Assembly (NCBI RefSeq): GCF_003018255.1
Contig: NZ_CP027440.1
Reading direction: 5' to 3' (one strand)
Source of the DNA: Escherichia coli
GTDB taxonomy: Bacteria; Pseudomonadota; Gammaproteobacteria; Enterobacterales; Enterobacteriaceae
Length of the DNA: 64,000 bases
Every line of letters begins with the position of its first letter. Positions within the stretch are counted from its first letter, which is position 1. The position numbers and the translations under genes were made by a program. The notes under the pieces were generated by a model that was given only the letters and a program-made list of their open reading frames with translations, did not search any database and was not told where the DNA came from. Below, in pieces: positions 1 through 64,000 of the stretch.

Positions 1-113
1 CGGTCTACGTAGTCATGTCCGGGGAGATAAAGCTGGTCAGAAGGAATAGTCATACAACGGTGCTGTAAAAGGTTGTCGGCGTCTTTGCCAAGCAACTGCG
101 CAATATCTGTCAT
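1..113 (-). CDS. fbaB: Fructose-bisphosphate aldolase class I, N-terminal fragment (gene runs off the window start)
   Basis: Reverse complement of 1..113 translates MTDIAQLLGKDADNLLQHRCMTIPSDQLYLPGHDYVDR, which I recognise as the FbaB N-terminus; ATG is at complement 111..113. Confidence 0.8.
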   Translation of the reverse strand, partial: MTDIAQLLGKDADNLLQHRCMTIPSDQLYLPGHDYVD

Positions 114-369
114 TACTATGCTCCCGTAAATTCCGATTGGATATCGGCTATGGATTGTCCTGGCCCGCCTTTTGCGGGCAATCATAATCCTGGTCGTTAC
201 AGGCGAGTTTTTCCATCTTTTGGATGTTTTTTCAGCGTTTTCTGTTGGCTCGATTCATCAGAAAAAATGTTACCGCGGTCAAGTTTTCACCGCAAAGGTA
301 TTTAAAAGGTATTATTAAATGGTATTGTCATCGCGTACCTTACATTACCTGTCATGAAGGAATTAAAAG

Positions 370-1647
370 ATGAAAACAACAGCAAAGCTGTCGTTCATGA
401 TGTTTGTTGAATGGTTTATCTGGGGCGCGTGGTTTGTGCCATTGTGGTTGTGGTTAAGTAAAAGCGGTTTTAGTGCCGGAGAAATTGGCTGGTCGTATGC
501 CTGTACCGCCATTGCGGCGATCCTGTCGCCAATTCTGGTTGGCTCCATCACTGACCGCTTTTTCTCGGCGCAGAAAGTGCTGGCGGTATTGATGTTCGCT
601 GGTGCGGCGCTGATGTATTTCGCTGCGCAACAGACCACTTTTGCCGGGTTCTTCCCGTTACTGCTGGCCTACTCGCTAACCTATATGCCGACCATTGCGC
701 TGACTAACAGTATCGCTTTTGCCAACGTGCCGGATGTGGAGCGTGATTTCCCACGCATTCGTGTGATGGGCACTATCGGCTGGATTGCCTCCGGTCTGGC
801 ATGTGGATTTTTGCCGCAAATGCTGGGTTATGCCGATATCTCTCCGACTAACATCCCGCTGCTGATTACCGCCGGAAGTTCTGCTCTGCTCGGTGTGTTT
901 GCGTTTTTCCTGCCCGACACGCCGCCAAAAAGCACCGGCAAAATGGACATTAAAGTCATGCTCGGCCTGGATGCGCTGATCCTGCTGCGCGATAAAAACT
1001 TCCTCGTCTTTTTCTTCTGTTCATTCCTGTTTGCGATGCCACTGGCGTTCTATTACATCTTTGCCAACGGTTATCTGACAGAAGTCGGCATGAAAAACGC
1101 CACCGGCTGGATGACGCTCGGCCAGTTCTCTGAAATCTTCTTTATGCTGGCATTGCCGTTTTTCACTAAACGCTTTGGTATCAAAAAGGTATTGTTGCTT
1201 GGTCTGGTCACCGCTGCGATCCGCTATGGCTTCTTTATTTACGGTAGTGCGGATGAATATTTCACCTACGCGTTACTGTTCCTCGGCATTTTGCTGCACG
1301 GCGTCAGTTACGATTTTTACTACGTTACCGCTTACATCTATGTCGATAAAAAAGCCCCCGTGCATATGCGTACCGCCGCGCAGGGGCTGATCACGCTCTG
1401 CTGCCAGGGCTTCGGCAGTTTGCTCGGCTATCGTCTTGGCGGTGTGATGATGGAAAAGATGTTCGCTTATCAGGAACCGGTAAACGGACTGACTTTCAAC
1501 TGGTCCGGGATGTGGACTTTCGGCGCGGTGATGATTGCCATTATCGCCGTGCTGTTCATGATTTTTTTCCGCGAATCCGACAACGAAATTACGGCTATCA
1601 AGGTCGATGATCGCGATATTGCGTTGACACAAGGGGAAGTTAAATGA
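370..1647 (+). CDS. yegT: Nucleoside permease, NupG/XapB-like MFS transporter
   Basis: 425-aa ORF on the track, multi-pass hydrophobic, ATG at 370; position after fbaB matches K-12 yegT. Confidence 0.85.
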   Translation: MKTTAKLSFMMFVEWFIWGAWFVPLWLWLSKSGFSAGEIGWSYACTAIAAILSPILVGSITDRFFSAQKVLAVLMFAGAALMYFAAQQTTFAGFFPLLLAYSLTYMPTIALTNSIAFANVPDVERDFPRIRVMGTIGWIASGLACGFLPQMLGYADISPTNIPLLITAGSSALLGVFAFFLPDTPPKSTGKMDIKVMLGLDALILLRDKNFLVFFFCSFLFAMPLAFYYIFANGYLTEVGMKNATGWMTLGQFSEIFFMLALPFFTKRFGIKKVLLLGLVTAAIRYGFFIYGSADEYFTYALLFLGILLHGVSYDFYYVTAYIYVDKKAPVHMRTAAQGLITLCCQGFGSLLGYRLGGVMMEKMFAYQEPVNGLTFNWSGMWTFGAVMIAIIAVLFMIFFRESDNEITAIKVDDRDIALTQGEVK

Positions 1648-2648
1648 AAACAGAACGTATTCTCGGTGCTCTTTATGGGCAGGCGTTAGGGGATGCGATG
1701 GGGATGCCCTCCGAGCTTTGGCCGCGCAGTCGCGTCAAAGCACACTTTGGCTGGATTGACCGTTTTCTGCCTGGGCCAAAGGAGAATAACGCAGCCTGTT
1801 ATTTTAACCGCGCCGAATTCACCGACGATACCTCGATGGCGCTGTGTCTGGCGGATGCGTTACTGGAACGTGAAGGCAAGATCGATCCGGATCTGATTGG
1901 GCGTAATATTCTCGACTGGGCGCTGCGTTTCGACGCCTTTAACAAAAACGTACTAGGTCCGACCTCGAAGATTGCTCTCAACGCCATTCGCGACGGTAAA
2001 CCCGTTGCTGAACTGGAAAACAACGGCGTGACCAACGGCGCAGCGATGCGCGTCTCGCCATTAGGTTGTTTGCTTCCGGCGCGTGATGTTGATTCCTTTA
2101 TTGATGATGTGGCGCTGGCCTCCAGCCCGACACATAAATCCGATCTGGCGGTTGCGGGGGCGGTAGTCATCGCATGGGCGATTTCTCGTGCCATTGACGG
2201 AGAAAGCTGGTCAGCGATTGTTGATTCACTGCCTTCAATTGCGCGACATGCTCAACAAAAACGCATCACTACCTTCAGCGCCTCACTGGCAGCACGTCTG
2301 GAGATTGCGCTGAAAATTGTGCGCAATGCCGACGGCACCGAATCCGCCAGCGAACAGCTTTACCAGGTCGTTGGCGCAGGTACCAGCACTATTGAGTCCG
2401 TTCCGTGCGCCATTGCGCTGGTTGAACTGGCACAAACCGACCCGAACCGTTGCGCCGTCCTGTGCGCTAACCTTGGCGGCGACACAGACACCATCGGTGC
2501 TATGGCGACGGCAATTTGCGGCGCGTTGCATGGCGTTAATACTATCGATCCTGCGTTAAAGGCGGAACTGGATACAGTAAATCAGCTTGATTTCAACCGC
2601 TATGCCACGGCGCTGGCGAAGTATCGCCAACAACGGGAGGCGATATGA
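1644..2648 (+). CDS. yegU: ADP-ribosylglycohydrolase family protein
   Basis: 334-aa ORF; start overlaps the yegT stop by 4 nt (ATGA), suggesting translational coupling; position matches K-12 yegU. Confidence 0.8.
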   Translation: MKTERILGALYGQALGDAMGMPSELWPRSRVKAHFGWIDRFLPGPKENNAACYFNRAEFTDDTSMALCLADALLEREGKIDPDLIGRNILDWALRFDAFNKNVLGPTSKIALNAIRDGKPVAELENNGVTNGAAMRVSPLGCLLPARDVDSFIDDVALASSPTHKSDLAVAGAVVIAWAISRAIDGESWSAIVDSLPSIARHAQQKRITTFSASLAARLEIALKIVRNADGTESASEQLYQVVGAGTSTIESVPCAIALVELAQTDPNRCAVLCANLGGDTDTIGAMATAICGALHGVNTIDPALKAELDTVNQLDFNRYATALAKYRQQREAI

Positions 2649-3610
2649 GCGGCGCTCGATTACACACGCTGCTGCCTGAATTAACCTCGCGTCAGCCAGT
2701 TATGGTGATTGGCGCGGCGGTCATTGATGTGATCGCCGACGCTTATGCCCTCCCCTGGCGTGGGTGCGATATCGAACTGAAACAGCAGAGCGTTAACGTT
2801 GGCGGCTGTGCACTGAATATTGCCGTGGCATTAAAGCGCCTCGGCATCGAAGCGGGTAATGCCTTGCCGCTCGGTCAGGGGGTGTGGGCGGAGATTATTC
2901 GCAACCGGATGGCAAAAGAGGACTTAATCAGCCTGATCGATAACGCCGAAGGTGATAACGGCTGGTGTCTGGCGCTGGTTGAGCCTGATGGCGAACGCAC
3001 TTTTATGTCATTCAGCGGTGTGGAAAATCAGTGGAATCGCCAGTGGCTGGCGCGATTAACCGTTGCGCCTGGCAGCCTGCTCTATTTTTCCGGTTATCAA
3101 CTGGCCTCGCCCTGCGGCGAATTGTTAGTGGAATGGCTGGAAAAGCTGCAAGACGTGACGCCGTTTATCGATTTTGGCCCACGTATTGGCGATATCCCGG
3201 ATGCATTACTGGCGCGGATCATGGCCTGTCGACCTTTAGTGTCACTCAATCGTCAAGAGGCTGAGATTGCCGCCGAACGTTTTGCTTTATCCGCAGAGAT
3301 AACAACACTTGGCAAGCAATGGCAGGAGAAATTTGCCGCGCCGTTGATCGTTCGTCTCGATAAAGAGGGCGCATGGTATTTCAGCAACGACGCTTCTGGC
3401 TGCATTCCGGCATTTCCAACGCAAGTTGTAGACACCATTGGGGCGGGCGACAGTCATGCCGGTGGCGTACTTGCCGGGCTGGCCTCTGGTCTGCCACTGG
3501 CGGATGCCGTATTACTGGGCAATGCAGTGGCGTCGTGGGTTGTCGGGCATCGGGGCGGTGATTGTGCGCCAACGCGCGAGGAACTACTCCTCGCACACAA
3601 AAACGTATAG
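2645..3610 (+). CDS. yegV: PfkB/ribokinase-family sugar or nucleoside kinase
   Basis: 321-aa ORF with the PfkB-type motif DTIGAGDSHAGG near the C-terminus; 4-nt overlap with the yegU stop. Confidence 0.8.
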   Translation: MSGARLHTLLPELTSRQPVMVIGAAVIDVIADAYALPWRGCDIELKQQSVNVGGCALNIAVALKRLGIEAGNALPLGQGVWAEIIRNRMAKEDLISLIDNAEGDNGWCLALVEPDGERTFMSFSGVENQWNRQWLARLTVAPGSLLYFSGYQLASPCGELLVEWLEKLQDVTPFIDFGPRIGDIPDALLARIMACRPLVSLNRQEAEIAAERFALSAEITTLGKQWQEKFAAPLIVRLDKEGAWYFSNDASGCIPAFPTQVVDTIGAGDSHAGGVLAGLASGLPLADAVLLGNAVASWVVGHRGGDCAPTREELLLAHKNV

Positions 3611-4330
3611 ATCGCTGCGACAGTGGCTGATGCTGTACTCAATAGGCCGTTGCTGTTGGTCAAGCGCCACTTGCTTGATCACCAGCACCGGTATTTTGCT
3701 ATCTAACTGAATATGTGACTGAAACTCGGCATCCGGCATCCGGGCGCTAACGCGGGAACGCGTACGTTGTGGGTAAATGTGCTGGCTGCGGAAGTAGTCA
3801 TAAAGAGAAATCCCGATGGCATCAACATCATGAATTAAATGTGCCGGAACCCACGATTCCTCAATCGATACCGCCTCTTCATCGACATAGCGAATACGCT
3901 TAAGCAAAAAGACATCACTTCCCGCTTCGACCGCCAGCTGCTGCGCGACTTCTTCGGGACATTTCACGACACGCTTGTTAACCCATAACGTATCGGGCTT
4001 TTTCCCGCGCAATACCACCTGCTGAGAAAACCCCCGCGCTTCTTTCAGCGAGTATTCGAAGATGTTGTTGATCTGCGTGCCGTAACCACGCGAACGCGTC
4101 ACCACGCCCTCTTCTTCCAGCGACTGCATCGCCTTGCGCACCGTAATGCGCGAAACGCCGGTTAACTGACTTAAATCACGCTCACCGGGCAAAATATTGC
4201 CATGCTCCAGCACCCCGCTGCGCACGGCATTTTTTACCGTTTCGGCAAACTTAATATAAAGCGGCGTGTTATCCGCCGCTAAAATACGCTCGTTCAGTTG
4301 GGCAATCAGCTGGGTATGCGCTTGTTCCAT
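3584..4330 (-). CDS. yegW: GntR/HutC-family transcriptional regulator
   Basis: 248-aa ORF with an N-terminal winged-HTH region (LPGERDLSQLTGVSRITVRKAMQSL) and a UTRA-like C-terminal half; 3' end overlaps yegV convergently by 27 bp. Confidence 0.8.
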   Translation of the reverse strand: MEQAHTQLIAQLNERILAADNTPLYIKFAETVKNAVRSGVLEHGNILPGERDLSQLTGVSRITVRKAMQSLEEEGVVTRSRGYGTQINNIFEYSLKEARGFSQQVVLRGKKPDTLWVNKRVVKCPEEVAQQLAVEAGSDVFLLKRIRYVDEEAVSIEESWVPAHLIHDVDAIGISLYDYFRSQHIYPQRTRSRVSARMPDAEFQSHIQLDSKIPVLVIKQVALDQQQRPIEYSISHCRSDLYVFVCEE

Positions 4331-4381
4331 TTGTCTTTTTCCTGCCGGGGAATCTGGTGGGAGTATATCACTGCTTCTTAT

Positions 4382-5200
4382 TTAAGGCGTTTCTTTAATC
4401 CCATCAACGAATGCCTGCAACTCCTCCACCGTGCCATTAAACACATTAAAATCCACCGGACCATTAATGCCATCGACCTGTCCACGGTCGGAATGCTGCC
4501 AGAAGCGCCAGGCCATGCCGTCATTGTCCGGGCGACGTTGATAATAGTGAGCCACCCACCACGGATATTCATTGAAATAGCCCGCCAGATTGGTGTGATA
4601 AAAAACGGCTCCTGAGTAAATAATTGGCTTTTTACCCGTACGTTTTTCGACCATTTTTAGCCACTGACTTACCCGCTTGCGTAATTCTTTTGCCGATAAT
4701 TTTCCCCGTTCTTCTACGTCCAGCACGGCAGGGAAATCGCCTTGTGAGAAATCCACCGTTTGCAGAAATAATCTCGCCTGAACTGAAGCAGATACCGACG
4801 GGGAAAAATAATGATACGCCCCGCGCAGCAGGCCATTTTCGCGGCTTAGTTGCCAGTTACGCGAAAAATAGGGGTCCACCAGCTTTTCGCCTTCCGTCGC
4901 CTTAATAAAAGCAAACTGTAAGCGGATACCGTTGTCGCGCATTTTTGCCACACGCTGCCAGTCGATCCGCTCCTGCCAGCGTGAAACATCTATTCCGTGA
5001 ATGGTGTAACTGGCAGGAATGCGAATAGCGAAAGATTTAACCGGGCGATAACCGTAGAAGTGGATGTAGTCTTTAATCTGAATTGCTGTCGAATAGAAAA
5101 AATTCACCGTCTGACGCGGATAAATTGCAACGATGGAAATTAGCCCAAGAGCGCATAATAAAACGGTGAATTTTTTTCGACTGGTGATTCTCAACTGCAT
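4382..5200 (-). CDS. yegX: Membrane-anchored glycoside hydrolase family 25 (lysozyme-like) protein
   Basis: ORF 4382..5209; start set at the internal Met (MQLRITS...) to give 272 aa, matching my recollection of K-12 YegX; N-terminal TM segment. Confidence 0.65.
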   Translation of the reverse strand: MQLRITSRKKFTVLLCALGLISIVAIYPRQTVNFFYSTAIQIKDYIHFYGYRPVKSFAIRIPASYTIHGIDVSRWQERIDWQRVAKMRDNGIRLQFAFIKATEGEKLVDPYFSRNWQLSRENGLLRGAYHYFSPSVSASVQARLFLQTVDFSQGDFPAVLDVEERGKLSAKELRKRVSQWLKMVEKRTGKKPIIYSGAVFYHTNLAGYFNEYPWWVAHYYQRRPDNDGMAWRFWQHSDRGQVDGINGPVDFNVFNGTVEELQAFVDGIKETP

Positions 5201-5264
5201 TGGTTTCATCCCTGAATGTCAGCACCAAAGGCTGACAATAACCAAAGCAGCTATAGTACGGTGC

Positions 5265-6065
5265 TCACCACCAGGCGTGGAAGTGGTGAACCGGACCAAT
5301 ACCGTGACCAACTTCCAGCGTGTCGGCCTGGGCTAATGCCGATGAAAGCCAGCTTTTTGCCTCCTGTACGGTGTCAGCCCAGTTTGTATGGCGCGGGCGT
5401 AGTGCAGCCAACGCCGCAGAGAGCGTACAACCAGTGCCGTGGGTGTTTTTGGTCATAATGCGCGGTGCAGTAAATCGTTGTTCCCCCTCACGAGTAAACA
5501 GCCAGTCCGGGCTTTGCTCATCATCCAGATGACCACCTTTCATTAGCACTGCGCCACAGCCCATCACCAACAGCGATCGCCCTTGTTCCAGCATTTCCTG
5601 TTCGGTGCGCGCGTGTGGCGCGTCGAGCAAGGCGGCTGCTTCGGGCAAGTTTGGCGTTATTAATGAAACATGTGGCAATAATCGACTGCGCAGCGTAGCA
5701 ACCGCCGAAGGTGAAAGCAGCGGGTCGCCGCTTTTTGCCAGCATAACGGTGTCGAGTACCACGTTTTGGATCTGATAACGTTGCAACCGTTCTGCCACCG
5801 CTTCAACAATATCGGTTTCCGCCAACATACCGATTTTAGTGGTGTCGATTCGCACATCACTGAACACCGAATCGAGCTGGGCGGCGACAAAATCAGGCTC
5901 AATGCGATACACCGACTGTACACCACGGGTATTTTGCGCCACCAGTGCAGTAATAACTGAGCAACCATAAGCGCCAAGTGCCGAGAAGGTTTTAAGATCG
6001 GCCTGAATCCCCGCACCACCACTCGGATCAGTACCGGCAATCGTCAGAGCGTTAATTCGTTTCAT
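5265..6065 (-). CDS. thiD: Hydroxymethylpyrimidine/phosphomethylpyrimidine kinase
   Basis: 266-aa ORF starting [27 protein letters not shown], a typical ThiD N-terminus; overlaps thiM by 4 nt. Confidence 0.9.
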
Positions 6066-6850
6066 GCCTGCACCTCCTGCGTCAATTGCCAGAGCGCATC
6101 AAGGAAATGTGGAACAAAACTGCCTGGCCCCTCGCTTCTGGCAACTGCGCGTTCTCCGGCTTGTTTCATCCAGTGACAGGCAGATGCGATATTTTCCAGC
6201 GTATCGCCTGGTAGCGCACAACAGGCAGCGACAACCGCCGATAGTGCACAGCCAGTTCCTACCACTTTGGCCATTAGCGGATCGCCACCGTGAATGCCAA
6301 CGGTGCGACGACCATCGGTAACATAATCCACCTCGCCAGTGACCACGACGATTGCGCCAGTTTCCCGTGCCAGTGTTTGTGCAGCGGGTATCGCATTAGC
6401 TGCGGCGTCAGTGGTATCCACTCCCCGTCCACCATTAGCAACGCCAGCTAATGCCATGATTTCCGAAGCATTACCACGTATGGCGGTTGGCTTATGGGAC
6501 AGAAGTTCCACACAAAAACGGCGGCGATAATCGAGCGCACCAACCGCAACCGGATCAAGCGTCCAGGGCGTTTGTGATCGTGTTGCTTGCTCAACGGCAG
6601 CACTCATCGCTTGCGCTCGTGGCTGCGTCAGTGTGCCAACGTTAATCAGCAACGCACTGGCGATAGCCGCAAACTGACTGGCTTCTTCGGTTTCGATAAC
6701 CATCGCTGGCGATGCACCGAGCGCCAGCAAGGTATTGGCAGTAAAGGTTTGCACCACATCGTTGGTCATACAGTGCACAAGAGGGGAATGTTGGTGAAAA
6801 AGGTGTAACGCGTGCGCAGATTGCGCTGAACTCAGCAGGTCGACTTGCAT
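6062..6850 (-). CDS. thiM: Hydroxyethylthiazole kinase
   Basis: 262-aa ORF directly downstream of a TPP riboswitch and upstream of thiD. Confidence 0.9.
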
Positions 6851-6852
6851 AG

Positions 6853-6985
6853 TTTGCTCCTGCCATAACGTGAAGAAGCAATGACCTGGTGGTCCGTGAC
6901 TTCCCTACGCTGGCATTATCCAGATCAGGTGATACGGGTATTTCTCAGCCTTCACAAAGAAGGGCACCCCGAGTCGTTTGGTTGC
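6853..6985 (-). promoter_or_regulatory. TPP (THI-box) riboswitch in the thiM leader
   Basis: Minus-strand sequence contains CTGAGAAATACCCGTATCACCTGATCTGGATAATGCCAGCGTAGGGAAGTCACGG, which matches the classical E. coli thiM TPP aptamer, immediately 5' of thiM. Confidence 0.85.
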
Positions 6986-7072
6986 GATAATAAATCGCAG
7001 AGGAGGATGGTAATGTCCAGCGCACGCGTTGTAAACGGGGAAAAACGGCGGTATTACAATCGCGTTAATAAA

Positions 7073-7345
7073 TTATTTGATATAAGAATCCAGCACCTTC
7101 AGAACGACATCCAGATCTTCTTCACGTTTTAGCTCATCCCCCTGGTGAACGATGTGTTCCGTCAGATGGCCTTTAATCACTTCCCGCATCAGACCGTTTA
7201 CCGCGCCACGGATAGCAGCAATCTGTTGTAAAACTGCAGCGCATTCATGCGGTTCGTCGAGCATTTTCTTGAGCGCCACGACCTGGCCCTGAATCTTACT
7301 GGCACGCGCTTTCAGTTTCTGTTTATCACGGATTGTATGAGACAT
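7073..7345 (-). CDS. rcnR: Ni/Co-responsive transcriptional repressor (CsoR/RcnR family)
   Basis: 90-aa ORF divergent from rcnA; the intergenic region carries RcnR operator motifs. Confidence 0.85.
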
Positions 7346-7393
7346 GGCAACACCTGGTTAACAAGAATATGAAAAATCATAGCACTATTAATC

Positions 7394-7428
7394 TACTGGG
7401 GGGTAGTATAAGGTACTGGGGGGGAGTA
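7394..7428. promoter_or_regulatory. Two RcnR operator sites (TACT-G6-N-AGTA)
   Basis: tactggggggtagta and tactgggggggagta are read directly in the rcnR-rcnA intergenic region. Confidence 0.8.
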
Positions 7429-7465
7429 GAATCAGATTGCCGAATTAATACTAAGAATTATTATC

Positions 7466-8290
7466 ATGACCGAATTTACAACACTTCTTCAGCAAGGAAA
7501 CGCCTGGTTCTTCATCCCCAGCGCCATCTTACTTGGTGCGCTTCATGGCCTGGAACCGGGGCACTCAAAAACGATGATGGCGGCGTTTATCATCGCCATC
7601 AAAGGCACCATTAAACAGGCGGTGATGCTCGGACTGGCAGCAACTATTTCGCATACCGCAGTGGTCTGGTTAATTGCCTTTGGCGGGATGGTGATCAGCA
7701 AACGCTTTACTGCTCAATCAGCAGAACCGTGGCTCCAGTTGATTTCCGCAGTGATCATTATTAGCACCGCGTTCTGGATGTTCTGGCGTACCTGGCGCGG
7801 CGAACGCAACTGGCTGGAGAATATGCACGAGCATGATCATGAGCATCATCACCACGATCACGAAGATCACCACGACCATGGACATCATCACCATCACGAA
7901 CATGGCGAGTATCAGGATGCCCATGCACGAGCCCATGCCAATGACATTAAACGACGCTTTGATGGTAGAGAGGTCACCAACTGGCAAATTTTGCTATTTG
8001 GCTTAACCGGTGGCCTTATCCCCTGCCCGGCAGCAATTACCGTGCTGTTGATTTGCATTCAGTTGAAAGCCCTGACACTGGGCGCAACACTGGTCGTCAG
8101 TTTCAGCCTCGGCCTGGCGTTAACGCTTGTCACCGTAGGCGTTGGCGCAGCAATCAGCGTTCAGCAGGTCGCAAAACGCTGGAGCGGATTTAACACTCTC
8201 GCTAAACGCGCTCCCTATTTTTCCAGTCTGTTGATTGGCTTAGTTGGTGTGTATATGGGCGTACATGGCTTCATGGGCATAATGCGATAA
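7466..8290 (+). CDS. rcnA: Nickel/cobalt efflux permease
   Basis: 274-aa membrane protein with a His/Asp/Glu-rich loop (HEHDHEHHHHDHEDHHDHGHHHHHEHGE). Confidence 0.9.
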   Translation: MTEFTTLLQQGNAWFFIPSAILLGALHGLEPGHSKTMMAAFIIAIKGTIKQAVMLGLAATISHTAVVWLIAFGGMVISKRFTAQSAEPWLQLISAVIIISTAFWMFWRTWRGERNWLENMHEHDHEHHHHDHEDHHDHGHHHHHEHGEYQDAHARAHANDIKRRFDGREVTNWQILLFGLTGGLIPCPAAITVLLICIQLKALTLGATLVVSFSLGLALTLVTVGVGAAISVQQVAKRWSGFNTLAKRAPYFSSLLIGLVGVYMGVHGFMGIMR

Positions 8291-8508
8291 CTCAATCCTT
8301 TAGGCTTGCATGTTATCTTCAGCCCAGGATGATTCTTAAATCAGCTATTTCCGCTGACTCTCTGCTCGCTAAGGATGCTTTTAGGGCATCCTTTCATTTA
8401 CACTTTTTACGAAATCATGGGATCACTAACAAAATATCGCTTGTCAGTTATATTGTATGGCAGGAAAGATATGCGACTGATATTACAGATCCCCAAAGTG
8501 GAGAGTTT

Positions 8509-8847
8509 ATGACCATTAAAAATAAGATGTTGCTGGGTGCGCTTTTGCTGGTTACCAGTGCCGCCTGGGCCGCACCAGCCACCGCGGGTTCGACCAATAC
8601 CTCGGGAATTTCTAAGTATGAGTTAAGCAGTTTCATTGCTGACTTTAAGCATTTCAAACCAGGTGACACCGTCCCAGAGATGTACCGCACCGATGAGTAC
8701 AACATTAAGCAGTGGCAGTTACGTAACCTGCCCGCGCCTGATGCCGGGACGCACTGGACCTATATGGGTGGCGCGTACGTGTTGATCAGCGACACCGACG
8801 GTAAAATCATTAAAGCCTACGACGGTGAGATTTTTTATCATCGCTAA
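8509..8847 (+). CDS. rcnB: Periplasmic Ni/Co homeostasis protein
   Basis: Start set at the internal Met (MTIKNKMLLGALLLVTSAAWA signal peptide) within ORF 8329..8847, giving 112 aa; GGAGA-like RBS upstream. Confidence 0.75.
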   Translation: MTIKNKMLLGALLLVTSAAWAAPATAGSTNTSGISKYELSSFIADFKHFKPGDTVPEMYRTDEYNIKQWQLRNLPAPDAGTHWTYMGGAYVLISDTDGKIIKAYDGEIFYHR

Positions 8848-8928
8848 AAAAAAGCCCCCTCGGAGAGAGGGGGGAATGCAGACACCTTAATATTTTTATT
8901 ATTAGCCACTTGCTCGTCTTGCTTGTTA

Positions 8929-9963
8929 TTAGTCGTATTTCACGTTGATTAATGCGGTTGCCTCCAGTGCGCCAGATTTAACTTTGTTTGTATCGTAGAC
9001 GTAGTAACTGGCCGTTATCGGAATTGAAACCGTTGTATCTGTAAGTTTTGACTTTGCCGCAATTTCTTTTAAATTTGTATATCCTTTACTGCTGTTAGTG
9101 ATATTTAAAAGTGTGACTGGCGTACCATTACTTTCAAGAATAAATCCTACGCCATTATCTTCCGCACCTTTCAGGATCGTGTTGCTGTTGGTTAACAAGT
9201 CAGAACTTGATAAATACACCTGCATTTTCCGTGATGTTTGATTTTGTTGACCTAATAAATTTTTACAACGCAGAATAATATCCCCTTTTTTACTATTTAT
9301 TGTTGTTTTGTTACCTGTGGCTGGTAATTGTGAAACGGGAATACTCTCTAACGTAATTAATAAATCGTCCGGTTTGCAGGTTGTGGTTATCGGGTTGTAT
9401 GACAATGTCAGATTAAAGGAATAGACACCTGCATTTTGTGCCAATGCATTTCTGTAGCTATTTACACATGCATCCCATGACTTACCACCTAATAAACACA
9501 GTAGAAATTGTACTGCGGCACTCCCGCGTGTCGATGATGAAGCACTGGATAATGTCGCAACTCCATTAATCATCACTGAACCACCGCCCCCCGCAGAAAC
9601 ATTCACTTTTGCATTACTGGCCGCAGGTGTCACCGTCACCGAATAACCACTGGTGAAACTGGTCTGATTATTTGACAACGTAATGTTGTTTTTATTGGTC
9701 CATTCAAAATGTAAATTTAATTTAATGGTATCGTTATAAAGTCCAACAATAATATCCGACGGGCTCATAGGTGTGATAGTATTTGTACTCACGCATGACG
9801 AATCATTAAAATTATGCTCATATGTCGCCATTTGTGTTTGAGTAAGTGCAAAATCCCCCTGAACAACCAAATTGTGCTGAACAGATAACTCACTATAACA
9901 TGCCGCATAGCTCACAGGCATAACCATCATCATTACTATAAATAGCATTATGCGAATTTCCAT
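8929..9963 (-). CDS. yehA: Fimbrial subunit or tip adhesin of the yeh chaperone-usher operon
   Basis: 344-aa ORF with signal peptide, Ser/Thr/Asn-rich; last gene of the yehD-C-B-A operon. Confidence 0.75.
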   Translation of the reverse strand: MEIRIMLFIVMMMVMPVSYAACYSELSVQHNLVVQGDFALTQTQMATYEHNFNDSSCVSTNTITPMSPSDIIVGLYNDTIKLNLHFEWTNKNNITLSNNQTSFTSGYSVTVTPAASNAKVNVSAGGGGSVMINGVATLSSASSSTRGSAAVQFLLCLLGGKSWDACVNSYRNALAQNAGVYSFNLTLSYNPITTTCKPDDLLITLESIPVSQLPATGNKTTINSKKGDIILRCKNLLGQQNQTSRKMQVYLSSSDLLTNSNTILKGAEDNGVGFILESNGTPVTLLNITNSSKGYTNLKEIAAKSKLTDTTVSIPITASYYVYDTNKVKSGALEATALINVKYD

Positions 9964-9978
9964 AGAACCACCTGACTA

Positions 9979-21000: not shown

Positions 21001-21813
21001 CCCAAACCAAACAAAAGCGATGATGAATTACAGGCGAACAATGCTGTTAACCGCTACAAATTGCTGAAAAAAGATGCGCGTACCGTCGCCGCCCAGCAGG
21101 TAGCAAGGCTGGAATCCGCCATGTGCCTGCGTCGCCGCTGGTCACCGGAAAACTTTCAGCTCTTCCTGGTTGAGCATCCGCTGGTCCGCCACTTAACCCG
21201 CCGTCTGATTTGGGGCGTTTATAGCGCCGAAAACCAGCTACTGGCTTGCTTTCGCGTAGCGGAAGATAACAGCTACAGCACCGCTGACGATGATCTTTTC
21301 ACCCTGCCGGAAGGCGATATCTCTATTGGTATTCCTCACGTTCTGGAAATATCACCGACGGATGCTGCCGCCTTCGGGCAGCTTTTTGCCGACTACGAAC
21401 TGTTACCACCGTTCCGCCAGCTTGATCGTAACAGTTACGCGCTGACAGAAGCCGAGCGCAATGCCAGCGAACTGACACGCTGGGCAGGCAGAAAATGCCC
21501 GAGTGGTCGGGTAATGGGGCTGGCAAATAAAGGCTGGATGCGTGGTGAACCGCAGGACGGTGGCTGGATCGGCTGGATGATCAAACCTCTGGGCCGCTGG
21601 TCGTTAATCATGGAAATCGATGAAGGTTTTGCGGTCGGCATGTCGCCAGCCGAACTCAGTGCCGAGCAACTCTTAAGCAAGCTGTGGCTATGGGAAGGCA
21701 AAGCGGAAAGCTATGGCTGGGGGAGTAATTCAACACAGGAAGCGCAGTTCTCCGTACTCGATGCCATCACCGCCAGCGAGCTAATTAACGATATTGAAGC
21801 CCTGTTTGAATAA
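18025..21813 (+). CDS. molR: Giant uncharacterised protein with N-terminal WGR-like domain (DUF4132 family); intact here
   Basis: Uninterrupted 1262-aa ORF with ATG at 18025; N-terminus MRHFIYQDEKSHKFWAVEQQGNELHINWGKVGTNGQ resembles a WGR domain; paralogous to the next ORF. Confidence 0.75.
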   Translation: MRHFIYQDEKSHKFWAVEQQGNELHINWGKVGTNGQSQVKSFADAAAAEKAGLKLIAEKVKKGYVEQAKDNSLQPSQTVTDSLKVADLSTIIQEQPSFVAETRAADKNTDAVLPWLAKDIAVVFPPEVVHTTLSHRRFPGVPVQQADKLTQLRRLACSVSQRDNKTATFDFSACSLEWQNTVAQAISQIDGLKTTQLPSPVMAVLTALEMKCTRYKEREDVMDQIIQEGGLEYATDVIIHLQQISIEWDYVNNNIVFLSSGISPDYLQQYSSFELRLRKHLSLAEESLWQKCAQKLIAAIPHIPEWRQPLIALLLPEKPEIAHEISQRLLGQKKLPSLEWLKIVATDEHILASLEKYHEPYAIFDDYYCGAIWSATVLQEQGVTALPRFAPYAASDYCADVLRHINHPFALTLLIRVAGHTKRCHDRMTKACAAFPHAALAALAELLVQKEENSWRIMLMTMLISHPTLAEQVIPWLSTPAVAVLKSCQQQLTQPSNHASADLLPAIVVSPPWLSKKKKSPIPVLDLAPLNLESICTITDTEAKEFQTHWDWEPHKPSEGAKNFLYSLGYRRWDFDTYKYIGASDSAIDAWEREDFATLIQMFKAHHAPYQGEWHLNSLPFLPMQKAIKLWEFLSKEPHTAIKPVMLYLRLAGMSGFLHSFSRYPQEGFAVANYFAATELAPAVARAFNKLKTLRQDASSWLLKYPEHAITGLLPAALGKASEAQDNARAALRMLTENGHQPLLQEIARRYNQPEVTDAVNALLALDALDNHPTKIPTLPTFYQPSLWTRPLLKANAQSLPDSALLHLGEMLRFPQEEALYPGLLQVKDACTTDSLAEFAWDLFTAWQTAGAPSKESWAFTALGVLGNDDTARKLTPLIRAWPGESQHKRATVGLDILAAIGSDIALMQLNGIAQKLKFKALQERAKEKIADIAESRELTVAELEDRLAPDLGLDDNGSLLLDFGPRQFTVSFDETLKPFVRDASGSRLKDLPKPNKSDDELQANNAVNRYKLLKKDARTVAAQQVARLESAMCLRRRWSPENFQLFLVEHPLVRHLTRRLIWGVYSAENQLLACFRVAEDNSYSTADDDLFTLPEGDISIGIPHVLEISPTDAAAFGQLFADYELLPPFRQLDRNSYALTEAERNASELTRWAGRKCPSGRVMGLANKGWMRGEPQDGGWIGWMIKPLGRWSLIMEIDEGFAVGMSPAELSAEQLLSKLWLWEGKAESYGWGSNSTQEAQFSVLDAITASELINDIEALFE

Positions 21814-21822
21814 GGAAAGAGC

Positions 21823-24800
21823 ATGGACAAGGAATTACCGTGGCTGGCGGATAACGCCCAACTGGAACTGAAATATAAAAAAGGCAAAACACCACTCAGC
21901 CATCGCAATTGGCCAGGCGAACCGGTACCTGTTATCACTGAAAACATCATTCAGACACTGGGTGATGAATTGCTACAAAAAGCAGAGAAGAAAAAAAACA
22001 TTGTCTGGCGTTATGAAAACTTTTCACTGGAGTGGCAGTCCGCCATCACGCAGGCCATCAACTTGATCGGCGAACACAAACCCTCAATCACGGCCCGGAC
22101 AATGGCGGCGCTAGCCTGTATCGCGCAAAATGATAGCCAACAGTTGCTCGACGAAATCGTCCAACACGAGGGGCTGGAATATGCAACTGAGGTGGTGATT
22201 GCACGCCAGTTTATTGTACGGTGTTATGAGAGTGATCCTCTGGTAGTAACATTGCAATATCAGAACGAGGACTATGGCTATGGTTATCGCTCAGAAACCT
22301 ATAACGAATTCGATCTCCGATTGCGTAAGCATCTCTCTCTGGCAGAGGAAAGCTGCTGGCAGCGTTGCGCCGACAAACTCATTGCCGCACTGCCAGGAAT
22401 AACCAAAGTTCGCCGCCCTTTTATTGCGCTGAACCTCCCGGAAAAACCCGAAATCGCCAACGAGCTGGTAAGCCTTGAATGTTCGCAAACTCATTTTCGC
22501 TCAAAAGAGTGGTTAAAAGTTGTTGCTGATGACCCTAAGGCGGTGAAAGAACTCGCACGTTACTGGAGCCAGGATATATTTAGCGATCGAGAAGCCAGCT
22601 ACATGTCGCATGAAAACCACTTCGGCTACGCGGCCTGCGCTGCCCTTTTGCGCGAACAAGGACTGGCAGCCGTTCCGCGCCTCGCGATGTATGCACATAA
22701 AGAAGATTGCGGCAGTCTGCTGGTACAAATTAACCATCCGCAAGTCATCCGCACCTTGCTACTGGTGGCTGATAAAAACAAACCCAGCCTGCAACGTGTG
22801 GCTAAATACAGTAAAAACTTCCCCCATGCGACGCTCGCCGCACTGGCAGAACTGCTGGCGTTAAAAGCCCCCCCTGCGCGCCCTGGTTATCCCATCATCG
22901 AAGACCAAAAGCTGCCTGCACAGCAAAAAGCACGTGATGAATACTGGCATACGCTGTTACAAACGCTGATGGCATCGCAGCCACAACTGGCAGAAGAGGT
23001 GATGCCGTGGTTAAGTACTCAAGCCCGGGCAGTGCTGAATAGTTATTTATCGGCACCGCCCAAAACGGTTATTGATAGCACCGATAACAGCCAAATGCCT
23101 GAAATCCTCGTTTCACCACCGTGGCGTAGTAAGAAAAAAATGACAGCTCCACGTCTTGATTTGGCACCGCTCGAATTAACCCCGCAAGTTTACTGGCAAC
23201 CAGGCGAACAAGAGAGGCTTGCCTCCACTGAGTCTGCCCGTTATTTCAGCACGGAATCTCTTGCTGAACGCATGGAACAAAAAAGTGGACGAGTTGTATT
23301 ACAGGAACTGGGTTTTGGGGATGATGTATGGCTGTTTCTGAATTATATACTCCCCGGAAAACTGGATGCTGCACGCAATTCACTCATTGTTCAGTGGCAT
23401 TACTACCCAGGGCGGGTTGAAGAGATCATGAATGGCTGGAGCTCCCCGGAAGCTCAATTAGCAGAACAGGCGCTTCGCAGCGGTCACGTAGAAGTGTTAA
23501 TTAACATATGGGAAAATGACAGCTACTCACGTTATCGTCCGGAAAAGAGTGTCTGGAACCTGTATTTATTGGCACAGTTGCCGCGTGAGATGGCTTTGCC
23601 TTTCTGGCTACGTATCAATGAGAAAAAGCATCTGTCTGCGGGTGAGGACTATTTTCTCAGTATCTTCGGATTGGATGCTCTACCAGGTCTGCTGTTGGCT
23701 TTTTCACATCGTCCAAAAGAAACATTTCCGTTAATTTTAAATTTTGGCGCAACAGAACTGGCCCTGCCCGTTGCCCGCGTCTGGCGACGTTTCGCGGCGC
23801 AGCGTGATCTGGCCCGCCAGTGGATTTTACAATGGCCGGAACATACGGCTACTGCACTTATCCCTCTTGTCTTCACCAAACCCAGCGATAATAGCGAAGC
23901 TGCATTACTTGCCCTACGTTTACTTTACGAACAGGGACATGGTGAATTGCTGCAAACCGCGGCAAACCGCTGGCAGCGTACAGATGTATGGCCTGCCCTG
24001 GAGCATTTACTTAAACAGAGTCCAATAGAGATTTACCCGGCACGCATGCCAAAAGCCCCTGATTTCTGGCATCCGCTAATGTGGTCCAGGCCGCGCCTAA
24101 TCATTAATCATCAACTTATTACCGATGACGCTCTGGAAATTATCGGCGAAATGCTGCGCTTTACCCAGGGGGGACGTTTTCATAGCGGGCTGGAACAACT
24201 GAAAACGTTCTGCCAGCCGCAAACGCTGGCAGCTTTTGCCTGGGATCTCTTCACTGCGTGGCAACAAGCTGGTGCCCCCGCAAAAGACAACTGGGCATTT
24301 CTGGCGTTAAGTCTCTTTGGTGACGAAAGCACGGCACGGGATCTAACGACACAGATCCTCGCCTGGCCACAAGAAGGCAAATCTACCCGTGCTGTCAGTG
24401 GCCTGAACATCCTTACCCTGATGAATAATGATATGGCGCTGATACAGCTGCATCATATATCGCAACGGGCGAAATCCCGCCCCTTACGTGATAACGCGGC
24501 GGAATTTCTTCAGGTGGTCGCAGAAAATCGCGGGCTAAGCCAGGAAGAGTTAGCGGACAGATTAGTCCCAACACTGGGCCTTGATGATCCGCAGGCGTTG
24601 AGTTTTGATTTTGGTCCCCGGCAGTTTACCGTTCGCTTCGATGAAAACCTTAACCCGGTTATCTTTGATCAGCAAAACGTTCGCCAGAAAAGCGTTCCCC
24701 GGTTGCGCACCGATGACGATCAACTGAAAGCGCCCGAGGCACTGGCCCGATTAAAAGGGCTAAAAAAAGATACGACTCAGGTGAGCAAAAACCTGCTCCC

Positions 24801-25455
24801 CCGTCTTGAAGCTGCCCTGCGTACCACCCGACGCTGGTCGCTGGCAGATTTTCATTCTCTGTTTGTTAATCATCCCTTTACCCGTCTGGTTACCCAGCGA
24901 TTAATATGGGGCGTGTATCCGGCAAATGAACCGCGTCGTTTACTCAACGCCTTTCGTGTGGCCGCAGAGGGGGAGTTCTGCAATGCGCAAGATGAGCCCA
25001 TTGACCTGCCTGCGGATGCTCTGATTGGCATTGCCCACCCGTTAGAAATGACAGAAGGAATGCGCAGTGAATTTGCACAGCTTTTTGCCGATTACGAAAT
25101 TATGCCGCCTTTTCGCCAGTTGGCGCGGCGCACGGTGCTGCTCACACCTGACGAGTCAACCAGTAACAGCCTGACTCGCTGGGAAGGTAAATCCGCTACC
25201 GTTGGGCAGCTTATGGGAATGCGATACAAAGGCTGGGAGTCAGGCTATGAGGACGCATTTGTCTATGGCCTGGGCGAGTACCGGCTGGTCCTTAAGTTTT
25301 CACCCGGTTTTAACCACTACAATGTTGATAGCAAAGCGTTAATGAGCTTCCGTTCTCTTCGAGTGTACCGTGACAATAAATCCGTCACTTTTGCCGAACT
25401 TGATGTGTTTGATTTGAGTGAGGCGTTAAGCGCACCTGACGTCATTTTCCATTAA
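21823..25455 (+). CDS. yehI: Giant uncharacterised protein (DUF4132 family), paralog of molR without the WGR-like N-terminus
   Basis: 1210-aa ORF sharing several motifs with the molR product (FDLRLRKHLSLAEES, AWDLFTAWQ.AGAP, RLIWGVY). Confidence 0.75.
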   Translation: MDKELPWLADNAQLELKYKKGKTPLSHRNWPGEPVPVITENIIQTLGDELLQKAEKKKNIVWRYENFSLEWQSAITQAINLIGEHKPSITARTMAALACIAQNDSQQLLDEIVQHEGLEYATEVVIARQFIVRCYESDPLVVTLQYQNEDYGYGYRSETYNEFDLRLRKHLSLAEESCWQRCADKLIAALPGITKVRRPFIALNLPEKPEIANELVSLECSQTHFRSKEWLKVVADDPKAVKELARYWSQDIFSDREASYMSHENHFGYAACAALLREQGLAAVPRLAMYAHKEDCGSLLVQINHPQVIRTLLLVADKNKPSLQRVAKYSKNFPHATLAALAELLALKAPPARPGYPIIEDQKLPAQQKARDEYWHTLLQTLMASQPQLAEEVMPWLSTQARAVLNSYLSAPPKTVIDSTDNSQMPEILVSPPWRSKKKMTAPRLDLAPLELTPQVYWQPGEQERLASTESARYFSTESLAERMEQKSGRVVLQELGFGDDVWLFLNYILPGKLDAARNSLIVQWHYYPGRVEEIMNGWSSPEAQLAEQALRSGHVEVLINIWENDSYSRYRPEKSVWNLYLLAQLPREMALPFWLRINEKKHLSAGEDYFLSIFGLDALPGLLLAFSHRPKETFPLILNFGATELALPVARVWRRFAAQRDLARQWILQWPEHTATALIPLVFTKPSDNSEAALLALRLLYEQGHGELLQTAANRWQRTDVWPALEHLLKQSPIEIYPARMPKAPDFWHPLMWSRPRLIINHQLITDDALEIIGEMLRFTQGGRFHSGLEQLKTFCQPQTLAAFAWDLFTAWQQAGAPAKDNWAFLALSLFGDESTARDLTTQILAWPQEGKSTRAVSGLNILTLMNNDMALIQLHHISQRAKSRPLRDNAAEFLQVVAENRGLSQEELADRLVPTLGLDDPQALSFDFGPRQFTVRFDENLNPVIFDQQNVRQKSVPRLRTDDDQLKAPEALARLKGLKKDTTQVSKNLLPRLEAALRTTRRWSLADFHSLFVNHPFTRLVTQRLIWGVYPANEPRRLLNAFRVAAEGEFCNAQDEPIDLPADALIGIAHPLEMTEGMRSEFAQLFADYEIMPPFRQLARRTVLLTPDESTSNSLTRWEGKSATVGQLMGMRYKGWESGYEDAFVYGLGEYRLVLKFSPGFNHYNVDSKALMSFRSLRVYRDNKSVTFAELDVFDLSEALSAPDVIFH

Positions 25456-25516
25456 AAACACAGCGGGCAGTGATGCAACTGCCCGTTATCAACACGACTT
25501 ACCAGCGGGGAAAGCG

Positions 25517-25870
25517 ATGATCGTGCAAAAAGAGCTGGTTGCTATTTACGATTATGAGGTCCCTGTACCTGAAGATCCGTTTTCCTTCAGACTTGAGATC
25601 CATAAATGCTCTGAATTATTTACAGGTTCCGTCTATCGACTGGAGCGATTCCGGCTACGTCCAACATTTCATCAACGTGATCGAGAAGATGCTGACCCGC
25701 TAATAAATGATGCGTTGATTTATATAAGAGATGAGTGTATTGATGAGCGGAAATTACGAGGTGAATCACCTGAAACTGTAATAGCAATTTTTAATCGTAA
25801 ACTACAGAATATATTCAACCAACTAATAGAATATTACTTTATTAAAGGGGGAAGCGGTTTTCCCCCTTAG
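25517..25870 (+). CDS. yehK: Small uncharacterised protein
   Basis: 117-aa ORF on the track; true start uncertain (I recall the K-12 product as shorter); stop codon lies inside the hairpin that begins the first zor repeat. Confidence 0.5.
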   Translation: MIVQKELVAIYDYEVPVPEDPFSFRLEIHKCSELFTGSVYRLERFRLRPTFHQRDREDADPLINDALIYIRDECIDERKLRGESPETVIAIFNRKLQNIFNQLIEYYFIKGGSGFPP

Positions 25871-25889
25871 TTGCGTTTCAATTTGCCCA

Positions 25890-25979
25890 TTACTTCAACA
25901 AATCAATCAACCGTAACAGAGCCACTAATAGCTCCAGTACAGCAATGAGCACGGTTAACTTTTGTGTCAGCGTGTCCAT
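25890..25979 (-). CDS. zorO: Type I toxin small hydrophobic peptide, 29 aa (ZorO-like)
   Basis: Minus-strand ATG..TAA encodes MDTLTQKLTVLIAVLELLVALLRLIDLLK; AAGGAG SD 5 nt upstream; long 5' UTR; flanking hairpin terminator; too short for the ORF track. Confidence 0.7.
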   Translation of the reverse strand: MDTLTQKLTVLIAVLELLVALLRLIDLLK

Positions 25980-26217
25980 CCGCTCTCCTTATTAAGGAGC
26001 GCAACACCAGCACCTTACCCTTACACTGCCTGTCGACACTGGTTTACGTTTGTTGAGTCGCCATGTTGCACTCCGGATCAGAGCACTACCTGCGGCACCA
26101 CCCGTCCGGTAGCCAGGACTTGAAATGGGTTCGATCCGGCGCAACTTCCCAACAGTCAGGATTATAAATCTCATTATCTTAATTGCAACACGGTCCAGCG
26201 GTGGTTATAATTCGTTC

Positions 26218-26300
26218 GTTGAGATGCCATGTTGCACTATCAGTAACTTAACATCAAAGTAGTAAATAAAAGAACCTGCCTCACCAGCAGGTTCTTTTAT
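26218..26300 (+). ncRNA. orzO: Divergent antitoxin sRNA (OrzO-like), about 80 nt
   Basis: Consensus-like promoter TTGCAA-17-TATAAT (26183..26211), then a transcript ending at hairpin gaacctgc-ctcaccagc-gcaggttc plus T-run; 5' end gttgagatgccatgttgcact is complementary to the toxin 5' UTR (26053..26073). Confidence 0.6.
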
Positions 26301-26497
26301 TTTCTGCGATCTACTTTCCAGATATTTTTCGCCAATAGCCCACCATAAATATTCACATCCCGGCCAAATAGTACGTTGATTATAAAATCGATGAATTTAT
26401 AAATAAAAATGAGTTATATGATGAATTAATAAAAACAGTAATCATTTTATTAAAGGGGGAAACGGTATTCCCCCTTAGATGCGTTTCAATTTGCCCG

Positions 26498-26587
26498 TTA
26501 CTTCAACAAATCAATCAACCGTAACAGAGCCACTAATAGCTCCAGTACAGCAATGAGCACGGTTAACTTTTGTGTCAGCGTGTCCAT
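26498..26587 (-). CDS. zorP: Type I toxin small hydrophobic peptide, 29 aa, second copy (ZorP-like)
   Basis: Coding sequence identical to copy 1 (same 29-aa peptide), same SD and terminator hairpin. Confidence 0.7.
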   Translation of the reverse strand: MDTLTQKLTVLIAVLELLVALLRLIDLLK

Positions 26588-26825
26588 CCGCTCTCCTTAT
26601 TAAGGAGCGCAACACCAGCACCTTACCCTTACACTGCCTGTCGATACTGGTTTACGTATGTTGGTACGAAACGTTGCTCTCCGGATCAGGGCACCGCCTG
26701 CGGCACCACCCGTCCAGCAGCCAGGACTTAAAATTGGTCCGATCCGGCACAACCTCCCAACGGGCAGGATTATAAATCTCATTCACTGAATTGCAATGGA
26801 GTGTGGATATGGTTATAATTTATTC

Positions 26826-26908
26826 GTTGGTACGAAATGTTGCACAATCAGCAAGTTAGCGTCATTGTAGTAAATAAAAGAACCTGCCTCACCAGCAGGT
26901 TTTTTTAT
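26826..26908 (+). ncRNA. orzP: Divergent antitoxin sRNA, second copy (OrzP-like)
   Basis: Promoter TTGCAA-17-TATAAT (26791..26819); 5' segment gttggtacgaaatgttgcaca is complementary to the copy-2 toxin UTR (26661..26681); same terminator hairpin. Confidence 0.6.
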
Positions 26909-27017
26909 TTACTGTGATCTGCTTTCCAGATATTTTTCGCTCAAACAACTAATGCGGCAAACATTTATTGCGCGTAAAATATCGTTTATTTCATTAATAC
27001 ATTTCAGGGATGAATAT

Positions 27018-28106
27018 ATGTCACCGCAGAATAATCATCTGCAGCGTCCGCCTGCCGCTGTGTTATACGCCGATGAACTGGCAAAATTAAAACAAAATGA
27101 TCACGCACCTTGCCCGCCCGGTTGGCAGTTAAGTTTGCCTGCGGCCCGCGCTTTTATCCTTGGCGATAGCGCGCAAAATATTAGCCGTAAAGTCGTGATC
27201 AGTCCCTCCGCTGTCGAACGCATGTTAGTCACTCTCGCTACCGGGCGCGGTTTGATGTTGGTGGGGGAACCTGGCACCGCAAAATCGCTCCTGTCTGAAT
27301 TACTGGCAACCGCTATTAGCGGCGATGCCGGGTTAACCATCCAGGGCGGCGCATCTACCACCGAAGATCAAATCAAGTACGGCTGGAACTACGCCCTGCT
27401 TATCAACCATGGTCCGTCAACGGAAGCGCTGGTCCCTGCCCCGCTTTACCAGGGAATGCGCGACGGCAAAATTGTCCGTTTTGAAGAGATAACGCGTACA
27501 CCGCTGGAAGTACAAGACTGTCTGTTAGGTATGCTTTCTGACAGGGTAATGACGGTGCCGGAACTCACCGGTGAAGCCAGTCAGCTCTATGCGCGAGAAG
27601 GCTTTAATATTATTGCCACTGCCAATACCCGCGATCGCGGCGTCAATGAGATGAGTGCCGCGCTAAAGCGTCGCTTCGATTTTGAAACCGTCTTTCCGAT
27701 TATGGATTTCGCCCAGGAGCTGGAACTGGTCGCCAGTGCTTCGGCGCGTTTGCTGGCCCATAGCGGTATTCCGCATAAAGTGCCTGACGCGGTACTGGAG
27801 TTACTGGTCCGCACCTTCCGCGATCTGCGTGCCAACGGCGAAAAGAAAACGTCAATGGATACCCTGACGGCAATTATGTCCACCGCTGAAGCCGTGAACG
27901 TGGCCCACGCAGTGGGCGTCCGCGCCTGGTTTTTAGCGAATCGCGCAGGTGAGCCAGCCGATCTGGTGGACTGTATTGCCGGAACCATCGTCAAAGATAA
28001 CGAAGAAGATCGCGCTCGTCTGCGCCGTTACTTCGAACAGCGAGTCGCCACACATAAAGAAGCTCACTGGCAGGCTTATTATCAAGCTCGCCACCGCCTG
28101 CCGTGA
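27018..28106 (+). CDS. yehL: MoxR-family AAA+ ATPase (YehL subfamily)
   Basis: Start set at the internal Met (MSPQNNHLQRP; GGGA RBS) within ORF 26952..28106, giving 362 aa; Walker A GEPGTAKS. Confidence 0.85.
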   Translation: MSPQNNHLQRPPAAVLYADELAKLKQNDHAPCPPGWQLSLPAARAFILGDSAQNISRKVVISPSAVERMLVTLATGRGLMLVGEPGTAKSLLSELLATAISGDAGLTIQGGASTTEDQIKYGWNYALLINHGPSTEALVPAPLYQGMRDGKIVRFEEITRTPLEVQDCLLGMLSDRVMTVPELTGEASQLYAREGFNIIATANTRDRGVNEMSAALKRRFDFETVFPIMDFAQELELVASASARLLAHSGIPHKVPDAVLELLVRTFRDLRANGEKKTSMDTLTAIMSTAEAVNVAHAVGVRAWFLANRAGEPADLVDCIAGTIVKDNEEDRARLRRYFEQRVATHKEAHWQAYYQARHRLP

Positions 28107-28116
28107 GGAAAGATGC

Positions 28117-30396
28117 ATGAGCGAGCCGTTAATTGTCGGCATCCGGCATCATAGTCCGGCCTGCGCCCGGCTGGTGAAATCGTTAATCGAAAGCCAGCGG
28201 CCACGATACGTGTTGATTGAAGGCCCGGCTGATTTTAATGACCGGGTAGACGAACTGTTTTTAGCCCACCAGCTTCCGGTAGCTATTTACAGTTATTGCC
28301 AGTATCAGGACGGTGCAGCCCCCGGGCGTGGTGCCTGGACGCCATATGCTGAATTTTCGCCGGAGTGGCAGGCGCTACAAGCCGCTCGTCGTATTCAGGC
28401 ACAAACTTACTTCATCGATTTGCCTTGCTGGGCGCAGAGTGAAGAAGAGGACGATTCGCCTGATACGCAAGAGGAAAGCCAGACCTTGCTGCTGCGTGCC
28501 ACCCGCATGGATAACAGCGACACCCTGTGGGATCACTTGTTCGAAGATGAAAGCCAGCAAACTGCATTACCCTCTGCACTGGCGCACTATTTTGCACAAC
28601 TGCGGGGCGATTCCCCCGGAGATGCTCTCAATCGTCAGCGCGAAGACTTTATGGCCCGCTGGATTGGTTGGGCGATGCAGCAAAACAATGGCGACGTGTT
28701 AGTCGTCTGCGGTGGCTGGCACGCTTCTGCACTGGCAAAAATGTGGCGCGAATGCCCGCAGGAAATTAACACGCCGGAATTGCCCTCGCTGGCAGATGCC
28801 GTTACAGGTTGTTATCTCACCCCCTACAGTGAAAAGCGCCTTGATGTGCTGGCAGGATACCTTTCCGGTATGCCTGCCCCGGTCTGGCAAAACTGGTGCT
28901 GGCGGTGGGGCTTGCAGCAGGCAGGTGAACAACTGCTGAAAACGGTTCTTACCCGTTTGCGCCAGCACCACTTGCCTGCTTCAACAGCGGATATGGCTGC
29001 CGCTCATCTGCATGCGATGGCACTGGCACAGTTGCGTGGTCATACACTACCGTTACGCACTGACTGGCTGGATGCCATAGCAGGCTCGCTGATTAAAGAA
29101 GCCCTGAATGCGCCGTTGCCGTGGAGCTATCGCGGCGTTATTCATCCCGATACCGATCCGATTCTGCTAACGTTGATAGACACATTAGCGGGTGACGGAT
29201 TCGGTAAACTTGCCCCCTCTACGCCACAGCCGCCTCTGCCAAAAGATGTCACCTGCGAACTGGAACGTACAGGAATCTCTTTTCCGGCGGAGCTTACTTT
29301 AAATCGCTTTACCCCCGATGGACTGGCGCAAAGTCAGGTGTTACATCGGCTGGTAATACTGGAGATCCCAGGGGTTGTGCGCCAGCAGGGAAGTACACTG
29401 ACACTTGCAGGCAACGGTGAAGAACGCTGGAAATTAACCCGCCCGCTTAGCCAACATGCGGCATTAATTGAGGCCGCCTGCTTTGGTGCCACACTCCAGG
29501 AAGCCGCACGCAATAAATTAGAAGCCGATATGCTGGACGCGGGTGGAATCGGCAGTATCACCACATGTCTTAGCCAGGCGGCGTTAGCGGGTCTGGCGTC
29601 CTTCAATCAACAATTACTGGAGCAACTCACATTATTAATCGCCCAGGAAAATCAGTTTGCCGAAATGGGCCAGGCGCTGGAAGTGCTATATGCCTTATGG
29701 CGGCTGGATGAAATTAGCGGTATGCAGGGCGCGCAGATATTACAAACGACATTATGCGCGGCCATCGATCGCACGCTGTGGCTATGTGAATCCAACGGCA
29801 GACCGGATGAAAAGGAGTTTCACGCTCACCTGCATAGCTGGCAAGCGCTTTGCCATATCCTGCGCGATCTACATAGCGGCGTTAATTTACCCGGCGTTTC
29901 TCTTTCTGCGGCGGTAGCCTTACTGGAGCGACGCAGTCAGGCGATTCATGCCCCGGCGCTGGATCGCGGCGCGGCACTTGGCGCACTGATGCGTCTGGAA
30001 CATCCCAACGCCAGTGCCGAAGCGGCGCTGACAATGCTGGTGCAATTATCCCCGACACAATCCGGCGAGGCGCTGCACGGTTTGCTGGCATTAGCCCGTC
30101 ATCAACTGGCCTGTCAGCCGGTATTTATCGCCGGTTTCAGCAGTCATTTAAATCAACTGAGTGATGCCGATTTTATCAATGCCCTGCCCGATTTACGCGC
30201 GGCGATGGCCTGGCTACCACCACGAGAACGCGGGACGCTGGCGCATCAGGTGCTTGAGCATTATCAACTGGTGCAACTTCCCGTTTCGGCACTGCAAATG
30301 CCGTTGCATTGTCCACCACAAGACATTGCACATCATCAACAACTCGAACAGCAGGCACTGGCATCGCTGCAACACTGGGGAGTTTTCCATGTCTGA
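28117..30396 (+). CDS. yehM: Large uncharacterised protein encoded between MoxR ATPase and VWA genes
   Basis: Start set at the internal Met (MSEPLIVGIRHHSPACARLV; GAGGAA RBS) for 759 aa; begins 10 nt after the yehL stop. Confidence 0.8.
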   Translation: MSEPLIVGIRHHSPACARLVKSLIESQRPRYVLIEGPADFNDRVDELFLAHQLPVAIYSYCQYQDGAAPGRGAWTPYAEFSPEWQALQAARRIQAQTYFIDLPCWAQSEEEDDSPDTQEESQTLLLRATRMDNSDTLWDHLFEDESQQTALPSALAHYFAQLRGDSPGDALNRQREDFMARWIGWAMQQNNGDVLVVCGGWHASALAKMWRECPQEINTPELPSLADAVTGCYLTPYSEKRLDVLAGYLSGMPAPVWQNWCWRWGLQQAGEQLLKTVLTRLRQHHLPASTADMAAAHLHAMALAQLRGHTLPLRTDWLDAIAGSLIKEALNAPLPWSYRGVIHPDTDPILLTLIDTLAGDGFGKLAPSTPQPPLPKDVTCELERTGISFPAELTLNRFTPDGLAQSQVLHRLVILEIPGVVRQQGSTLTLAGNGEERWKLTRPLSQHAALIEAACFGATLQEAARNKLEADMLDAGGIGSITTCLSQAALAGLASFNQQLLEQLTLLIAQENQFAEMGQALEVLYALWRLDEISGMQGAQILQTTLCAAIDRTLWLCESNGRPDEKEFHAHLHSWQALCHILRDLHSGVNLPGVSLSAAVALLERRSQAIHAPALDRGAALGALMRLEHPNASAEAALTMLVQLSPTQSGEALHGLLALARHQLACQPVFIAGFSSHLNQLSDADFINALPDLRAAMAWLPPRERGTLAHQVLEHYQLVQLPVSALQMPLHCPPQDIAHHQQLEQQALASLQHWGVFHV

Positions 30397-31525
30397 ACTG
30401 AACGATCTTCTGACCACCCGTGAGCTACAACGCTGGCGATTAATTCTTGGCGAAGCGGCAGAAACGACGCTTTGTGGGCTGGATGACAACGCCCGGCAGA
30501 TAGACCACGCGATGGAGTGGCTGTATGGGCACGATCCTGAACGGTTCCAGCGTGGTGAACGCTCCGGTGGATTAGGTTGCTCAAATCTCACCCCCCCTGA
30601 GTGGATCAACAGTATTCACACGCTGTTTCCGCAACAGGTGATTGAACGGCTGGAAAGCGATGCCGTACTGCGCTACGGCATTGAAGATGTGGTGACGAAT
30701 CTCGACGTGCTGGAACGTATGCAACCGTCTGAAAGCCTGCTACGCGCCGTTTTGCACACCAAACATCTGATGAATCCCGAAGTACTGGCTGCCGCCCGCC
30801 GGATAGTACGCCAGGTTGTTGAAGAAATTATGGCTCGACTGGCAAAGGAAGTTCGTCAGGCTTTTTCTGGTGTCCGCGATCGCCGCCGTCGCTCATTTAT
30901 TCCACTGGCGCGTAATTTCGATTTCAAAAGTACGCTGCGTGCCAACCTGCAACACTGGCATCCGCAACACGGCAAGTTGTATATCGAATCCCCCCGCTTT
31001 AACAGCCGCATTAAGCGCCATAGCGATCAATGGCAACTGGTCTTACTGGTTGATCAAAGCGGATCGATGGTTGACTCGGTGATCCACTCAGCGGTGATGG
31101 CGGCCTGTTTATGGCAGTTACCCGGCATTCGTACCCATCTGGTGGCGTTTGACACCAGCGTGGTTGATCTCACGGCAGACGTTGCCGATCCGGTAGAGTT
31201 ATTAATGAAAGTACAACTGGGCGGCGGGACCAATATCGCCAGTGCCGTGGAGTATGGTCGGCAACTTATTGAACAACCTGCAAAAAGTGTCATTATCCTC
31301 GTGAGCGATTTCTATGAAGGTGGTTCATCATCATTGCTGACGCATCAGGTGAAAAAGTGTGTCCAGAGCGGCATCAAAGTGCTGGGACTGGCGGCGCTCG
31401 ATAGCACCGCAACACCTTGCTATGACCGCGATATGGCCCAGGCACTGGTTAATGTCGGTGCACAAATAGCCGCCATGACGCCGGGCGAACTGGCGACCTG
31501 GCTTGCGGAGAATCTTCAGTCATGA
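30389..31525 (+). CDS. yehP: von Willebrand factor A (VWA) domain protein
   Basis: Start set at the internal Met (MSELNDLLTT) for 378 aa; MIDAS-like motif LLVDQSGSM; overlaps the yehM stop by 8 nt. Confidence 0.8.
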   Translation: MSELNDLLTTRELQRWRLILGEAAETTLCGLDDNARQIDHAMEWLYGHDPERFQRGERSGGLGCSNLTPPEWINSIHTLFPQQVIERLESDAVLRYGIEDVVTNLDVLERMQPSESLLRAVLHTKHLMNPEVLAAARRIVRQVVEEIMARLAKEVRQAFSGVRDRRRRSFIPLARNFDFKSTLRANLQHWHPQHGKLYIESPRFNSRIKRHSDQWQLVLLVDQSGSMVDSVIHSAVMAACLWQLPGIRTHLVAFDTSVVDLTADVADPVELLMKVQLGGGTNIASAVEYGRQLIEQPAKSVIILVSDFYEGGSSSLLTHQVKKCVQSGIKVLGLAALDSTATPCYDRDMAQALVNVGAQIAAMTPGELATWLAENLQS

Positions 31526-33512
31526 ATTCACTACGTCCGGAATTATTAGAACTGACACCACAGGCACTGACGGCGTTAAGCAATGCCGGTTTTGTTAAGC
31601 GCAGCCTTAAAGAACTGGAAAATGGCAACGTCCCGGAAATCAGTCATGAGAACGGCGCTTTAATCGCCACCTTCAGTGACGGTGTCCGCACCCAGCTGGC
31701 GAACGGCCAGGCACTGAAAGAGGCTCAGTGCAGCTGCGGGGCCAGCGGCATGTGCCGCCATCGCGTGATGCTGGTTTTAAGTTATCAGCGACTTTGCGCC
31801 ACCACCCAGCCTACGGAAAAAGAAGAAGAGTGGGATCCGGCAATCTGGCTGGAAGAACTGGCTACCCTGCCCGATGCCACCCGCAAACGCGCACAGGCGC
31901 TGGTCGCTAAAGGCATCACCATTGAGTTGTTCTGTACGCCGGGCGAAATTCCCTCTGCCCGCTTACCGATGAGCGATGTACGTTTTTATTCCCGCAGCAG
32001 CATTCGTTTCGCTCGCTGTGATTGTATTGACGGCACACTTTGCGAACATGTCGTACTGGCTGTGCAGGCCTTCGTCGAGGCCAAAACTCAGCAAGCGGAA
32101 TTTACTCATTTAATCTGGCAGATGCGCAGCGAACACGTCACATCATCTGACGATCCGTTTGCCAGCGAAGAGGGCAACGCGTGTCGTCAATATGTTCAGC
32201 AATTAAGTCAGGCATTATGGCTGGGCGGCATCAGCCAGCCGCCAATCCATTACGAGGCCGCTTTCAGCCGCGCACAGCAGGCGGCGGAACGCTGCAACTG
32301 GCGATGGGTGAGTGAATCGCTACGGCAACTGCGCGCCAGCGTTGATGCCTTCCACGCCCGCGCCAGCCACTATCATGCCGGAAAATGCTTGTGCCAGCTT
32401 GCGGCGTTAACCAGTCGCTTGAACAGTGCACAAGAGATAGCGCGACGTGACAGTGTCGGTGAAGTACCGCCCATGCCGTGGCGCACGGTCGTTGGCTCTG
32501 GCATTGCCGGAGAAGCAAAGCTTGATCATCTGCGGCTGGTGTCTTTAGGTATGCGTTGCTGGCAGGATATTGAGCATTATGGTTTACCGATCCCGACACC
32601 GGCAGTATTTTGCATCTTTCGCGTAGTTGGCCGAGAAGCGAACAGGAAAACTCACCGGCAGCGACGCGTCGGCTGTTTAGTTTTCAGGCTGGCGCACTGG
32701 CGGGCGGGCAAATTGTTTCACAAGCAGCAAAACGCAGTGCCGATGGCGAGCTGCTGTTAGCTACCCGCAACCGCTTAAGCAGCGTTGTGCCGCTGTCGCC
32801 TGATGCCTGGCAAATGTTGAGCGCGCCGTTACGCCAGCCGGGCATTGTGGCTTTGCGGGAATATTTACGCCAGCGTCCCCCCGCCTGCATACGGCCTCTT
32901 AATCAGGTCGATAACTTATTTATTCTGCCGGTCGCTGAGTGTATTTCGCTCGGTTGGGATAGCAGCCGCCAGACGCTGGATGCGCAGGTAATCAGCGGCG
33001 AAGGTGAAGATAATCTGCTGACGTTATCACTGCCAGCCTCAGCCAGCGCGCCTTATGCCGTTGAACGCATGGCGGCGCTTTTGCAACAAACAGACGACCC
33101 CGTGTGTCTGGTTTCTGGCTTTGTCAGCTTTGTAGAGGGGCAATTGACACTGGAACCACAGGTAATGATGACAAAGACTCGTGCCTGGGCGCTGGACGCA
33201 GAAACTGCGCCTGTGGTGGCATCACTACCTTCTGCCAGCGTTCTGCCTGTGCCGTCTACTGCTCATCAGTTGCTGATGCGCTGCCAGGCGTTACTTATTC
33301 AACTGCTCCATAACGGCTGGCGCTATCAGGAACATAGTGCTATTGGTCAGGCAGAGTTGCTGGCGAATGACCTCACCGCGGTGGGTTTTTATCGGCTGGC
33401 ACATGTGTTGGGACAATTTCGTAATACAGAAAGCGAGGCACGGGTAGAAGCAATGAATAACGGTGTTTTGCTGTGCGAACAATTATTCCCCATGCTTCAG
33501 CAACAAGGATGA
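31522..33512 (+). pseudogene. yehQ: SWIM zinc-finger protein gene split by a frameshift
   Basis: ATG at 31522 overlaps the yehP stop (ATGA); two CxC...CxH SWIM-like motifs (QCSCGASGMCRH, RCDCIDGTLCEH); the reading frame 31522..32760 switches to the frame 32610..33512 within about 32575..32650. Confidence 0.6.
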
Positions 33513-33636
33513 AATAGTGCTTTTTACTAAGAGTTCTACTCCAGTTCCGGACTGCTCACGCCACGGTATTAGGCATATCCTATATAGCCCCTGGTGAGAG
33601 TCACCAGTTCCTTGATTAAATAAAATGGAGTTTTAC

Positions 33637-34098
33637 ATGAAGGCTTTCAATAAGCTGTTTTCCCTCGTTGTTGCATCTGTTCTGGTTTTCTCTCTTGCTG
33701 GCTGCGGTGACAAAGAAGAATCGAAAAAATTCAGCGCCAATCTGAACGGTACTGAAATTGCCATTACCTATGTCTACAAAGGTGACAAGGTGCTTAAGCA
33801 ATCTTCTGAAACCAAAATTCAATTTGCCTCCATTGGTGCAACCACCAAAGAAGACGCTGCCAGGACACTTGAGCCGTTAAGCGCCAAATACAAAAACATC
33901 GCGGGTGTTGAAGAAAAATTAACCTATACCGATACCTACGCGCAGGAAAACGTGACTATCGATATGGAAAAAGTGGATTTTAAAGCCCTGCAGGGTATTT
34001 CAGGAATCAACGTTTCTGCTGAAGATGCCAAAAAAGGTATCACTATGGCGCAAATGGAACTGGTGATGAAAGCCGCTGGTTTTAAAGAAGTGAAATAA
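33637..34098 (+). CDS. yehR: Lipoprotein (DUF1307 family)
   Basis: Start set at the internal Met; signal peptide with lipobox LAGC (MKAFNKLFSLVVASVLVFSLAGCGD). Confidence 0.8.
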   Translation: MKAFNKLFSLVVASVLVFSLAGCGDKEESKKFSANLNGTEIAITYVYKGDKVLKQSSETKIQFASIGATTKEDAARTLEPLSAKYKNIAGVEEKLTYTDTYAQENVTIDMEKVDFKALQGISGINVSAEDAKKGITMAQMELVMKAAGFKEVK

Positions 34099-34104
34099 TC
34101 TGTC

Positions 34105-34130
34105 GGCGGCCATGTTTTTGCATGGCCGCC
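34105..34130. terminator. Intergenic hairpin between convergent yehR and yehS (probable bidirectional terminator)
   Basis: ggcggccatg-tttttg-catggccgcc perfect 10-bp stem. Confidence 0.45.
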
Positions 34131-34139
34131 ATACCCGTC

Positions 34140-34610
34140 TTAGCTTTTCTTCACATGCTGGCGCGCTGCCAGTCCACGCAGAAAATAACGTAAAAATTGA
34201 TCGCCGCATTCGCGGAAGTTTTTATGATCCGGTGCACGCATCATCGCCGTAATTTCCGGCATCGAAACACGGAACTGCTGTTCGGTAAGGATCGCCAGAA
34301 TGTCATCGGTTTTCAGCGAAAACGTGATGCGTAATTTTTTCAGCACGATGTTGTTATTAATGCGACGTTCCGGCTCCATTGCCGGAGCAGACTCATCCTT
34401 GCCACGTTTTTCATAAATCAGGCCATTGAGGAAGGAAGACAAAACAATGTCCGGACAACGCTGAAAACCCTCTTCGTCTTCTTTACGTAGCCAGACGGCG
34501 ATCTGTTCCGCGGTGGCTTCGACATTACCCAGCGCCAGAATACGCACCAGGTCATTATTATTGGCTTTCAAAATGTAGCGCACGCTGCGCAGAATATCGT
34601 TACTTAGCAT
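34140..34610 (-). CDS. yehS: DUF1456 family protein
   Basis: Start set at the internal Met (MLSNDILRSVRYILK) for 156 aa; position next to btsR. Confidence 0.7.
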   Translation of the reverse strand: MLSNDILRSVRYILKANNNDLVRILALGNVEATAEQIAVWLRKEDEEGFQRCPDIVLSSFLNGLIYEKRGKDESAPAMEPERRINNNIVLKKLRITFSLKTDDILAILTEQQFRVSMPEITAMMRAPDHKNFRECGDQFLRYFLRGLAARQHVKKS

Positions 34611-34656
34611 GAGGCCTTCAGGTGTTGATGAGGCAAAAAGCCATTTTAGCAGTCTT

Positions 34657-35376
34657 TTACAGGCCAATCGCCTCTTTTAAGCTTTTCAGATAACGACGGC
34701 TGACCGGCACGGTTAAGCCATTACGCAAAATCAACTCGGCCTGGCCGTTATCTTCCAGACGAATCTCCTGTAAATGCGCGAGGTTAACCAGATACTGACG
34801 ATGGCAGCGTAGTAGTGGTGTACGACTCTCCAGGGTACGTAATGTCAGTTCGGTAAAGCCCTCTTTCCCTTCGTGACTGGTAACGTAGACACCGCTCATC
34901 CGACTGCTGACAAATGCCACATCTTTCATTTGCAGCAAATAAATCCGACTATGCCCCGTACAAGGGATAAATTTCAGCGCCTGTTGATTTTCCGGTAACA
35001 ACGAAACATCCTGCTTGCTGCGCTCCAGACGCAATCGCGCCAGCGTTTTCTCCAGTCGCGCTTCATCAATTGGCTTCAGCAGATAATCAAAGGCATGTTC
35101 TTCAAAGGCTTTAATGGCGTATTCATCAAACGCGGTGAGAAAAACAATATACGGACGATGTTCCGGGTCGAGCATCCCCACCATTTCCAGACCACTGATG
35201 CGCGGCATCTGGATATCGAGGAACAGCACATCCGGGCGCAGTTTATGCACCGCGCCGATCCCTTCCACGGCGTTTGAACACTCACCAACGATTTCAATAT
35301 CGCTCTGCTCCTGCAAAAATACGCGCAGGTTCTCCCGTGCTAACGGTTCATCATCGACAATTAAGACTTTAATCAT
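34657..35376 (-). CDS. btsR: LytTR-family response regulator of the BtsS/BtsR (YehU/YehT) two-component system
   Basis: Start set at the internal Met ([17 protein letters not shown]) for 239 aa; receiver domain plus LytTR output domain; overlaps btsS by 4 nt. Confidence 0.85.
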
Positions 35377-37058
35377 GCCTCGTCCCTCCATGGTAGTCGT
35401 AACGTTATTCGGGTGTAACAATCAGGCTCACAGGCGACGCTTATCCCATAGTCATCGCCAAACCGTTCACGTAAACGCTTATCCACCAGATTCATCCCCA
35501 GCCCACTGGCATTGGTTACCGGTTGATACAAACCGGCATTGTCTTCGATCTCCAGCATCAAATGTTGCCCCTCACGTCGGGCGCTGATTGCCACTCGCCC
35601 TGTATCCAGCAGTTGTGATGTCCCATGTTTAATGGCGTTTTCCACTATCGGTTGCAGGGTAAACGCGGGCAATTGCTGCTGGGATAATTCTTGCGGAATA
35701 GCAATGTTGACCTGCAACCGCGACTGGAAGCGCGCCTTTTCAATTTGCAGATAAGCGTTCACATGTTCAATTTCGTCTGCGAGAGTAACAAACTCCGAAG
35801 GCCGCTTTAAGTTTTTGCGGAAAAAAGTGGAAAGATACTGGACCAGCTGGCTGGCCTGTTCGCTGTCGCGGCGGATCACCGCTTTAATGGTGTTAAGCGC
35901 ATTAAACAAAAAATGGGGGTTCACCTGGGCGTGAAGCAGTTTGATCTCTGACTGGGTGAGCATCGCTTTTTGCCGCTCATATTGCCCGGCGAGGATCTGC
36001 GCCGAAAGCAGTTGCGCAATCCCCTCGCCCAGCGTGCGGTTGATTGAACTGAATAAACGGTTTTTGGCTTCATACAATTTGATGGTGCCCATCACCCGCT
36101 GATTTTCGCCACGCAACGGAATGACCAGCGTCGACCCCAGTTTGCATTGCGGATGCAAAGAGCAACGATAAGGTACTTCGTTGCCATCAGCGTAGACCAC
36201 TTCACCGGTTTCAATCGCTTTTAAGGTGTAAGTCGAAGAAATCGGTTTGCCGGGTAAATGGTGGTCGTCACCAATTCCGGTAAAGGCCAGCAATTTCTCT
36301 CGATCGGTAATCGCGACTGCACCAATATCCAGCTCCTGATACAGCACCTGTGCCACTTTCATGCTGTTCACTTCGTTAAACCCCTGGCGCAAAATGCCTT
36401 CCGTCGAGGCAGCCACTTTTAGCGCAGTGGCAGAAAAAGCCGAAGTGTATTTTTCAAACATCGCGCGTTTATCGAGCAATATACGCATAAACAGCGCCGC
36501 GCCGACGGTATTGGTAACCATCATTGGCGCAGCAATATTACTCACCAGACGCACCGCATCTTCATAAGGTCGGGCGATCGCCAGGATGATCAACATTTGC
36601 ACCATTTCAGCGACGAACGTGACGGCACCGGCGGTAATGGGGTTAAAGACTTTATCAGTGCGCCCGCGACGGATCAGGATGCTGTGTACCAGGCCGCCGA
36701 GCAACCCTTCAACGATGGTCGAGATCATGCAACTTAGCGCGGTCATGCCCCCCATCGAATATCGATGTAACCCGCCGGTCAGACCAACCAGCCCACCGAC
36801 GACCGGACCGCCGAGTAAGCCGCCCATTACCGCGCCTATCGCACGGGTATTGGCAATAGAATCGTCAATGTGCAACCCAAACCAGGTGCCCATGATGCAG
36901 AAGATGGAAAAAACGATGTAGCAGAGAAATTTATGCGGCAGACGAACCGTGACCTGCATTAACGGTATGAATAATGGCGTTTTACTCATTAACCACGCAA
37001 TGACTAAAAAAACGCACATCTGCTGAAGCAGCAGCAACACCAGATTAAAATCGTACAT
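35373..37058 (-). CDS. btsS: LytS-type sensor histidine kinase of the BtsS/BtsR system
   Basis: Start set at the internal Met ([14 protein letters not shown]) for 561 aa; N-terminal multi-TM domain, GAF-like region and His-kinase C-terminus. Confidence 0.85.
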
Positions 37059-37279
37059 ACTCGCAAACCACACTTCCCTTTAAAACGCGTAACATACATT
37101 GCTTGCGTTTAACTTTCTTTGAACTCTTGCAGAAAAATGAGAATTCGTGAGTACGATCACTCAAAATCGCCTGGCAAAAATAAAATCACCCTATAGATGC
37201 ACAAAAAACGGGCAAAACTACCTGGTTCGCAAAACTGCGTCTAAAGTTAAACCGGGACCTCGCGAGCAAGGGTGAGACG

Positions 37280-38011
37280 ATGGCGCTTTACACAATTGGT
37301 GAAGTGGCGTTGCTTTGTGATATTAACCCTGTCACGTTACGCGCGTGGCAGAGGCGTTACGGATTGCTGAAACCGCAACGGACAGACGGCGGTCATCGGC
37401 TGTTCAATGATGCCGATATTGACCGGATCCGCGAGATCAAACGCTGGATCGACAACGGCGTGCAGGTCAGCAAAGTTAAAATGCTGCTCAGTAATGAAAA
37501 TGTTGATGTGCAGAACGGCTGGCGCGATCAGCAAGAAACATTACTAACTTACCTGCAAAGCGGCAATCTGCATAGCCTGCGAACGTGGATCAAAGAGCGC
37601 GGTCAGGATTACCCCGCCCAGACACTCACCACGCACCTGTTTATTCCTCTGCGCCGACGACTTCAGTGCCAACAACCGACTCTCCAGGCGCTGCTGGCGA
37701 TCCTCGACGGCGTACTGATCAACTACATCGCCATTTGTCTGGCTTCGGCACGTAAAAAACAGGGTAAAGATGCGCTGGTGGTTGGCTGGAATATTCACGA
37801 TACCACCCGTCTGTGGCTGGAGGGCTGGATTGCCAGTCAACAAGGATGGCGCATTGATGTCCTCGCCCACTCGCTCAATCAACTACGCCCTGAACTGTTC
37901 GAAGGCCGTACATTGCTGGTGTGGTGCGGTGAAAATCGAACCTCCGCCCAACAGCAGCAACTCACCAGTTGGCAGGAACAAGGCCATGATATTTTCCCAC
38001 TCGGCATTTAA
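37280..38011 (+). CDS. mlrA: MerR-family transcriptional regulator
   Basis: 243-aa ORF with N-terminal MerR HTH (YTIGEVALLCDINPVTLRAWQRRYGLL). Confidence 0.85.
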   Translation: MALYTIGEVALLCDINPVTLRAWQRRYGLLKPQRTDGGHRLFNDADIDRIREIKRWIDNGVQVSKVKMLLSNENVDVQNGWRDQQETLLTYLQSGNLHSLRTWIKERGQDYPAQTLTTHLFIPLRRRLQCQQPTLQALLAILDGVLINYIAICLASARKKQGKDALVVGWNIHDTTRLWLEGWIASQQGWRIDVLAHSLNQLRPELFEGRTLLVWCGENRTSAQQQQLTSWQEQGHDIFPLGI

Positions 38012-38070
38012 TCATTCGTTAACAAATGCGCTTTACTGTACAATCCTTTCGTTAACATAAGGAGTGCATT

Positions 38071-38178
38071 ATGCGCATAGCTAAAATTGGGGTCATCGCC
38101 CTGTTCCTGTTTATGGCGTTAGGCGGAATTGGTGGCGTCATGCTCGCAGGTTATACCTTTATTTTGCGTGCTGGCTGA
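38071..38178 (+). CDS. yohO: Small single-TM membrane peptide, 35 aa
   Basis: ATG preceded by TAAGGAG; encodes [35 protein letters not shown]; below the ORF-track cutoff; 3' end overlaps convergent yehW. Confidence 0.6.
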
Positions 38179-38890
38179 ACGCCTGCACCAGCCTTTCAAA
38201 CAGGCGGTCTGCGATGATCGCCGCCAGTGCCACCAGTAACGCTCCCTGGATCACATACGCGGTATTAAATCCGCTAAGTCCGATGATGATGGGCGTACCC
38301 AGCGTGTTGGCCCCTACCGTTGAGGCGATCGTCGCCGTGCCAATGTTGATAATCACCGAAGTTCGTACACCCGCCAGAATCACCGGAGCTGCCAGCGGTA
38401 GCTCGACCTTACGCAGTCGCTGACTACAGCTCATTCCCATGCCTTTGGCAACTTCGGTCACGCTGGCATCAATCGATCCCAGCCCGGCAAGTGTCGCCTG
38501 CAGGACGGGCAGCACACCGTAAAGGATCAAGGCGATAATCGCCGGTTGCTGACCAAAGCCGATCACCGGAACGGCAATCGCCAGCACTGCAACGGGCGGA
38601 AAAGTCTGTCCAACGGCGGCAATAGTTTCCACCAGTGGACGAAATTCCGCGCCCCAAGGGCGAGTGACAGCAATTCCGGCACCAGTACCAATGATCACCG
38701 CAAACAAACTCGAAATTCCCACCAGCCAGAAATGAGCCAGTGCCAGAGCTGCAAAGCTTTCCTGCTGATAAACGGGTCGTGGCAGTTGTGGGAACAAGGC
38801 AGCAAACAGCGGCTGGCTGTAAGGCAGCCAGAAAATCAGCGCCACAAACAGAGCAATCAGCCAGAACAGCGGATCGCGCAACATCTTCAT
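38159..38890 (-). CDS. yehW: Osmoprotectant ABC transporter permease
   Basis: 243-aa membrane ORF; last gene of the osmF-yehYXW operon. Confidence 0.85.
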
Positions 38891-38894
38891 ACGA

Positions 38895-39821
38895 TTACGC
38901 CTCCTCCAGCAGATCCTGAAAATGCAGCGTGCCGCAAGGCTCGCCCTGCGTGTTCACCACCGGCAGCACCTCGCATCCCCGCGCGACAAACAGAGAAAGC
39001 GCATCGCGTAGCGTCATCTCTTCTGCCAGCGCCTCACCTTCTGCCCGTTCTTCGCGACGCACGTAATCCGCCACGCTACGTAACGAAAGCAGGCGGACAC
39101 CCAGTTCACTATGCCCAAAAAACTGGCGGACAAAATCATTCGTCGGACGAGTCAGCATCGTCAGCGGATTGCCCTGCTGCACCACTTCACCGTGATCCAT
39201 CAACACCAGATGTTCTGCCAGTCGTAGCGCCTCATCAATATCATGAGTGACCAGCACAATGGTACGCCCCAGCAAACGGTGTATGCGCGTCATCTCTTGT
39301 TGCAACGCGCCGCGCGTTACCGGGTCCAGCGCGCCAAAAGGTTCATCCATCAGTAAGACTTGCGGATCGGCAGCCAGCGCGCGGGCCACTCCCACACGTT
39401 GCTGCTGACCACCGGAAAGCTGATGCGGATAACGCTCACGCAAATTTGGCTCCAGCCCCAGTAGCGCCATTAATTCGTCGATACGATCGTCGATCCGCGC
39501 CCGTGACCATTTTTGTAATTGCGGCACGGTGGCAATATTTTGCGCCACGCTCCAGTGGGGAAACAGGCCAATAGATTGAATGGCATAGCCCATCCGGCGG
39601 CGCAACTCCAGCACTGGCAGCGAGCGAATTTCTTCTCCGGCAAAGCGGATCACGCCACTGTCATGCTCCACCAGGCGGTTAATCATTTTCAGAGTGGTGG
39701 ATTTACCGGAACCCGACGTGCCAATCAGTACCGAAAAACTCCCTTCCTGAAAATTGAGATTGAGATCGTTAACGGCTTTTTGTGCGCCGAACAGTTTGCT
39801 GACATGGCTAAATTCAATCAT
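38895..39821 (-). CDS. yehX: Osmoprotectant ABC transporter ATP-binding protein
   Basis: 308 aa; Walker [13 protein letters not shown] signature LSGGQQQRV, Walker B VLLMDEP. Confidence 0.9.
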
Positions 39822-40971
39822 TACGTTTCACCTTCAGCAGTGCGATAAGCAAATCGAACAGCGCGTCGGTAAGCACCGCCAGAACAATTACCGGGATCAC
39901 CCCCAGCAACACTAAATCAATGGCACTGCTTAGCAGCCCCTGGAAAACCAGCGCACCAAAACCGCCTGCGCCGATTAACGCCGCAATCACCGCCATGCCA
40001 ACGGTTTGTACCATCACCACCCGCAGGCTGCGCAGAAATACCGGTAACGCCAGCGGTAACTGAACATGCAGGAAACGCTGCACCCCGCTCATCCCCATCG
40101 CTCTGGCGCTCTCCAGCACATCGCGCGGGATCTGGTTCAAGCCGACTACTACGCCGCGCACCAGCGGCAGCAAGGCATAGAGCACCAGCGCAATCAGTGC
40201 GGGTGTCATTCCGGTTCCTGCTATGCCGAGCGTTCCCAGCCACGGAAAGGCCGTAACCAGCGCGGCAAGCGGCGCAATCAGCAGGCCAAAGAGCGCTACC
40301 GAAGGCACGGTCTGAATGACATTCAGCAGAGAAAAAATCGCCCCCTGCCGCGCGGTGGAAAAGTAGCACCAGATGCCCAACGGCACACCAATCACTAACG
40401 CAGGCAGCACCGCACCAAACAGCAACGTCAGATGTTGTGCCAGCGCGTCGTCAAACACATCCTGACGGTTGGCGTATTCTTTCATTAACGAGAGATCGTT
40501 AAGCGTGCCGGAGTACAGCAACCACAGCGGAACAATGGCAATCTGCATATGCAACAACCAGCGCCACAGCGGATGCGTGGAGATTCGGCGGATGGCATCG
40601 CTACAGGCCAGCAGTGCCAGCGCCGCAGCCAGCCAGAAACCACTTCCGAGGCTGGTACGCGCCAGCGCACTGCCATTTTGCGCCAGTTGTGTCGCCGCCT
40701 TTCCAGCTCCCCACACCAGCAATACGAAGACGAATTGCGCCAGAATGAGTGCAAAAATGCTGCCTTTTTTAGCGGGAATAAAACAGGCTGTCAGCCAGGC
40801 GCAACCAACGCCCACCAGCATCCAGAGAGTTTGCGGCCACAGCTGCCAGAGATGACGCCCCTCACCCGAAACTAAACGATTAGGTGCGTAACTGATAAAC
40901 GGCAGCGCCGCTGCGATTGCCGTCAGCAACAGCAGCAGCGCCAGAACAGGATTAATACGGAAATAAGTCAC
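39814..40971 (-). CDS. yehY: Osmoprotectant ABC transporter permease
   Basis: 385-aa membrane ORF; apparent GTG start as given by the track; overlaps yehX by 8 nt. Confidence 0.8.
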
Positions 40972-40977
40972 GGGAAA

Positions 40978-41895
40978 TTACTTCGTCCACCCTTTTTGTT
41001 TCAGGTAGTCGGCTGCCACTTTTTTGGCATCCAGTCCTTCCACTGCAATGCTGGCATTCAGCTGCTGCAATGTTTTTTCATCGAGGCTGGCGAAGACTGG
41101 CTGTAGCCACTGTGCTATTTGCGGATACTCTTTCAGCACCGACTCACGCACCACTGGCGCAGGCGCGTAGATAGGTTGCACGCCTTGCGGATCGCTTAAA
41201 GTTTGCAGCCCCAGCGCCGCGACCGGGCCGTCAGTGCCGTAAGCCATCGCCGCATTAACGCCAGAGGTTTGCTGGGCAGCGGCTTTGATCGTCACCGCCG
41301 TGTCACCACCGGCCAGTGACAGCAACTGATCCTGACTGAGCTTAAAGCCATAGGCTTTTTCAAACGCGGGTAAGGCATCGGCGCGTTCGATAAACTCTGC
41401 CGAGGCTGCCAGTTTAAAGGTGCCGCCCTCTTTCAGATAACGACTCAGGTCGGCAAGCGAAGTGAGTTTGTTTTTCTCTGCCACATCCTGACGCACGGCG
41501 ATGGTCCAGGTGTTATTTGCAGGCGCGGGCGTCAGCCAGATTAACTTGTTTTGCTCTGCATCGAGTTTTTTGACTTTCTCATAGCCTTGCTGCGCGTTTT
41601 TCCATGCCGTATCGTTTTCATCTTTAAAGAAAAACGCGCCATTGCCAGTATATTCCGGATAGATATCCAGCTCGCCAGAAGTGATCGCCCCGCGCACTAC
41701 GGGAGTCGTTCCCAGCTGCACTTTATTTACCGTAGGAACGCCGTGACTTTCCAGCACCTGCAAAATGATATTGCCGAGCAGCGCGCCTTCCGTATCGATT
41801 TTTGAACCAACCTTAACGGGGGAAGCCGCCTGTAGCGGCAGGCTCACGGCTGCCAACAAAACCAGTGAACCTGCCCAGACCTTTGAGAGTGGCAT
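40978..41895 (-). CDS. osmF: Periplasmic glycine betaine/osmoprotectant-binding protein
   Basis: 305-aa ORF with signal peptide; first gene of the operon. Confidence 0.85.
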   Translation of the reverse strand: MPLSKVWAGSLVLLAAVSLPLQAASPVKVGSKIDTEGALLGNIILQVLESHGVPTVNKVQLGTTPVVRGAITSGELDIYPEYTGNGAFFFKDENDTAWKNAQQGYEKVKKLDAEQNKLIWLTPAPANNTWTIAVRQDVAEKNKLTSLADLSRYLKEGGTFKLAASAEFIERADALPAFEKAYGFKLSQDQLLSLAGGDTAVTIKAAAQQTSGVNAAMAYGTDGPVAALGLQTLSDPQGVQPIYAPAPVVRESVLKEYPQIAQWLQPVFASLDEKTLQQLNASIAVEGLDAKKVAADYLKQKGWTK

Positions 41896-42024
41896 GATGC
41901 TTTCCTCATTCTTTTACTGTTGTTTTCAGCGAATTAAGAGAAAAGCATAGTTGATAATGGCGGAGTTAGCCTGAGCGGACGGATTCAGTTGCAGAATCAG
42001 ATAAATACTTAAAAGGCATATTTT

Positions 42025-42072
<48 letters not shown>

Positions 42073-42084
42073 AAACATCGAAAA

Positions 42085-44382
42085 TTACAGCAACTCAAAC
42101 TCGCCTTTCTTAACGCGTGCGGAATCAGTGCCGATGAAGACATTGAACTTGCCAGGCTCGGCGTCATATTTCATCTGTTGATTCCAGAACTTCAGCGCCT
42201 CAATATCGATTGGGAAGCTGACGGTCTGAGTTTCGCCCGGTTTCAGGGTGATTTTCTCAAAGCCTTTCAGCTGCTTCACCGGGCGACTCATGGAAGCCGT
42301 CACATCCTGCAAGTACATCTGTACTACCGTGGCCCCTTCGCGTTTACCGGTGTTCGTCACCTGCACGCTGGCCGTCACTTTGCCGTCACGCTTCATGGTC
42401 GGCGCAGAAAGTTTCACATCAGAGACGGTGAAAGTGGTGTAGCTCAGACCATAGCCGAACGGATAAAGCGCCCCGTTAGCTTCATCAAAATAACGCGAAG
42501 TGTATTTGTTCGGCTTGTCGGCATTATACGGACGCCCGGTATTCAGATGGCTGTAGTACACCGGGATCTGCCCGACAGAACGCGGGAAGGACATCGGTAG
42601 CTTACCGGACGGGTTGTAATCGCCAAACAATACATCGGCAATCGCATTCCCCCCTTCCGTACCCGCAAACCAGGTTTCCAGAATCGCATCAGCCTGCTGA
42701 TCTTCTTTCACCAGCGCCAGCGGACGCCCGTTCATCAGCACCAGCACCAGCGGTTTACCGGTGGCTTTCAGCGCCGCAATCAAGTCACGTTGGCTTTGCG
42801 GAATAGTAATATCGGTACGGCTGGAGGCCTCGTGCGCCATCCCCTGTGCTTCACCGACCACAGCCACCACCACATCAGATTGTTTCGCGGTCTGCACCGC
42901 TTCATCAATCATCTCTTGCGGCGAACGCGGATCGACTTTGACCGCTTCTTCATACTGATTCAGGAAATCGATAATGCCTTTGTCACTGGTAACGTTCGCC
43001 CCTTTGGCATACAGCACTTTACCGTTTTCACCGACGGCATTTTTAATCCCGGTTAGCACAGTAACAGATTGATCGGCGACACCTGCCGCCGACCAGCTTC
43101 CCATCACGTCACGCTTGCTGTCTGCCAGCGGGCCAACCACCGCAATGATTGCAGATTTTTTCAGCGGCAGCGTTTCGAGACGATTTTTCAGCAACACCAG
43201 GCTTTCGCGCGCCACTTCACGCGCTTCTTTGCGGTGCAGGCGGCTTTCGGCATTGGTATCCACCGGGTCAGACTCTTTCGGACCGAGATGGCTGTACGGG
43301 TCGTTAAACAACCCCATATCATATTTCACGTTCAGTACATGACGGGCAGCGTCATCCAGCTCTTCCATCGTCACTTTGCCGGATTTGATCAACCCAGGCA
43401 GATACTTCGAGTAATACTCATCGCTCATACTCATGTTGATGCCGGATTTCAGTGCCACGCGCACCGCATCTTCCGGGTCTGCCGCCGTGCCATGTTTAAT
43501 CAGCTCTTTGATTGCGCCATGATCGGAAACGGTAATGCCTTTAAAGCCCCACTGATCGCGCAGCACATCTTTCAGCAGCCAGGAGTCGGAAGTTGCTGGC
43601 GTGCCATTCAGCGAGTTCAGCGCCACCATTACCGCGCCGCTGCCTGCGTCCAGCCCCGCTTTGTACGGCGGCATATAGTCGTTAAACAGGCGCTGCGGAC
43701 TCATATCAACGGTGTTGTACTCTTTACCGCCTTCTACCGCGCCGTATGCGGCAAAGTGTTTGACGCTGGTCATCACCGAGTAACGATCTGCCGGGCTTTT
43801 ACCCTGCATCGCTTCCACCATGGTTTTGCCCATTATTGAGGTGAGATACGTATCTTCGCCAAAACCTTCGGAAGCACGTCCCCAGCGCGGATCGCGCGAG
43901 ACATCGACCATCGGTGCCCAGGTCATATTCAGGCCATCATCTGCCGCTTCATAAGCAGAGACACGCCCGACTGTTTTCACCGCATCGAGGTTAAAAGACG
44001 AAGCCAGACCGAGACTAATCGGGAACACCGTGCGCTGACCGTGCAGCACGTCGTAAGCAAAGAAAAGAGGAATTTTCAGGCGGCTTAATTCCATCACCTG
44101 ATCCTGCATGGCGCGGATATCCTGACGGGTTACAGTGTTGAAAATCGCCCCAACCTGACCGTCTTTGATCATCTCGCGGATCGCCTCTTTCGGGTTATCC
44201 GGGCCGACGCTGATTAAGCGCAGCTGACCAATTTTCTCATCAACTGTCATTTTCTTAAGCAGTTCGGTGACGAACGCATCCCGCGCTTCGGGCGTTAATG
44301 GATGGTTGCCGAATAAATCATCCGCCAGTGCTGGCTGCAGGGCCAGACTCACCGCGATTCCTACTGAACATAGCCATTTCAT
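42085..44382 (-). CDS. bglX: Periplasmic beta-glucosidase (GH3)
   Basis: Start set at the internal Met (MKWLCSVGIAVSLALQPALA signal peptide) for 765 aa. Confidence 0.9.
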   Translation of the reverse strand: MKWLCSVGIAVSLALQPALADDLFGNHPLTPEARDAFVTELLKKMTVDEKIGQLRLISVGPDNPKEAIREMIKDGQVGAIFNTVTRQDIRAMQDQVMELSRLKIPLFFAYDVLHGQRTVFPISLGLASSFNLDAVKTVGRVSAYEAADDGLNMTWAPMVDVSRDPRWGRASEGFGEDTYLTSIMGKTMVEAMQGKSPADRYSVMTSVKHFAAYGAVEGGKEYNTVDMSPQRLFNDYMPPYKAGLDAGSGAVMVALNSLNGTPATSDSWLLKDVLRDQWGFKGITVSDHGAIKELIKHGTAADPEDAVRVALKSGINMSMSDEYYSKYLPGLIKSGKVTMEELDDAARHVLNVKYDMGLFNDPYSHLGPKESDPVDTNAESRLHRKEAREVARESLVLLKNRLETLPLKKSAIIAVVGPLADSKRDVMGSWSAAGVADQSVTVLTGIKNAVGENGKVLYAKGANVTSDKGIIDFLNQYEEAVKVDPRSPQEMIDEAVQTAKQSDVVVAVVGEAQGMAHEASSRTDITIPQSQRDLIAALKATGKPLVLVLMNGRPLALVKEDQQADAILETWFAGTEGGNAIADVLFGDYNPSGKLPMSFPRSVGQIPVYYSHLNTGRPYNADKPNKYTSRYFDEANGALYPFGYGLSYTTFTVSDVKLSAPTMKRDGKVTASVQVTNTGKREGATVVQMYLQDVTASMSRPVKQLKGFEKITLKPGETQTVSFPIDIEALKFWNQQMKYDAEPGKFNVFIGTDSARVKKGEFELL

Positions 44383-44577
44383 ATGGATTTTTCTTCCTTT
44401 GTTGCCCGACGTGGCAGCGAAAATGGTGCAAAAACCGTAGTTTGCCATAAGCATGATGGAGAGAGAAAAAGAATGCTCAGTTTATTGTCTGAATTTTCAA
44501 AATATTCACTCGCTGAATTGTCATACAAGGCGCTATTCTAGTTTGTGATATTTTTTCGCCACCACAAGGAGTGGAAA

Positions 44578-46293
44578 ATGTCTTCCATGACAACAACTGA
44601 TAATAAAGCCTTTTTGAATGAACTTGCCCGTCTGGTCGGTCATTCACACCTGCTCACCGATTCCGCAAAAACGGCCCGCTATCGCAAGGGCTTCCGTTCT
44701 GGTCAGGGCGACGCGCTGGCTGTCGTTTTCCCTGGCTCACTACTGGAATTGTGGCGGGTGCTGAAAGCCTGCGTCACCGCCGACAAAATTATTCTGATGC
44801 AGGCTGCCAATACAGGCCTGACCGAAGGATCGACGCCAAACGGTAACGATTATGATCGCGATATCGTGATCATCAGCACCCTGCGTCTCGACAAGCTGCA
44901 CGTTCTTGGCAAGGGCGAACAGGTGCTGGCCTATCCGGGCACCACGCTCTATTCGCTGGAAAAAGCCCTCAAACCGCTGGGACGCGAACCGCACTCGGTG
45001 ATTGGATCATCGTGTATAGGCGCATCGGTCATCGGCGGTATTTGTAACAACTCCGGCGGCTCGCTGGTGCAACGTGGCCCGGCGTATACCGAAATGTCGT
45101 TATTCGCGCGTATAAATGAAGACGGCAAACTGACGCTGGTGAACCATCTGGGGATTGATCTGGGCGAAACGCCGGAGCAGATCCTTAGCAAGCTGGATGA
45201 CGATCGCATCAAAGATGACGATGTGCGCCACGATGGTCGTCACGCCCACGATTATGACTATGTCCACCGCGTTCGTGATATTGAAGCCGACACGCCCGCA
45301 CGTTATAACGCCGATCCGGATCGGTTATTTGAATCTTCTGGTTGCGCCGGGAAGCTGGCCGTCTTTGCGGTACGTCTTGATACCTTCGAAGCGGAAAAAA
45401 ATCAGCAGGTGTTTTATATCGGCACCAACCAGCCGGAAGTACTGACCGAAATCCGCCGTCATATTCTGGCTAATTTCGAAAATCTGCCGGTTGCCGGGGA
45501 ATATATGCACCGGGATATCTACGATATAGCGGAAAAATACGGCAAAGACACCTTCCTGATGATTGATAAGTTAGGCACCGACAAGATGCCGTTCTTCTTT
45601 AATCTCAAGGGGCGCACCGATGCGATGCTGGAGAAAGTGAAATTCTTCCGTCCGCATTTTACCGACCGTGCGATGCAAAAATTCGGTCACCTGTTCCCCA
45701 GCCATTTACCGCCGCGCATGAAAAACTGGCGCGATAAATACGAACATCATCTGCTGTTAAAAATGGCGGGCGATGGCGTCGGTGAAGCCAAATCGTGGCT
45801 GGTGGATTATTTCAAACAGGCCGAAGGCGATTTCTTTGTCTGTACGCCGGAGGAAGGCAGCAAAGCGTTTTTACACCGTTTCGCCGCTGCGGGCGCAGCA
45901 ATTCGTTATCAGGCGGTGCATTCCGATGAAGTCGAAGACATTCTGGCACTGGATATCGCTCTGCGGCGTAACGACACCGAGTGGTATGAGCATTTACCGC
46001 CGGAGATCGACAGCCAGCTGGTGCACAAGCTCTATTACGGCCATTTTATGTGCTATGTCTTCCATCAGGATTACATCGTTAAAAAAGGCGTGGATGTGCA
46101 TGCGTTGAAAGAACAGATGCTGGAACTGCTACAGCAGCGCGGCGCGCAATACCCTGCCGAGCATAACGTCGGTCATTTGTATAAAGCACCGGAAACGTTG
46201 CAGAAGTTTTATCGCGAGAACGATCCGACCAACAGTATGAATCCGGGGGTTGGTAAAACCAGTAAGCGGAAAAACTGGCAGGAAGTGGAGTAA
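44578..46293 (+). CDS. dld: FAD-dependent D-lactate dehydrogenase
   Basis: Start set at the internal Met (MSSMTTTDNKAFLNELARLVG) for 571 aa. Confidence 0.9.
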   Translation: MSSMTTTDNKAFLNELARLVGHSHLLTDSAKTARYRKGFRSGQGDALAVVFPGSLLELWRVLKACVTADKIILMQAANTGLTEGSTPNGNDYDRDIVIISTLRLDKLHVLGKGEQVLAYPGTTLYSLEKALKPLGREPHSVIGSSCIGASVIGGICNNSGGSLVQRGPAYTEMSLFARINEDGKLTLVNHLGIDLGETPEQILSKLDDDRIKDDDVRHDGRHAHDYDYVHRVRDIEADTPARYNADPDRLFESSGCAGKLAVFAVRLDTFEAEKNQQVFYIGTNQPEVLTEIRRHILANFENLPVAGEYMHRDIYDIAEKYGKDTFLMIDKLGTDKMPFFFNLKGRTDAMLEKVKFFRPHFTDRAMQKFGHLFPSHLPPRMKNWRDKYEHHLLLKMAGDGVGEAKSWLVDYFKQAEGDFFVCTPEEGSKAFLHRFAAAGAAIRYQAVHSDEVEDILALDIALRRNDTEWYEHLPPEIDSQLVHKLYYGHFMCYVFHQDYIVKKGVDVHALKEQMLELLQQRGAQYPAEHNVGHLYKAPETLQKFYRENDPTNSMNPGVGKTSKRKNWQEVE

Positions 46294-46297
46294 AAAT

Positions 46298-46325
46298 TAC
46301 GGATGGCAGAGTATCGCCATCCGTC
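46298..46325. terminator. Hairpin between convergent dld and pbpG (probable bidirectional terminator)
   Basis: acggatggc-agagtatc-gccatccgt stem-loop. Confidence 0.5.
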
Positions 46326-46331
46326 ATTCAT

Positions 46332-47264
46332 TTAATCGTTCTGTGCCGTCTGCCCCGCCGCCGCCATTTGGGCGGCTTTTTGTTTTTTATAGCTCAACGC
46401 TGCTGCCGGAACAGGCATCACTTTACCGGTCTCAATCCAGGTACGCAGGCGGCTGGCATCGGCAAAATGGGTATATTTGCCAAACGCGTCCATCACTACC
46501 AGCGCCACCGGTTTATTATTGATAACCGTACGCATCACCAGACAATGGCCCGCCGCATTGGTAAAGCCCGTTTTGGTTAACTGAATATTCCAGTTATCGC
46601 GATACACCAGATGGTTAGTATTGCGGAACGGCAGCGTATACGTCGGGTTAGAGAAGGTTGCCATATCTTCCCTGGTAGTACTTAACTGACCAATCAACGG
46701 ATATTGTTTGCTGGCAATGAGCAGTTTGGTTAAGTCACGGGCAGTTGAAACGTTATGCACCGACAATCCGGTCGGTTCAACAAAGCGCGTGTTGTTCATT
46801 CCGAGCGATTTCGCTTTCGCATTCATCGCCTTAATAAAGGCTTTGTAACCACCGGGATAATGGTGCGCAAGGCTTGCCGCCGCGCGGTTTTCTGAAGACA
46901 TCAGCGCCAGCAACAGCATATCTTTACGGCTGATTTCGCTGTTCAGTCGTACGCGCGAATAGACCCCTTTCATCTCCGGCGTCTGGCTGATATCCACTTT
47001 TAGTTTTTCATCCAGCGGCAGTCGTGCATCCAGCACAACCATCGCGGTCATTAATTTGCTGATAGACGCAATCGGACGCACCAGATCCGGGTGGTTCGAA
47101 TAGATCACTTTGTTGGTATTCAGATCAACAATCATCGCGCTACCGGAGGCAATTTCCGGTTGTGAAGCGGTGGTAGCGGCTGCCGTTTTCGCAACGGCCT
47201 GCGGTGCCAAAGGCACAGCCAGCATCAGGGCCAGGCTAAATAAAGAAACTCGAAATTTCGGCAT
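46332..47264 (-). CDS. pbpG: D-alanyl-D-alanine endopeptidase (PBP7)
   Basis: Start set at the internal Met ([20 protein letters not shown]) for 310 aa; SxxK active-site motif (ASISKLMTA). Confidence 0.9.
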
Positions 47265-47437
47265 GATGAGCATTCAGATAGTGGTTCACGCGCACGGGTT
47301 GCGCACCGCCGGAGTAAGGATTTACTGAGGCTAGCGACGCCATCATAACGAGCAAAAAGTGCGATCGTCAAAGAAGAATCGTGAGGAAATGCTGCATTGC
47401 TGACATTTACGCCAGCAATGCAGCGCAAAAGAACTTT

Positions 47438-48025
47438 CTAGAACAAACGATAACCGTAGCCCCATAGTATAACGGTAAGGGCGAGCAGCACTTCCAGCAC
47501 CAGCACGCCTATCGCCAGTGTCGAACTGGAGAAGCTAAGTCCTTCCTCTTTGTTGATATTCAGGAAGCTCGGAATACCGAGATACAGCAGGTAGCCGGTG
47601 TAAAACAGCGCCACCGTGCCGACCAGCGCACACAACCAGACCAGCGGGTAAAGCGCCACCAGACCGCTTAAAAACAGCGGAGTTGCAACGTAGCCCGCGA
47701 AGACCATGCAGTGCGCAAGTGACGGACGCTGCGGATAATTACGCGCCATCCACCAGATGACCCGCCCCATCACCGCAACCCCAGCCAGCATAACGCCGTA
47801 AAACAAGACAGCCAGCGCCAGTCCGGTAAACCAGGATAACTTCAGGATAGTGCCATCGCCAAAATTCCAGCCAATCTGTGTAGTGCCAATGAAGGCGCAA
47901 ATCACCGGAATCGCCGCCATCAGCAAAACGTGGTGGGTGTAATGGTGAGAAATCGTTTCGTTTTCGCGATTAATCACCTGCATTTCACGATCGGGATGGG
48001 AAAACAGTCCCCAGACATGGCTCAT
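47438..48025 (-). CDS. yohC: Inner-membrane protein (Yip1 family)
   Basis: Multi-TM ORF; start set at an internal Met for 195 aa; K-12 order. Confidence 0.7.
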   Translation of the reverse strand: MSHVWGLFSHPDREMQVINRENETISHHYTHHVLLMAAIPVICAFIGTTQIGWNFGDGTILKLSWFTGLALAVLFYGVMLAGVAVMGRVIWWMARNYPQRPSLAHCMVFAGYVATPLFLSGLVALYPLVWLCALVGTVALFYTGYLLYLGIPSFLNINKEEGLSFSSSTLAIGVLVLEVLLALTVILWGYGYRLF

Positions 48026-48194
48026 ACCGCCCCCTTGTTGTGAGTTCATGAACCTGACAGTTCAAGTATAAGTCAGCTTGTGATTATTTTTTGTTCGCTC
48101 ATGTAATTTGCACCGTCTGATGTACGTCCTTTTTCAGCGTGAACTATTCACAGGGTGTATGCTTACAGGCAAGCAAAGGGAGACAGACTGGCCT

Positions 48195-48773
48195 ATGGAT
48201 CTCAATACACTCATCTCACAATATGGTTATGCCGCGCTGGTGATCGGTAGCCTGGCGGAAGGTGAAACCGTGACTTTGCTGGGAGGCGTTGCGGCACATC
48301 AGGGGCTATTAAAGTTCCCGCTGGTGGTACTTTCTGTGGCGCTTGGCGGCATGATTGGCGACCAGGTGCTTTATCTGTGCGGGCGGCGCTTTGGCGGCAA
48401 GCTATTACGCCGTTTCTCGAAACATCAGGATAAAATTGAGCGGGCGCAGAAACTTATCCAACGCCATCCGTATCTGTTTGTCATTGGTACGCGTTTTATG
48501 TATGGCTTTAGGGTGATTGGCCCGACGCTGATTGGTGCCAGCCAGCTGCCGCCGAAAATCTTTCTGCCGCTGAATATTCTCGGCGCATTTGCCTGGGCGT
48601 TGATTTTTACCACTATCGGTTATGCTGGTGGTCAGGTGATTGCGCCGTGGTTGCACAATCTCGACCAGCATTTGAAGCACTGGGTCTGGTTGATTCTGGC
48701 CGTGGTTCTGGTGGTAGGCGTGCGCTGGTGGCTGAAACGACGCGGGAAGAAAAAGCCGGATAATCAGGCGTAA
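48195..48773 (+). CDS. yohD: DedA-family inner-membrane protein
   Basis: Start set at the internal Met (MDLNTLISQYGYAALVIGSLAEGE) for 192 aa. Confidence 0.8.
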   Translation: MDLNTLISQYGYAALVIGSLAEGETVTLLGGVAAHQGLLKFPLVVLSVALGGMIGDQVLYLCGRRFGGKLLRRFSKHQDKIERAQKLIQRHPYLFVIGTRFMYGFRVIGPTLIGASQLPPKIFLPLNILGAFAWALIFTTIGYAGGQVIAPWLHNLDQHLKHWVWLILAVVLVVGVRWWLKRRGKKKPDNQA

Positions 48774-48794
48774 AGCAGTTGCCACAGATAAGCA

Positions 48795-48862
48795 TTCACG
48801 CCACATCCGGCACCGGATGTTCCATGCCTGATGCGACGCTGGCGTGTCTTATCTGGCCTAAC
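48795..48862. repeat. REP element(s), Z-type
   Basis: gcctgatgcgacgctggcgtgtcttatctggcctaac matches the REP Z-type consensus, with an adjacent partial REP. Confidence 0.55.
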
Positions 48863-48891
48863 CCATTGAAATAACCACGCACCTCACTGCG

Positions 48892-49653
48892 CTATTCTGG
48901 GTTGAACTGCGGATTCGCCAACATAAAGCCGCCATCCACTATCAACGACTGCCCGGTGGTGTAATTTGCGCCCTCCGAACAAAGCCATACCACCAGGCTG
49001 GCAATCTCATGCGTTGTGCCAAAACGTCGCAAGGGAATCGAAGGCTCCGCGTCGGGCCTCACATCGCTATCATCCATGCCGTTCATTGGCGTGGCGATCG
49101 CCCCAGGTGCGACTGCGTTCACCAAAATTTTATGCCTGACCAACTCCAGCGCCATTGCTTTGGTTAACCCGCCGAGCGCATGTTTAGCTGCTGTGTAAGC
49201 GCTGGCATCCGGCAGCGGCGTATGTTCATGCACCGACGTAATGTTGATGATGCGACCGCCCTGCCCTTGTTTCACCATCTGACGAGCCGCAATTTGCGAG
49301 CATAAGAATGCACCGTCGACATCAACGGTAAAAATCTTGCGCCACTCATCAAAAGCCATATCAAGAAACGGCGCTTTGGTCATTGCACCCGCATTATTCA
49401 CCAGCACATCGATGCGCCCCAGTCGTTGAATGAGTTTCTCCAGCGCCTGCGCACCTTCTGACAGTTTACCGAGATCCAGCTGCACGATCTCCGCACGTGC
49501 GCCGTGGCTAACCACCTCACGCGCAGTATCTTTTGCCCCTTCTTCATCAGAGTGCCAGGTAATGCCAATATCAAACCCCTGCTGCGCCAGTAATAACGCG
49601 CACTCTTTGCCGATCCCCGAATCGGAGGCGGTAATTATCGCGACCTGTGCCAT
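48892..49653 (-). CDS. yohF: Short-chain dehydrogenase/reductase (SDR)
   Basis: Start set at the internal Met (MAQVAIITASDSGIGK, Rossmann motif) for 253 aa; catalytic YxxxK (YTAAKHA). Confidence 0.85.
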   Translation of the reverse strand: MAQVAIITASDSGIGKECALLLAQQGFDIGITWHSDEEGAKDTAREVVSHGARAEIVQLDLGKLSEGAQALEKLIQRLGRIDVLVNNAGAMTKAPFLDMAFDEWRKIFTVDVDGAFLCSQIAARQMVKQGQGGRIINITSVHEHTPLPDASAYTAAKHALGGLTKAMALELVRHKILVNAVAPGAIATPMNGMDDSDVRPDAEPSIPLRRFGTTHEIASLVVWLCSEGANYTTGQSLIVDGGFMLANPQFNPE

Positions 49654-49705
49654 CGAGTTCTCCACTTAACGCTGAATAAATGTTAAGTATAGAAGGCGCA
49701 TATCA

Positions 49706-51142
49706 TCAGCGTTTGTAACCTCCGCCCAGCGCACCGGTGAGTTGAATGGAGGCATCCAGCCACTGCCCTTGCAATAACAGGCCATTGGCCCGCTCACGCA
49801 GCGCGGGGATTCTGGCTTCGCTGACGCGGGAACCAGCAATGATGCCCGCGTTAAAGCGCGCCTGCGCAAGACCTACCACACGCAAGGCATCGTGCTCAAT
49901 TTGCGCCTGATGCTGGTTTTTCTCCGCCAGTGTCTGAACCTGGCTGGCCGCCCGCGCCACGTCATTTACCGCTTCAACCACCGCTTTGTTGTAGCTGGCG
50001 ATAGACAAGTTGCTTTCGGCTTTTGCGATATCGAGATTGGCGTTAAGACGACCACTATCGAAAATGGGTAGCGTCAGGCCTGCCGTAACGCCCATTTGCT
50101 GCGCGGAATGACGGAACAGATCGCTTAAGTGCAACGCATCCTGTTGCAGAAAGGCCATCAGGTTGATGTCAGGATAAAATGCCGCTTTTGCCGCATCAAT
50201 AGTGCTTAACGATGACTCAACGTACCAGTGCGCCGCCTGCAAATCTGCCCGCCGGGCCAGTAAGGAGTACCCGAGTTCATCAGGAAGCTGACTTGCCACT
50301 TTCGGCAACGCGACCGGTTTAAGCTTCAATGACTTTGTCTGGTGGTTGGTGAGCGCACTTAACCGTGCCTCAATAATTTTCATTTTCCCCGCGACATCGT
50401 TGAGCTGCTGCCGGGTTTTGCTGGCATTAATATCGGTTTCCACACCTTCAACTGAAGAAGTAATCCCGTTCTGATATAGCTGGCGATCGGTCGCGATAAT
50501 GGTGTTCTGCTCTTTTTCGATTTGCTGCAAGACCGTGTTTAACGCCGCCTGGGTTTGCCACTCCCAGTACAGGCGGGCTACGCTGCCAGCCAGCAATTGG
50601 CAGGTTTGCTCGCGTTCCGCCGCCCGTGCTTTAACCGTACCGAGGCGAGCAGTAACCTCCGCCCGATTCTTTCCCCAGATATCGAGATGCCAGCCCGCCG
50701 TTAAGCCAAAAGTACCGTTGGTGTACCACGGACCGGTCGTACCTGCGGCAGGATCGTTCAGAGCAAACGGCCCCATTAACCCTTCTGCAGACATTTTTTG
50801 CCGCTCCATATCCGCAGAAAAGTCGATCTGCGGACCATCCTGAGTGGCAACTGCCTTCGCCTGGGCTTCAGCCAGCTGAATGCGCTGTTCAGCCACCTGC
50901 ATATCCGGTGCGTTCTGTAGTGCGTTATTAATTAAGGAAGTGAGTTGATTATCGTGATACTCCAGCCACCATTGGCTGTCTGGCCAACCATTTTTCAGCG
51001 CCGTGGGTAATACGGTGTCAACTTGTGCAGCGGGCGTTTGCTGGCTTAACGCCTGGCGGGTTTCATGCATAGGTGCACACCCGGCCAGCATCAGTAACAG
51101 CGGAAAACAGGCGATGGCGGGATAAAAGGAATCACGATTCAT
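49706..51142 (-). CDS. mdtQ: Outer-membrane efflux lipoprotein (NodT/OprM family); intact here
   Basis: Start set at the internal Met (MNRDSFYPAIACFPLLLMLAGC, lipobox) for 478 aa, uninterrupted. Confidence 0.8.
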   Translation of the reverse strand: MNRDSFYPAIACFPLLLMLAGCAPMHETRQALSQQTPAAQVDTVLPTALKNGWPDSQWWLEYHDNQLTSLINNALQNAPDMQVAEQRIQLAEAQAKAVATQDGPQIDFSADMERQKMSAEGLMGPFALNDPAAGTTGPWYTNGTFGLTAGWHLDIWGKNRAEVTARLGTVKARAAEREQTCQLLAGSVARLYWEWQTQAALNTVLQQIEKEQNTIIATDRQLYQNGITSSVEGVETDINASKTRQQLNDVAGKMKIIEARLSALTNHQTKSLKLKPVALPKVASQLPDELGYSLLARRADLQAAHWYVESSLSTIDAAKAAFYPDINLMAFLQQDALHLSDLFRHSAQQMGVTAGLTLPIFDSGRLNANLDIAKAESNLSIASYNKAVVEAVNDVARAASQVQTLAEKNQHQAQIEHDALRVVGLAQARFNAGIIAGSRVSEARIPALRERANGLLLQGQWLDASIQLTGALGGGYKR

Positions 51143-51365
51143 GGGGGAATAATCAGGTAAGAAAAGGTGCGCGGAGATTACCGTGTGTTGCGATATATTT
51201 TTTAGTTTCGCGTGGCAATACATCAGTAGCAATAAAACGACATATCCAGAAAAATATACACTAAGTGAATGATATCTTCCTATTTATCTTAATCGTTTAT
51301 GGATAGCGGCAAAGGGCTTCGTTTTTTCCTATACTTATTCAGCACTCACAAATAAAGGAACGCCA

Positions 51366-51449
51366 ATGAAAATTATACTCTGGGCTGTATTGATTATTTT
51401 CCTGATTGGGCTACTGGTGGTGACTGGCGTATTTAAGATGATATTTTAA
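51366..51449 (+). CDS. yohP: Small membrane peptide, 27 aa
   Basis: AAGGA RBS then ATG; encodes MKIILWAVLIIFLIGLLVVTGVFKMIF; below the ORF-track cutoff. Confidence 0.6.
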   Translation: MKIILWAVLIIFLIGLLVVTGVFKMIF

Positions 51450-51499
51450 AATTAATTAATGTCATCAGATCCGAAAATAACGAGAATATTTCAGTCTCT

Positions 51500-51770
51500 C
51501 ATCCTGTTGCGCTCCTGTCATGTGCATTGCTTCATATAATCACTGGCGCAAGGAGCGCGCAGGGGGCGGCCAATCGCCGCCGCCCCCTGCACCCCCGGGC
51601 TCTGGCGAACAAAATCGCCGCTGCGCGGTGCCCTCGGCTTATCCCTTACGGCTACCGGGTCGGGCGCGAGGTAACATCCCTGTAAAACGCGCCCTCAGCC
51701 CACATCCATGTGGGCTGCCCCGGCCTTCAGGGAACGCCTCGGCGATTTTGACGCCACCAAACAACCGTGC
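51500..51770. other. GC-rich, highly structured intergenic element with nested inverted repeats
   Basis: Perfect 12-bp stem gcagggggcggc/gccgccccctgc (51559..51590), palindrome cagcccacat/atgtgggctg (about 51697..51718), long-range pair caaaatcgccg/cggcgattttg (about 51610 and 51740); composition contrasts with the AT-rich flanks. Confidence 0.4.
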
Positions 51771-51821
51771 GGCCTATTGATAAAGAGCTAACACATTGTC
51801 AAAAAACATCACTATGGTTTC

Positions 51822-52769
51822 TTAGAGTTTCTCGATATCAATTGCCTGAATAGCCCTTGCAATATCAGGGGAATTATTCAACACCCGAACATGCTGAAAT
51901 AATTCCGTTGCTTCATCGTATTCTTTACGCAAATAACTCAACCACTGTTTAATCCGCGCAACGTGATATAACCCGGTATCGCCCTGCTTTTCCAGACGGG
52001 TATATTTTTGCAGCAAAGCAACTACCTCCGGCCACGGCATTCGCGGTTCGTTATATTTTACCACCCGGCTCAGGTTGGGAATATTGAGCGCCCCGCGACC
52101 AATCATCACTGCGTCGCATCCGCTGATCGTCATGCATTGTTGCGCACTCTGCCAGTCCCAGATTTCACCGTTGGCAATCACAGGAATATTCAACCGCTGG
52201 CGAATCTCGCCAATCGCCTGCCAGTCAATATGCTCCGCGCGGTAACCCTGCTCTTTTGTCCGCCCATGTACTACCAGCTCCGTAGCGCCAGCCTGTTGCA
52301 CCGCATCGGCGATTTCAAATTTCTTCTCACCGCTGTCCCAGCCCAGACGCACTTTTACGCTGACGGGCAAATGCGCCGGTACAGCTTCGCGCATCGCTTT
52401 TGCACCCTGATAGATGAGTTCAGGATCTTTGAGTAACGTCGCCCCACCGCCGCTACCGTTAACCGTTTTCGACGGGCAGCCGCAATTGAGATCCACGCCC
52501 CAGGAACCTAACTCGACCGCACGGGCGGCATTCTCTGCCAGCCATTGTGGGAACTGACCTAACAACTGCACGCGCACCAGCGTACCGGCTGGTGTCCGGC
52601 TGGCGTTTTGTAGCTCAGGGCAAATGCGATGAAAGACTTTTACCGGCAGCAGTTGATCCACCACGCGGACAAACTCGGTGATGCACAGATCGTAGTCGTT
52701 AACTTCGGTCAGCAATTCACGCACCAGAGAGTCGAGTACACCCTCCATCGGTGCCAGTAACACACGCAT
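51822..52769 (-). CDS. dusC: tRNA-dihydrouridine synthase C
   Basis: 315-aa ORF, N-terminus [22 protein letters not shown] (Dus-family TIM barrel). Confidence 0.9.
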
Positions 52770-52830
52770 ATCATCACCCGCAAAAAAATGAGGCGCTATG
52801 TTAGCGCCTATGGTCAGCGGATTAAAGTAC

Positions 52831-54024
52831 TCAGCGTGGTTGCAAACAGTTATCTTCTTTCCAGCCGTACAGCCACTCCATGCCGCGGTAAAACTCTGCC
52901 TGCGATTTCCCTTTCCACAACAGGTTACGTACCTGGCGCTCTACTCCTGCGGCATGATAAACCCGCCCCATTTCACGGGTCGACCAGACGATGCGCGCGG
53001 TGCGCGGAATACGTACCGACTCATACAGCGCAAAGGCTTGTGCCGCATCACCCTCACACTGCGCCAGCGCCTTACCCAGTGTTACCGCGTCTTCCAGCGC
53101 CATACAGGCACCCTGCGCCATATACTGCGCCACCGGATGGGCCGCATCGCCCACCAGCGTAATGCGCTTCGTTCCCCACTTCGCTACCGGTTCACGGTCG
53201 GCGGTTGACCAGCGTCGCCAGGAGGTCGGTTTATCCAGCATCTGGCGCGGACGGGGGTGAATCCCTTCAAAGTAAGAGAGCACTTCCTCTTTACTGCCAT
53301 CCTTCACGCCCCACTCTTCCTGCTGGCGGCTGTGGAATGTCACCACCAGGTTATACTGCTTGCCGCCACGTAAAGGGTAATGCACCAAGTGACAGCACGG
53401 CCCCGCCCACAGTACTGGTGCGTTAATGCGCAAATCTTCCGGCATATCGGCACAATCGATAACCGCACGGTAGACCACATGCCCGGTGACACGCGGCGCA
53501 TCGCCCAATAAGCTCTGGCGCACCACTGACTTCACGCCGTCACAGCCAATCAGAATATCGCCGATCCAACTATTGCCGCGATCGTCGAAAACGGTGACAT
53601 CGTCTTCTGTCTCGCGAATATCCACGACGTTGGTGGAGGTGTGATATTCCACGTCCGGATGCGTCAGTACCGCTTCCCACACCGAGGCATGAATATCAAC
53701 CCGGTGGATCACCGCGTAAGGGCCGCCGAAATGATCGCGAAAGGCCTGACCGGTTTCAATGCGCACCACTTCTTCGGCGTTTACCGCATCCATCATGGTG
53801 ATGTGATCGGTGAATACCGCGCGCTGGCGGGCGATTTCACCGACGCCGAGGCTATCCAACGCCGAAAACGCATTTGGCCCCAACTGGATACCTGCGCCAA
53901 TCTCACCGATCTCATGCGCCTTTTCCAGCAGCACCACTTTGATCCCCTGGCGGGCCAGTGACAACGCAGTTGCCGCACCGCCGATCCCGCCTCCCACAAT
54001 TACTGCGCGTGTCACTTTAGTCAT
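52831..54024 (-). CDS. FAD-dependent aromatic monooxygenase, likely 3-hydroxybenzoate 6-hydroxylase (MhbM-like)
   Basis: 397 aa; dinucleotide-binding motif [20 protein letters not shown] and GDAAH motif; last gene of a gentisate-pathway operon. Confidence 0.8.
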
Positions 54025-54038
54025 TATGGTTCTCCTGG

Positions 54039-54686
54039 TCAGGCTGAAATTTTATCTTGTTGATTTTCTGGCGCTGCGGCAATGAACGCTGGCAGCTGCG
54101 TGCAGGCGTCGTACACCGCTTTGCAGCGCGGATACCCGCTCAGATCGCAGTTCATACGTAGCGCGTTCGCCCACTGTGGAACAAGGCAGCAATCTGCCAG
54201 CGTCGGCGTCTCGCCCACACAAAATTGCCCCGACTGGCTCTGGCGCAGTAGCTGTTCCACCGCGCTTAACCCTTGCTGGATCCAGTGCGCATACCAGCGT
54301 TTTTTATCTTCTTCACTGACGTTCAGCTCTTCGGTCAGGTAGCGCAGCACGCGTAGGTTATTCAATGGATGAATATCGCAGGCGATGGCATAGACAATTT
54401 CCAGCACCTTGTTGCGGGCCGGTTCTTCCTGCGGCATCAGCGGAACTTGCGGGTAGTGACTCTCCAGCCAGTCAATAATCGCCAGCGATTGTCCGAGTGA
54501 TTCGCCCTCGTCGGTCAGCAGCGTCGGCACCAGCCCGACCGGATTCATCCGCCGGTAGGCCAGTTCGTTTTGCTGACCAATGCGGATATTCACCCCTTCG
54601 GTCTGGTAATCGATACCCTTCAGCGCCAGCGCAATGCGCACCCGGTAAGACGCTGAACTATTAAAAAAACTGTACAGCTTCATCAT
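54039..54686 (-). CDS. Maleylpyruvate isomerase (GST-zeta / maleylacetoacetate isomerase family; MhbI-like)
   Basis: Start set at the ATG giving MMKLYSFFNSSASYRVRIALALKG (GAGGTG SD); the track start is a TTG. Confidence 0.75.
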   Translation of the reverse strand: MMKLYSFFNSSASYRVRIALALKGIDYQTEGVNIRIGQQNELAYRRMNPVGLVPTLLTDEGESLGQSLAIIDWLESHYPQVPLMPQEEPARNKVLEIVYAIACDIHPLNNLRVLRYLTEELNVSEEDKKRWYAHWIQQGLSAVEQLLRQSQSGQFCVGETPTLADCCLVPQWANALRMNCDLSGYPRCKAVYDACTQLPAFIAAAPENQQDKISA

Positions 54687-54690
54687 CACC

Positions 54691-55392
54691 TCAGACAATC
54701 TTCACCGCGATAGGCGTTAAGCCCTCGACGTTGCCCGTGATCACATCACCTTTGACTACTGAGCCAACCCCTTCCGGCGTACCGGTAAAGATTAGATCGC
54801 CCGGTTGCAGTTCAAAGAAGCCTGACAGGTAGCTGATGGTTTCATTCACTGACCAGATGAGATGACGAATATCGCTGCGCTGATGATCTTCGCCGTTAAC
54901 CTGTAACCAGATAGGTGCGTTATCAATACCGCCAGTTTCGCTGGCTTTGTGCAGCGGCGCGATGGGGGCCGAGAGATCGAACGCTTTGCCGATTTCCCAC
55001 GGGCGGCCCATCTGGCGCATTTCCATTTGACGGTCACGGCGAGTCATATCAAGACCCGTGGCATAACCCCAGACATATTCATGGGCGTTTTCCAGCGGGA
55101 TATCACTGCCTTTTTTACCAATCGCCACCACCAGTTCAATTTCATAATGGTAGTTATCGGTCTGCGCCGGATACGGCAGCGCCAGCGTTTCGCCAGCGGC
55201 AACCGGAACAATGGCATCCGCCGGTTTGCAGAAGAAGAATGGCGGTTCACGATCCGGATCAAAGCCCATTTCGCGGGCGTGGGCGGCATAGTTACGTCCG
55301 ACGCAGTAAACGCGGCGTACGGGGAATTGTTCATCACTGCCAACAACCGGTACGGTAACGGGCGCTTGTGGTTCGAATACGTATTGAGTCAT
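54691..55392 (-). CDS. Fumarylpyruvate hydrolase (fumarylacetoacetate hydrolase family; MhbH-like)
   Basis: 233-aa FAH-fold ORF between the dioxygenase and isomerase genes. Confidence 0.8.
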
Positions 55393-55407
55393 TTTCTCTC
55401 TCCCAAA

Positions 55408-56436
55408 TTAATAACGTGCTTCGCGGAACAGCCCCAGGGCTTCTTGTACCGGTCTGTCCGAAAAACTAAATAAAACGGTATCTTGCGTGGTCTGGAACGA
55501 CACGCCGTGCCAGGTCGGCACCACGAAGATATCTTTTGCACTAAAGCTGAAGGTTTCATTGCCGATAGTGACCTGCCCGCTACCTTCCACCACATGGTAG
55601 ATGGTGCTGTCAGTGGTACGCGCCACGCGTGAGGCAAACCCTTTCGGCAGCAGTTGCAGAAAAGCGCCCATCGACGGCATCGGATAGCCACCGGTGACCG
55701 GGTTGACGTAGCGCATTTTGTAGCCATCCCACTCATCGGCATCGCCCAGGCGGGTTAAATCGTGTAGCACTTCGCGGCTACGGTCATAACGGTAGTTAAA
55801 GATGGGCGAGGAGTTCCCGGTCTGATGGCGCAACGGCAACATATTGGCAGCGTAACGCGGCAGGTAATCGCCCTCTTTACGCGTTACTGGTTGTTGCTCC
55901 TCCGGGTAATCTTCGGCAAAACCGCAGCCCAGAGTGTTCACTAATGGCAGATCCAGCCCATCGAGCCAGATAACCGGTTCGTCGCCAGGGTTACCGTGAT
56001 CGTGCCAGCGCCACTGCGGGGTCAGGATAAAATCGCCCTCATTCATTGACGTGCGTTCGCCATCAACGGCGGTGAATGCCCCTTTACCTTCAACAATAAA
56101 ACGCAGCGCCGACTGGTTATGGCGATGACTCGGTGCCACTTCGCCCGGCATGATCAGTTGCAAACCGGCATATAAAGTCGCGGTGATGGAAGACTGCCCG
56201 CGCAGCGCCGGGTTTTCCAGCACCAGCACGCGGCGCACGGCTTCTTTCGCGCCAATCAGGCTGCCGCTCTCCAGCAGCAACGGGCGGATCTCCTGATAAT
56301 TCCAGTACGCTGGCGCACAGTTAGCGTTGGGCGTTTTTGGCACCAGATGGTGCAGTGACTCCCACAGCGGGGTCAGGTTTTGCCCGGAAATATGCTGATA
56401 AAATTGCTCGCGGCTATTTTGATTGTTATCAGTCAT
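55408..56436 (-). CDS. Gentisate 1,2-dioxygenase (bicupin; MhbD-like)
   Basis: 342-aa ORF with cupin His motif ([13 protein letters not shown]). Confidence 0.85.
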
Positions 56437-56447
56437 TGGGATGCTCC

Positions 56448-57806
56448 TTATTCGTTCACAACACCTGCGTGAGGCAGTGAGTCAGGGACAGAGGTCGACT
56501 GGCGAACCACGGTGATCAGCTGGGTTAACATCACCGCACTGATCGCCGCGGGCACAGCGATAATGAAAAACAGGGTGTCGAAAGAGAAATTCATCGCCAT
56601 CATAACGCCGCCAGACAGCGAGCCAACAATCGCGCCGCAGCGGCCCACGGCGTTTGACCAGCTCACGCCCGTGGCGCGACTTTGTGTTGGATAAAGTGTT
56701 GCGGTCAGCGCATTCAGCCCCACCTGCGATCCGCTGATGCCAATGCCGGTGCCGAAAATCGCCAGCGCCATTAGCCATAATCCGTCCTGGCTTAAGCCAA
56801 TCATCACGATGCATACAGCGCCTATGGCATAGCTCAGCGCCAGTACGCGGAAAGGATTGAACTTATCCATAAGCACGCCCAGCGCCAGCGCGCCCAACGT
56901 ACCGCCAATCTGGAACGCGGCGGTAACCCAGGAGGCATGTTGCAGGTCGATGCCGCGATGGTTGAGCTGCGTTGGCATCCAGCTTGAGAGCAGGTAAATA
57001 ATCAGCAAGCTCATAAAGAACACCACCCACAGCATCAACGTGATGGGTAACTGACGCCCCATAAACAGTTGACGAATGCTGCCTTTTGTAACGGAGGCTG
57101 ATTCAATGAGATAAAAGTGGGTATCGACATAACGCTCGCGGATGATGGCGCTGACGGTTTTCGCAATCACCGCCTGGGGTAGCTGGCGGCGCACCTGCCA
57201 GCGTGGCGATTCCGGCAGAACCACCAGCAGTGCAACAAACAGCATCAGCGGTAATACGCCACCCAACACCAGGATCCCGTGCCAGCCAATCACCGGCACC
57301 AGCTGCGCGCTGACAATCCCGCCAAACGCCGAACCCAGGGTAAAGCCGCAAAACATCAGCGTCACCAGCGCGCCGCGGCGGCGGGCAGGCAGATATTCCG
57401 AGGTCATGGTAATTGTATTTGGCATCGCGCCACCCAGCCCAAGGCCGGTGAGGAAACGCAGGAATACCAGCGTTTGCAGATCCGGTGAGAAAGCCGAGGC
57501 GAGGCTTAACGCGCCAAACAAAAAGACGCACAGCTCAATCACCCGTTTGCGGCCAAAGCGATCGGACAACGGACCACAAAGCAGTGCGCCTGCGGTTAAC
57601 CCCAGCAGACCCGCGCCAAAAAGCGGGGCGAGATCGCCTGCGGTGAGTTGCCAGTGAGTGCGAATATCAGGGGCGATAAAGCCGATAGCCGCGGTGTCAA
57701 AACCATCGAGCATTACCACCAGAAAACAGCAGATGATAACGCGCCACTGCATCTTGCCGACCGGAGCAGCATCGATCAGTGCTTGTAAATCACGTCGTTG
57801 AGTCAT
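56448..57806 (-). CDS. MFS aromatic-acid:H+ symporter, likely 3-hydroxybenzoate transporter (MhbT-like)
   Basis: 452-aa 12-TM-type ORF; first structural gene, divergent from the LysR regulator. Confidence 0.8.
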
Positions 57807-57932
57807 AGTAAATGCCTCAGTGCAGGTAAGGTAGATGTTTCATTTGTTTTATGTATGTTGCGATATTGTGATTAAAGAGATGAAATGTACAATGGCATTT
57901 CGGACAGAGAGATAACCTGGAGGTTATGGCAA

Positions 57933-58841
57933 ATGGCAAACTGGGCGCAGAAACTAAAGCTTCATCACCTGCAAATGCTGGTGGCGCTGGGTGAACAGGG
58001 CAATCTGACCCATGTCGCGCGGATGATGAATATCACCCAGCCTGCGCTGTCGAAATGGTTGTCACAACTCGAAGATGAGATCGGCCTCACACTCTTTGAG
58101 CGGCACAGCAAAGGACTTCGTCCTACTGAAGGCGGCAAATTGTTATTGCAACATGCCCAACGGTTAATCAATGACATGGAGCGCTCGCAACATGAACTGG
58201 CCCGTTTTAAACAAGGTGGACTGGTCGGCAGTCTGAAAATTGGCTGTTCTCCCGTCGCCACTGACTGCGTATCCCAGGCGATTTTGCATTTGCTCAAGGA
58301 GATGCCAACTCTACACCTGAATATCGAAGAGAAGGTGATGACCCCATTGCTGCAAGATCTGTTGGCAGGTTCTGTCGATGTGGTGGTTGGGCGAATTGGC
58401 GGTCGCGCGTTGCAGCTGCCGCTGAATTATCGCGTGCTCTACACCGAGCCGGTGTGTTTTGTCGCCCGTCCTGAGCATCCACTGGCGAAATACGCCACCC
58501 TCAGCTGGAATGATCTTGCTAACTGGCGGTGGATAGTCTGGCCGACAGGTACCCCCATCCGCATCAGCATTGATAATGCGCTGGTAGACCACGGCGTGAT
58601 GCTGCCAGAAAACACGATTGAGTCGGCGTCGATGAACGTCAGTACCAACCTGTTACAAAGCAGCGATATGATCTCTATTTTGTCATTACGCCTGGCGCAA
58701 CGTTATGCCAGCCAGGGACAACTGGTGATTCTCAACCTGCCAAAGATAGAACAGAAAGGCAGCGTCGGTGTGTTCTGGCGCAATAACGAAACGCCTTCTT
58801 ATGCTTTAAGTCAGTTTCTGCACTTTTTACAGCAGAATTAG
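57933..58841 (+). CDS. LysR-family transcriptional regulator of the gentisate cluster (MhbR-like)
   Basis: Start set at the internal Met (MANWAQKLKLHHLQMLVALGEQGNLTHVARMMNITQPALSKWL) within ORF 57885..58841; HTH plus LysR substrate-binding domain. Confidence 0.75.
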   Translation: MANWAQKLKLHHLQMLVALGEQGNLTHVARMMNITQPALSKWLSQLEDEIGLTLFERHSKGLRPTEGGKLLLQHAQRLINDMERSQHELARFKQGGLVGSLKIGCSPVATDCVSQAILHLLKEMPTLHLNIEEKVMTPLLQDLLAGSVDVVVGRIGGRALQLPLNYRVLYTEPVCFVARPEHPLAKYATLSWNDLANWRWIVWPTGTPIRISIDNALVDHGVMLPENTIESASMNVSTNLLQSSDMISILSLRLAQRYASQGQLVILNLPKIEQKGSVGVFWRNNETPSYALSQFLHFLQQN

Positions 58842-58935
58842 TGTGCTGAACTGGGCGCTCGCCCGAGGTTACGTCCCTAAAATTCAACTATGCTGAGATT
58901 TCTTAATGTGATCGGTAGCACGTTTTACGAATTAA

Positions 58936-60062
<1,127 letters not shown>

Positions 60063-60191
60063 AATTTGCGATGCGTCGCGCATTTTTGATGTAAGTTTCA
60101 CGCGTTGCATAATTAATGAGATTCAGATCACATATAAAGCCATAACGGGTTCGTAAACTGTTATCCCATTACATGATTATGAGGCAACGCC

Positions 60192-62187
<1,996 letters not shown>

Positions 62188-62344
62188 TATTTTCTCTTTT
62201 CTGTTAATTATTGAGAATAATTATTACTTCACTCAATAAGCTGCGGATATAACATTCTGAACCGCAGCTATTTGTGAATCCTTTCACAGTTTAAATTTCC
62301 CCACGCGCATAGCCTTAATATCAGCACGCAATATTTATACTCTA

Positions 62345-62475
62345 AATAATTCGAGTTGCAGGAAGGCGACAAGTGAGTGAGTCCCCAGGAGCTTACATAA
62401 GTAAGTGACTGGGGTGAGCGAACGCAGACGCAGCACATGCAACTTGAAGTATGACGAGTATATTTAGCGTTCGCC
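62345..62475. repeat. ERIC/IRU enterobacterial repetitive intergenic consensus element
   Basis: Contains aagtaagtgactggggtgagcg (ERIC2 primer sequence) and gtgagtccccaggagcttacat (near-match to the complement of ERIC1R). Confidence 0.8.
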
Positions 62476-62505
62476 TTAATTACTCATAGCATTAAGGAAG
62501 ATCAC

Positions 62506-63744
62506 ATGCCGCAACAAAATTATCTGGATGAACTCACTCCGGCTTTTACACCGTTACTGGCGATTAAAGAAGCCTCTCGCTGTTTATTATGCCATGACGC
62601 CCCCTGTAGTCAGGCTTGCCCGGCACAGACCGATCCGGGGAAATTTATTCGCTCAATCTACTTTCGTAATTTTAAAGGCGCTGCCGAGACAATTCGTGAA
62701 AATAATGCCCTCGGTGCCGTTTGTGCCAGAGTGTGCCCGACGGAGAAATTATGCCAAAGCGGTTGTACCCGTGCCGGTGTTGATACTCCCATTGATATCG
62801 GTCGCTTACAGCGTTTTGTTACTGATTTTGAACAACAAACTGGGATGGAAATTTATCAGCCCGGTACTAAAACGCTCGGCAAAGTCGCCATTATTGGCGC
62901 GGGTCCTGCCGGATTGCAGGCCAGTGTGACACTGACAAACCAGGGTTATGACGTCACGATCTATGAGAAAGAAGCACAACCCGGTGGCTGGTTGCGTAAC
63001 GGCATTCCGCAATTCCGGTTACCGCAATCAGTACTGGATGCAGAAATCGCCCGTATTGAAAAAATGGGCGTGACCATTAAATGCAATAACGAAATCGGTA
63101 ACACACTCACCCTGGAGCAGCTGAAAGCGGAAAACCGCGCGGTACTGGTCACTGTGGGGTTATCGAGCGGTTCGGGGCTACCACTGTTTGAGCATAGCGA
63201 TGTTGAGATTGCCGTCGACTTCTTGCAACGTGCACGACAGGCGCAAGGCGATATCAGCATTCCACAAAGCGCATTAATTATCGGCGGCGGTGATGTCGCG
63301 ATGGACGTAGCCAGCACGCTGAAAGTTCTCGGCTGTCAGGCAGTAACTTGCGTAGCGCGTGAAGAGTTAGATGAGTTTCCGGCAAGCGAAAAAGAGTTTG
63401 CCAGCGCCCGGGAGCTGGGCGTTTCGATCATCGATGGATTCACGCCAGTAGCTGTGGAAGGCAATAAAGTCACGTTTAAGCATGTACGGTTACCGGGCGA
63501 ACTGACGATGGCGGCAGATAAAATTATTCTCGCCGTCGGTCAGCATGCCAGACTGGATGCCTTTGCGGAGTTAGAGCCGCAGCGTAACACCATCAAAACA
63601 CAAAATTACCAGACCCGCGACCCGCAAGTCTTTGCTGCTGGCGATATTGTTGAGGGTGACAAAACCGTGGTTTATGCCGTGAAAACCGGGAAAGAAGCCG
63701 CTGAGGCGATTCATCACTATTTAGAGGGAGCTTGCTCATGTTAA
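62506..63744 (+). CDS. preT: NAD-dependent dihydropyrimidine dehydrogenase subunit PreT
   Basis: 412-aa ORF from the track; N-terminal 4Fe-4S cysteine motifs ([29 protein letters not shown]) and an FAD/NAD Rossmann motif ([14 protein letters not shown]). Printed numbering places the ATG 1 nt earlier than the track start. Confidence 0.9.
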
Positions 63745-64000
63745 CGAAAGATCTTTCGATTACCTTTTGTGGTGTGAAGTTTCCCAACCCGTTCTGCCTC
63801 TCTTCTTCGCCTGTAGGCAACTGCTATGAGATGTGTGCCAAAGCCTACGACACAGGCTGGGGTGGCGTGGTGTTTAAAACGATCGGTTTTTTTATCGCCA
63901 ACGAAGTCTCGCCGCGTTTTGATCATCTGGTGAAAGAAGATACCGGTTTTATCGGCTTCAAAAATATGGAGCAGATTGCTGAACATCCGTTGGAAGATAA
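63738..64000 (+). CDS. preA: Dihydropyrimidine dehydrogenase subunit PreA, N-terminal part (gene runs off the window end)
   Basis: ATG overlapping the preT stop by 7 nt; translation [32 protein letters not shown]... continues to the window edge. Confidence 0.75.

Follow-up and report, generated by a model that had tools for sequence, protein, structure and literature searches.

The palindrome immediately upstream of the start codon at position 25979 is, with a probability of roughly 90%, the ribosome binding site (RBS) stem of a zor toxin mRNA, a stem that persists across the mRNA isoforms and lies downstream of an EAP region that is freed by processing. The locus is the zorO-orzO/zorP-orzP type I toxin-antitoxin locus of E. 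coli. The hairpin and its sequestration of the RBS are already known from the experimentally studied zorO/orzO locus and are not new: the sequestration of the RBS, the fact that it survives processing and the standby-site model are all found in papers of 2014-2017, with an extension in 2024, and they carry little weight here as a discovery. The practical value of the present analysis lies in annotation, as RefSeq lacks the toxin ORFs and the regulatory RNA elements of this locus and there is no Pfam or NCBIfam model. In addition, the comparative analysis gives modest independent support to the published structure, with compensatory changes in the helix between the 5' end and the EAP region, and with a Shine-Dalgarno (SD) hairpin that is invariant outside its loop. 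The window in which the locus was analysed is the whole stretch of 64,000 nucleotides, and the features found in it are given in Table 1.

The zor/orz locus between yehK and yehL

The zorO-orzO locus was first described in E. coli O157:H7 EDL933 by Wen et al. (NAR 2014; PMC3919570). Overproduction of Zor is toxic, and for EDL933 zorO-orzO a rescue by the cognate Orz through RNase III was demonstrated (PMC3919570). Two copies of the module are present in the window, as units of a 608-bp tandem repeat that are 92-94% identical. Their genomic position is between yehK and yehL: a database record identical to this region carries yehI, a yehK-like ORF, a gap and yehL, and the same yehK/yehL arrangement was found in EDL933-type and other strains. 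Both copies encode the same peptide, MDTLTQKLTVLIAVLELLVALLRLIDLLK, which is identical to the ZorO of the yehK-proximal ORF in the EDL933-derived strain WS4202. With the EDL933 locus they have in common the yehK-yehL site, the 29-aa toxin, the promoters, the 174-nt UTR and the position of the RBS in a stem at +164..+169 (PMC3919570, PMC5397157). The yehL-proximal neighbour copy of EDL933 carries the published T3S change of ZorP, whereas both copies in this strain encode the ZorO peptide. A further difference is that the zorO-type UTR of this strain is located on the yehL side, while the other copy has a different Orz-target variant together with a matching Orz.

The yehL-proximal copy (copy B, unit 26453..26918) has the UTR and the Orz of the EDL933 zorO type, and 3 of 309 nt differ from EDL933 zorO. 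The yehK-proximal copy (copy A, unit 25845..26310) has its own target/Orz variant, with CAUGGCGACUCAAC in the mRNA, and was found at an identity of at least 99% in 209 records. Relative to EDL933 zorO, on which the published experiments were performed, its UTR has about 25 differences within the first 117 nt and none from +118 to the start codon. In EDL933 it is zorO that lies next to yehK and zorP that lies next to yehL.

The zor mRNA sequence could be found in 3399 of 5426 complete E. coli genomes. Outside E. coli, searching species-representative genomes with a degenerate coding pattern revealed zor only in three other Escherichia species, two more matches being spurious, and the search of the plasmid collection returned only chromosomal-like E. 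coli matches. For the peptide MDTLTQKLTVLIAVLELLVALLRLIDLLK, no Pfam or NCBIfam family was matched, and the toxin ORF is unannotated in all E. coli records among the matches listed. In the RefSeq records that were examined, the toxin ORFs and the Orz sRNAs are both without annotation, the feature at their position being 'none' or an overlapping yehK-like ORF.

The published UTR length of 174 nt was applied to copy A, which therefore gives a transcription start site (TSS) at G26153, an RBS at +164..+169 and the same numbering as in the literature (PMC5397157). For this strain, the TSS and the processing site are inferred. The TTGCAA/TATAAT hexamers of both zor and both orz genes were the only four sigma-70-like promoters in the region 25800..27000, and they are those published. 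The palindromic -35 element TTGCAA is common to the two genes of each divergent zor/orz pair (26183..26188 and 26791..26796), with a spacer of 16 nt from this element to the zor -10 and of 17 nt to the orz -10. On the yehK side, the yehK-like ORF (25517..25870, plus strand, 117 aa) is annotated as a hypothetical protein. This ORF runs into the stem-loop that ends zor copy A, so that the two convergent genes share one bidirectional terminator.

Each of the Orz sRNAs is divergent from one toxin gene, and both match the Rfam family OrzO-P (RF02083, gathering score 60 bits). A weak match of Orz to the Rfam family ohsC_RNA (35 bits) was below the gathering score of that family. For Orz/zor pairs, a complementarity of at least 15 continuous nt, or of 17 nt with one mismatch, situated about 60 nt upstream of the RBS has been published (PMC11264685), and the 5' ends of both Orz sRNAs show such complementarity to the zor 5' UTR of their own copy. 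The cognate duplex of copy A (-37.6 kcal/mol, at +72..+103) consists of 21 nt with one mismatch and one G.U pair, and that of copy B (-34.0 kcal/mol) consists of 18 continuous nt ending at +103. Non-cognate duplexes are clearly weaker (-25.0 and -23.4 kcal/mol), which is consistent with the absence of cross-talk reported in the literature. The earlier note had suggested for this site a type I toxin mRNA with a long structured UTR, and this was recovered in the form of a 174-nt UTR, Rfam OrzO-P antitoxins and a ZorO-identical ORF.

Table 1. Positions of the features of the two zor/orz copies in the window; numbers with a plus sign refer to the zor mRNA.
Feature	Position	Strand	Details
SD-sequestering hairpin, copy A	25985..25999	- (mRNA)	CTCCTTATTAAGGAG; presence checked on the + strand
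Anti-SD CUCCUU, copy A	25999..25994	-	+155..+160
Hairpin loop AAU, copy A	25993..25991	-	
SD AAGGAG, copy A	25990..25985	-	+164..+169
Extended hairpin, copy A	25981..26003	-	pairs U151-G173, G152-C172 and C153-G171 beyond the G154.A170 mismatch
SD hairpin, copy B	26593..26607	-	identical to copy A; exact second CTCCTTATTAAGGAG, 608 bp away
Helix U (predicted)	26000..26048	-	+106..+154; abuts the SD hairpin without a gap
EAP region, putative standby site	26052..26081	-	+73..+102; Orz target 26050..26070 (PMC5397157)
5'-terminal 28 nt removed by processing in the published system	26126..26153	-	pairs with the EAP region (PMC5397157)
5' UTR, zor copy A	25980..26153	-	174 nt, matches the published length; TSS G26153 assigned by homology
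zor promoter, copy A	-35 TTGCAA 26188..26183; -10 TATAAT 26166..26161	-	
zor toxin ORF, copy A	25979..25890	-	29 aa, MDTLTQKLTVLIAVLELLVALLRLIDLLK
zor toxin ORF, copy B	26587..26498	-	same 29-aa peptide
zor TSS, copy B (inferred)	26761	-	
Orz sRNA, copy A	26218..26303	+	Rfam RF02083 at 26225..26298, 90.2 bits
Orz promoter, copy A	-35 TTGCAA 26183..26188; -10 TATAAT 26206..26211	+	
Orz sRNA, copy B	26826..26911	+	Rfam RF02083 at 26833..26906, 88.9 bits
Stem-loop terminator, 3' end of zor copy A	25845..25868	.	common to the convergent yehK-like ORF

Folding and conservation of the SD hairpin

Around the start codon of copy A (AUG at 25979), the mRNA reads GCG-CUCCUU-AAU-AAGGAG-AGCGG-AUG. The hairpin has a perfect 6-bp stem and a 3-nt loop, its 3' arm is the SD AAGGAG, and a spacer of 5 nt leads to the AUG. 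The mRNA sequence and the folds agree with what had been read from the letters before, namely an SD opposite its anti-SD in a short hairpin 5 nt before the ATG; only the position of the palindrome, noted as 25984..25998, had to be shifted by one base to 25985..25999. The predicted free energy is -4.9 kcal/mol for the 15-mer and -10.1 kcal/mol for the 22-mer, and that of the duplex between the SD and the 3' end of the 16S rRNA is -9.3 kcal/mol.

The hairpin is part of the minimum free energy (MFE) structure of the local segment as well as of the full-length mRNA and of the 5'-processed isoform delta-28, and it was also found in the MFE structure of 15 of the 16 distinct homologues when each was folded separately. 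The RBS AAGGAG (+164..+169) is thereby predicted to be in a stem in full-length and delta-28 mRNA. In copy B and EDL933 zorO, all six SD bases but the loop-proximal A164 pair with the anti-SD at a probability of 0.94-0.98, and A164 does so at 0.64-0.67; the values for copy B alone are 0.95-0.98 and 0.66. In copy A the probability ranges from 0.45 to 0.75. The cost of opening the SD, defined as the ensemble free-energy cost of forcing it single-stranded, was 6.4 kcal/mol for the full-length mRNA and 6.5 kcal/mol for delta-28 in EDL933 zorO, 2.9 and 2.8 kcal/mol in copy A, and 6.5 and 4.4 kcal/mol in copy B, respectively. For EDL933 zorO and copy A, processing is thus predicted to leave the SD lock unchanged, a prediction that matches the published probing; copy B is a partial exception. 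The weaker predicted sequestration in copy A (2.9 vs 6.4 kcal/mol) could point to tandem copies that are tuned to different levels of basal expression.

An alternative conformer, in which an upstream UAAGGG pairs with the anti-SD sequence UCCUUA and frees the SD, was considered and rejected for the zorO-type copies, where its local free energy is -15.2 vs -28.0 kcal/mol. For copy A, where the two values (-21.0 vs -24.0) lie only 3 kcal/mol apart, the exclusion of the conformer is less clear.

None of the nine pairs of the extended hairpin varies among 16 distinct sequences, which come from, among others, CFT073, ST131 and three other Escherichia species and also include two paralogues on islands with an identity of about 79%. 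Variation is confined to the loop, which is AAU in most sequences, AA in others and UCAU in the island paralogues. Because the stem never varies, no covariation can be obtained for this hairpin, and the conservation of the stem could partly reflect low divergence and the need to keep the SD. The restriction of changes to the loop in a paralogue diverged by 20% is suggestive support for the stem, resting on two or three events. The exact 47-nt segment was the best match in 2596 of 3397 zor-positive records. The deletion of one loop nucleotide (AAU to AA) is common and typical of ST131-like strains, e.g. strain 4993. It accounts for most of the approximately 24% of zor-positive records without the exact 47-nt segment, and gives a 5-bp stem with a 4-nt loop (-4.5 vs -4.9 kcal/mol) in which the SD is still predicted to be paired.

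Upstream of the SD hairpin, the RNAalifold consensus pairs +1..+22 with +74..+102, coinciding with the published EAP. In this helix 97% of the cells were paired and five pairs were changed on both sides, a number that was reached by none of 500 shuffles, while slid controls gave at most two. All of these compensatory changes were contributed by two related island sequences, so that the number of independent events is small. Between this helix and the SD hairpin lies the predicted helix U, in which one pair is compensatory (A-U to U-A) and several are changed on one side, from G.U to G-C. Its loop is an invariant stretch of 20 nt, GACAGGCAGUGUAAGGGUAA, in which UAAGG repeats resembling an SD occur in tandem, some 30 nt away from the real SD, and the loop sequence includes UAAGGGUAAGG. 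The module formed by helix U and the SD hairpin (+106..+173) is more conserved than the ORF, even in the island paralogues with about 79% identity. From these models, the SD hairpin might be seen as the 3' half of a two-helix module, with the loop of helix U as a second, RBS-proximal docking site that would hand the 30S subunit to the breathing SD, a suggestion which we consider rather unlikely.

Published experiments, mechanism and alternative readings

The study of Wen, Harp and Fozo (NAR 2017) began from a predicted stem holding the zorO RBS (PMC5397157). Probing with RNase T1 and lead(II) showed the RBS (+164..+169) to be in a stem in full-length and delta-28 mRNA, and no structural difference between the two could be detected for the RBS and its flanks (PMC5397157). 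The natural 5'-processed isoform delta-28 is hypertoxic and better translated than full-length mRNA, which is itself translated in vitro with lower efficiency (PMC5397157). Upon processing, the region +73..+102, named EAP ("exposed after processing"), becomes single-stranded and is regarded as a putative ribosome standby site, and translation is nearly abolished in delta-82, in which the EAP region is truncated (PMC5397157). When the partner strand of the RBS was mutated in delta-82, translation rose well above wild type and toxicity was regained, and OrzO was largely ineffective once the strand pairing with the RBS had been mutated (PMC5397157). Translation is inhibited by OrzO, whose pairing site is at the 3' end of the EAP region (PMC5397157), and OrzO also triggers RNase III cleavage (PMC3919570). 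The zor UTR has no AUG-initiated leader ORF (PMC5397157). A survey of 2439 loci from 2024 found the RBS AAGGAG conserved in 99.8% and identified, within the EAP region, a GGAG-like motif on which full toxicity depends. The strand that pairs with the RBS in the published work would correspond to the adjacent CUCCUU; this identity rests on folding, because the text of PMC5397157 prints no hairpin sequence.

Structure probing and hairpin-disrupting mutations, both put forward as checks in the earlier note, were therefore already in the literature, with the RBS found in a stem in full-length mRNA in the one case and with translation and toxicity restored in the other (PMC5397157). The view that the full-length mRNA is inert holds in so far as this mRNA is poorly translated, but translation in vitro shows that inert is too strong a word (PMC5397157). 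The proposal that processing or refolding frees the SD is contradicted by the RBS stem, which is unchanged in delta-28 (PMC5397157), and by a predicted opening cost that stays the same in EDL933 zorO and copy A.

In the best-supported mechanism, the hairpin persists in every mRNA isoform and lowers direct binding of the 30S subunit, by which basal toxin synthesis is kept low. With the anti-SD only 3 nt upstream of the SD, the hairpin can form once transcription has passed the SD, and translation during transcription is probably prevented by it. Removal of the hairpin is not required for translation. In the primary transcript, the first 22-28 nt or so pair with +74..+102 and thereby sequester the EAP region, and delta-28 processing frees it. 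Binding of ribosomes to EAP as a standby site is proposed, and a 30S subunit pre-loaded there could capture the SD when the weak hairpin breathes. The divergent Orz pairs with the exposed EAP, blocks standby binding and triggers RNase III cleavage.

A different role for the hairpin would be that of the switch itself, with a full-length mRNA that is inert until 5' processing or refolding melts the stem and exposes the SD. The higher toxicity and better translation of delta-28 compared to full-length mRNA (PMC5397157) would be in line with this, as would copy B, where delta-28 processing lowers the SD-opening cost in the prediction from 6.5 to 4.4 kcal/mol and the pairing predicted for the start codon from 0.9 to 0.5-0.6. 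Such a melting of the stem is nevertheless very improbable, since it is largely refuted by the published probing, in which the RBS and its flanks did not differ between full-length mRNA and delta-28, and full-length mRNA is translated in vitro (PMC5397157). Moreover, the opening cost is unchanged in EDL933 zorO and copy A, and the hairpin is present in the MFE structures of both isoforms. Even less credit can be given to a chance palindrome, i.e. an SD that happens to lie beside its complement without regulatory consequence, although the stem is short (6 bp, -4.9 kcal/mol), is AU-rich towards the loop and shows no covariation. An AGGAG followed by ATG after 4-9 nt occurs at 14 sites in the window, and a CTCCT located 3-9 nt upstream of it was found only in both zor copies, which count as one event because both stem from one 608-bp tandem duplication; at least one site with this configuration was present in 3% of shuffled windows (mean 0.03). 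The complete 15-mer CTCCTTATTAAGGAG was absent from 100 dinucleotide shuffles of the window. A chance origin is opposed by the mutation of the RBS partner strand, which lifted translation well above wild type in the delta-82 background (PMC5397157), by the preservation of both arms in the paralogues of about 79% identity, with all three variants observed across the homologues falling in the loop, and by the extended stem, whose -10.1 kcal/mol is comparable to the -9.3 kcal/mol of the SD:16S duplex.

Being a near-perfect DNA palindrome, the element is present on both strands, and it might in principle act at the level of DNA as an operator for a dimeric regulator, or on the plus strand as a terminator of the convergent yehK-like transcript. 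Of all the readings considered, this one deserves the least belief. On the plus strand there is no T-run after the palindrome, the terminator scan was negative there, and the terminator on the yehK side lies at 25845..25868. As for an operator, the palindrome belongs to the transcribed UTR, with the zor promoter 160-170 bp upstream of it; a regulator that binds there is not known, and the palindrome is explained by the data on the RNA.

Related systems and an island-borne paralogue

The paradigm for standby sites, tisB/istR-1, resembles zor in having a divergent antitoxin and an RBS that is held in a stem in primary and processed mRNA alike, and in both systems 5' processing exposes an upstream single-stranded standby region that is the target of the antitoxin. 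For zor, the sequestration of an upstream region by the 5' end, as in tisB, was found in the predicted structure, and the processing itself is taken from the literature. The systems differ in that full-length zorO still supports translation and the primary (+1) mRNA of tisB is inert in this respect (PMC5397157). According to PMC7708055, tisB needs a 5' pseudoknot and protein S1; tisB and zor show no sequence homology.

The pairs dinQ/agrB and shoB/ohsC share with zor the long 5' UTRs, a 5'-processed active isoform and an antitoxin that binds far upstream of the RBS. In dinQ, as described in PMC5066626, processing switches between mutually exclusive structures and alters translation initiation, whereas the SD hairpin of zor is local and unchanged. 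In hok/sok of plasmid R1 and aapA1/IsoA1 of Helicobacter pylori, folding also hides the toxin SD and uncouples translation from transcription. The hok mRNA differs by its 3' processing and its translational coupling to mok, the zor UTR having no AUG leader ORF. Activation by 3' processing is also known for aapA1.

A diverged zor/orz-like module was observed on an integrase island beside tRNA-Asn in E. coli G4/9 (NZ_CP060073.1, ~1830956-1831270) and in E. coli D7. The island of G4/9 also carries a gene for an RNA-directed DNA polymerase. The module is about 79% identical to the zor of the window and encodes the toxin MDMLTRKLIVLIAVLELLLALLRLIDLLK; its Orz target differs entirely, reading AAUACAAUCCUAGCAGA, and recurs in the sRNA transcribed divergently. 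The promoters and the arms of the SD hairpin are the same, the loop being UCAU, and the module was found in 26 of 5426 genomes. In E. coli MSB1_4I, the zor mRNA is cut short by an IS1A insertion about 128 nt into the UTR, and the insertion has taken the place of the yehK side of the locus.

No tRNA genes are present in the window. Two unrelated Rfam matches above the gathering score were recorded in it, a TPP riboswitch at 6885..6981 (minus strand, 71 bits) and a Peptidase-S11 motif at 47269..47349 (minus strand, 73 bits).

Follow-up and report, generated by a model that had tools for sequence, protein, structure and literature searches.

Pairs formed by a MoxR-type AAA+ ATPase and a VWA protein are widespread and, to our knowledge, a client is known for only a few of them. 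The chaperone pairs RavA-ViaA, CoxD-CoxE, NorQ-NorD and CbbQ-CbbO place an ATPase of the AAA_5 group beside a VWA protein with an intact MIDAS motif, the two being translationally coupled, an arrangement that they share with the yeh pair described here. In eukaryotes, midasin (Rea1) combines an AAA_5 ring with a MIDAS domain and strips assembly factors from pre-60S ribosomes. The Aravind laboratory has reportedly described vWA-MoxR conflict systems, which we match to the ternary MoxR-vWA-beta-propeller systems (bpMoxR, PF20030). In an earlier note, made from the letters of the DNA, the yehLMPQ operon of Escherichia coli was put forward as an uncharacterised machine without assigned function. 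The searchable literature indeed yielded no assigned function for yehLMPQ, nor a characterised one for any member of the YehL subfamily. The operon is, however, already known to MoxR workers, a 'YehL subfamily' of MoxR having been named by Snider and Houry with YehL as its type member (as cited in PMC3893208).

The locus was followed in the window, that is, the whole stretch of 64,000 nucleotides of E. coli DNA that was analysed (contig NZ_CP027440.1). Its features are the following:

18000-18015, + strand: LexA-box-like site CTGGATAAAATTACAG, read from the sequence, ending 10 nt before the ATG of yehH (molR)
18025-21813, + strand: yehH/molR, 1262 aa, intact here; WGR domain, long helical region and DUF4132
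21823-25455, + strand: yehI, 1210 aa; DUF4132 paralogue of yehH lacking the WGR domain
25517-25870, + strand: yehK, an open reading frame of 117 aa
26225-26298 and 26833-26906: OrzO-P, two copies of a zorO/orzO-type type I toxin-antitoxin unit (Rfam)
27018-28106, + strand: yehL, 362 aa; MoxR-type AAA+ ATPase (AAA_5)
28117-30396, + strand: yehM, 759 aa; DUF5682, with a modelled TraB/ChaN-like N-terminal domain and a HEAT-like helical body
30389-31525, + strand: yehP, 378 aa; CoxE-type VWA protein with an intact MIDAS motif
31522-33512, + strand: yehQ; two SWIM fingers, a predicted tandem OB-like fold and helical bundles; frameshifted here

The reading frames of yehL, yehM and yehP and the start of yehQ at 31522 lie where the earlier note had placed them, with the same succession of a 10-nt gap, an 8-nt overlap and an ATGA overlap. 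The giant WGR/DUF4132 genes do stand upstream of yehL (18025-25455), and a toxin-antitoxin unit, present twice, does separate them from it, but yehK intervenes as well. The locus is core, not accessory, in E. coli: 5362 of 5426 complete genomes match it, and its place in the chromosome is unchanged among them. Its GC content is 54-57% over yehLMPQ, against 43-52% in the flanks.

Beyond E. coli, 82 loci spanning Gamma- and Betaproteobacteria, Myxococcota, Actinobacteria and Acidobacteria gave a strongly positive answer to the test of neighbourhood conservation that had been proposed. The order yehL-yehM-yehP-yehQ is kept in 78 of them, which places yehP two genes downstream of yehL, with 4-nt overlaps at the M-P junction in 54 and at the P-Q junction in 59 of these 78 loci. 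The four-gene operon is thus real and tightly coupled, but it is not the whole unit. WGR/DUF4132 genes of the yehH/yehI type, commonly in tandem (one to three copies), lie directly upstream in 68 of the 82 loci and downstream in two, so that the giants are members of the module in at least 70 loci and more than mere neighbours. As the flanks of the 82 loci contain no further gene family common to different genera, the true unit comprises five families, [WGR-DUF4132]n, YehL, YehM, YehP and YehQ, yehLMPQ being its motor half. Order and translational coupling of the five are conserved together across at least five phyla, and independent gene calls bearing Pfam labels display the identical architecture in Variovorax, in one Rhodanobacteraceae genome and in Lentzea. 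Median identity across phyla is 65% for YehL and 60% for YehP, and 30-41% for the other three families. By contrast, yehK was retrieved by jackhmmer in the Escherichia loci only (L001, L003 and L004), has no match in Pfam, NCBIfam or PADLOC, and probably lies outside the conserved module.

That the locus encodes a MoxR-VWA pair is borne out by Pfam (AAA_5, 2.6e-34, for YehL; VWA_CoxE, the best family, 2.1e-71, for YehP) and by motifs. In 34 orthologues YehL has an invariant Walker A (GEPGTAKS), Walker B FEE (RFEE), NTRD/RR and TAN, while the MIDAS residues of YehP (D222-x-S224-x-S226, T256 and D307) are likewise invariant. With these core motifs and a VWA partner encoded nearby, YehL qualifies, at the level of sequence, as a MoxR-type AAA+ ATPase (AAA_5 / YehL subfamily). 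Its nearest solved relatives are the MoxR structure 2r44 and the AAA domains of midasin (E 3e-10), with which the module shares the logic of an AAA_5 motor, a MIDAS site and a long helical scaffold. Midasin, however, is a single chain of 4700-4900 residues with six AAA modules, whereas the yeh ATPase, VWA protein and scaffold are separate, or have YehM and YehP fused. With the MoxR-vWA-beta-propeller systems the module has in common the MoxR-VWA core, extra large partners and a patchy distribution; yet it has no beta-propeller or VMAP-type partner, with DUF5682, SWIM/OB and WGR-DUF4132 proteins in their place, and YehL matches bpMoxR (PF20030) at E 0.0021 only. These same proteins, with their DNA-binding-type domains, also set it apart from the chaperone pairs, as do its position behind predicted DNA-damage promoters and the lack of a co-encoded client enzyme. 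Compared with a CoxD/CoxE-like system, the VWA part is present (VWA_CoxE with invariant DxSxS, T and D), but no client metalloenzyme: neither the flanks of the 82 loci nor the Pfam-labelled neighbourhoods contain a recurrent enzyme family. As for yehP, a +1 frameshift cassette has been published within it, at 31247-31262 (PMC2790909).

Contrary to the earlier view that YehM has no obvious domain, the protein is covered by Pfam DUF5682 (5e-95). Its model consists of a TraB/ChaN-like alpha/beta N-terminal domain (approximately residues 1-240) followed by a HEAT-like helical body. The likeness to TraB/Tiki/ChaN/EreA-like proteins is one of predicted fold only, since neither Pfam (DUF5682 alone), nor NCBIfam, nor a profile search of the PDB links the domain to TraB or ChaN. 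Unlike members of the TraB/PrgY/GumN/Tiki/ChaN/erythromycin-esterase-like superfamily, it also continues into a stretch of helical repeats some 500 residues long. H11, E35 and H202 are invariant and located at strand ends, and they may be equivalent to the catalytic His/Glu/His of that superfamily. Natural fusions of YehM with YehP occur in four separate 50%-identity clusters, and in both clusters with contigs examined the fused gene has AAA_5 and YehQ-like genes as its neighbours. Because of these fusions, it is very likely that YehM and YehP act together physically.

The two SWIM motifs attributed to YehQ are indeed recognized by Pfam, at residues 56-88 (E 9.7e-4) and 160-183 (E 0.12), and C70, C72, C78 and H80 of the CxCxnCxH signature are invariant. 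The central region is modelled as two beta-barrels, a tandem OB-like arrangement that resembles the DNA binders RPA70 (DBD-A/B) and HIN-200 with marginal Foldseek scores (E 2e-3 or weaker), while sharing no sequence similarity with either. On the strength of such models, a DNA-binding-type and a hydrolase-type fold may be assigned to two hitherto 'unknown' proteins. In YehH, Pfam delineates the WGR domain at residues 6-69 (5.6e-18) and DUF4132 at residues 986-1171 (1.5e-51); YehI, 37% identical to YehH over approximately 1180 aa, has DUF4132 (2.6e-46).

Regulation provides a hint about what the module may be for. A PafBC motif, TGTC[AG]G-N10-TA-N3-T (after the PafBC consensus of PMC8635444 and the P1 consensus in the supplement of PMC5656591), was searched in 37 actinobacterial loci. 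It occurs 25 times, always on the strand of the cluster, and for 23 of the 25 sites a yehH/I-like gene or yehL follows at most 250 nt downstream (binomial P ~1e-38). Twenty-one of the 37 loci have it upstream of cluster genes; in one that has no yehH/I gene (L059), it precedes yehL itself. In E. coli, the LexA-box-like site in front of yehH departs by one mismatch from CTGT-N8-ACAG, and molR (yehH) is listed among LexA-regulated SOS genes with a known SOS box (PMC6590174). In Deinococcus radiodurans, mitomycin C induces DRA0166 (DUF4132) and DR2173 (WGR) by way of IrrE/DdrO (PMC8533742). Predicted damage-response promoter elements, of PafBC type in Actinobacteria and a LexA box at yehH in E. 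coli, thus precede the module and tie it, now including the SOS gene molR among its five families, to DNA-damage regulons in these organisms and, for the WGR and DUF4132 families, in Deinococcus. To be sure, several observations count against this link. The E. coli box lies at yehH, and yehK with the toxin-antitoxin insertion separates yehI from yehL; no conserved LexA box was found upstream of the module in other proteobacterial loci. Furthermore, the K-12 genes yehL and yehM are responsive to H-NS/StpA through an intergenic region of their own, upstream of them (PMC3686432), and BglJ-RcsB acts on the promoter of yehH (PMC3950696). Published damage-response data in the searchable literature concern only molR (PMC6590174) and the Deinococcus WGR/DUF4132 genes (PMC8533742), not yehLMPQ.

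We tentatively favour, while giving it somewhat less than an even chance, the view that the module is an AAA+/MIDAS remodelling machine, induced by DNA damage and associated with DNA. In this scheme, YehH-like proteins through their WGR domain, and YehQ through its tandem OB/SWIM region, would bind damaged or single-stranded DNA and thereby position the complex. The MIDAS site of YehP would grip a partner or client and couple it to the YehL ring, as in MoxR-VWA pairs and midasin, ATP hydrolysis driving the remodelling or extraction of a protein or nucleoprotein substrate. YehM would provide the scaffold through its HEAT-like body, and its TraB/ChaN-like domain, with the invariant His, Glu and His, might hydrolyse something or bind a ligand. 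Where 'a stress, remodelling or conflict system' had been proposed, the damage response is preferred to phage defence, because of the promoter motifs and the SOS and Deinococcus data, and also because YehH, YehI, YehK, YehL, YehM, YehP and YehQ have no match in PADLOC-DB 2.0.0 (5027 models, E <= 0.01) and the locus is core in E. coli.

A conflict system directed against phages or mobile elements nevertheless deserves attention, even if we consider it fairly unlikely. There, the diversifying WGR/DUF4132 paralogues would sense nucleic acid or proteins of an invader, the MoxR-VWA motor would switch on an effector, for which the putative hydrolase domain of YehM is the candidate, and the damage promoters would arm the system at prophage induction. 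Such a role would suit the one to three tandem, fast-diverging WGR/DUF4132 copies (median identity 33-41%, against 60-65% for the motor proteins), as well as a patchy distribution and a context varying by genus, which together imply horizontal transfer as a unit. Silencing by H-NS in K-12 (PMC3686432), insertions tolerated at the locus (the zor/orz toxin-antitoxin unit and the transposon TnMB1860; PMC9334617) and frequent lineage-specific loss point the same way. In some bacteria, DNA-damage regulators control defence networks too (PMC12392091). Yet, besides the blank PADLOC result and the fixed position in 5362 of 5426 genomes, the module has no recognizable toxic effector (nuclease, NADase or pore), and no defence genes recur in the flanks of the 82 loci. 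We find it highly doubtful that the module is a chaperone for cofactor insertion or maturation (CoxD/CoxE, NorQ/NorD, CbbQ/CbbO or Mg/Co chelatase-like), loading a metal or cofactor into a large client such as YehH, YehI or YehM. This would agree with the old label of molR as 'molybdate metabolism regulator', with VWA_CoxE as the best family of YehP, with the grouping of YehL in AAA_5 alongside CbbQ, NorQ and GvpN, and with the binding of haem by ChaN, a fold neighbour of YehM. It would also agree with the fact that characterised MoxR systems mature particular enzyme complexes (PMC3893208). However, the module has no co-conserved enzyme gene, the weak NCBIfam matches (GvpN, 4.7e-8, for YehL; cobaltochelatase, 1.5e-3, for YehP) fall far under the curated cut-offs, and the WGR, SWIM and OB domains and the DNA-damage promoters would be left unexplained. 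Strain K-12, in which molR is disrupted, still produces molybdoenzymes. In the Deinococcus study, moeA and moeB expression was unchanged (PMC8533742).

A further alternative is prompted by the E. coli alleles themselves. The window yehQ is not a single reading frame over 31522-33512, the span being 1991 nt, which is not divisible by 3. Measured against the closest genomes, whose 667-aa allele is intact, 13 bp are missing at 32579/32580, between direct repeats TGGTTTAC; the frame stops at 32760 (412 aa) and the rest, 32610-33512, lies in a different frame. Here yehQ is a frameshifted pseudogene, so that the module is probably disabled in this strain, which is unsuited to functional work. In the ten closest complete genomes the region never has the 6495 bp that it measures in the window, so that the deletion is apparently common to none of them; a sequencing error may alternatively account for the gap. 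In K-12, yehH is a pseudogene and a nonsense codon removes the final 52 aa of YehQ; in ST131 L1a, a transposon is inserted in the DUF4132 region (PMC9334617). These independent lesions imply that the module is dispensable in those lineages. The cluster in E. coli, and especially in the window, might accordingly be a silenced, decaying and now inactive remnant of a horizontally acquired module, its tight junctions inherited rather than maintained. The repression of yehL and yehM by H-NS (PMC3686432), the deviating GC content and the reduced-genome strain DGF-298, unharmed without the entire region (listed in PMC10652928), would also fit. We deem this unlikely all the same: the four genes are intact in the closest genomes, the window yehL, yehM and yehP keep their catalytic motifs, each protein is 90-99% identical from end to end across Escherichia species, and the module is clearly constrained in other phyla.

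The damage-induced remodelling machine that we favour has a bolder form, to which we give only a slim chance: a hitherto unrecognised bacterial machine for DNA-damage repair or tolerance, in which WGR-type and SWIM/OB-type DNA sensors would bring a midasin-like AAA+/MIDAS motor to lesions, there to extract or cleave proteins that are trapped on the damaged DNA. It would then be a functional analogue of the eukaryotic p97/Cdc48-SPRTN/Wss1 repair of DNA-protein crosslinks, with cleavage via the TraB/Tiki-like domain of YehM, and would have escaped notice in E. coli owing to the defective K-12 alleles of yehH and yehQ. More generally, since K-12 has no intact yehH and a truncated yehQ, genome-wide screens in that strain may have been uninformative for this module.

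The window belongs to the E. coli chromosome, where the order is metG, yehH, yehI, yehK, two type I toxin–antitoxin units, yehLMPQ and yehR, and 5362 of the 5426 complete genomes of this species match in the yeh region.

Features of the yeh locus in the window.
18025-21813, plus strand: yehH (molR)
21823-25455, plus strand: yehI
25517-25870, plus strand: yehK
25870-27000, between yehK and yehL: two tandem zorO/orzO-type type I toxin–antitoxin units (Rfam OrzO-P at 26225-26298 and 26833-26906)
27018-28106, plus strand: yehL
28117-30396, plus strand: yehM
30389-31525, plus strand: yehP
from 31522, plus strand: yehQ, frameshifted
after yehQ, plus strand: yehR
beyond yehR, opposite strand: yehS and btsRS

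The junctions within yehLMPQ are exactly those that the earlier note had described, with a 10-nt gap, an 8-nt overlap and an ATGA overlap. Each toxin–antitoxin copy scores about 90 bits with Rfam OrzO-P and displays divergent promoters resembling the consensus; K-12 lacks the tandem units, and its yehK and yehL are 306 nt apart. Considered as a further member of the module, yehK was discarded, as an iterated profile search of the compared loci found it only in Escherichia.

YehL is an AAA_5 protein (Pfam, 2.6e-34; AAA_3 and bpMoxR matches are weak), YehM belongs to Pfam DUF5682 (5e-95), YehP to VWA_CoxE (2.1e-71), and SWIM is matched twice in YehQ. YehH associates a WGR domain (residues 6-69) with DUF4132 (986-1171), while YehI has DUF4132 only. 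When 34 orthologues are aligned, YehL shows no variation in Walker A (GEPGTAKS), in Walker B (FEE) or in the Asn and Arg motifs downstream; the MIDAS residues of YehP (D222, S224, S226, T256, D307) and the first SWIM motif of YehQ (C70, C72, C78, H80) are likewise invariant. Sequence searches of the PDB returned no match for YehM, YehQ, YehI or YehP, and an NCBIfam scan of the yeh proteins gave sub-threshold matches only.

To delineate the unit, YehM peptide patterns were scanned against 100,044 species, each represented by a single genome, at least 543 relatives were confirmed, and the best 80 of their loci formed the neighbourhood set. The retained loci represent Gamma- and Betaproteobacteria, Myxococcota, Actinobacteria and one acidobacterial MAG; homologues were identified there by searching six-frame ORFs with iterated profiles of the seven E. 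coli proteins. The co-conservation that the earlier note's four-gene unit called for is borne out, 78 of 82 loci having yehL, yehM, yehP and yehQ collinear and on one strand, but the unit itself has to be enlarged to five families, WGR/DUF4132 genes included. Among the exceptions, two loci (L022 and L030) are cut by contig ends. The two others, from deltaproteobacterial MAGs (L037 and L042), have yehL, yehM and yehP, with YehQ undetected though sequence runs past yehP; they are also devoid of the upstream WGR/DUF4132 gene, and may represent a reduced or divergent variant of the module. Four-nucleotide overlaps are found at the M-P junction in 54 of the 78 loci and at the P-Q junction in 59. 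In 68 of the 82 loci the gene immediately upstream, in the same orientation, is yehH/I-like; two Burkholderia loci carry such a gene downstream, and in Escherichia yehH/I are upstream of yehL, with an insertion between. Large tandem copies of this gene usually number one to three per locus. Genes called independently and labelled with precomputed Pfam domains show a matching architecture in Variovorax, a Rhodanobacteraceae genome and Lentzea, and clustering of all other flanking ORFs yielded no further family common to different genera. Because order is conserved and no flanking family is common to genera, the unit comprises five families, which have travelled as a block between genomic contexts. 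Median identities to the E. coli proteins are 65% for YehL, 60% for YehP, 41% for YehH, 39% for YehM, 33% for YehI and 30% for YehQ; these values show strong constraint on the motor and divergence of its partners.

Several local peculiarities may be recorded. Extra sequence of 0.8-1.6 kb, which may correspond to inserted elements, separates genes that elsewhere overlap in a few betaproteobacterial loci, between yehM and yehP in three (L026, L027 and L028) and between yehP and yehQ in one (L082). A small Variovorax gene between the WGR-DUF4132 and AAA_5 genes was rejected as a component, being not conserved elsewhere. As anecdotal cases, in a Rhodanobacteraceae genome (L084, 72-752) a uracil-DNA glycosylase (UDG) family gene stops 50 nt short of the first WGR-DUF4132 gene of the module, and Variovorax (L002) has recJ about 1.6 kb upstream.

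Among 1.84 billion cluster representatives, profile searching detected 3982 proteins with DUF5682, including 1466 at E <= 1e-30. At least four representatives (P0227, P0240, P0243 and P0253; 1169-1222 aa) are DUF5682-VWA_CoxE fusions, and in both contigs examined (L086, 10001-13540; L087, 3096-6764) the fusion gene has an AAA_5 gene on one side and a YehQ-like gene on the other; no WGR/DUF4132 gene is near it in L086. The occurrence of natural fusions with such neighbours argues that YehM and YehP cooperate physically.

The YehM model, a confident one (pLDDT 87.6, pTM 0.83), combines an alpha/beta domain (about residues 1-240) with a long stretch of helical repeats. In this model the invariant G8, R10 and H11 come after strand 1, E35 is at the end of strand 2, and the invariant G199, G200 and H202 are placed at a later strand-helix junction, positions which we take to be those where TraB/Tiki-type proteins put their His, Glu and His. 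Pfam gave no sequence match supporting a TraB/ChaN link, and since the N-terminal profile found no TraB/ChaN protein in the PDB or NCBIfam either, this link is drawn from the predicted fold, with YehM as a putative enzyme. In the model of YehQ, built from the intact allele (pLDDT 91.1, pTM 0.87), the SWIM region is accompanied by a helical bundle, a pair of beta-barrels (about residues 331-560) and, at the C-terminus, another bundle of helices. Its best Foldseek matches are tandem OB DNA binders (E from 2e-3 to about 0.1), namely Ifi202 HINa with dsDNA, baculovirus LEF-3, RPA70 DBD-A/B with ssDNA, archaeal RPA, MNDA HIN, CST and POT1, and the model is suggestive of DNA binding by YehQ.

A LexA-box-like sequence, CTGGATAAAATTACAG, occupies 18000-18015, its last base 10 nt before the ATG of yehH; the metG terminator (17894-17917) is found shortly upstream. 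The gene molR is listed as LexA-regulated, with a known SOS box (PMC6590174), and BglJ-RcsB activates it as well (PMC3950696). In K-12, H-NS binds upstream of yehL, and yehL and yehM are up in hns/stpA mutants (PMC3686432). The canonical CTGT-N8-ACAG box has no match in the window; in the other proteobacterial loci no LexA box was found and nothing was enriched upstream, a recurring CTGGGGCGACATGCAG being dismissed as it is located in coding sequence. In Deinococcus radiodurans, DRA0166 (DUF4132) and DR2173 (WGR) carry DdrO operator motifs, and their induction by mitomycin C depends on IrrE (PMC8533742). For PafBC, the actinobacterial DNA-damage regulator, the published consensus is tGTCgg(N10)tA(N3)T (PMC8635444), with an alternative form tTGTCRgtg-8nt-TAnnnT (PMC5656591 supplement). 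Searching for exact TGTC[AG]G-N10-TA-N3-T in 37 actinobacterial loci (1.54 Mb over both strands) gave 25 matches, all on the cluster strand, 23 of which fall in the 250-nt stretches preceding yehH/I-like genes or yehL; these stretches amount to 1.7% of the searched sequence (binomial P ~1e-38). Such an upstream site exists in 21 of the 37 loci. As cases in point, in a locus with no yehH/I gene (L059) the motif is upstream of yehL, and in a Streptomyces locus (L077) motif and -10 element end 56 nt ahead of the GTG of a WGR protein. Matches to the actinobacterial LexA box GAAC-N4-GTTC are scattered and not placed upstream of the cluster. The PafBC-dependent proteins with a P1 promoter motif include MSMEG_5511 of Mycobacterium smegmatis, annotated 'von Willebrand factor, type A' (PMC5656591, supplementary Table S1); we make no link between it and YehP. 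With the evidence for LexA (molR), DdrO (Deinococcus) and PafBC (Actinobacteria), three different damage regulators, each in a phylum of its own, thus bear on the WGR and DUF4132 families; in Actinobacteria this extends to the whole module. The literature searched gave no published measurement of yehLMPQ induction.

The best-supported reading is that of a DNA-damage-induced, DNA-associated AAA+/MIDAS remodelling machine acting on a putative client; we observe directly its list of parts, their coupling and the promoter motifs. A phage-defence system is kept alive as a weakened alternative: tandem, fast-evolving, sensor-like paralogues, horizontal mobility of the module, silencing and frequent loss would all suit it, but the yeh proteins have no match in PADLOC, the position in E. 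coli is core chromosomal and an obvious toxic effector is absent. Insertion of a cofactor in the manner of CoxD/E is likewise weakened, no enzyme being co-conserved with the module. YehH/I/K/M/P/Q have full-length, near-identical matches (E near 0) in PHROGs families of unknown function (30700, 33984, 31592, 29006, 20839, 36602 and 36295). We read this apparent phage origin as the artefact of a mis-delimited prophage, the families having probably been seeded by a prophage prediction overrunning into the yeh locus.

YehL is the namesake of one of seven MoxR subfamilies (PMC3893208). Because the operon is annotated and this subfamily named, the existence of an uncharacterised MoxR-VWA operon was already known. 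The literature searched contained no functional study of yehL, yehM, yehP, yehQ, DUF5682 or DUF4132; in its full texts DUF4132 occurred in four papers, and there was no mention of DUF5682 and no description of the five-family module, the PafBC promoters, the YehM-YehP fusions or the fold assignments.

A further possibility, and a real one, is that the cluster is decaying, in E. coli specifically. The yehQ span of 31522-33512 is 1991 nt long and therefore cannot be a single reading frame. Alignment with the best-matching genome reveals that 13 bp are missing between two TGGTTTAC repeats (32579/32580); the frame meets a stop at 32760 (412 aa), the other 300 codons lie in a different frame, and the intact allele encodes 667 aa. 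The length of the region differs from the window's 6495 bp in all ten closest genomes and, since none of them appears to share the deletion, it is either strain-specific or a sequencing error. A junction probe meant to count genomes with the deletion was uninformative, BLAST joining both flanks in every genome. In K-12 MG1655 (L083), a nonsense codon (...AIGQA*) removes the last 52 residues of the 667-aa yehQ allele (15101-16945), and yehH is broken into yehF and a pseudogene (2475-6270), which makes K-12 poorly suited to phenotypic study of the system. In addition, an ST131 sublineage has a resistance transposon inside the DUF4132 region (PMC9334617).

Finally, the +1 programmed-frameshift cassette of yehP, GTGGAGTATGGTCGGC, published in the FSscan paper (PMC2790909), is unchanged in the window (31247-31262); frameshifting there would yield a 303-aa product without the C-terminal part of the VWA domain.

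Follow-up and report, generated by a model that had tools for sequence, protein, structure and literature searches.

A frameshifted yehQ allele in one Escherichia coli genome, very probably the product of a recent direct-repeat deletion

INTRODUCTION

Deletions between direct repeats, arising by strand slippage or through microhomology, are a textbook class of mutation that makes frameshift pseudogenes in enterobacteria. The yehQ allele described here resembles that class in having lost a repeat copy with its spacer while retaining one copy at the junction, in a deletion length that is not a multiple of three, and in a premature stop codon with the remainder of the gene undamaged. Compared with the textbook cases it would be mechanistically the same; this 13-bp allele was found in no other genome searched.

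Overlapping reading frames related by −1 also occur in genes that use programmed frameshifting, such as dnaX and the transposases of the IS3 family (e.g. that of IS1203), and the two yehQ frames share this layout. Unlike in those genes, the two-frame arrangement of yehQ is not conserved and comes without a slippery heptamer, and the single frame is ancestral. Within E. coli the closest comparisons are other lesions of yehQ itself. Like the allele described here, those of K-12 and of strains JNE23-011, 9662, A65EC and NJS001 have been inactivated independently, but their lesions differ from ours in position and type, and none has its junction.

We analysed a 64,000-nt stretch of contig NZ_CP027440.1 (RefSeq assembly GCF_003018255.1), here called the window, for which an original prediction made from the sequence alone had reported a reading-frame break within yehQ. 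We find that the break is very probably a real, recent and strain-private loss-of-function mutation of yehQ by direct-repeat deletion.

READING FRAMES OF THE yehQ LOCUS

The window carries rcnA, yehABCD, metG, two DUF4132 genes, yehL-yehM-yehP-yehQ, yehR, btsSR and onward, as on the E. coli chromosome. The nearest complete genome is that of E. coli JNE112863 (NZ_AP045072.1), whose intact yehQ is 2004 nt long and encodes 667 aa. The original prediction had named the gene as the SWIM zinc-finger gene yehQ, and this is borne out by synteny, by annotation (the MG1655 protein is described as ‘SWIM zinc finger domains-containing’) and by a Pfam match to the SWIM zinc finger PF04434 at aa 56-88 of YehQ (34.7 bits against a cut-off of 19.6). 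The features of the locus are as follows, with the basis of each in brackets.

31522..33512, + strand: predicted yehQ pseudogene, whole; 1991 nt, the intact gene having 2004 nt (synteny and JNE112863 annotation)
31522..32586, + strand: yehQ in its native frame, codons 1-355 (BLASTP identity to intact YehQ)
32580..32587, + strand: deletion junction, the single kept copy of the 8-bp direct repeat TGGTTTAC (three-way alignment and pattern search)
32587..32760, + strand: out-of-frame tail, 57 aberrant codons (PIPTPAVFC...ASCC) and stop codon TAG at 32758-32760 (translation)
32580..33512, + strand: stranded C-terminal remnant in the −1 frame, equal to W358-G667 and the native stop (translation; nucleotides as in the intact allele)

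The list of open reading frames gives two ORFs in different frames over this gene: 31522..32760 (+, 412 aa, starting with ATG) and 32610..33512 (+, 300 aa, starting with TTG). Residues 1-355 of the 412-aa ORF are 100% identical to JNE112863 YehQ (667 aa) by BLASTP, and the match is then lost. The out-of-frame tail of 57 residues, PIPTPAVFCIFRVVGREANRKTHRQRRVGC...ASCC*, is rich in Arg and had no significant BLASTP match to intact YehQ. The second frame opens at 32574, behind a TGA at 32571-32573, and its translation, ALWFTDPDTGSILHLSRSWPRSEQ..., corresponds to YehQ starting at W358. Between 32574 and 32760 both frames are open, and rejoining them needs a −1 change.

The two frame pieces line up in order along a single intact orthologous ORF, and window yehQ equals JNE112863 yehQ at all 1991 remaining positions, with zero nucleotide mismatches. 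A chance pair of ORFs was rejected, since the two halves match a single orthologous gene without mismatch. The frame break reported by the original prediction stands on the same match, and the Arg-rich stretch that it had noted running to the stop at 32760 was confirmed by translation as the 57 aberrant codons. To judge from the sequence, the locus is a frameshifted yehQ pseudogene and not an intact member of the SWIM family.

THE DELETION AND ITS PROBABLE MECHANISM

Alignment to intact yehQ orthologues located the indel. When the window, JNE112863 and HB101 are aligned together, the window shows one 13-column gap, at gene nt 1059-1071, immediately after window position 32579. The first of the options raised by the original prediction, a true pseudogenising indel, is what this comparison with JNE112863 returns: a deletion of 13 bp, a length that is not a multiple of 3. 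The lost segment is TGGTTTACGCATC.

Intact alleles carry the octamer TGGTTTAC twice, 13 nt apart, in the arrangement TGGTTTAC-GCATC-TGGTTTAC, which encodes codons 353-360 (YGLRIWFT). The intact context reads ...GAGCATTA TGGTTTAC GCATC TGGTTTAC CGATCC... and that of the window ...GAGCATTA TGGTTTAC CGATCC..., and what is missing from the window is one copy of the 8-bp repeat together with the 5-nt spacer. The breakpoint can be placed at any point inside the 8-mer at 32580-32587. This lies within the interval of about 32575..32650 to which the original prediction had confined the switch. Its suggestion that the lesion sits near a T-run (gcagtattttgcatctttc) did not survive: the T-run at 32607-32611 matches that of intact alleles, and we rejected it as the lesion site because the alignments place the sole gap ~20 nt upstream. 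Both repeat copies are kept in all other fetched E. coli alleles except one (L018), which has a variant spelling.

The repeat structure points to a slipped-strand or microhomology-mediated deletion. Slipped-strand mispairing during replication, or another deletion process mediated by microhomology, would have removed one repeat unit and the spacer. The two copies are read in different codon phases (TAT GGT TTA C in one, ATC TGG TTT ACC in the other), and therefore losing one 13-nt period shifts the frame. Thirteen nucleotides do not make whole codons, so translation from the ATG at 31522 exits the native frame after Leu355. Ribosomes starting there would read 57 unrelated codons past Leu355 and stop at 32758-32760.

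OCCURRENCE OF THE ALLELE

The deletion junction was sought among complete E. coli genomes, GTDB species representatives and metagenome contigs. A 78-nt junction query matched 5,335 of the 5,426 complete E. coli genomes, with top matches that were all in two pieces spanning 91 nt; no perfect single-piece match ranked above the two-piece ones in this set of 5,426. Exact-pattern scans for the junction found none among the GTDB species representatives and none among JGI metagenome contigs. With the orthologues in one frame and 5,426 complete genomes without the junction, single-frame yehQ is the ancestral and majority state.

The exact 412-aa product occurs on two contigs only, an NCBI contig of 4,892,666 bp (presumably that of the source genome) and a 15-kb Logan contig from SRR8931299. 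Across 7,239 nt, junction included, the Logan contig and the window are 100% identical; if SRR8931299 holds the reads behind the NCBI assembly, this match excludes assembler artefacts and does not amount to a second, independent sample of the strain. Against JNE112863 the window shows 262 substitutions and 6 indels in 49.8 kb (99.4% identity). The five indels other than the yehQ deletion, four of 1 nt in the rcnB-yehA intergenic region and one in osmF, break no gene of the window. The mutation may date from the sequenced culture or be an older one of the natural isolate.

ALTERNATIVE EXPLANATIONS

If the genome truly had an intact 2004-nt yehQ, the 13-nt gap would have been made by base-calling, polishing or assembly; a sequencing error in a homopolymer was among the options of the original prediction. 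The deletion allele is known from one isolate only, and assemblers can occasionally collapse short tandem-like repeats, both of which are in keeping with an artefact. Against it, the indel is 13 nt long and lies outside any homopolymer, and the 21-nt repeat structure is far below the read length and below a typical assembly k-mer. The separate Logan assembly of SRR8931299 agrees with the window at every position of 7.2 kb, and the absence of a second frame-breaking indel from the 49.8 kb compared with a 99.4%-identical relative indicates a clean assembly. The signature of homopolymer error, indels of 1-2 nt in mononucleotide runs with similar errors elsewhere, was not seen over the 49.8 kb compared. 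An origin of the deletion in assembly or in a homopolymer is unlikely, and an intact gene hidden behind any such artefact is very improbable. A programmed frameshift, which the original prediction already thought less likely than the other options, would have ribosomes slip by −1 at or near 32580-32587 (T GGT TTA) and yield a near-full-length YehQ minus four or five residues. It would account for the −1 relation of the frames, their overlap over 32574-32760, and the U-rich heptamer TGGTTTA lying exactly at the junction. This heptamer, however, is a mere remainder of one repeat copy after the deletion, and a search of 32560-32760 for a canonical slippery heptamer X XXY YYZ found none, TGGTTTA being the only relaxed match; R356 and I357, which hardly vary among homologues, would be missing from the product of slippage as well. 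The two-frame arrangement is moreover private to this genome, while its nearest relatives and all distant orthologues have a single frame. Every opened complete-genome locus with a PGAP annotation of intact yehQ holds a single ORF of 666-667 aa, and single-frame orthologues of 664-676 aa, with 98-100% coverage, were found in E. fergusonii, E. albertii, E. marmotae, E. ruysiae, Klebsiella, Erwinia and Pseudomonas graminis. Alignment of orthologues gave no shared two-frame arrangement, which argues against programmed frameshifting, and with single-frame orthologues and no slippery heptamer we rejected it; its probability is close to nil.

A functional split gene would leave the 412-aa SWIM N-fragment active, either alone or with a C-fragment started separately at TTG 32610 or ATG 32814. 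The C-terminal coding sequence is undamaged, as such a gene would have it, and a very recent deletion explains this equally well. A gene caller did call a 232-aa ORF from window position 32814, but Shine-Dalgarno pairing at the candidate internal starts is weak: for those in frame at 32610, 32787, 32814 and elsewhere the anti-Shine-Dalgarno energies are −1.5 to −3.8 kcal/mol, against −4.9 to −7.9 kcal/mol for four reference start positions tested in the same locus. Independent translation of the C-terminal remnant was rejected on this weak pairing and for want of a credible start of its own. The AlphaFold model places a low-confidence linker (residues 316-331) between the N- and C-terminal regions, as might suit a split; the break falls ~25-40 residues past this linker, in a conserved beta-meander, and neither fragment would contain a complete domain. 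The split was seen in no other genome searched. We regard continued activity of the fragments as highly improbable.

The yehQ lesion, very probably a direct-repeat deletion, adds a new allele to a well-known class and would be an ordinary, recent loss of function.

CONSEQUENCE FOR THE PROTEIN AND THE OPERON

The truncated product of 412 aa keeps the N-terminal SWIM-finger region and is without the 312 C-terminal residues, which make up 47% of the protein. A second CxC...CxH motif at ~aa 166-176 is also kept, as is the SWIM finger. Few blocks of YehQ are as well conserved as the one around the break: in an alignment of 22 homologues at 54-90% identity, W347, Q348, Y353, W358 and D361-G365 do not vary and R356 and I357 hardly do. 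Pairwise Nei-Gojobori comparison of six intact E. coli alleles gave dN/dS values of 0.08-0.15 for codons 1-355 and 0.06-0.18 for codons 361 to the end. An AlphaFold2 model of intact YehQ puts the break within the beta-meander, whose strands are 340-348, 352-360 and 367-375; the model is of moderate confidence (mean pLDDT 73.6, pTM 0.37) and its domain packing is unreliable. Conservation of the lost part suggests that YehQ function has been lost in this strain.

Synteny is yehL-yehM-yehP-yehQ-yehR, with yehQ directly downstream of yehP as the last gene of the operon. The three genes upstream have intact reading frames in the ORF list, with coordinates carried over from JNE112863.

27018-28106, + strand: yehL, MoxR-type AAA+ ATPase (ORF list and JNE112863 annotation)
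28117-30396, + strand: yehM, DUF5682 (Pfam DUF5682 on the gene call of the Logan contig)
30389-31525, + strand: yehP, vWA (Pfam VWA_CoxE on the gene call of the Logan contig)

Because yehQ ends the operon, little polar effect would be expected from its truncation. The appropriate annotation of the locus is a frameshifted yehQ pseudogene, neither two genes nor a recoding site, and the finding has little import beyond annotation. The strain would be a natural C-terminal truncation mutant of YehQ in which the yehLMPQ operon is otherwise intact, and a possible control strain if a function is ever assigned to the MoxR-ATPase / vWA / SWIM module.

Searches for such a function gave little. YehL, YehM, YehP, YehQ and the two DUF4132 proteins had no PADLOC matches, the NCBIfam search and a sequence-profile search of the PDB returned no matches, and Pfam found the SWIM domain alone in YehQ. 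Literature searches on yehQ, yehLMPQ and DUF4132/MoxR/vWA/SWIM returned almost only noise (author initials, peptide fragments) and no documented function of YehQ. Foldseek comparison of the YehQ AlphaFold model with the PDB gave no match at E ≤ 0.001. The weaker matches (best E 8.8e-3) were to ssDNA-binding proteins with tandem OB folds, namely Teb1 AB, RPA70 DBD-A/B and Stn1-Ten1. This resemblance is sub-threshold, its aligned part is unspecified and the model has the pTM of 0.37 given above, and we offer the possible OB-fold likeness as a lead only.

OTHER LESIONS AND DIVERSITY OF yehQ

The yehQ of K-12 (MG1655 and HB101) has an internal stop at codon 615; the annotated CDS of MG1655 is 614 aa, and PGAP labels the HB101 gene ‘internal stop’. 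The allele of JNE23-011 has an 8-bp deletion at nt 358-365 and is otherwise identical to the window allele. There is a frameshift near nt 1711 in O111:H8 strain 9662, a stop at codon 488 in A65EC and an IS1203 insertion in NJS001. Two database proteins, P0002 and P0144, end at the out-of-frame stop of the window; to judge from their sequences they are probably products of 1-bp deletion alleles.

Among the genomes opened regardless of their yehQ state, 15 of 16 had the gene intact. Because lesions are sporadic and independent, despite purifying selection in intact alleles, yehQ may be conditionally dispensable, and the pattern suggests sporadic decay of a mostly maintained gene. It is unlikely that yehQ, perhaps with all of yehLMPQ, is under recurrent selection for inactivation in E. 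coli/Shigella, or that the 355-residue SWIM fragment is regulatory. Under such selection for inactivation, the window deletion would be one adaptive event and not neutral decay.

In strain SC516 (L019), yehP is flagged as a pseudogene (internal stop) beside an intact yehQ, and sporadic inactivation thus extends to other genes of the operon. In NJS001, the interrupted yehQ lies with yehP and yehR, normally chromosomal, on a record annotated as the 438-kb plasmid pNJS001-2, perhaps a megaplasmid of chromosomal origin, perhaps a mis-assigned replicon.

Alleles of yehQ are unusually divergent within the species. That of the window is ~94% identical to those of most E. coli genomes, with a dS of ~0.2 in its N-terminal half; the flanking 24 kb is mostly at 95-99%. 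Against the alleles of BS-04 and PNUSAE145743, dS is ~0.20 in the N-terminal half and 0.045 in the C-terminal half. These values suggest that yehQ is a mosaic, recombinant gene.

OTHER OBSERVATIONS IN THE WINDOW

Two direct repeats of ~500 bp and ~89% identity, at 25838-26335 and 26446-26944, lie between a yehK-like ORF (25517..25870) and yehL. Rfam finds an OrzO-P antitoxin sRNA in each, at 26225-26298 and 26833-26906 on the + strand (90 and 89 bits, gathering threshold 60). We take the repeats to be tandem zorO-orzO / zorP-orzP type I toxin-antitoxin loci. The K-12 gap at this position is much shorter.

The yehY of JNE112863 is interrupted by an internal stop and its osmF by a frameshift (L003 32728-34808). 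The window has a long ORF at each of the two places, 39814..40971 (yehY) and 40978..41895 (osmF), and the osmF difference is a single T at 41565.

The four 1-nt intergenic indels relative to JNE112863 fall within 40 nt of each other, at window positions 8852-8892 between rcnB and yehA. They surround an inverted repeat rich in G and C, AAGCCCCCTCGGAGA/GAGGGGGG, with A and T runs on its flanks, and from its sequence the element resembles a strain-variable terminator hairpin.

Follow-up and report, generated by a model that had tools for sequence, protein, structure and literature searches.

yohO of Escherichia coli, a conserved gene for a 35-residue membrane peptide with a phase-locked overlap of the yehW end

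What is the 35-codon open reading frame (ORF) between mlrA and yehW of Escherichia coli, and does the locus act through its peptide, through the neighbouring transporter or through the RNA shared with yehW? In this study, we analysed this frame within a stretch of 64,000 nucleotides of E. coli DNA, called the window here, to which all coordinates refer. An initial annotation had read the frame as yohO, a gene for a hydrophobic 35-residue peptide that is preceded by a strong ribosome-binding site (TAAGGAG) and an ATG, and that overlaps the 3' end of the convergent gene yehW by 20 nt. The ribosome-binding site and the ATG were confirmed by reading the sequence, and the ORF coordinates bore out the convergent arrangement and the overlap. 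The gene and its immediate neighbours are as follows.

37280-38011, plus strand: mlrA, an ORF of 243 aa (RefSeq annotation), whose stop lies 59 nt before the yohO ATG
38058-38064, plus strand: Shine-Dalgarno sequence TAAGGAG, 6 nt upstream of the yohO ATG, read from the sequence
38071-38178, plus strand: yohO coding sequence, ATG, 35 codons, TGA stop at 38176-38178, encoding a single-pass membrane peptide
38159-38178, both strands: segment shared by both C-termini, (F)ILRAG-stop of yohO on the plus strand and SQHAK-stop of yehW on the minus strand
38159-38890, minus strand: yehW, an ORF of 243 aa, 'glycine betaine ABC transporter permease YehW' in RefSeq, last gene of the osmF-yehYXW operon

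We are nearly certain that the feature at 38071-38178 (+) is yohO, a genuine and known gene for a 35-residue inner-membrane protein. The peptide encoded in the window is identical to the translated YohO coding sequence annotated in NZ_CP027452.1. It matched the NCBIfam equivalog NF010225 'protein YohO' with 80.1 bits against a curated cutoff of 57 (E = 8.8e-23), and the match ran end to end, with residues 1-35 on profile positions 1-35 of 35. Both the name and the peptide sequence given in the initial annotation were thus borne out, the name by this profile match and by the RefSeq annotation of an identical peptide between mlrA and yehW. YohO of E. coli (WP_001216963.1; NF010225 / PRK13681) has the same 35-aa sequence and the same position between mlrA and yehW, and we found no difference from it. 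The locus tag in K-12 is presumably b4542, and we take the UniProt family to be UPF0387. The gene has reportedly been in the annotation since the 2008 small-protein surveys (those of Hemm). It is a catalogued E. coli gene, real and already known.

The region is nearly universal in the species. A 501-nt query covering mlrA-yohO-yehW was matched at 95% identity or more in 5423 of 5426 complete E. coli genomes, with a median of one place per genome. In all ten RefSeq records listed, yohO was annotated at the matched region as 'protein YohO' between mlrA and yehW. The gene had also been described as missed by length-filtered ORF calling; this holds for naive ORF lists and fails for current RefSeq, which calls yohO in the records listed. 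Among the 5427 region matches, two were on plasmid-labelled records and one genome had two copies, which may reflect misassigned replicons or duplication. The family itself is narrow. Among 1.84 billion representative proteins, a full HMMER scan gave 17 matches at E 0.001 or better, and many of these were frameshifted or chimeric forms of the same peptide. Pfam has no family for YohO; a sub-threshold match to B12D (E = 0.36) was rejected.

Short ORFs are abundant in this region. As many as 46 of at least 20 aa overlap the 2.5-kb stretch 37000-39500, so that a length of 35 codons is by itself not beyond chance, and this abundance is what would favour reading the frame between mlrA and yehW as a chance one rather than as a gene. 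A comparably strong Shine-Dalgarno sequence is rarer, as it precedes only 14 ATGs in the 64-kb window, mostly the starts of long genes. Two further short ORFs in the window have a strong Shine-Dalgarno-like sequence before the ATG, one at 7013 (+, 39 aa, GAGGAGG) and one at 34300 (+, 38 aa, TAAGGA). What takes yohO beyond chance is the combination of the ORF, its start codon, its strong Shine-Dalgarno sequence and a frame-specific pattern of substitution, which is kept across the loci of other species.

Conservation was examined in contigs from one genome per species, using a degenerate DNA pattern for G-I-x-G-V-M-L-(A/V)-G-Y (residues 19-28), which gave at least 120 loci. Of the 120 listed, 119 carry an ORF of 34-37 codons of the YohO family; the remaining one was a chance match inside an actinobacterial permease. 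The loci listed represent about 35 genera of Enterobacterales, comprising the Enterobacteriaceae together with Erwinia, Dickeya, Brenneria, Lonsdalea and Sodalis. ATG stands at the aligned first codon in 115 of the 117 complete copies among these loci. In the other two copies, the N-terminal part is frameshifted (L061 from Citrobacter amalonaticus AUH_CA_2023_1 and L092 from Enterobacter sp. EA-1), through either pseudogene formation or an error of assembly; C. amalonaticus also has an intact yohO in another genome (L098). A core of 13 residues is nearly invariant in the loci listed, although the invariance of residues 19-28 is partly a matter of ascertainment, since the search pattern covers them. 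Codon 21, which the pattern leaves free, encodes only Gly (100) or Ser (14).

Selection was estimated by the Nei-Gojobori method on codons 2-18, which lie outside the search pattern. In the yohO frame, the median omega was 0.35 and the ratio of summed dN to summed dS was 0.38. The corresponding values were 0.87 and 0.85 in frame +1, and 2.8 and 2.6 in frame +2; all of these come from 17 codons and non-independent pairs, with dS partly saturated (median 1.06). Column entropy, summed by codon position, was 22.0, 10.4 and 31.2 at positions 1, 2 and 3, respectively. The YohO peptide is thus under purifying selection, in the yohO frame only. Purifying selection had been proposed as a check on the gene, and the check was positive (about 0.35 in frame, compared with 0.87 and 2.8 in the shifted frames).

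Ribosome occupancy was the other proposed check, and here too the published record is positive. [quoted passage not shown] The 35-aa protein was also detected by top-down mass spectrometry in a 2025 proteomics paper. In Shigella flexneri, the yohO transcript falls without oxygen, with a published log2 fold change of -2.96. The frame-specific purifying selection and the published detection of the protein already refute a chance open frame, and the conservation and the annotation in RefSeq and NCBIfam also count against it; its probability is negligible.

We next considered how yohO would be expressed. The following elements lie between the mlrA stop and the Shine-Dalgarno sequence.

38015-38024, plus strand: first copy of the direct repeat TTCGTTAACA, directly after the mlrA stop, holding a conserved TAACA box
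38039-38044, plus strand: putative yohO -10 hexamer TACAAT, 26 nt upstream of the ATG, placed by its conservation
38048-38057, plus strand: second copy of TTCGTTAACA, in the predicted 5' UTR, its TAACA box abutting the Shine-Dalgarno sequence

A GGAG-type Shine-Dalgarno core at near-fixed spacing was found in most of the 115 intact yohO loci listed; a minority has GGAT, GGAA or GGAC in place of GGAG, or a shift of 1-2 nt. In 29 aligned upstream regions, the 80% consensus at the position of the putative -10 hexamer is TATAAT, for which E. coli has TACAAT. A strict scan returned no canonical sigma-70 promoter for yohO. It misses this -10 because there is no good -35 at 16-18 nt, the best candidate, TTAACA, being only 14 nt away. 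The two copies of TTCGTTAACA, a 10-nt direct repeat, are 33 nt apart and flank the putative -10. The upstream TAACA box (38019-38024) is located 14 nt upstream of the -10, and its TAAC is kept at 80% or more in the genera compared; in the downstream box (38052-38057), the whole TAACA reaches this level in the 29 upstream regions. In several genera, the upstream copy lies inside a palindrome, TTAATG-GTT-CATTAA. These signals suggest that yohO is transcribed from a promoter of its own, with a 5' UTR of about 20 nt. The repeated TTCGTTAACA/TAACA element may be the binding site of a regulator, and its upstream copy may alternatively be an unusual -35.

The membrane character of the peptide, which the initial annotation had assigned, was borne out by hydropathy. 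YohO has a GRAVY of 1.58, and its 19-residue Kyte-Doolittle windows peak at 2.41 (residues 8-26). The hydrophobic stretch is flanked by the positive charges R2, K5 and R33. This profile supports the prediction of one membrane span. AlphaFold2, run with a 35-sequence alignment, gave a consistent model (mean pLDDT 86.5) in which residues 3-34 form a helix with a one-residue break at G18 (3-17 and 19-34). In the best explanation of the data, yohO is an independently expressed gene whose product has one kinked transmembrane helix.

The centre of this helix is unusually dense in small residues, A16, G18, G19, G21, G22, A26 and G27, which form a nearly invariant face. In the YohO sequences of the loci listed, position 16 is Ala in 112 of 114, positions 18 and 21 are only Gly or Ser, and position 26 is only Ala or Val. 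Within this face lies a zipper, G18-xxx-G22-xxx-A26. Such a face, including the zipper, would allow tight packing of helices within the membrane, either as self-association of YohO or as binding to a larger membrane protein, which YohO would modulate in its activity or stability. We put this forward tentatively, at somewhat below an even chance, from the residue pattern and from analogy. Several small membrane proteins of E. coli modulate larger ones, namely AcrZ with AcrB, MgtS with MgtA, MgrB with PhoQ, CydX with CydAB and KdpF with KdpABC. YohO resembles these small proteins in having at most 50 aa, one hydrophobic helix, its own Shine-Dalgarno sequence and start codon, conservation among enterobacteria and a small-residue helix face suited to intramembrane packing. 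It differs from them in that it is in no operon with a candidate partner, and the adjacent YehZYXW transporter is dispensable for its retention. A profile search of the PDB found no chain matching the YohO family, which places it outside the solved complexes, and a search of the accessible literature returned no function, partner or phenotype for YohO.

The gene next to yohO encodes a permease. We examined the genomic context of yohO in relation to this transporter. In one matching E. coli record, the gene order is btsR, btsS, mlrA, yohO (108 nt), yehW, yehX, yehY, osmF and bglX. The window has the orthologous arrangement, with mlrA upstream on the same strand and yehW convergent downstream. 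The mlrA-yohO order is kept in most of the Enterobacteriaceae loci listed, and about 100 of these have yohO tightly and anciently adjacent to yehW. This adjacency, the location of both products in the inner membrane and the glycine-rich helix face, which would suit packing against a permease, favour the idea that YohO serves the YehZYXW (OsmF) ABC transporter as a dedicated accessory subunit or regulator, much as KdpF serves KdpABC. However, yohO and yehW are convergent and not co-transcribed, and neither co-transcription nor obligatory co-occurrence with YehZYXW, as expected of a KdpF-like subunit, was found. No solved transporter structure has a YohO-like chain.

In Dickeya, Brenneria, Lonsdalea and three genomes labelled Enterobacteriaceae, yohO is convergent to bglX, and both the yeh operon and mlrA are missing. 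At least 13 loci have yohO next to bglX without yeh genes, and idi lies between the two genes in some Brenneria loci. In Erwinia, yohO is found in another context again, also without the yeh operon or mlrA. The bglX equivalog scored 1510 and 1472 bits at yeh-less loci, which also carry idi, DinG and an RhtC-like gene. Altogether, 18 of the loci listed have no yehW within reach, and two of these (Siccibacter, L014, and Phytobacter, L102) are contigs that end just after yohO. Since bglX is located just beyond osmF in E. coli, the yeh operon represents an insertion or a deletion between yohO and bglX. The retention of yohO without yeh, mlrA or the overlap argues against a dedicated YehZYXW subunit, and likewise against a purely antisense role. 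We regard a dedicated transporter subunit as very unlikely; if YohO does pack against a larger membrane protein, the partner is probably not the YehZYXW transporter. In Brenneria alni (L119), yohO and the 3' end of a convergent idi seem to share 20 nt (oriented 7442-7549 and 7530-8132), and in two other Brenneria loci yohO and idi are 19-35 nt apart. That the overlap in B. alni has the same length as that of yohO and yehW in E. coli is probably a coincidence.

We then investigated the overlap itself. In the window, the coding sequences of yohO and yehW share exactly 20 nt, TTATTTTGCGTGCTGGCTGA. The overlap could be scored in 100 loci listed with yehW downstream and its end readable, and the tail-to-tail overlap is kept in 99 of them. 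It measures 26 nt in 51 loci, 20 nt in 44 and 23 nt in 4; the single exception is Sodalis, where yehW is adjacent and a gap of 10 nt separates the genes. Read on the yohO strand, the yehW stop appears as TTA or TCA, and in every case it occupies the last two bases of yohO codon 30 and the first base of codon 31. With this placement, the wobble base of yohO codon 30 sets the yehW stop as TAA or TGA, and the synonymous codons TTT and TTC at F30 switch yehW between these two stops (38159-38161 in the window; loci L002-L121). An A as the first base of yohO codon 32 would end yehW earlier, and in loci with the overlap this base is never A. Only genomes that lack the overlap encode a YohO with Thr or Ile as residue 32.

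The two proteins are not equally constrained in the shared segment. In this antisense phase, the wobble positions of yohO are the second codon positions of yehW. In line with this, dissimilar residues replace one another in the YehW tail (E/A/G/V, R/H, Q/R/K), whereas YohO keeps an almost fixed tail. The summed amino-acid entropy in the shared segment was 0.91 for YohO compared with 6.67 for YehW in the 26-nt class, and 4.75 compared with 7.18 in the 20-nt class. The lower entropy of YohO indicates that selection on the shared segment acts mainly on YohO, with the YehW C-terminus as a passenger.

Since the coding sequences overlap, full-length mRNAs of yohO and yehW must be complementary at their 3' ends. 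The initial annotation had suggested that this may produce antisense interference, which is plausible and unproven. We found no convincing intrinsic terminator between yohO and yehW on either strand, only weak consensus matches, and folding z-scores between the genes were -0.35 and -0.04. Beyond each stop, C is modestly more frequent than G in the RNA, weak evidence that is compatible with read-through followed by Rho-dependent termination. The pair has also been catalogued. In the ExcludonFinder paper (Nucleic Acids Res 2025, PMC12288877), yohO-yehW is among 165 convergent excludons of E. coli MG1655, defined as present in at least 50% of 58 MG1655 transcriptomes. The same paper states that dsRNA validation was not feasible for convergent pairs, and it describes no pair-specific test.

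Like the convergent excludons of that catalogue, yohO and yehW are convergent neighbours whose transcripts overlap at their 3' ends, as both the 20-nt coding overlap and the MG1655 listing document. What sets the pair apart is that both coding sequences extend into the overlap, whose phase is the same across genera. The functional hallmark of an excludon is mutually exclusive expression; yohO-yehW is listed as one by its overlapping transcripts. One could propose from this that the role of the locus is mainly at the RNA level, with the peptide secondary: transcription of yohO, starting at its conserved promoter and running into the end of yehW, would form a convergent excludon that down-regulates osmF-yehYXW, or vice versa, by transcriptional interference or by RNase III cleavage of the 3' duplex. 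The near-universal retention of the coding overlap beside yehW, the lack of a strong intrinsic terminator between the genes on either strand, the moderately C-rich downstream RNA, which would permit read-through until Rho acts, and the excludon listing are all in line with this proposal. Against it stand the strong frame-specific purifying selection on the peptide and the finding that, inside the overlap, the YohO frame is the conserved one. In addition, yohO persists with its Shine-Dalgarno sequence and promoter where yehW is missing (Dickeya, Brenneria, Lonsdalea, Erwinia and the three loci labelled Enterobacteriaceae), yehW of Sodalis is adjacent without overlapping, and the catalogue itself could not validate dsRNA for convergent pairs. 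A mainly RNA-level role is highly improbable.

A regulatory effect of the overlap could also exist beside the function of the peptide. It is, in our judgement, rather doubtful that the 3' overlap measurably regulates one or the other transcript, and the conservation of the overlap could reflect historical inertia rather than selection for antisense regulation. A more elaborate version would treat the phase-locked overlap, which changes in steps of 3 nt (20, 23 and 26), as a selected device. Together with the conserved promoter, it would couple YohO inversely to the sigma-S- and osmotically induced OsmF-YehYXW, and YohO would act through its glycine-zipper face on a membrane partner. We consider this version unlikely.

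A short hydrophobic peptide with a strong Shine-Dalgarno sequence and a transcribed opposite strand also recalls type I toxins, and the window offers a bona fide pair for comparison, zorO/zorP with OrzO/OrzP. Its elements are as follows.

25890-25979 and 26498-26587, minus strand: two identical ORFs of 29 aa, MDTLTQKLTVLIAVLELLVALLRLIDLLK, with the same ribosome-binding site context, TTAATAAGGAGA
26225-26298 and 26833-26906, plus strand: OrzO-P antitoxin RNA (Rfam, 90.2 and 88.9 bits)

The paired 29-aa ORFs and OrzO-P RNAs form a known type I toxin-antitoxin locus, zorO/zorP-orzO/orzP in tandem. We take this locus to be absent from K-12, which would place the window in another E. coli lineage. 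Two other Rfam matches in the window, both on the minus strand and above the gathering score, are known elements unrelated to yohO: a Peptidase-S11 RNA motif at 47269-47349 (72.8 bits), presumably upstream of pbpG, and a TPP riboswitch at 6885-6981 (71.2 bits), presumably upstream of thiM.

YohO is similar to ZorO/ZorP (29 aa) in being short and hydrophobic, with a strong Shine-Dalgarno sequence and antisense transcription nearby. If yohO were a type I toxin-like gene, it would encode a membrane-damaging peptide held in check by antisense RNA, here the last part of the yeh operon transcript. Type I toxins tend to have a patchy distribution, often with duplicated copies. Although this is not strictly defining, yohO has neither property: in the loci listed, which cover about 35 genera and span families of Enterobacterales, it occurs as a single copy in strict synteny and is inherited vertically. 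Unlike zorO/zorP, yohO has no match to an antitoxin RNA or sRNA family; Rfam finds OrzO-P in the window and no family at yohO. A dedicated antisense sRNA with its own promoter was likewise not found, as the antisense RNA at yohO is the end of an operon mRNA, and within yohO the minus strand has a single promoter-like site, which is weak (9-of-12 match) and occurs at the frequency expected by chance. Published observations also speak against toxicity. Endogenous YohO reaches detectable levels in growing cells, and living cells of an ASKA yohO clone under IPTG induction came through round one of a growth-based alanine-export screen before the clone was lost. A type I toxin is barely credible here. 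The locus is better read as an independently expressed gene for a membrane peptide.

As a discovery, yohO is of small value: the gene, its translation and the idea of an antisense overlap with yehW are already published, and YohO is one of many validated bacterial microproteins without a known function. This study adds that the overlap is conserved in a locked phase, that constraint within it is unequal, that the promoter region has a conserved architecture and that yohO is independent of the yeh operon. These observations give several handles for the study of YohO: the nearly invariant small-residue face of its helix, a conserved promoter region with two TAACA boxes, the peptide rather than the YehW tail as the constrained partner in the shared 20-26 nt, and a gene that does not depend on the yeh operon or mlrA.

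Follow-up and report, generated by a model that had tools for sequence, protein, structure and literature searches.

The mdtQ gene (formerly yohG) lies on the minus strand of the window, the whole 64-kb stretch of Escherichia coli DNA that was analysed here, where an ATG start is followed by 478 uninterrupted codons and a stop codon. The genes and sequence features that bear on its interpretation are as follows.

48892..49653, minus: yohF, SDR oxidoreductase gene, 52 nt downstream of mdtQ and on the same strand; no pump component
49706..51142, minus: mdtQ (formerly yohG) coding sequence, NodT-type OMF lipoprotein, recognized by its ORF, two Pfam OEP matches and the NCBIfam MdtQ equivalog
50600..50602, minus: codon 181, Cys (TGC), a minor allele, within the long helix H3 (residues 158-224)
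50991..50995, minus: A5 run at codons K50-N51 (gene nt 148-152), A4 in K-12, located by alignment with b2139
51077..51142, minus: signal peptide with lipobox, codons 1-22 (LAGC at 51077-51088), from the translation
51143..51160, minus: translation-initiation region, ending in CCTGATTATTCCCCC-ATG, from the sequence and alignment
51198..51224, minus: conserved 27-nt block, GATGTATTGCCACGCG[A/T]AACTAAAAAA, from the upstream alignment of the window, K-12, Salmonella, and Citrobacter
51366..51449, plus: yohP, 27-aa small membrane protein, divergent from mdtQ, from the annotation of a collinear genome

The predicted product starts with MNRDSFYPAIACFPLLLMLAGC, in which an Arg residue (R3) in the n-region and a hydrophobic core precede the lipobox L-A-G-C (LLLMLAGC), which presumably fits the lipobox pattern of the PROSITE PS51257 type. 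Cys22, followed by Ala at position +2, is predicted to carry the lipid as residue 1 of the mature protein and is invariant across 81 aligned relatives with identities down to 26%. Two tandem OEP repeats span the protein (Pfam PF02321, 5.7e-30), consistent with the outer-membrane factors (OMFs), the TolC-type exit-channel family (TolC/OEP). At the level of subfamilies, the sequence matched the MdtQ equivalog NF008524 over model positions 1-478 of 478 with 1022.1 bits (curated cut-off of 650 bits), and TIGR01845, the NodT subfamily of OMF lipoproteins, over model positions 4-460 of 460 with 272.3 bits (cut-off of 210.05). Given its length and these profile matches, the ORF is not a chance one. 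The continuous 478-codon frame with a lipoprotein signal that had been described by the first-pass annotation is thereby confirmed by the ORF, the lipobox Cys22, and the full-length NF008524 match, to which we add the strand (minus), left unstated there. The identical protein is already present in NCBI under the name MdtQ on 50 contigs, and its 90%-identity cluster comprises 11,156 member sequences. The window ORF is the same gene as MdtQ/YohG of E. coli (NF008524; O157:H7 Q8X659; K-12 pseudogene b2139), showing 97-99% DNA identity to the mdtQ copies of 5420 genomes and having the same flanking genes.

Over all 64 kb the window is collinear with E. coli JNE112863 (99.41% identity), and its annotation was used to survey the surroundings of mdtQ, which include dusC beyond yohP. 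Genes for adaptors or for RND, MFS-EmrB, FUSC, or MacB-type pump components were absent from the 64-kb window according to this annotation, the sole efflux gene being rcnA, which lies outside any three-part pump. The earlier reading that no inner-membrane pump partner adjoins mdtQ can hence be extended to the entire window. The mdtQ gene adjoins yohP/dusC on one side and yohF on the other, with neither an adaptor nor a FUSC gene in 64 kb, and is no member of an MdtNOP-type operon, its product resembling the OMF of such systems through homology alone; yohF and mdtQ are possibly co-transcribed. The gene order dusC-(yohP)-mdtQ-(yohF)-yohD-yohC-pbpG-dld-bglX is also found in Salmonella and Citrobacter, except that Citrobacter lacks yohF and has a methyltransferase gene in place of yohP. 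The position of mdtQ between dusC/yohP and yohF/yohD is thus kept, with this exception, in the window, K-12, Salmonella, and Citrobacter, and the shared gene order indicates that the stand-alone mdtQ predates the split of Salmonella and Citrobacter from Escherichia.

Several further elements were recorded in this region. The GC-rich repeat between dusC and yohP (about 51506-51778) contains inverted repeats, one set at 51559-51590 and another formed by 51610-51625 with 51735-51750; TRIP1c has been placed at the corresponding site, 363 bp upstream of yohG and 43 bp downstream of yohI/dusC. In strain 2016C-3878, yohP-mdtQ is bordered by lysO (ybjE) and IS elements in place of dusC, in agreement with the TRIP1a/1c rearrangements described in PMC10888264. 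An Rfam scan over 45-56 kb returned nothing at mdtQ; it did detect the cis-regulatory motif "Peptidase-S11 RNA" at 47269-47349 on the minus strand, in the pbpG leader (72.8 bits; gathering score of 34.8).

Regarding expression signals, the 27-nt block upstream of mdtQ is invariant between genera except for a single A/T position, and it probably holds the real control element of the gene, as a candidate promoter or regulator site. No Shine-Dalgarno match precedes the mdtQ ATG in Escherichia, Salmonella, or Citrobacter, the initiation region being pyrimidine-rich in all three, and on this ground the expression of MdtQ is probably low or conditional. In a promoter/terminator scan, promoter-like sites at mdtQ did not exceed the shuffle expectation; the single such site on the mdtQ strand is found at 51465-51438, about 300 nt upstream and opposite yohP. 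The promoter of mdtQ is described as lacking experimental confirmation (PMC11762307).

The comparison with K-12 defined the difference between the two alleles at the level of a single nucleotide. The MG1655 copy (b2139, 1436 nt) carries a pseudogene annotation, and the mdtQ copies of W3110 and PG20180173 are flagged "frameshifted", which bears out the statement of the first-pass annotation that the K-12 gene is annotated as a pseudogene. The MG1655 and PG20180173 sequences are identical, and the W3110 gene (L018, 1658-3093) carries the same frameshift as the other K-12 copies. Alignment of the window gene with b2139 revealed 34 substitutions and one gap of 1 nt, which falls in the A5 run, where the window reads GCTGAAAAATGG and K-12 reads GCTGAAAATGG. 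Frame 0 of K-12 stops after 69 amino acids, with the rest open in another frame, and putting one A back into the K-12 A4 run restores a complete 478-codon ORF. The protein encoded by this repaired gene differs from that of the window at four residues (window to K-12: V44A, C181R, H267N, and H417R). Because the repaired ORF is full length and shows only these four differences, the 1-nt deletion is the sole K-12 lesion, and a recent one. The alignment to the K-12 locus that had been suggested earlier therefore places the lesion in the A5 run at codons 50-51.

A broader search across complete E. coli genomes showed how common each allele is. The mdtQ gene was found in 5420 of the 5426 genomes, with a coverage of at least 80% in 5390 of the 5426; all copies are chromosomal, and among the matches listed they are annotated as mdtQ. 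With 84-nt probes across the lesion, the A5 allele of the window was matched exactly in 3738 genomes and the K-12 A4 allele in 355, the length of the A run being established for these exact matches; the remaining genomes (about 1300) differ by SNPs. Among the 30 of these 355 A4 matches that were listed, almost all are recognizable K-12 or laboratory strains, including MG1655, C600, J53, and ER1709 together with evolved derivatives. The window thus carries the wild-type, intact mdtQ that is the normal state of E. coli, and K-12 is the exception. Both the intact gene and its contrast with K-12 are already known, as mdtQ is annotated in thousands of genomes and a 2025 review describes it as a core-genome gene in spite of its pseudogene label, encoded alone and with a function not elucidated (PMC11762307). 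Of the earlier reading, the intact ORF and the K-12 pseudogene hold, and it is the emphasis that shifts, given the retention of the gene in 5390 of 5426 genomes. The gene has also been truncated repeatedly and independently in Typhi and Paratyphi A isolates (PMC9241588); inactive in K-12 and truncated in these isolates, mdtQ is dispensable. As a consequence of a single-base deletion, K-12 is without one of the four outer-membrane efflux channels of E. coli.

The lesion also affects how the drug phenotype attributed to this gene should be read. The susceptibility phenotype of a yohG deletion originates from Sulavik et al. 2001, who reportedly used strain W3110. If the deletion phenotype was obtained in that strain, it was reported for deleting a pseudogene; as W3110 is already frameshifted, this evidence is weak and the phenotype should not be counted. 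[quoted passage not shown] Since mdtQ is broken in K-12, efflux surveys in K-12, including the only reported mdtQ phenotype, cannot tell the role of the intact protein.

The patterns of substitution at mdtQ point to strong purifying selection. The dN/dS ratios (Nei-Gojobori) ranged from 0.03 to 0.11 among four E. coli alleles and from 0.05 to 0.07 in comparison with Salmonella and Citrobacter, where dS exceeds 1.5. Orthologs of 478-479 aa show 80-82% identity throughout Salmonella/Citrobacter and 94% in E. albertii. Of 48 positions with a conservation of 85% or more across 130 distant relatives, 45 are kept in the window protein, which also retains all six invariant positions (C22, P79, R298, P324, P359, and G473). 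The AlphaFold2 monomer model built on the 81-sequence alignment (pLDDT 86, pTM 0.81) predicts a full OMF protomer, with strands at residues 105-116, 139-153, 325-336, and 348-357 and long helices at 158-224, 231-265, 359-431, and 437-471. In Foldseek searches this model retrieved OprN, CusC, VceC, CmeC, SilC, and OprM at E values of about 1e-22 with TM scores of 0.75-0.87. This generic OMF fold is shared by the channels that partner RND pumps, namely OprM, OprN, OprJ, CusC, and MtrE. The closest solved chain by sequence is VceC (1.5e-38), from Vibrio cholerae (PDB 1yc9), a distant relationship with 25% identity and TM scores of 0.75/0.87; VceC is encoded together with VceA and VceB, an MFS pump, whereas MdtQ has no neighboring pump. 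TolC of E. coli belongs to the same overall fold class (E value of about 1e-13, TM scores of 0.64-0.74) and is encoded apart from the pumps it serves, as MdtQ would be; TolC nevertheless shares only 12-13% identity with MdtQ, is no lipoprotein, and has well-established partners and phenotypes. Low dN/dS (0.03-0.11), the 45 of 48 conserved residues, and the confidently modeled full-length OMF fold together lend indirect support to the earlier proposal that the window gene may be functional. Additionally, the Klebsiella pneumoniae homolog YohG (479 aa) has been detected in an outer-membrane proteome (PMC4404324).

One residue sets the window allele apart from most others. Position 181 is Arg in 115 of 116 close homologs and Cys in the window, and the exact 84-nt Cys181 allele is present in 42 of 5398 complete E. 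coli genomes, strain 2016C-3878 among them. Among 130 distant OMFs the same column is variable (R 42%, E 17%, A 12%, K 9%, Q 8%), and R181C was consequently rejected as an inactivating change; judging from this variability, a knockout effect is unlikely and the change is probably mild. The differences between the window and JNE112863 are distributed in patches, one of which, with 51 mismatches at 49461-51281, spans mdtQ together with its upstream region, the sequence on either side being nearly identical; others are located at about 2-12 kb and 30-39 kb. A mismatch patch between near-identical flanks suggests that the mdtQ allele was exchanged by homologous recombination, and the allele accordingly looks like an import by this route.

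Because mdtQ itself stands alone, we turned to its relatives for hints on a pump partner. The nearest characterized paralog is MdtP (YjcP) of the ytcA-mdtNOP operon, with 35% identity (263 bits) and the second-best NCBIfam model for MdtQ (355 bits), both proteins being NodT-type lipoprotein OMFs of about 480 aa. MdtQ falls below the cut-off of the MdtP model (355 vs 597), and whereas MdtP is encoded with the adaptor MdtN and the FUSC-family protein MdtO, MdtQ is encoded alone. The genomic context was sampled in the seven nearest cluster representatives outside Enterobacteriaceae, taken from a search of representative proteins, as listed below.

P0127, P0128, and P0129: genes for YtcA, an AaeA-barrel adaptor, and FUSC, followed by the OMF gene
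P0125 and P0130: FUSC gene directly upstream of the OMF gene; short contigs
P0132: MFS gene upstream and EmrA-like adaptor gene downstream
P0126: contig context uninformative

A FUSC gene was thus located directly upstream in five of the seven representatives, three of which display the full YtcA-adaptor-FUSC-OMF order, and an RND gene was found beside the OMF gene in none of the seven sampled nearest relatives. In the BLASTP comparisons, the OMFs of these relatives were closer to K-12 MdtP (40-53%) than to MdtQ (35-41%), their adaptors were 54-69% identical to MdtN and 27-28% to AaeA, and their FUSC proteins matched MdtO with no BLAST match to AaeB. The sampled FUSC-operon OMFs therefore group with MdtP and not with MdtQ. 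Another relative, P0121 (59-60% identity to MdtQ), lies on a 2.3-kb contig with an SDR (yohF-like) gene downstream, which matches the stand-alone arrangement, and the BLASTP identities place MdtQ and P0121 in a stand-alone lineage that is sister to the MdtP clade. Since the nearest relatives reside in operons of the MdtP-clade YtcA-MdtN-MdtO-MdtP type, we infer an adaptor of the MdtN/AaeA/EmrA class for MdtQ. By analogy with these operons, the most likely docking partners would be MdtN first, followed by AaeA, EmrA, or EmrK, and not RND adaptors. This assignment is made by homology only, and as the relatives are closer to MdtP it may not transfer to MdtQ. The aromatic-acid pump is given as "AaeAB-?" in a 2021 review, with its outer-membrane partner missing. 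AaeAB as the specific partner of MdtQ, an idea raised by this entry and by the FUSC genes beside the relatives, is weakened by the MdtO-like FUSC proteins of the relatives, devoid of AaeB matches, and by their MdtN-like adaptors, and also by the AaeB-dependent effects seen in MG1655, in which mdtQ is inactive.

Taken together, wild-type mdtQ very probably encodes a core NodT-subfamily OMF lipoprotein that would act as the exit duct of a three-part pump encoded elsewhere, through an adaptor of the MdtN/AaeA/EmrA class; the channel and efflux role is proposed by analogy with the family. Following what is established for OMFs, the precursor would be exported by Sec, lipid-modified on Cys22, and Lol-sorted to the outer membrane, in keeping with the Ala residue at position +2. 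Three protomers, each contributing four strands and long helical hairpins, would then assemble into a barrel of 12 strands with a helical tunnel in the periplasm. By docking tip to tip with the adaptor, the tunnel would provide the pump with its exit duct; both the adaptor and the inner-membrane transporter would be encoded outside the locus. A more definite version, in which wild E. coli employs MdtQ as a functional outlet for an adaptor of the AaeA/MdtN/EmrA class, either as a second channel for MdtNO or as the partner of AaeAB, is unlikely in our estimation; a role of this kind would have escaped notice, given that efflux genetics in E. coli has been done almost entirely in K-12, whose gene is inactivated by the lineage-specific 1-nt deletion.

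Two other explanations were weighed against an exit duct for an MdtN/AaeA/EmrA-class adaptor. The gene could be intact and yet silent or decaying, its frame being open only because it has not yet been inactivated and its protein having no present role. Such a state would agree with the lack of a Shine-Dalgarno sequence and of a convincing sigma-70 promoter at mdtQ, with its loss in K-12 at no obvious cost and its repeated truncation in Typhi/Paratyphi A, and with a function that is described as "not elucidated" (PMC11762307). The conserved upstream block nevertheless argues for a maintained regulatory signal, and the R181C change of the window allele, which might be taken as a sign of decay, falls in a column that is variable in the wider OMF family. 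A neutral ORF would, moreover, not stay open at dN/dS values of 0.03-0.11 in all pairs, including those with Salmonella/Citrobacter in which dS exceeds 1.5, whereas full length is kept in 5390 of 5426 genomes and the Klebsiella homolog has been seen in the outer-membrane proteome (PMC4404324). We consequently hold a silent or decaying gene to be quite improbable.

In the other explanation, which we consider highly improbable, MdtQ would act in the manner of TolC and serve AcrAB, MdtABC, and other RND pumps as a general exit duct, as implied by its "multidrug resistance" name. Besides the name, the generic OMF fold common to the RND partners OprM, OprN, OprJ, CusC, and MtrE is compatible with it, as is the increased sensitivity that null mutants are reported to show toward puromycin, acriflavine, and tetraphenylarsonium (PMC11762307). 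The genomic context speaks against this, with none of the seven sampled nearest relatives positioned beside an RND gene. The closest solved sequence, VceC, is the partner of an MFS pump, and the phenotype reportedly comes from a K-12 strain with mdtQ already frameshifted. The identity between MdtQ and TolC, moreover, is only 12% (PMC11762307).

Two additional observations concern other parts of the window. Between dusC and yohJ (52831-58841) there is a 3-hydroxybenzoate/gentisate catabolic cluster comprising genes for 3-hydroxybenzoate 6-monooxygenase, maiA, an FAA-hydrolase-family member, gtdA, mhbT, and a LysR regulator. The cluster is absent at this site in K-12 and present in Salmonella and Citrobacter, so that K-12 appears to have lost it; a 24-kb query including the cluster was covered to 80% or more in approximately 497 of 5426 genomes. 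Finally, yehY (385 aa, 39814-40971) and osmF (305 aa, 40978-41895), both on the minus strand, are open ORFs in the window, whereas the annotation of JNE112863 lists both as pseudogenes, on account of an internal stop and a frameshift.

Follow-up and report, generated by a model that had tools for sequence, protein, structure and literature searches.

The DNA analysed here, referred to as the window, is a stretch of 64,000 nucleotides from Escherichia coli (NCBI RefSeq assembly GCF_003018255.1, contig NZ_CP027440.1), with positions counted from its first letter. An earlier note, made from the letters alone, had singled out a short open reading frame (ORF) that falls below the usual ORF cut-offs. 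The features at and around this ORF are as follows:

49706-51142, minus strand: mdtQ, intact, encoding 478 aa from an ATG at 51142
51328-51337, plus strand: putative -10 element of yohP, CCTATACTTA, assigned from cross-genus conservation
51355-51359, plus strand: Shine-Dalgarno sequence AAGGA, six bases before the yohP ATG
51366-51449, plus strand: yohP coding sequence, 27 codons and TAA, assigned from the translation, RefSeq and family profiles
51450-51504, plus strand: yohP 3' flank, the poorly conserved tail of a repeat cassette, assigned from strain comparison
51505-51780, sense strand minus: 276-nt core of a GC-rich structured repeat, unannotated, within a cassette spanning 51450-51831
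51822-52769, minus strand: dusC, convergent with yohP

The ORF starts with ATG and its translation gives the 27-aa peptide MKIILWAVLIIFLIGLLVVTGVFKMIF, followed by TAA. RefSeq names it 'small membrane protein YohP' (WP_000691708.1; b4679 in K-12), uses the name yohP in further E. coli genomes too, and places the gene between mdtQ and dusC. The peptide passes the NCBIfam equivalog model NF011345 with 67.3 bits (cut-off 58), aligned over residues 1-27 of 27, and the Pfam model PF25659 with 50.6 bits (cut-off 27). Exactly this peptide is recorded under the name YohP in at least 1000 contigs and it is identical to YohP of K-12; over the 307 nt running from the mdtQ start to the yohP stop, the window differs from K-12 at three positions, all located upstream of the -10. 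Residues 3-23 of the peptide form one transmembrane helix that includes G15 and G21, with K2 and K24 on either side of it. With a GRAVY of 2.47 and an uncharged core of 21 residues, its hydropathy ranks highest among the 422 ATG ORFs of 20-40 aa in the window (mean GRAVY -0.09, sd 0.66). The U content reaches 41% in the yohP coding sequence and 74% at its second codon positions; nearby genes have 21-23%. The ORF corresponds to yohP, which belongs to the core genes of Escherichia and encodes a 27-residue single-pass inner-membrane protein; the finding is already known, the gene having been annotated and experimentally studied before. The earlier note had therefore read correctly an ATG with AAGGA six bases upstream; the gene name that it proposed agrees with the RefSeq annotation and with both family models, its small membrane protein call is supported as well, and the GC-rich element that it mentioned does lie after the ORF. 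Another small membrane protein ORF that also falls under usual ORF cut-offs is found at 38071-38178 on the plus strand; it encodes 35 aa, is preceded by AAGGAG and matches the NCBIfam model 'protein YohO' with 80.1 bits (cut-off 57).

The mdtQ ATG (51142, minus strand) is divergent from yohP and 223 bp apart from it. Intact in the window strain, mdtQ is a 1436-nt frameshifted pseudogene in K-12. The convergent arrangement of yohP and dusC is kept in Escherichia, Salmonella and several Citrobacter, and mdtQ is also the divergent neighbour of yohP in Salmonella. In Citrobacter amalonaticus, a co-directional ORF of 249 aa that is not mdtQ, and that is putatively methyltransferase-like, ends just before yohP. 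The earlier note had described a divergent promoter region shared with mdtQ. The 223 bp geometry stands; as the sequences upstream are unrelated between genera and the C. amalonaticus neighbour is not mdtQ, this description fits the E. coli geometry only, and the conserved promoter is the putative sigma-S-type -10 of yohP. Directly beyond dusC (52831-54024 on the minus strand and onwards; fetched locus L001, 5732-8801) lies a gentisate-pathway cluster with genes for a 3-hydroxybenzoate 6-monooxygenase, a maleylacetoacetate isomerase, a fumarylacetoacetate hydrolase family protein and a gentisate 1,2-dioxygenase; K-12 has yohJ-yohK at this place. Two Rfam families scored above the gathering score elsewhere in the window, a TPP riboswitch at 6885-6981 on the minus strand (71.2 bits) and a Peptidase-S11 RNA motif at 47269-47349 on the minus strand (72.8 bits), the latter probably upstream of pbpG by gene order. 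Below the threshold (48.4 bits against 59.5), the nucleoid-associated RNA family naRNA4 was matched at 48754-48858 on the plus strand, probably between yohD and yohF.

When the flanks of the orthologues were aligned, upstream conservation was limited to about 40 nt comprising the CCTATACTTA block, a short leader and the Shine-Dalgarno sequence. The block is common to Escherichia, Salmonella, Citrobacter and Buttiauxella, and farther upstream the sequences are unrelated between genera. It contains TATACT at 51330-51335 with a C at -13, that is an extended -10 with no recognisable -35, situated about 30 nt before the yohP ATG. Sigma-S prefers a -10 of the form TATACT with a preceding C, and the conserved element is a putative promoter of the sigma-S type. 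A scan for sigma-70 promoters returned none at the yohP -10 region, as expected for a -35 that is degenerate or absent. Transcription would start at about 51342-51345. The Shine-Dalgarno site is retained as AGGA, GGGA or GGAG at the same distance from the ATG in the aligned orthologues. In the mRNA predicted from about 51342, the fold does not depart from that of shuffled sequences (z = 0.11) and the Shine-Dalgarno sequence is unpaired. At the other end of the gene, no canonical intrinsic terminator was found at 51450-51504 in a terminator scan of this strain; the yohP stop of Salmonella and Citrobacter is directly followed by an inverted repeat rich in GC, read by eye as a terminator-like hairpin. 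In Salmonella, the 3xFLAG-tagged product of the orthologue STnc1330/yohP reaches high amounts in stationary phase, and hardly any of it is detected in an rpoS mutant; its promoter has canonical sigma-S -10 features, and the transcript was first catalogued as a non-coding sRNA (PMC5437024). The conserved -10, taken with the results from Salmonella, leads us to infer that yohP depends on sigma-S in E. coli as well.

To sample orthologues, 80 species-representative loci were fetched via the neighbouring DusC protein, which makes the sampling independent of YohP conservation. A YohP homologue was present at 2.5 kb or less from dusC in 20 of the 80 species loci, and none was found within this distance in the other 60. 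The 20 carriers belong to Escherichia, Salmonella, Citrobacter (including a MAG labelled Raoultella), Buttiauxella and Franconibacter, with one Enterobacter and one Yersinia. Together with the window and K-12, these loci gave 17 distinct DNA sequences and only 8 protein variants. Among the 17 sequences, substitutions were distributed as 14, 3 and 24 at codon positions 1, 2 and 3, with a mean pS of 0.60 and a mean pN of 0.06. The ratio pN/pS was 0.10 in the yohP frame compared to 0.59 and 4.2 in the other two; likewise, dN/dS over eight genera was about 0.05-0.10 in the yohP frame, with values of 0.5 and 4.8 in the two other frames. The comparison with the Buttiauxella orthologue alone gave 18.5 synonymous and 2.5 non-synonymous differences. 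Across the 8 protein variants near dusC, 16 of the 27 residues are invariant, and K2, W6, G15, T20, G21 and K24 are constant in all variants collected, including those from Yersinia, Pantoea, Erwinia and Rouxiella. Variants from Yersinia, Pantoea and Rouxiella bear the name YohP in the databases, and their sequences recur in Erwinia. By these sequence comparisons, purifying selection acts on the YohP protein, and in this frame only.

Within E. coli, a 171-bp query around the ORF found yohP in 5422 of 5426 complete genomes, always on the chromosome and with a median of one copy per genome (maximum two); this nucleotide search found none on plasmids. A tblastn search of plasmids and phages with the peptide gave no match, a result that we regard as uninformative since the low-complexity filter of BLAST probably masks the hydrophobic query. 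The gene is dispensable in nature. The type strain of the sister species Escherichia albertii (NBRC 107761; L007 1133-1240) is a case of natural yohP loss: yohP has been deleted together with the core of the adjoining repeat, and what survives is a small piece of yohP, tggcggtgactgg, along with the tail at the 3' end of the repeat. Within E. coli, the rare strain CFSAN061769 (L084 1874-3035) has lost both mdtQ and yohP beside a frameshifted transposase gene of the IS5 family (ISKpn26-like).

Published experiments have characterized the protein from its synthesis to its effects. Chromosomal SPA-tagged YohP increases in stationary phase, in minimal medium and at low oxygen; the induction by SDS/EDTA and H2O2 that had been described earlier was not reproduced (PMC12719787). 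YohP is recognized post-translationally by SRP and inserted via SecYEG or YidC; its topology is mainly N-out/C-in, and the formation of SDS-resistant dimers requires G15 (PMC7549839). The yohP mRNA is directed to the membrane by the U-rich sequence that codes for the peptide, in a manner that depends on U content (PMC10066597), and is translatable on SecY or YidC without SRP (PMC10066597, PMC12648545). At native-like stationary-phase levels, YohP lowers membrane potential and fluidity; its production induces PspA/PspC and (p)ppGpp, cuts protein synthesis and condenses the nucleoid like TisB, and its expression results in slower growth and a sublethal depolarization, with no killing (PMC12719787, PMC12542507). 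Deletion of yohP increases the sensitivity to ciprofloxacin and to oxidative stress without a growth defect (PMC12719787, PMC12542507); it changes the proteome little and gives no growth phenotype under inducing conditions (PMC12719787). The authors name as a limitation that most of the physiological data were obtained by expressing YohP prematurely from a plasmid during exponential phase (PMC12719787). Translation and amino-acid conservation, on which the earlier note had made its reading depend, are both observed: the chromosomal SPA tag in E. coli and the 3xFLAG tag in Salmonella show the protein, and pN/pS in frame is 0.10.

The ORF, its ribosome-binding site, its family, the selection acting on it, the conserved -10 and the lack of a conserved antisense partner or of a sequestered ribosome site were computed here, whilst the published experiments provide the evidence for translation, for dependence on sigma-S (in Salmonella), for the insertion pathway, for dimerization and for depolarization. 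We consider it likely that YohP is a sigma-S-timed, antitoxin-free, mild membrane toxin that pushes cells into a low-metabolism state. The transcript would carry a leader of roughly 20-25 nt that leaves the Shine-Dalgarno sequence open, and both the U-rich mRNA and the released peptide would reach the membrane. The peptide would do so post-translationally, from SRP/FtsY to SecYEG or YidC; by the alternative route, the mRNA would bind SecY or YidC without SRP. Once in the membrane, the helix would dimerize via G15, accumulate to about 1000 copies per cell and partly dissipate the membrane potential. What the analysis adds is that a genuine 27-codon gene is recognizable from raw sequence alone; the knowledge about yohP is unchanged by it.

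The earlier note had favoured a regulatory membrane peptide. In its most explicit form, YohP would modulate one specific larger membrane protein in the manner of MgrB, AcrZ or MgtS, and depolarization would be a side effect of overproduction. The size and single-helix build of YohP are the same as those of known regulators, and the invariant residues W6, G15, T20 and G21 would sit in or near a helix-helix interface. Moreover, full-length yohP was recovered three times in two-hybrid assays with RNase E constructs containing the membrane-targeting segment; this signal was weak, however, and according to the authors possibly a false positive that any transmembrane helix could drive (PMC13232886). 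No partner emerged from the studies of YohP physiology, and native stationary-phase levels of the protein sufficed for the effects (PMC12719787, PMC12542507). The gene yohP has its own promoter, is in no operon with a candidate target, and its neighbours differ between genera; mdtQ is divergent in E. coli and Salmonella and a pseudogene in K-12, and a partner may be encoded elsewhere in the genome. Modulation of a single target appears rather improbable to us. No partner has been established and the experiments show toxin-like effects (sublethal depolarization, the Psp response, ppGpp and nucleoid condensation, compared side by side with those of TisB), so that the preference for a regulator did not hold up; a regulatory peptide is possible, with the evidence pointing elsewhere. 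Judged by the published experiments, YohP has more in common with a mild membrane toxin that is timed by sigma-S and lacks an antitoxin than with a regulator that binds a partner.

The repeat next to yohP is a more unusual object than yohP itself. Its cassette occupies the space from the yohP stop codon to that of the convergent dusC and does not belong to yohP. The arrangement of the window is shared by about 61% of E. coli genomes, at least 80% of 51100-51900 being covered in 3304 of 5426, and many others match only to 51451, just past the yohP stop. In the genomes examined that are not of the window type, from E. coli, E. whittamii and one Escherichia clade strain, the same core is present in the opposite orientation. 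K-12 has the window orientation. The E. albertii fragment has the second one, which suggests that the second orientation is the older state. A further copy lies between aqpZ and lysO, and there too both orientations occur, depending on the strain. The core is found in 5425 of 5426 E. coli genomes, where it occupies a median of three places and always lacks an annotation. Up to 13 places were found in a Klebsiella pneumoniae chromosome (deposited as a plasmid), and the four Klebsiella copies that were fetched lie between unrelated genes. In K. pneumoniae strain 176 (L090 1045-1318 and 1482-1755), two tandem copies in the same orientation, about 170 bp apart, sit between a mechanosensitive channel gene and pcaC. 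A simple phase inversion was considered and is unlikely, the two orientation types differing by about 6-11% in the core and by much more in the flanks.

Thirteen copies of the repeat gave one consensus fold of -119 kcal/mol, in which 10 of 77 pairs are compensatory and few cells of the alignment are broken. A long closing stem holds two hairpins with the loops CAUGGAUG and CA(N)GGAYG and is followed by a 12-bp GC hairpin; in the last 3' stem, GCGCUCC(U) is paired with the AGGAGCGC motif just before an ATG. The 3' end thus has AGGAG paired into a stem, then ATG, and the downstream ORFs are not conserved between copies. The repeat resembles the Rfam family TwoAYGGAY, but with 30 bits against a gathering score of 43; every copy tested remained below this score and most copies had no match. 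A literature search under the classical E. coli repeat names gave nothing usable on the repeat.

In the window orientation, the sense strand of the repeat is directed towards the yohP stop codon. The plus-strand sequence following yohP folds strongly (z = -5.9) because the hairpins of the repeat are self-complementary. In E. coli the repeat probably determines the 3' end of yohP and, as it abuts the stop codon and varies in orientation by lineage, this end might be strain-specific. A bolder possibility is that the orientation of the repeat imposes a polymorphic, type I-like control on yohP, through co-transcription with the repeat sense RNA or through antisense RNA from dusC and the repeat. 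If so, one orientation would co-transcribe yohP and the repeat, and the window and K-12 orientation would send minus-strand transcripts into yohP. We regard such control as very unlikely.

Resemblance to a type I toxin had also been proposed by the earlier note, with the remark that there was no obvious cognate sRNA. Like the toxins of type I systems, YohP is a small hydrophobic membrane peptide and, as with TisB, it depolarizes the membrane and condenses the nucleoid. It could then be a type I toxin with an unrecognized antisense RNA, for instance transcripts that enter on the minus strand from dusC and from the structured repeat; the sense strand of this repeat is directed at the yohP 3' end in this strain. 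A promoter-like site on the minus strand (51465-51438, 10 of 12 matches to a sigma-70-like sequence) would indeed fire into yohP. As an antitoxin promoter, it was rejected: its -35 lies in the strain-variable flank, and this one site is below the 2.2 expected by chance from shuffled sequences. No Rfam antitoxin family was found near yohP, either at E<=1 over 48000-55000 or at the gathering score in the whole window. A match to the sRNA AgvB in the yohP 3' flank (51472-51532) reached 22.9 bits against a gathering score of 56 and was judged to be due to chance. The same Rfam scan provided a positive control, OrzO-P being detected twice on the plus strand, at 26225-26298 (90 bits) and at 26833-26906 (89 bits), which indicates that the antitoxin search works on this sequence. 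The corresponding toxin-like ORFs are:

25890-25979, minus strand: ZorO-like ORF, 29 aa, hydrophobic, MDTLTQKLTVLIAVLELLVALLRLIDLLK
26498-26587, minus strand: ZorO-like ORF, 29 aa, identical to the preceding one

For each of them, an OrzO-P gene is located on the opposite strand, about 245 nt upstream, so that two tandem type I units are present. The 29-aa peptide, for which no NCBIfam model was found, is one that we take to be ZorO.

The surroundings of yohP differ from this arrangement. Its flanks are unrelated between genera on both sides and the 3' flank varies even within E. coli, so any antisense promoter would not be conserved either. As far as the aligned sequences go, no conserved sequence at yohP is available to encode an antisense RNA. 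A long structured leader hiding the ribosome-binding site is absent, judging from the fold predicted from the inferred start: the leader is short, the ribosome site is open, and the gene is present in single copy. Furthermore, YohP reaches about 1000 copies per cell without killing. The likeness to type I toxins is therefore real at the level of the peptide, the type I architecture is absent, and the remark on the cognate sRNA agrees with the blank Rfam result beside yohP and with the lack of flank conservation across genera. A hidden type I system at yohP is, in our judgement, highly improbable.

Two further readings concern the coding capacity itself. The yohP transcript (STnc1330) might be mainly a base-pairing regulatory RNA with the ORF being secondary; it was first catalogued as an sRNA in Salmonella and is short, abundant and sigma-S dependent. 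However, the peptide stays constant although synonymous sites have almost reached saturation (pS 0.6-0.98), which indicates selection on the protein and not on the RNA sequence and argues against a constrained RNA function of the coding region. In addition, tagged protein is made in large amounts, and the mRNA fold is no more stable than that of shuffled sequences. We would give a primarily regulatory RNA hardly any weight. That yohP is a chance ORF with a chance ribosome-binding site, as its mere 27 codons under the usual cut-offs might suggest, has next to no probability and is already refuted by frame-specific purifying selection over eight genera, by curated family models and by published protein detection.

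The mild, sigma-S-timed toxin that we favour can be set against the systems that it resembles. The locus belongs to the YohP family (b4679, NF011345, PF25659, STnc1330), with the same neighbours mdtQ and dusC and, here, the same -10 and Shine-Dalgarno sequence; compared to K-12 YohP, the gene itself is unchanged. With TisB and the ZorO-like/OrzO-P units, YohP has in common a short hydrophobic inner-membrane helix, and with TisB, according to the literature, the loss of membrane potential together with nucleoid condensation. Unlike type I toxins, yohP is without a recognized antisense RNA, a long structured leader and a sequestered ribosome site; it is a single-copy gene with a putative sigma-S-type promoter, and its product is tolerated at about 1000 copies per cell. 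MgrB, AcrZ and MgtS/MgtU belong to the same size class and share the single-helix architecture, but they have defined protein partners, whereas none is established for YohP. Finally, YncL is a sigma-S dependent small membrane protein of 31 aa. Its locus differs from that of yohP and we know of no sequence relationship between the two proteins; YncL is induced in the same conditions as YohP and is reported to give the same depolarization and nucleoid condensation.

What the first reader, a model, noticed from the sequence alone, without database searches (positions are those of the whole stretch)
51500..51770. Unexplained GC-rich structured element between yohP and the 3' end of dusC
About 270 bp of markedly GC-rich sequence carries nested perfect inverted repeats: a 12-bp stem gcagggggcggc/gccgccccctgc, a 10-bp palindrome cagcccacat/atgtgggctg, and a long-range 11-bp pair caaaatcgccg/cggcgattttg enclosing them. 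It does not match the REP or ERIC consensus sequences I recognise elsewhere in the window. It could be a different repeat family, a miniature inverted-repeat element, or a structured RNA.
Basis: seen in the sequence. Interest (0 to 1): 0.45.

Follow-up and report, generated by a model that had tools for sequence, protein, structure and literature searches.

The report
Known replication risk sequence (RRS-dusC)
The GC-rich hairpin-filled stretch between yohP and dusC is the already published E. coli "replication risk sequence" RRS-dusC (older name TRIP1), a DNA element reported to fold up when unwound and leave a gap behind the replication fork, so it is real and remarkable but not new.

Summary

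The element is not unexplained. It is RRS-dusC, one of two near-identical 222-bp "replication risk sequences" of E. coli (Pham et al. 2023 and 2024; Kusi-Appauh et al. 2026). Rudd listed it in 1999 as TRIP1. It carries the exact published G-quadruplex motif on the minus strand. It is 99.7% identical to the K-12 copy, whose inverted partner lies 1.3 Mb away beside lysO.

In the published model, the G-rich strand folds on the lagging-strand template, blocks the polymerase and leaves a gap of up to 2 kb. I did not test this.

What I add:
- RRS belongs to a multi-copy, mosaic repeat family across Enterobacteriaceae.
- A multi-hairpin fold of the G-rich strand is supported by covariation.
- Two hairpin loops reading ANGGAN keep A and GGA invariant. 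They resemble the Rfam TwoAYGGAY motif but score below threshold.
- The G4 motif is strong only in Escherichia, Klebsiella and Pseudocitrobacter.
- RRS orientation is polymorphic in E. coli. It is reversed at dusC in 2000 of 5426 genomes, and at both loci in O157:H7.

Novelty: already known.

The parts
51503..51772 (.). Full family element: left hairpin, GC hairpin, linker, rod-like core and tail.
   Evidence: Homology between non-orthologous copies (yohP-dusC, lysO-aqpZ, putP-efeU, Klebsiella and Citrobacter loci) starts at about TTGCGCTCC and ends at about GTGCGG.
51541..51762 (.). The 222-bp near-perfect RRS repeat block.
   Evidence: In a local alignment of the two K-12 copies, the near-perfect stretch runs from CACTGGCGCAAGG to GACGCCACCAA. 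Its length matches the published 222 bp.
51577..51596 (-). Published G-quadruplex-forming sequence GGGGGTGCAGGGGGCGGCGG (the RRS-G4 strand).
   Evidence: Exact match and the only one in the window; 0 expected by chance. The sequence is quoted in PMC10592627.
51509..51558 (-). Hairpin L1: stem GCGCTCCT/AGGAGCGC with a 34-nt loop.
   Evidence: pair I8. The stem is replaced by CGTTCAC/GTGAACG in Citrobacter, Enterobacter and Leclercia. Three pairs show compensatory changes.
51559..51590 (-). Hairpin L2: 12-bp perfect GC stem with an 8-nt loop. Its minus-strand 5' arm is part of the G4 motif.
   Evidence: pair I3. In the family alignment 9 of 11 predicted pairs show compensatory changes.
51610..51750 (-). 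Core rod: long closing stem (51610-51625 with 51735-51750 plus inner helices) enclosing two loop-conserved hairpins and one small hairpin.
   Evidence: RNAalifold on 96 distinct copies gives 44 pairs, 21 of them compensatory. 98.5% of cells are paired, against 35-45% when the partners are slid. There is a sub-threshold Rfam TwoAYGGAY match at 51612-51751 on the minus strand, 30.2 bits against a gathering score of 43.
51696..51717 (-). Hairpin A: 10-bp stem with a six-base loop, 51704-51709, reading AUGGAU on the minus strand.
   Evidence: pair I4. Loop positions A, G, G and A are invariant in 96 copies while 5 of 6 stem pairs covary.
51662..51694 (-). Hairpin B: outer stem GGGCGCG/CGCGCCC with a six-base loop, 51676-51681, reading AGGGAU on the minus strand.
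   Evidence: An IS110-family element sits in exactly this loop in strain XH992.
51618..51628 (-). Small hairpin C: CCGC-TGC-GCGG.
   Evidence: Helix 9. 3 of its 4 pairs show compensatory changes.
51366..51449 (+). yohP, the left neighbour, which converges on the element.
51822..52769 (-). dusC, the right neighbour, after which RRS-dusC is named.

Best explanation
This is RRS-dusC, one of the two Replication Risk Sequences of E. coli. It is a DNA-level element, not a gene.

Published model. When the replisome unwinds it, the G-rich strand (the window's minus strand, which is the lagging-strand template in the K-12 arrangement) folds into a very stable structure. That structure combines a G-quadruplex motif with a series of GC-rich hairpins. 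The lagging-strand polymerase stops and restarts downstream. This leaves a post-replication ssDNA gap of up to about 2 kb that is loaded with SSB and RecA. The authors propose that these programmed gaps, placed about 650 kb either side of dif, act as topological relief valves at the edges of the Ter macrodomain.

Shown in the literature for K-12: polymerase blockage, gap formation wherever the element is moved, conditional essentiality of at least one copy, and supercoiling changes on deletion or inversion.

Shown here: that this window holds that element, and that the family conserves a multi-hairpin fold of the G-rich strand.

Inferred: that the conserved hairpin fold contributes to the block, and may matter more generally than the G4 motif.
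For: Identity
- The exact published G4 sequence lies at 51577-51596 on the minus strand (sequence).
- The element is 99.7% identical over 291 nt to K-12 2,229,111-2,229,401, beside dusC.
- The K-12 partner lies at 915,018-915,288 beside lysO. It is inverted and 94.5% identical overall, with a near-perfect block of about 222 bp. The G4 motifs sit at 915,191 (+) and 2,229,193 (-), 1.31 Mb apart.
- A third, partial copy at putP-efeU fits the TRIP1 description.

Mechanism (from the literature)
- Searches report the findings summarised in the statement above.

Support from my analysis
- Both strands fold far better than shuffles as ssDNA.
- The G-rich strand has the better family consensus fold, -56.8 against -35.0 kcal/mol, and the lower MFE in 93 of 96 copies.
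- Wobble pairs favour that strand, 82 G.U/G.T cells against 9.
- Flank GC skew of -0.032 agrees with the minus strand being the lagging-strand template.
Against: - The G4 motif is not conserved across the family. Mean maximal G4Hunter score is 1.94 in Escherichia but 1.11 in Citrobacter, 1.17 in Enterobacter and 1.21 in Silvania. In E. coli one arm of a 12-bp perfect hairpin overlaps the G4 motif.
- Orientation is not fixed in nature. The element is reversed relative to yohP and dusC in 2000 of 5426 complete genomes. It is reversed at lysO in about 1282 genomes. It is reversed at both loci in O157:H7.
- Across 80 family copies there is no orientation bias against local GC skew, 40 to 40.
- Invariant loop bases alongside covarying stems are not predicted by a pure 'fold and block' model.
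- I could not test gap formation.
Confidence: 0.9

Rival explanations
1. The element is primarily a selfish, mobile or formerly mobile structured repeat, comparable to a MITE or REPIN. The E. coli copies would be resident or domesticated members, and replication blockage a side effect of the fold. This concerns origin and does not exclude the RRS function.
For: - Multi-copy family: median 3 and up to 10 places per E. coli genome, and 13 places in one K. pneumoniae chromosome.
- Copies sit at unrelated loci in different genera.
- Both orientations occur at the same intergenic site within E. coli, with unrelated spacers.
- Long and short forms exist.
- Head-to-head dimers occur, with 257-nt arms 70% complementary and 83 nt apart.
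- Copies favour convergent gene ends: 32 convergent, 12 + 12 tandem, 3 divergent.
- Modules are swapped between copies.
Against: - The monomer has no terminal inverted repeats.
- I saw no target-site duplication, by eye only.
- No transposase is linked to it, and there is no match in phage genomes.
- The dusC and lysO sites are shared with other Escherichia species, so they are old and stable.
- I found no empty-site comparison.
- The literature reports that at least one copy is conditionally essential.
Confidence: 0.4
2. The minus strand is transcribed, for example as the dusC 3' UTR. It would form a TwoAYGGAY-like RNA whose two ANGGAN hexaloops bind a CsrA dimer, acting as a decoy or as a cis-regulator.
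For: - A full-length, sub-threshold match to Rfam TwoAYGGAY on the minus strand: 30.2 bits, E = 0.04. Other copies score 26.6-28.9 bits.
- That family shares clan CL00106 with CsrB.
- Loops read AUGGAU and AGGGAU with AC/GU closing pairs. This matches the SELEX consensus RUACARGGAUGU and the ANGGAN hexaloop described for CsrA/RsmE.
- The loop A and GGA are invariant in 96 copies while the stems covary.
- The hairpin top CACAUGGAUGUG is also present in genuine TwoAYGGAY seeds from Psychromonas.
- dusC is on the same strand and ends 50 nt upstream.
Against: - Below the Rfam gathering score of 43 bits in every copy tested.
- The simple scan finds no promoter or terminator in the element.
- Orientation relative to flanking genes is unbiased in tandem contexts, 12 to 12.
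- In 2000 E. coli genomes the element is flipped relative to dusC.
- There is no CsrA CLIP-seq peak or co-purification entry for dusC, ybjE/lysO or efeU in Potts et al. 2017.
- The stems are 10 bp or longer, whereas SELEX ligands mostly had 4 bp or fewer.
- I have no transcript data.
Confidence: 0.07
3. It acts like REP/BIME elements at the RNA level, as a 3' stem-loop barrier that stabilises or terminates the convergent yohP and dusC transcripts.
For: - It lies between two convergent genes.
- The family prefers convergent intergenic regions.
- It forms very stable hairpins on both strands.
Against: - No U-tract terminator was detected.
- In the O157-type allele dusC has its own hairpin plus T-run before the element.
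- A preference for convergent regions is equally expected for any tolerated insertion.
- The published phenotypes concern replication and topology.
Confidence: 0.1

Closest known systems
RRS (Replication Risk Sequence), also TRIP1: RRS-dusC and RRS-lysO of E. coli K-12 (Pham et al., NAR 2023, PMC10287960; Pham et al. 2023/24, PMC10592627; Kusi-Appauh et al. 2026, PMC13308219; Rudd 1999)
   Same: Same locus, the exact G4 motif, 99.7% identity, a 222-bp block, an inverted partner at lysO and a third partial copy. This is the element itself.
   Different: Nothing differs for this window's copy. My family-level results differ in emphasis from the papers: many copies in some genera, natural orientation polymorphism, and a G4 motif that is not family-wide.
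TwoAYGGAY RNA motif (Rfam RF01731, clan CL00106 with CsrB; Weinberg et al. 2010)
   Same: A long closing stem encloses two hairpins with A-N-GGA-Y loops, on the same strand. The full model length is aligned. The hairpin top CACAUGGAUGUG is shared. It is also multi-copy in its host, Psychromonas.
   Different: Scores are 27-30 bits against a gathering score of 43. The second loop in E. coli is AGGGAU, which does not fit AYGGAY. RRS is much more GC-rich and carries two extra hairpins plus the G4. RNA status is unproven for both.
REP/BIME elements and REPINs (REP doublets mobilised by RAYT transposases)
   Same: Intergenic structured repeats that favour gene 3' ends, occur in inverted pairs in some genomes, and have reported links to DNA topology (BIME-2 and gyrase).
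   Different: The unit is about 270 nt with five helices, not a 20-40 nt palindrome. There are 3-13 copies, not hundreds. No RAYT association was tested.
Neisseria gonorrhoeae pilE G4
   Same: The RRS authors cite it as the other bacterial G-quadruplex that triggers a replication-associated gap.
   Different: It is a single-locus G4 serving antigenic variation. It is not a repeat family with a conserved multi-hairpin fold.

Membership tests
RRS / TRIP1 | GC-rich repeat of about 222 bp, immediately beside dusC | tested here: met
   The 222-bp block at 51541-51762 has 68.5% GC. dusC ends at 51822.
RRS / TRIP1 | Contains 5'-GGGGGTGCAGGGGGCGGCGG-3' on one strand only | tested here: met
   Exact match at 51577-51596 on the minus strand, with no match on the plus strand.
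RRS / TRIP1 | Near-identical inverted partner beside lysO about 1.3 Mb away, plus a third partial copy | tested here: met
   Tested on K-12, because the window does not reach lysO. The G4 motifs are at 915,191 (+) and 2,229,193 (-). The partial copy is at putP-efeU.
RRS / TRIP1 | G4 strand is the lagging-strand template | tested here: met
   The arrangement is the same as in K-12. Flank GC skew is -0.032 on the plus strand. This feature is not met in the 2000 genomes carrying the inverted allele.
RRS / TRIP1 | Triggers lagging-strand ssDNA gaps with RecA and SSB loading | not testable with these tools
   Literature only.
TwoAYGGAY RNA (RF01731) | Score at or above the Rfam gathering threshold of 43 bits | tested here: not met
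   30.2 bits in the window. 28.9 and 26.6 bits in other copies. No hit at gathering level in 12 loci.
TwoAYGGAY RNA (RF01731) | Two terminal loops reading AYGGAY, closed by a long P1 | tested here: inconclusive
   Loop A is AUGGAU, which fits. Loop B is AGGGAU, which does not fit Y. Some Silvania and Leclercia copies have AUGGAU in both loops. The long closing stem is present.
CsrB/RsmB-type CsrA-binding RNA | Transcribed RNA with GGA motifs in hairpin loops that binds CsrA | tested here: inconclusive
   The motif geometry is present. A transcript is not testable here. There is no CLIP-seq peak for the neighbouring genes.
MITE | Terminal inverted repeats and target-site duplication | tested here: not met
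   The monomer ends, TTGCGCTCC and GTGCGG, are not inverted repeats, and no duplication was seen by eye. Only the dimers have long inverted arms.
BoxC / PIT triplex repeat | Three consecutive triplex-forming blocks in an element of about 56 bp | tested here: not met
   The description in PMC4666352 does not fit. A BoxC-like motif lies next to some copies in other genera but is a separate element.
REP / ERIC | A 20-40 nt REP palindrome in hundreds of copies, or the 127-bp ERIC unit | tested here: not met
   Copy number is 3-10 per genome and the unit is about 270 nt. I did not align it to REP or ERIC consensus sequences.

The most novel reading that the evidence does not exclude
RRS elements may be domesticated members of an Enterobacteriaceae-wide, mosaic, probably once-mobile structured repeat related to the TwoAYGGAY motif.

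On this reading, what the family conserves is a covarying multi-hairpin fold of the G-rich strand, not the G-quadruplex. That fold carries two ANGGAN hexaloops in which A and GGA never change. Invariant loops imply sequence-specific recognition by a trans-acting factor. Candidates are CsrA on a transcript, or a protein that binds ssDNA hairpins. The strong G4 would then be an addition specific to Escherichia, Klebsiella and Pseudocitrobacter.

The G4-on-lagging-template orientation is also not required in nature. It is reversed at dusC in 37% of E. coli genomes and at both loci in O157:H7.
Probability: 0.25. Interest if true: 0.7.

Novelty: already known. Interest (0 to 1): 0.35.

Why it matters
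As a scan result it settles the question. The "unexplained" element is RRS-dusC. It is reported to be one of only two programmed gap-forming sites in the E. coli chromosome and conditionally essential.

The family-level results matter for that young field in three ways:
- They offer natural experiments. O157:H7 has both RRS reversed. Strains of the Nissle and ST131 kind appear to have the two copies in direct rather than inverted orientation.
- They separate two candidate causes of the block. Citrobacter copies keep the hairpin fold but have only weak G4 potential.
- They raise an unaddressed question: why are two hairpin loops invariant, and why do they resemble a CsrA site?

Tried and rejected
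- **Rfam, evalue and gathering modes.** Only sub-threshold TwoAYGGAY hits appeared. An AgvB-like hit at 51472-51532 (22.9 bits against 56) and the miRNA and snoRNA hits are chance.
- **BoxC/PIT.** This is a triplex motif and a different element.
- **Stem-loop family survey PMC2267715.** This family is not listed there.
- **K-12 reference annotation.** No feature is annotated in the intergenic region.
- **Phage genomes.** No match.
- **Promoter and terminator scan.** There is nothing inside the element. The one promoter-like site, at 51465-51438 on the minus strand, is outside it and is no more than shuffles give.
- **Orientation against local GC skew.** 40 to 40, so no bias. This is a weak test, because sign calls from 5-15 kb of flank are noisy and I did not calibrate them.
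- **Orientation against flanking ORFs.** No bias in tandem contexts. The ORF calling was crude, and spurious long ORFs overlap the GC-rich element in 39 of 132 cases.
- **A 1.3-Mb inversion between the two RRS as the cause of the reversed alleles.** Rejected for the common alleles, because dusC and yohP still flank the reversed element. One strain, XH992, does show such a recombinant junction.
- **CsrA CLIP-seq supplements.** No peak for the neighbouring genes.
- **Listing every copy in one genome.** I could not do this, because the similarity search reports one place per record.

Full report
**1. Observation**

The window is E. coli. The finding lies between yohP (51366-51449, +) and the 3' end of dusC (51822-52769, -).
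- a perfect 12-bp stem at 51559-51570 and 51579-51590;
- perfect 10-bp arms at 51696-51705 and 51708-51717;
- the long-range pair, inside 16-nt arms at 51610-51625 and 51735-51750.

The stretch is 64.6% GC, against 51.1% for the window and 32-33% for its flanks. It is the most GC-rich 270-nt window in the 64 kb. Predicted folding is 5.6 to 6.6 standard deviations better than shuffles, as RNA or as DNA and on either strand.

**2. It is a repeat, not a unique spacer**

blastn against 5426 complete E. coli genomes finds the element in 5425 of them, with a median of 3 and a maximum of 10 places per genome. The other E. coli sites are the lysO-aqpZ and putP-efeU intergenic regions. Similar sequence occurs in Klebsiella, K. 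aerogenes and Citrobacter records, including 13 places in one K. pneumoniae chromosome. None occurs in phage genomes.

The genera were Citrobacter, Escherichia, Enterobacter, Leclercia, Lelliottia, Silvania, Klebsiella, Pseudocitrobacter, Trabulsiella and Raoultella. Many copies sit at contig ends, as expected of an assembly-breaking repeat.

**3. Identification**

A literature search for Rudd's 1999 intergenic-repeat paper surfaced Pham, Wood, Dunbar, Cox and Goodman (PMC10592627). That paper and its companions describe the following:
- There are two nearly perfect 222-bp GC-rich repeats near dusC and lysO. They are inverted, 1.3 Mb apart, and each about 650 kb from dif.
- They are named Replication Risk Sequences. 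Rudd had listed them in 1999 as TRIP1, with a third partial copy.
- One strand carries the G4-forming sequence GGGGGTGCAGGGGGCGGCGG and is the lagging-strand template at both loci.
- That strand blocks Pol I, II and IV in vitro and reduces Pol III-dependent M13 replication in vivo.
- The elements cause lagging-strand ssDNA gaps of up to 2 kb with RecA and SSB loading, wherever they are placed.
- At least one copy is needed, unless a 200-kb region is amplified or an inverted or relocated copy is present.
- Deleting or inverting both copies changes genome-wide supercoiling.

The window matches this description:
- It holds that exact 20-mer once, at 51577-51596 on the minus strand.
- The element is 99.7% identical to K-12 2,229,111-2,229,401.
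- The K-12 lysO copy (915,018-915,288) is inverted, with its G4 on the plus strand.
- The K-12 putP-efeU copy is an internally deleted partial copy.
- The near-perfect block between the two K-12 copies corresponds to window 51541-51762, which is 222 nt.

Identity is therefore settled. The published mechanism is the best explanation, although I could test none of its experimental steps.

**4. What the family adds: a conserved fold of the G-rich strand**

I aligned 96 distinct copies of the 150-nt core, taken as the minus strand.
- RNAalifold predicts 44 pairs, 21 of them with compensatory double changes.
- 98.5% of cells are standard pairs, against 87.8% in column shuffles and 35-45% when the partners are slid by 1-3 columns. 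Slid controls give only 2-7 pairs with double changes.
- The architecture is a long, interrupted closing stem around two hairpins, followed by a small hairpin.
- The two flanking hairpins of the left module also covary. In L2, 9 of 11 predicted pairs show double changes. The L1 stem GCGCTCC/GGAGCGC is replaced by CGTTCAC/GTGAACG in other genera.

The fold is strand-specific:
- The consensus energy is -56.8 kcal/mol for the minus strand against -35.0 for the plus strand.
- The minus strand is the more stable in 93 of 96 copies.
- Wobble pairs outnumber the C.A-type mismatches that would be wobbles on the other strand by 82 to 9.

The better-folding strand is the published G4 strand. This fits folding of ssDNA on the lagging-strand template as well as it fits RNA. 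Because copies show no orientation bias relative to genes or to GC skew, a strand-specific mutation bias is an unlikely cause of the asymmetry.

**5. The G4 is not the conserved feature**

Mean maximal G4Hunter score on the G-rich strand by genus:

| Genus | Mean score |
|---|---|
| Escherichia | 1.94 |
| Pseudocitrobacter | 1.84 |
| Klebsiella | 1.64 |
| Leclercia | 1.49 |
| Lelliottia | 1.38 |
| Silvania | 1.21 |
| Enterobacter | 1.17 |
| Citrobacter | 1.11 |

The exact E. coli motif occurs only in Escherichia and Pseudocitrobacter copies. In E. coli most of the motif is the 5' arm of the perfect 12-bp L2 hairpin, so quadruplex and hairpin would compete. I infer that the hairpin-rich fold is the ancestral polymerase obstacle and the strong G4 a later reinforcement. 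This agrees with the 2026 report that the complementary strand also blocks lagging-strand synthesis in about 66% of encounters.

**6. Invariant ANGGAN loops and the TwoAYGGAY link**

Across the 96 copies the stems of hairpins A and B covary, but the loop A and GGA never change.
- Loop A reads AUGGAU in 52 copies, AGGGAU in 30, AGGGAC in 8 and AGGGAA in 4.
- Loop B reads mostly AGGGAC, AGGGAU or AUGGAU.

Rfam's only notable match is TwoAYGGAY (RF01731). It is on the minus strand, covers the full model and scores 30.2 bits against a gathering score of 43. Other copies score 26.6-28.9 bits, and none reaches the threshold. Rfam files that family in clan CL00106, the clan of CsrB.

The loops with their AC/GU closing pairs match the CsrA SELEX consensus RUACARGGAUGU and the ANGGAN hexaloop seen in RsmE complexes. 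Genuine TwoAYGGAY seeds in Psychromonas ingrahamii are themselves multi-copy and share the hairpin top CACAUGGAUGUG.

Against a CsrA role:
- Membership fails the threshold.
- No promoter or terminator was found in the element.
- Orientation relative to genes is random.
- Potts et al. 2017 list no CsrA CLIP-seq peak or co-purification for dusC, ybjE/lysO or efeU.

The conserved loops remain unexplained by the published model.

**7. Signs of a mobile or recombining past**

Copies favour convergent gene ends and avoid divergent promoters: 32 convergent, 12 + 12 tandem and 3 divergent. In Citrobacter and Lelliottia the unit occurs as head-to-head dimers. In L080 the arms are 257 nt long, 70% complementary and 83 nt apart. 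Modules are exchanged between copies. Short forms lack about 125 bp of core between CCCCGG microhomologies.

The defining MITE features were not found, namely terminal inverted repeats on the monomer, target-site duplications and a cognate transposase. This therefore remains a rival account of origin, not a classification.

**8. Natural orientation polymorphism in E. coli**

| Locus | Arrangement | Genomes (of 5426) |
|---|---|---|
| yohP-dusC | K-12/window type | 3318 |
| yohP-dusC | reversed, with unrelated spacers | 2000 |
| lysO-aqpZ | K-12 type | 4028 |
| lysO-aqpZ | reversed, full length | 896 |
| lysO-aqpZ | reversed, short form | about 386 (1282 minus the 896) |

O157:H7 strain PV15-279 carries both reversed alleles at 100% identity. 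The gene order and strands there match K-12, so the G4 strand should be the leading-strand template at both sites. Because 2000 exceeds 1282, several hundred genomes must combine a reversed dusC copy with a K-12-type lysO copy.

The reversed dusC allele also occurs in another Escherichia species, so it is old. The RRS papers stress conservation of sequence and position. I found no mention in them of this polymorphism, of mobility or of the loops.

**9. Verdict**

Novelty is "already known". Interest is modest for the finding itself. It is raised somewhat by the family-level structure, the G4 result, the TwoAYGGAY resemblance and the orientation polymorphism, which give direct tests of the RRS model.

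Noticed in passing
L133 1440-1935; L003 1501-1957; window 51366-51900: RRS orientation is polymorphic in complete E. coli genomes. At dusC there are 3318 K-12-type and 2000 reversed genomes. At lysO there are 4028 K-12-type, 896 reversed long and about 386 reversed short. O157:H7 has both reversed.
   Followed up: partly
L135 1501-3312 (E. coli XH992): An IS110-family insertion sequence sits exactly in the loop of hairpin B, after GAGGTAACAT. The sequence beyond the IS is the RRS-lysO tail and the lysO-side flank. The junction yohP-RRS-IS-RRS-lysO is what a 1.3-Mb inversion across Ter between the two RRS would produce.
   Followed up: partly
L020, L022, L044, L050, L065, L106, L116: about 60-120 nt left of the element: A BoxC/PIT-like motif (ccctctccc...gggagaggg...ggggtgagggg) lies immediately beside many copies in Enterobacter, Leclercia and Silvania.
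   Followed up: no
L080 6994-7590; L038 10794-11402: Head-to-head dimers of the unit form giant inverted repeats of about 600 bp. The partner arm is a diverged variant with its GGA hairpins on the opposite strand.
   Followed up: partly
L107 10023-10440 (Leclercia adecarboxylata): Three matches to the right-arm pattern lie about 190-200 bp apart. This looks like a tandem array of short forms.
   Followed up: no
L132 2856-2994 (K-12 putP-efeU) versus L005 2290-2560: The third E. coli copy is an internally deleted short form in K-12 but full-length in strain 94_0962. Short forms at two loci end at CCCCGG microhomologies.
   Followed up: partly
window 51472-51532 (+): A weak Rfam match to AgvB (22.9 bits against a gathering score of 56, E = 0.2) overlaps the left edge of the element. 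It is probably chance.
   Followed up: no
L019, L060, L128, L031: Short low-coverage contigs carrying E. coli-type or Klebsiella-type RRS copies are filed under Pseudobutyrivibrio, Sporobacter and Bacillus assemblies and an unclassified Proteobacteria metagenome bin. At least the first three look like enterobacterial contamination of those assemblies.
   Followed up: no
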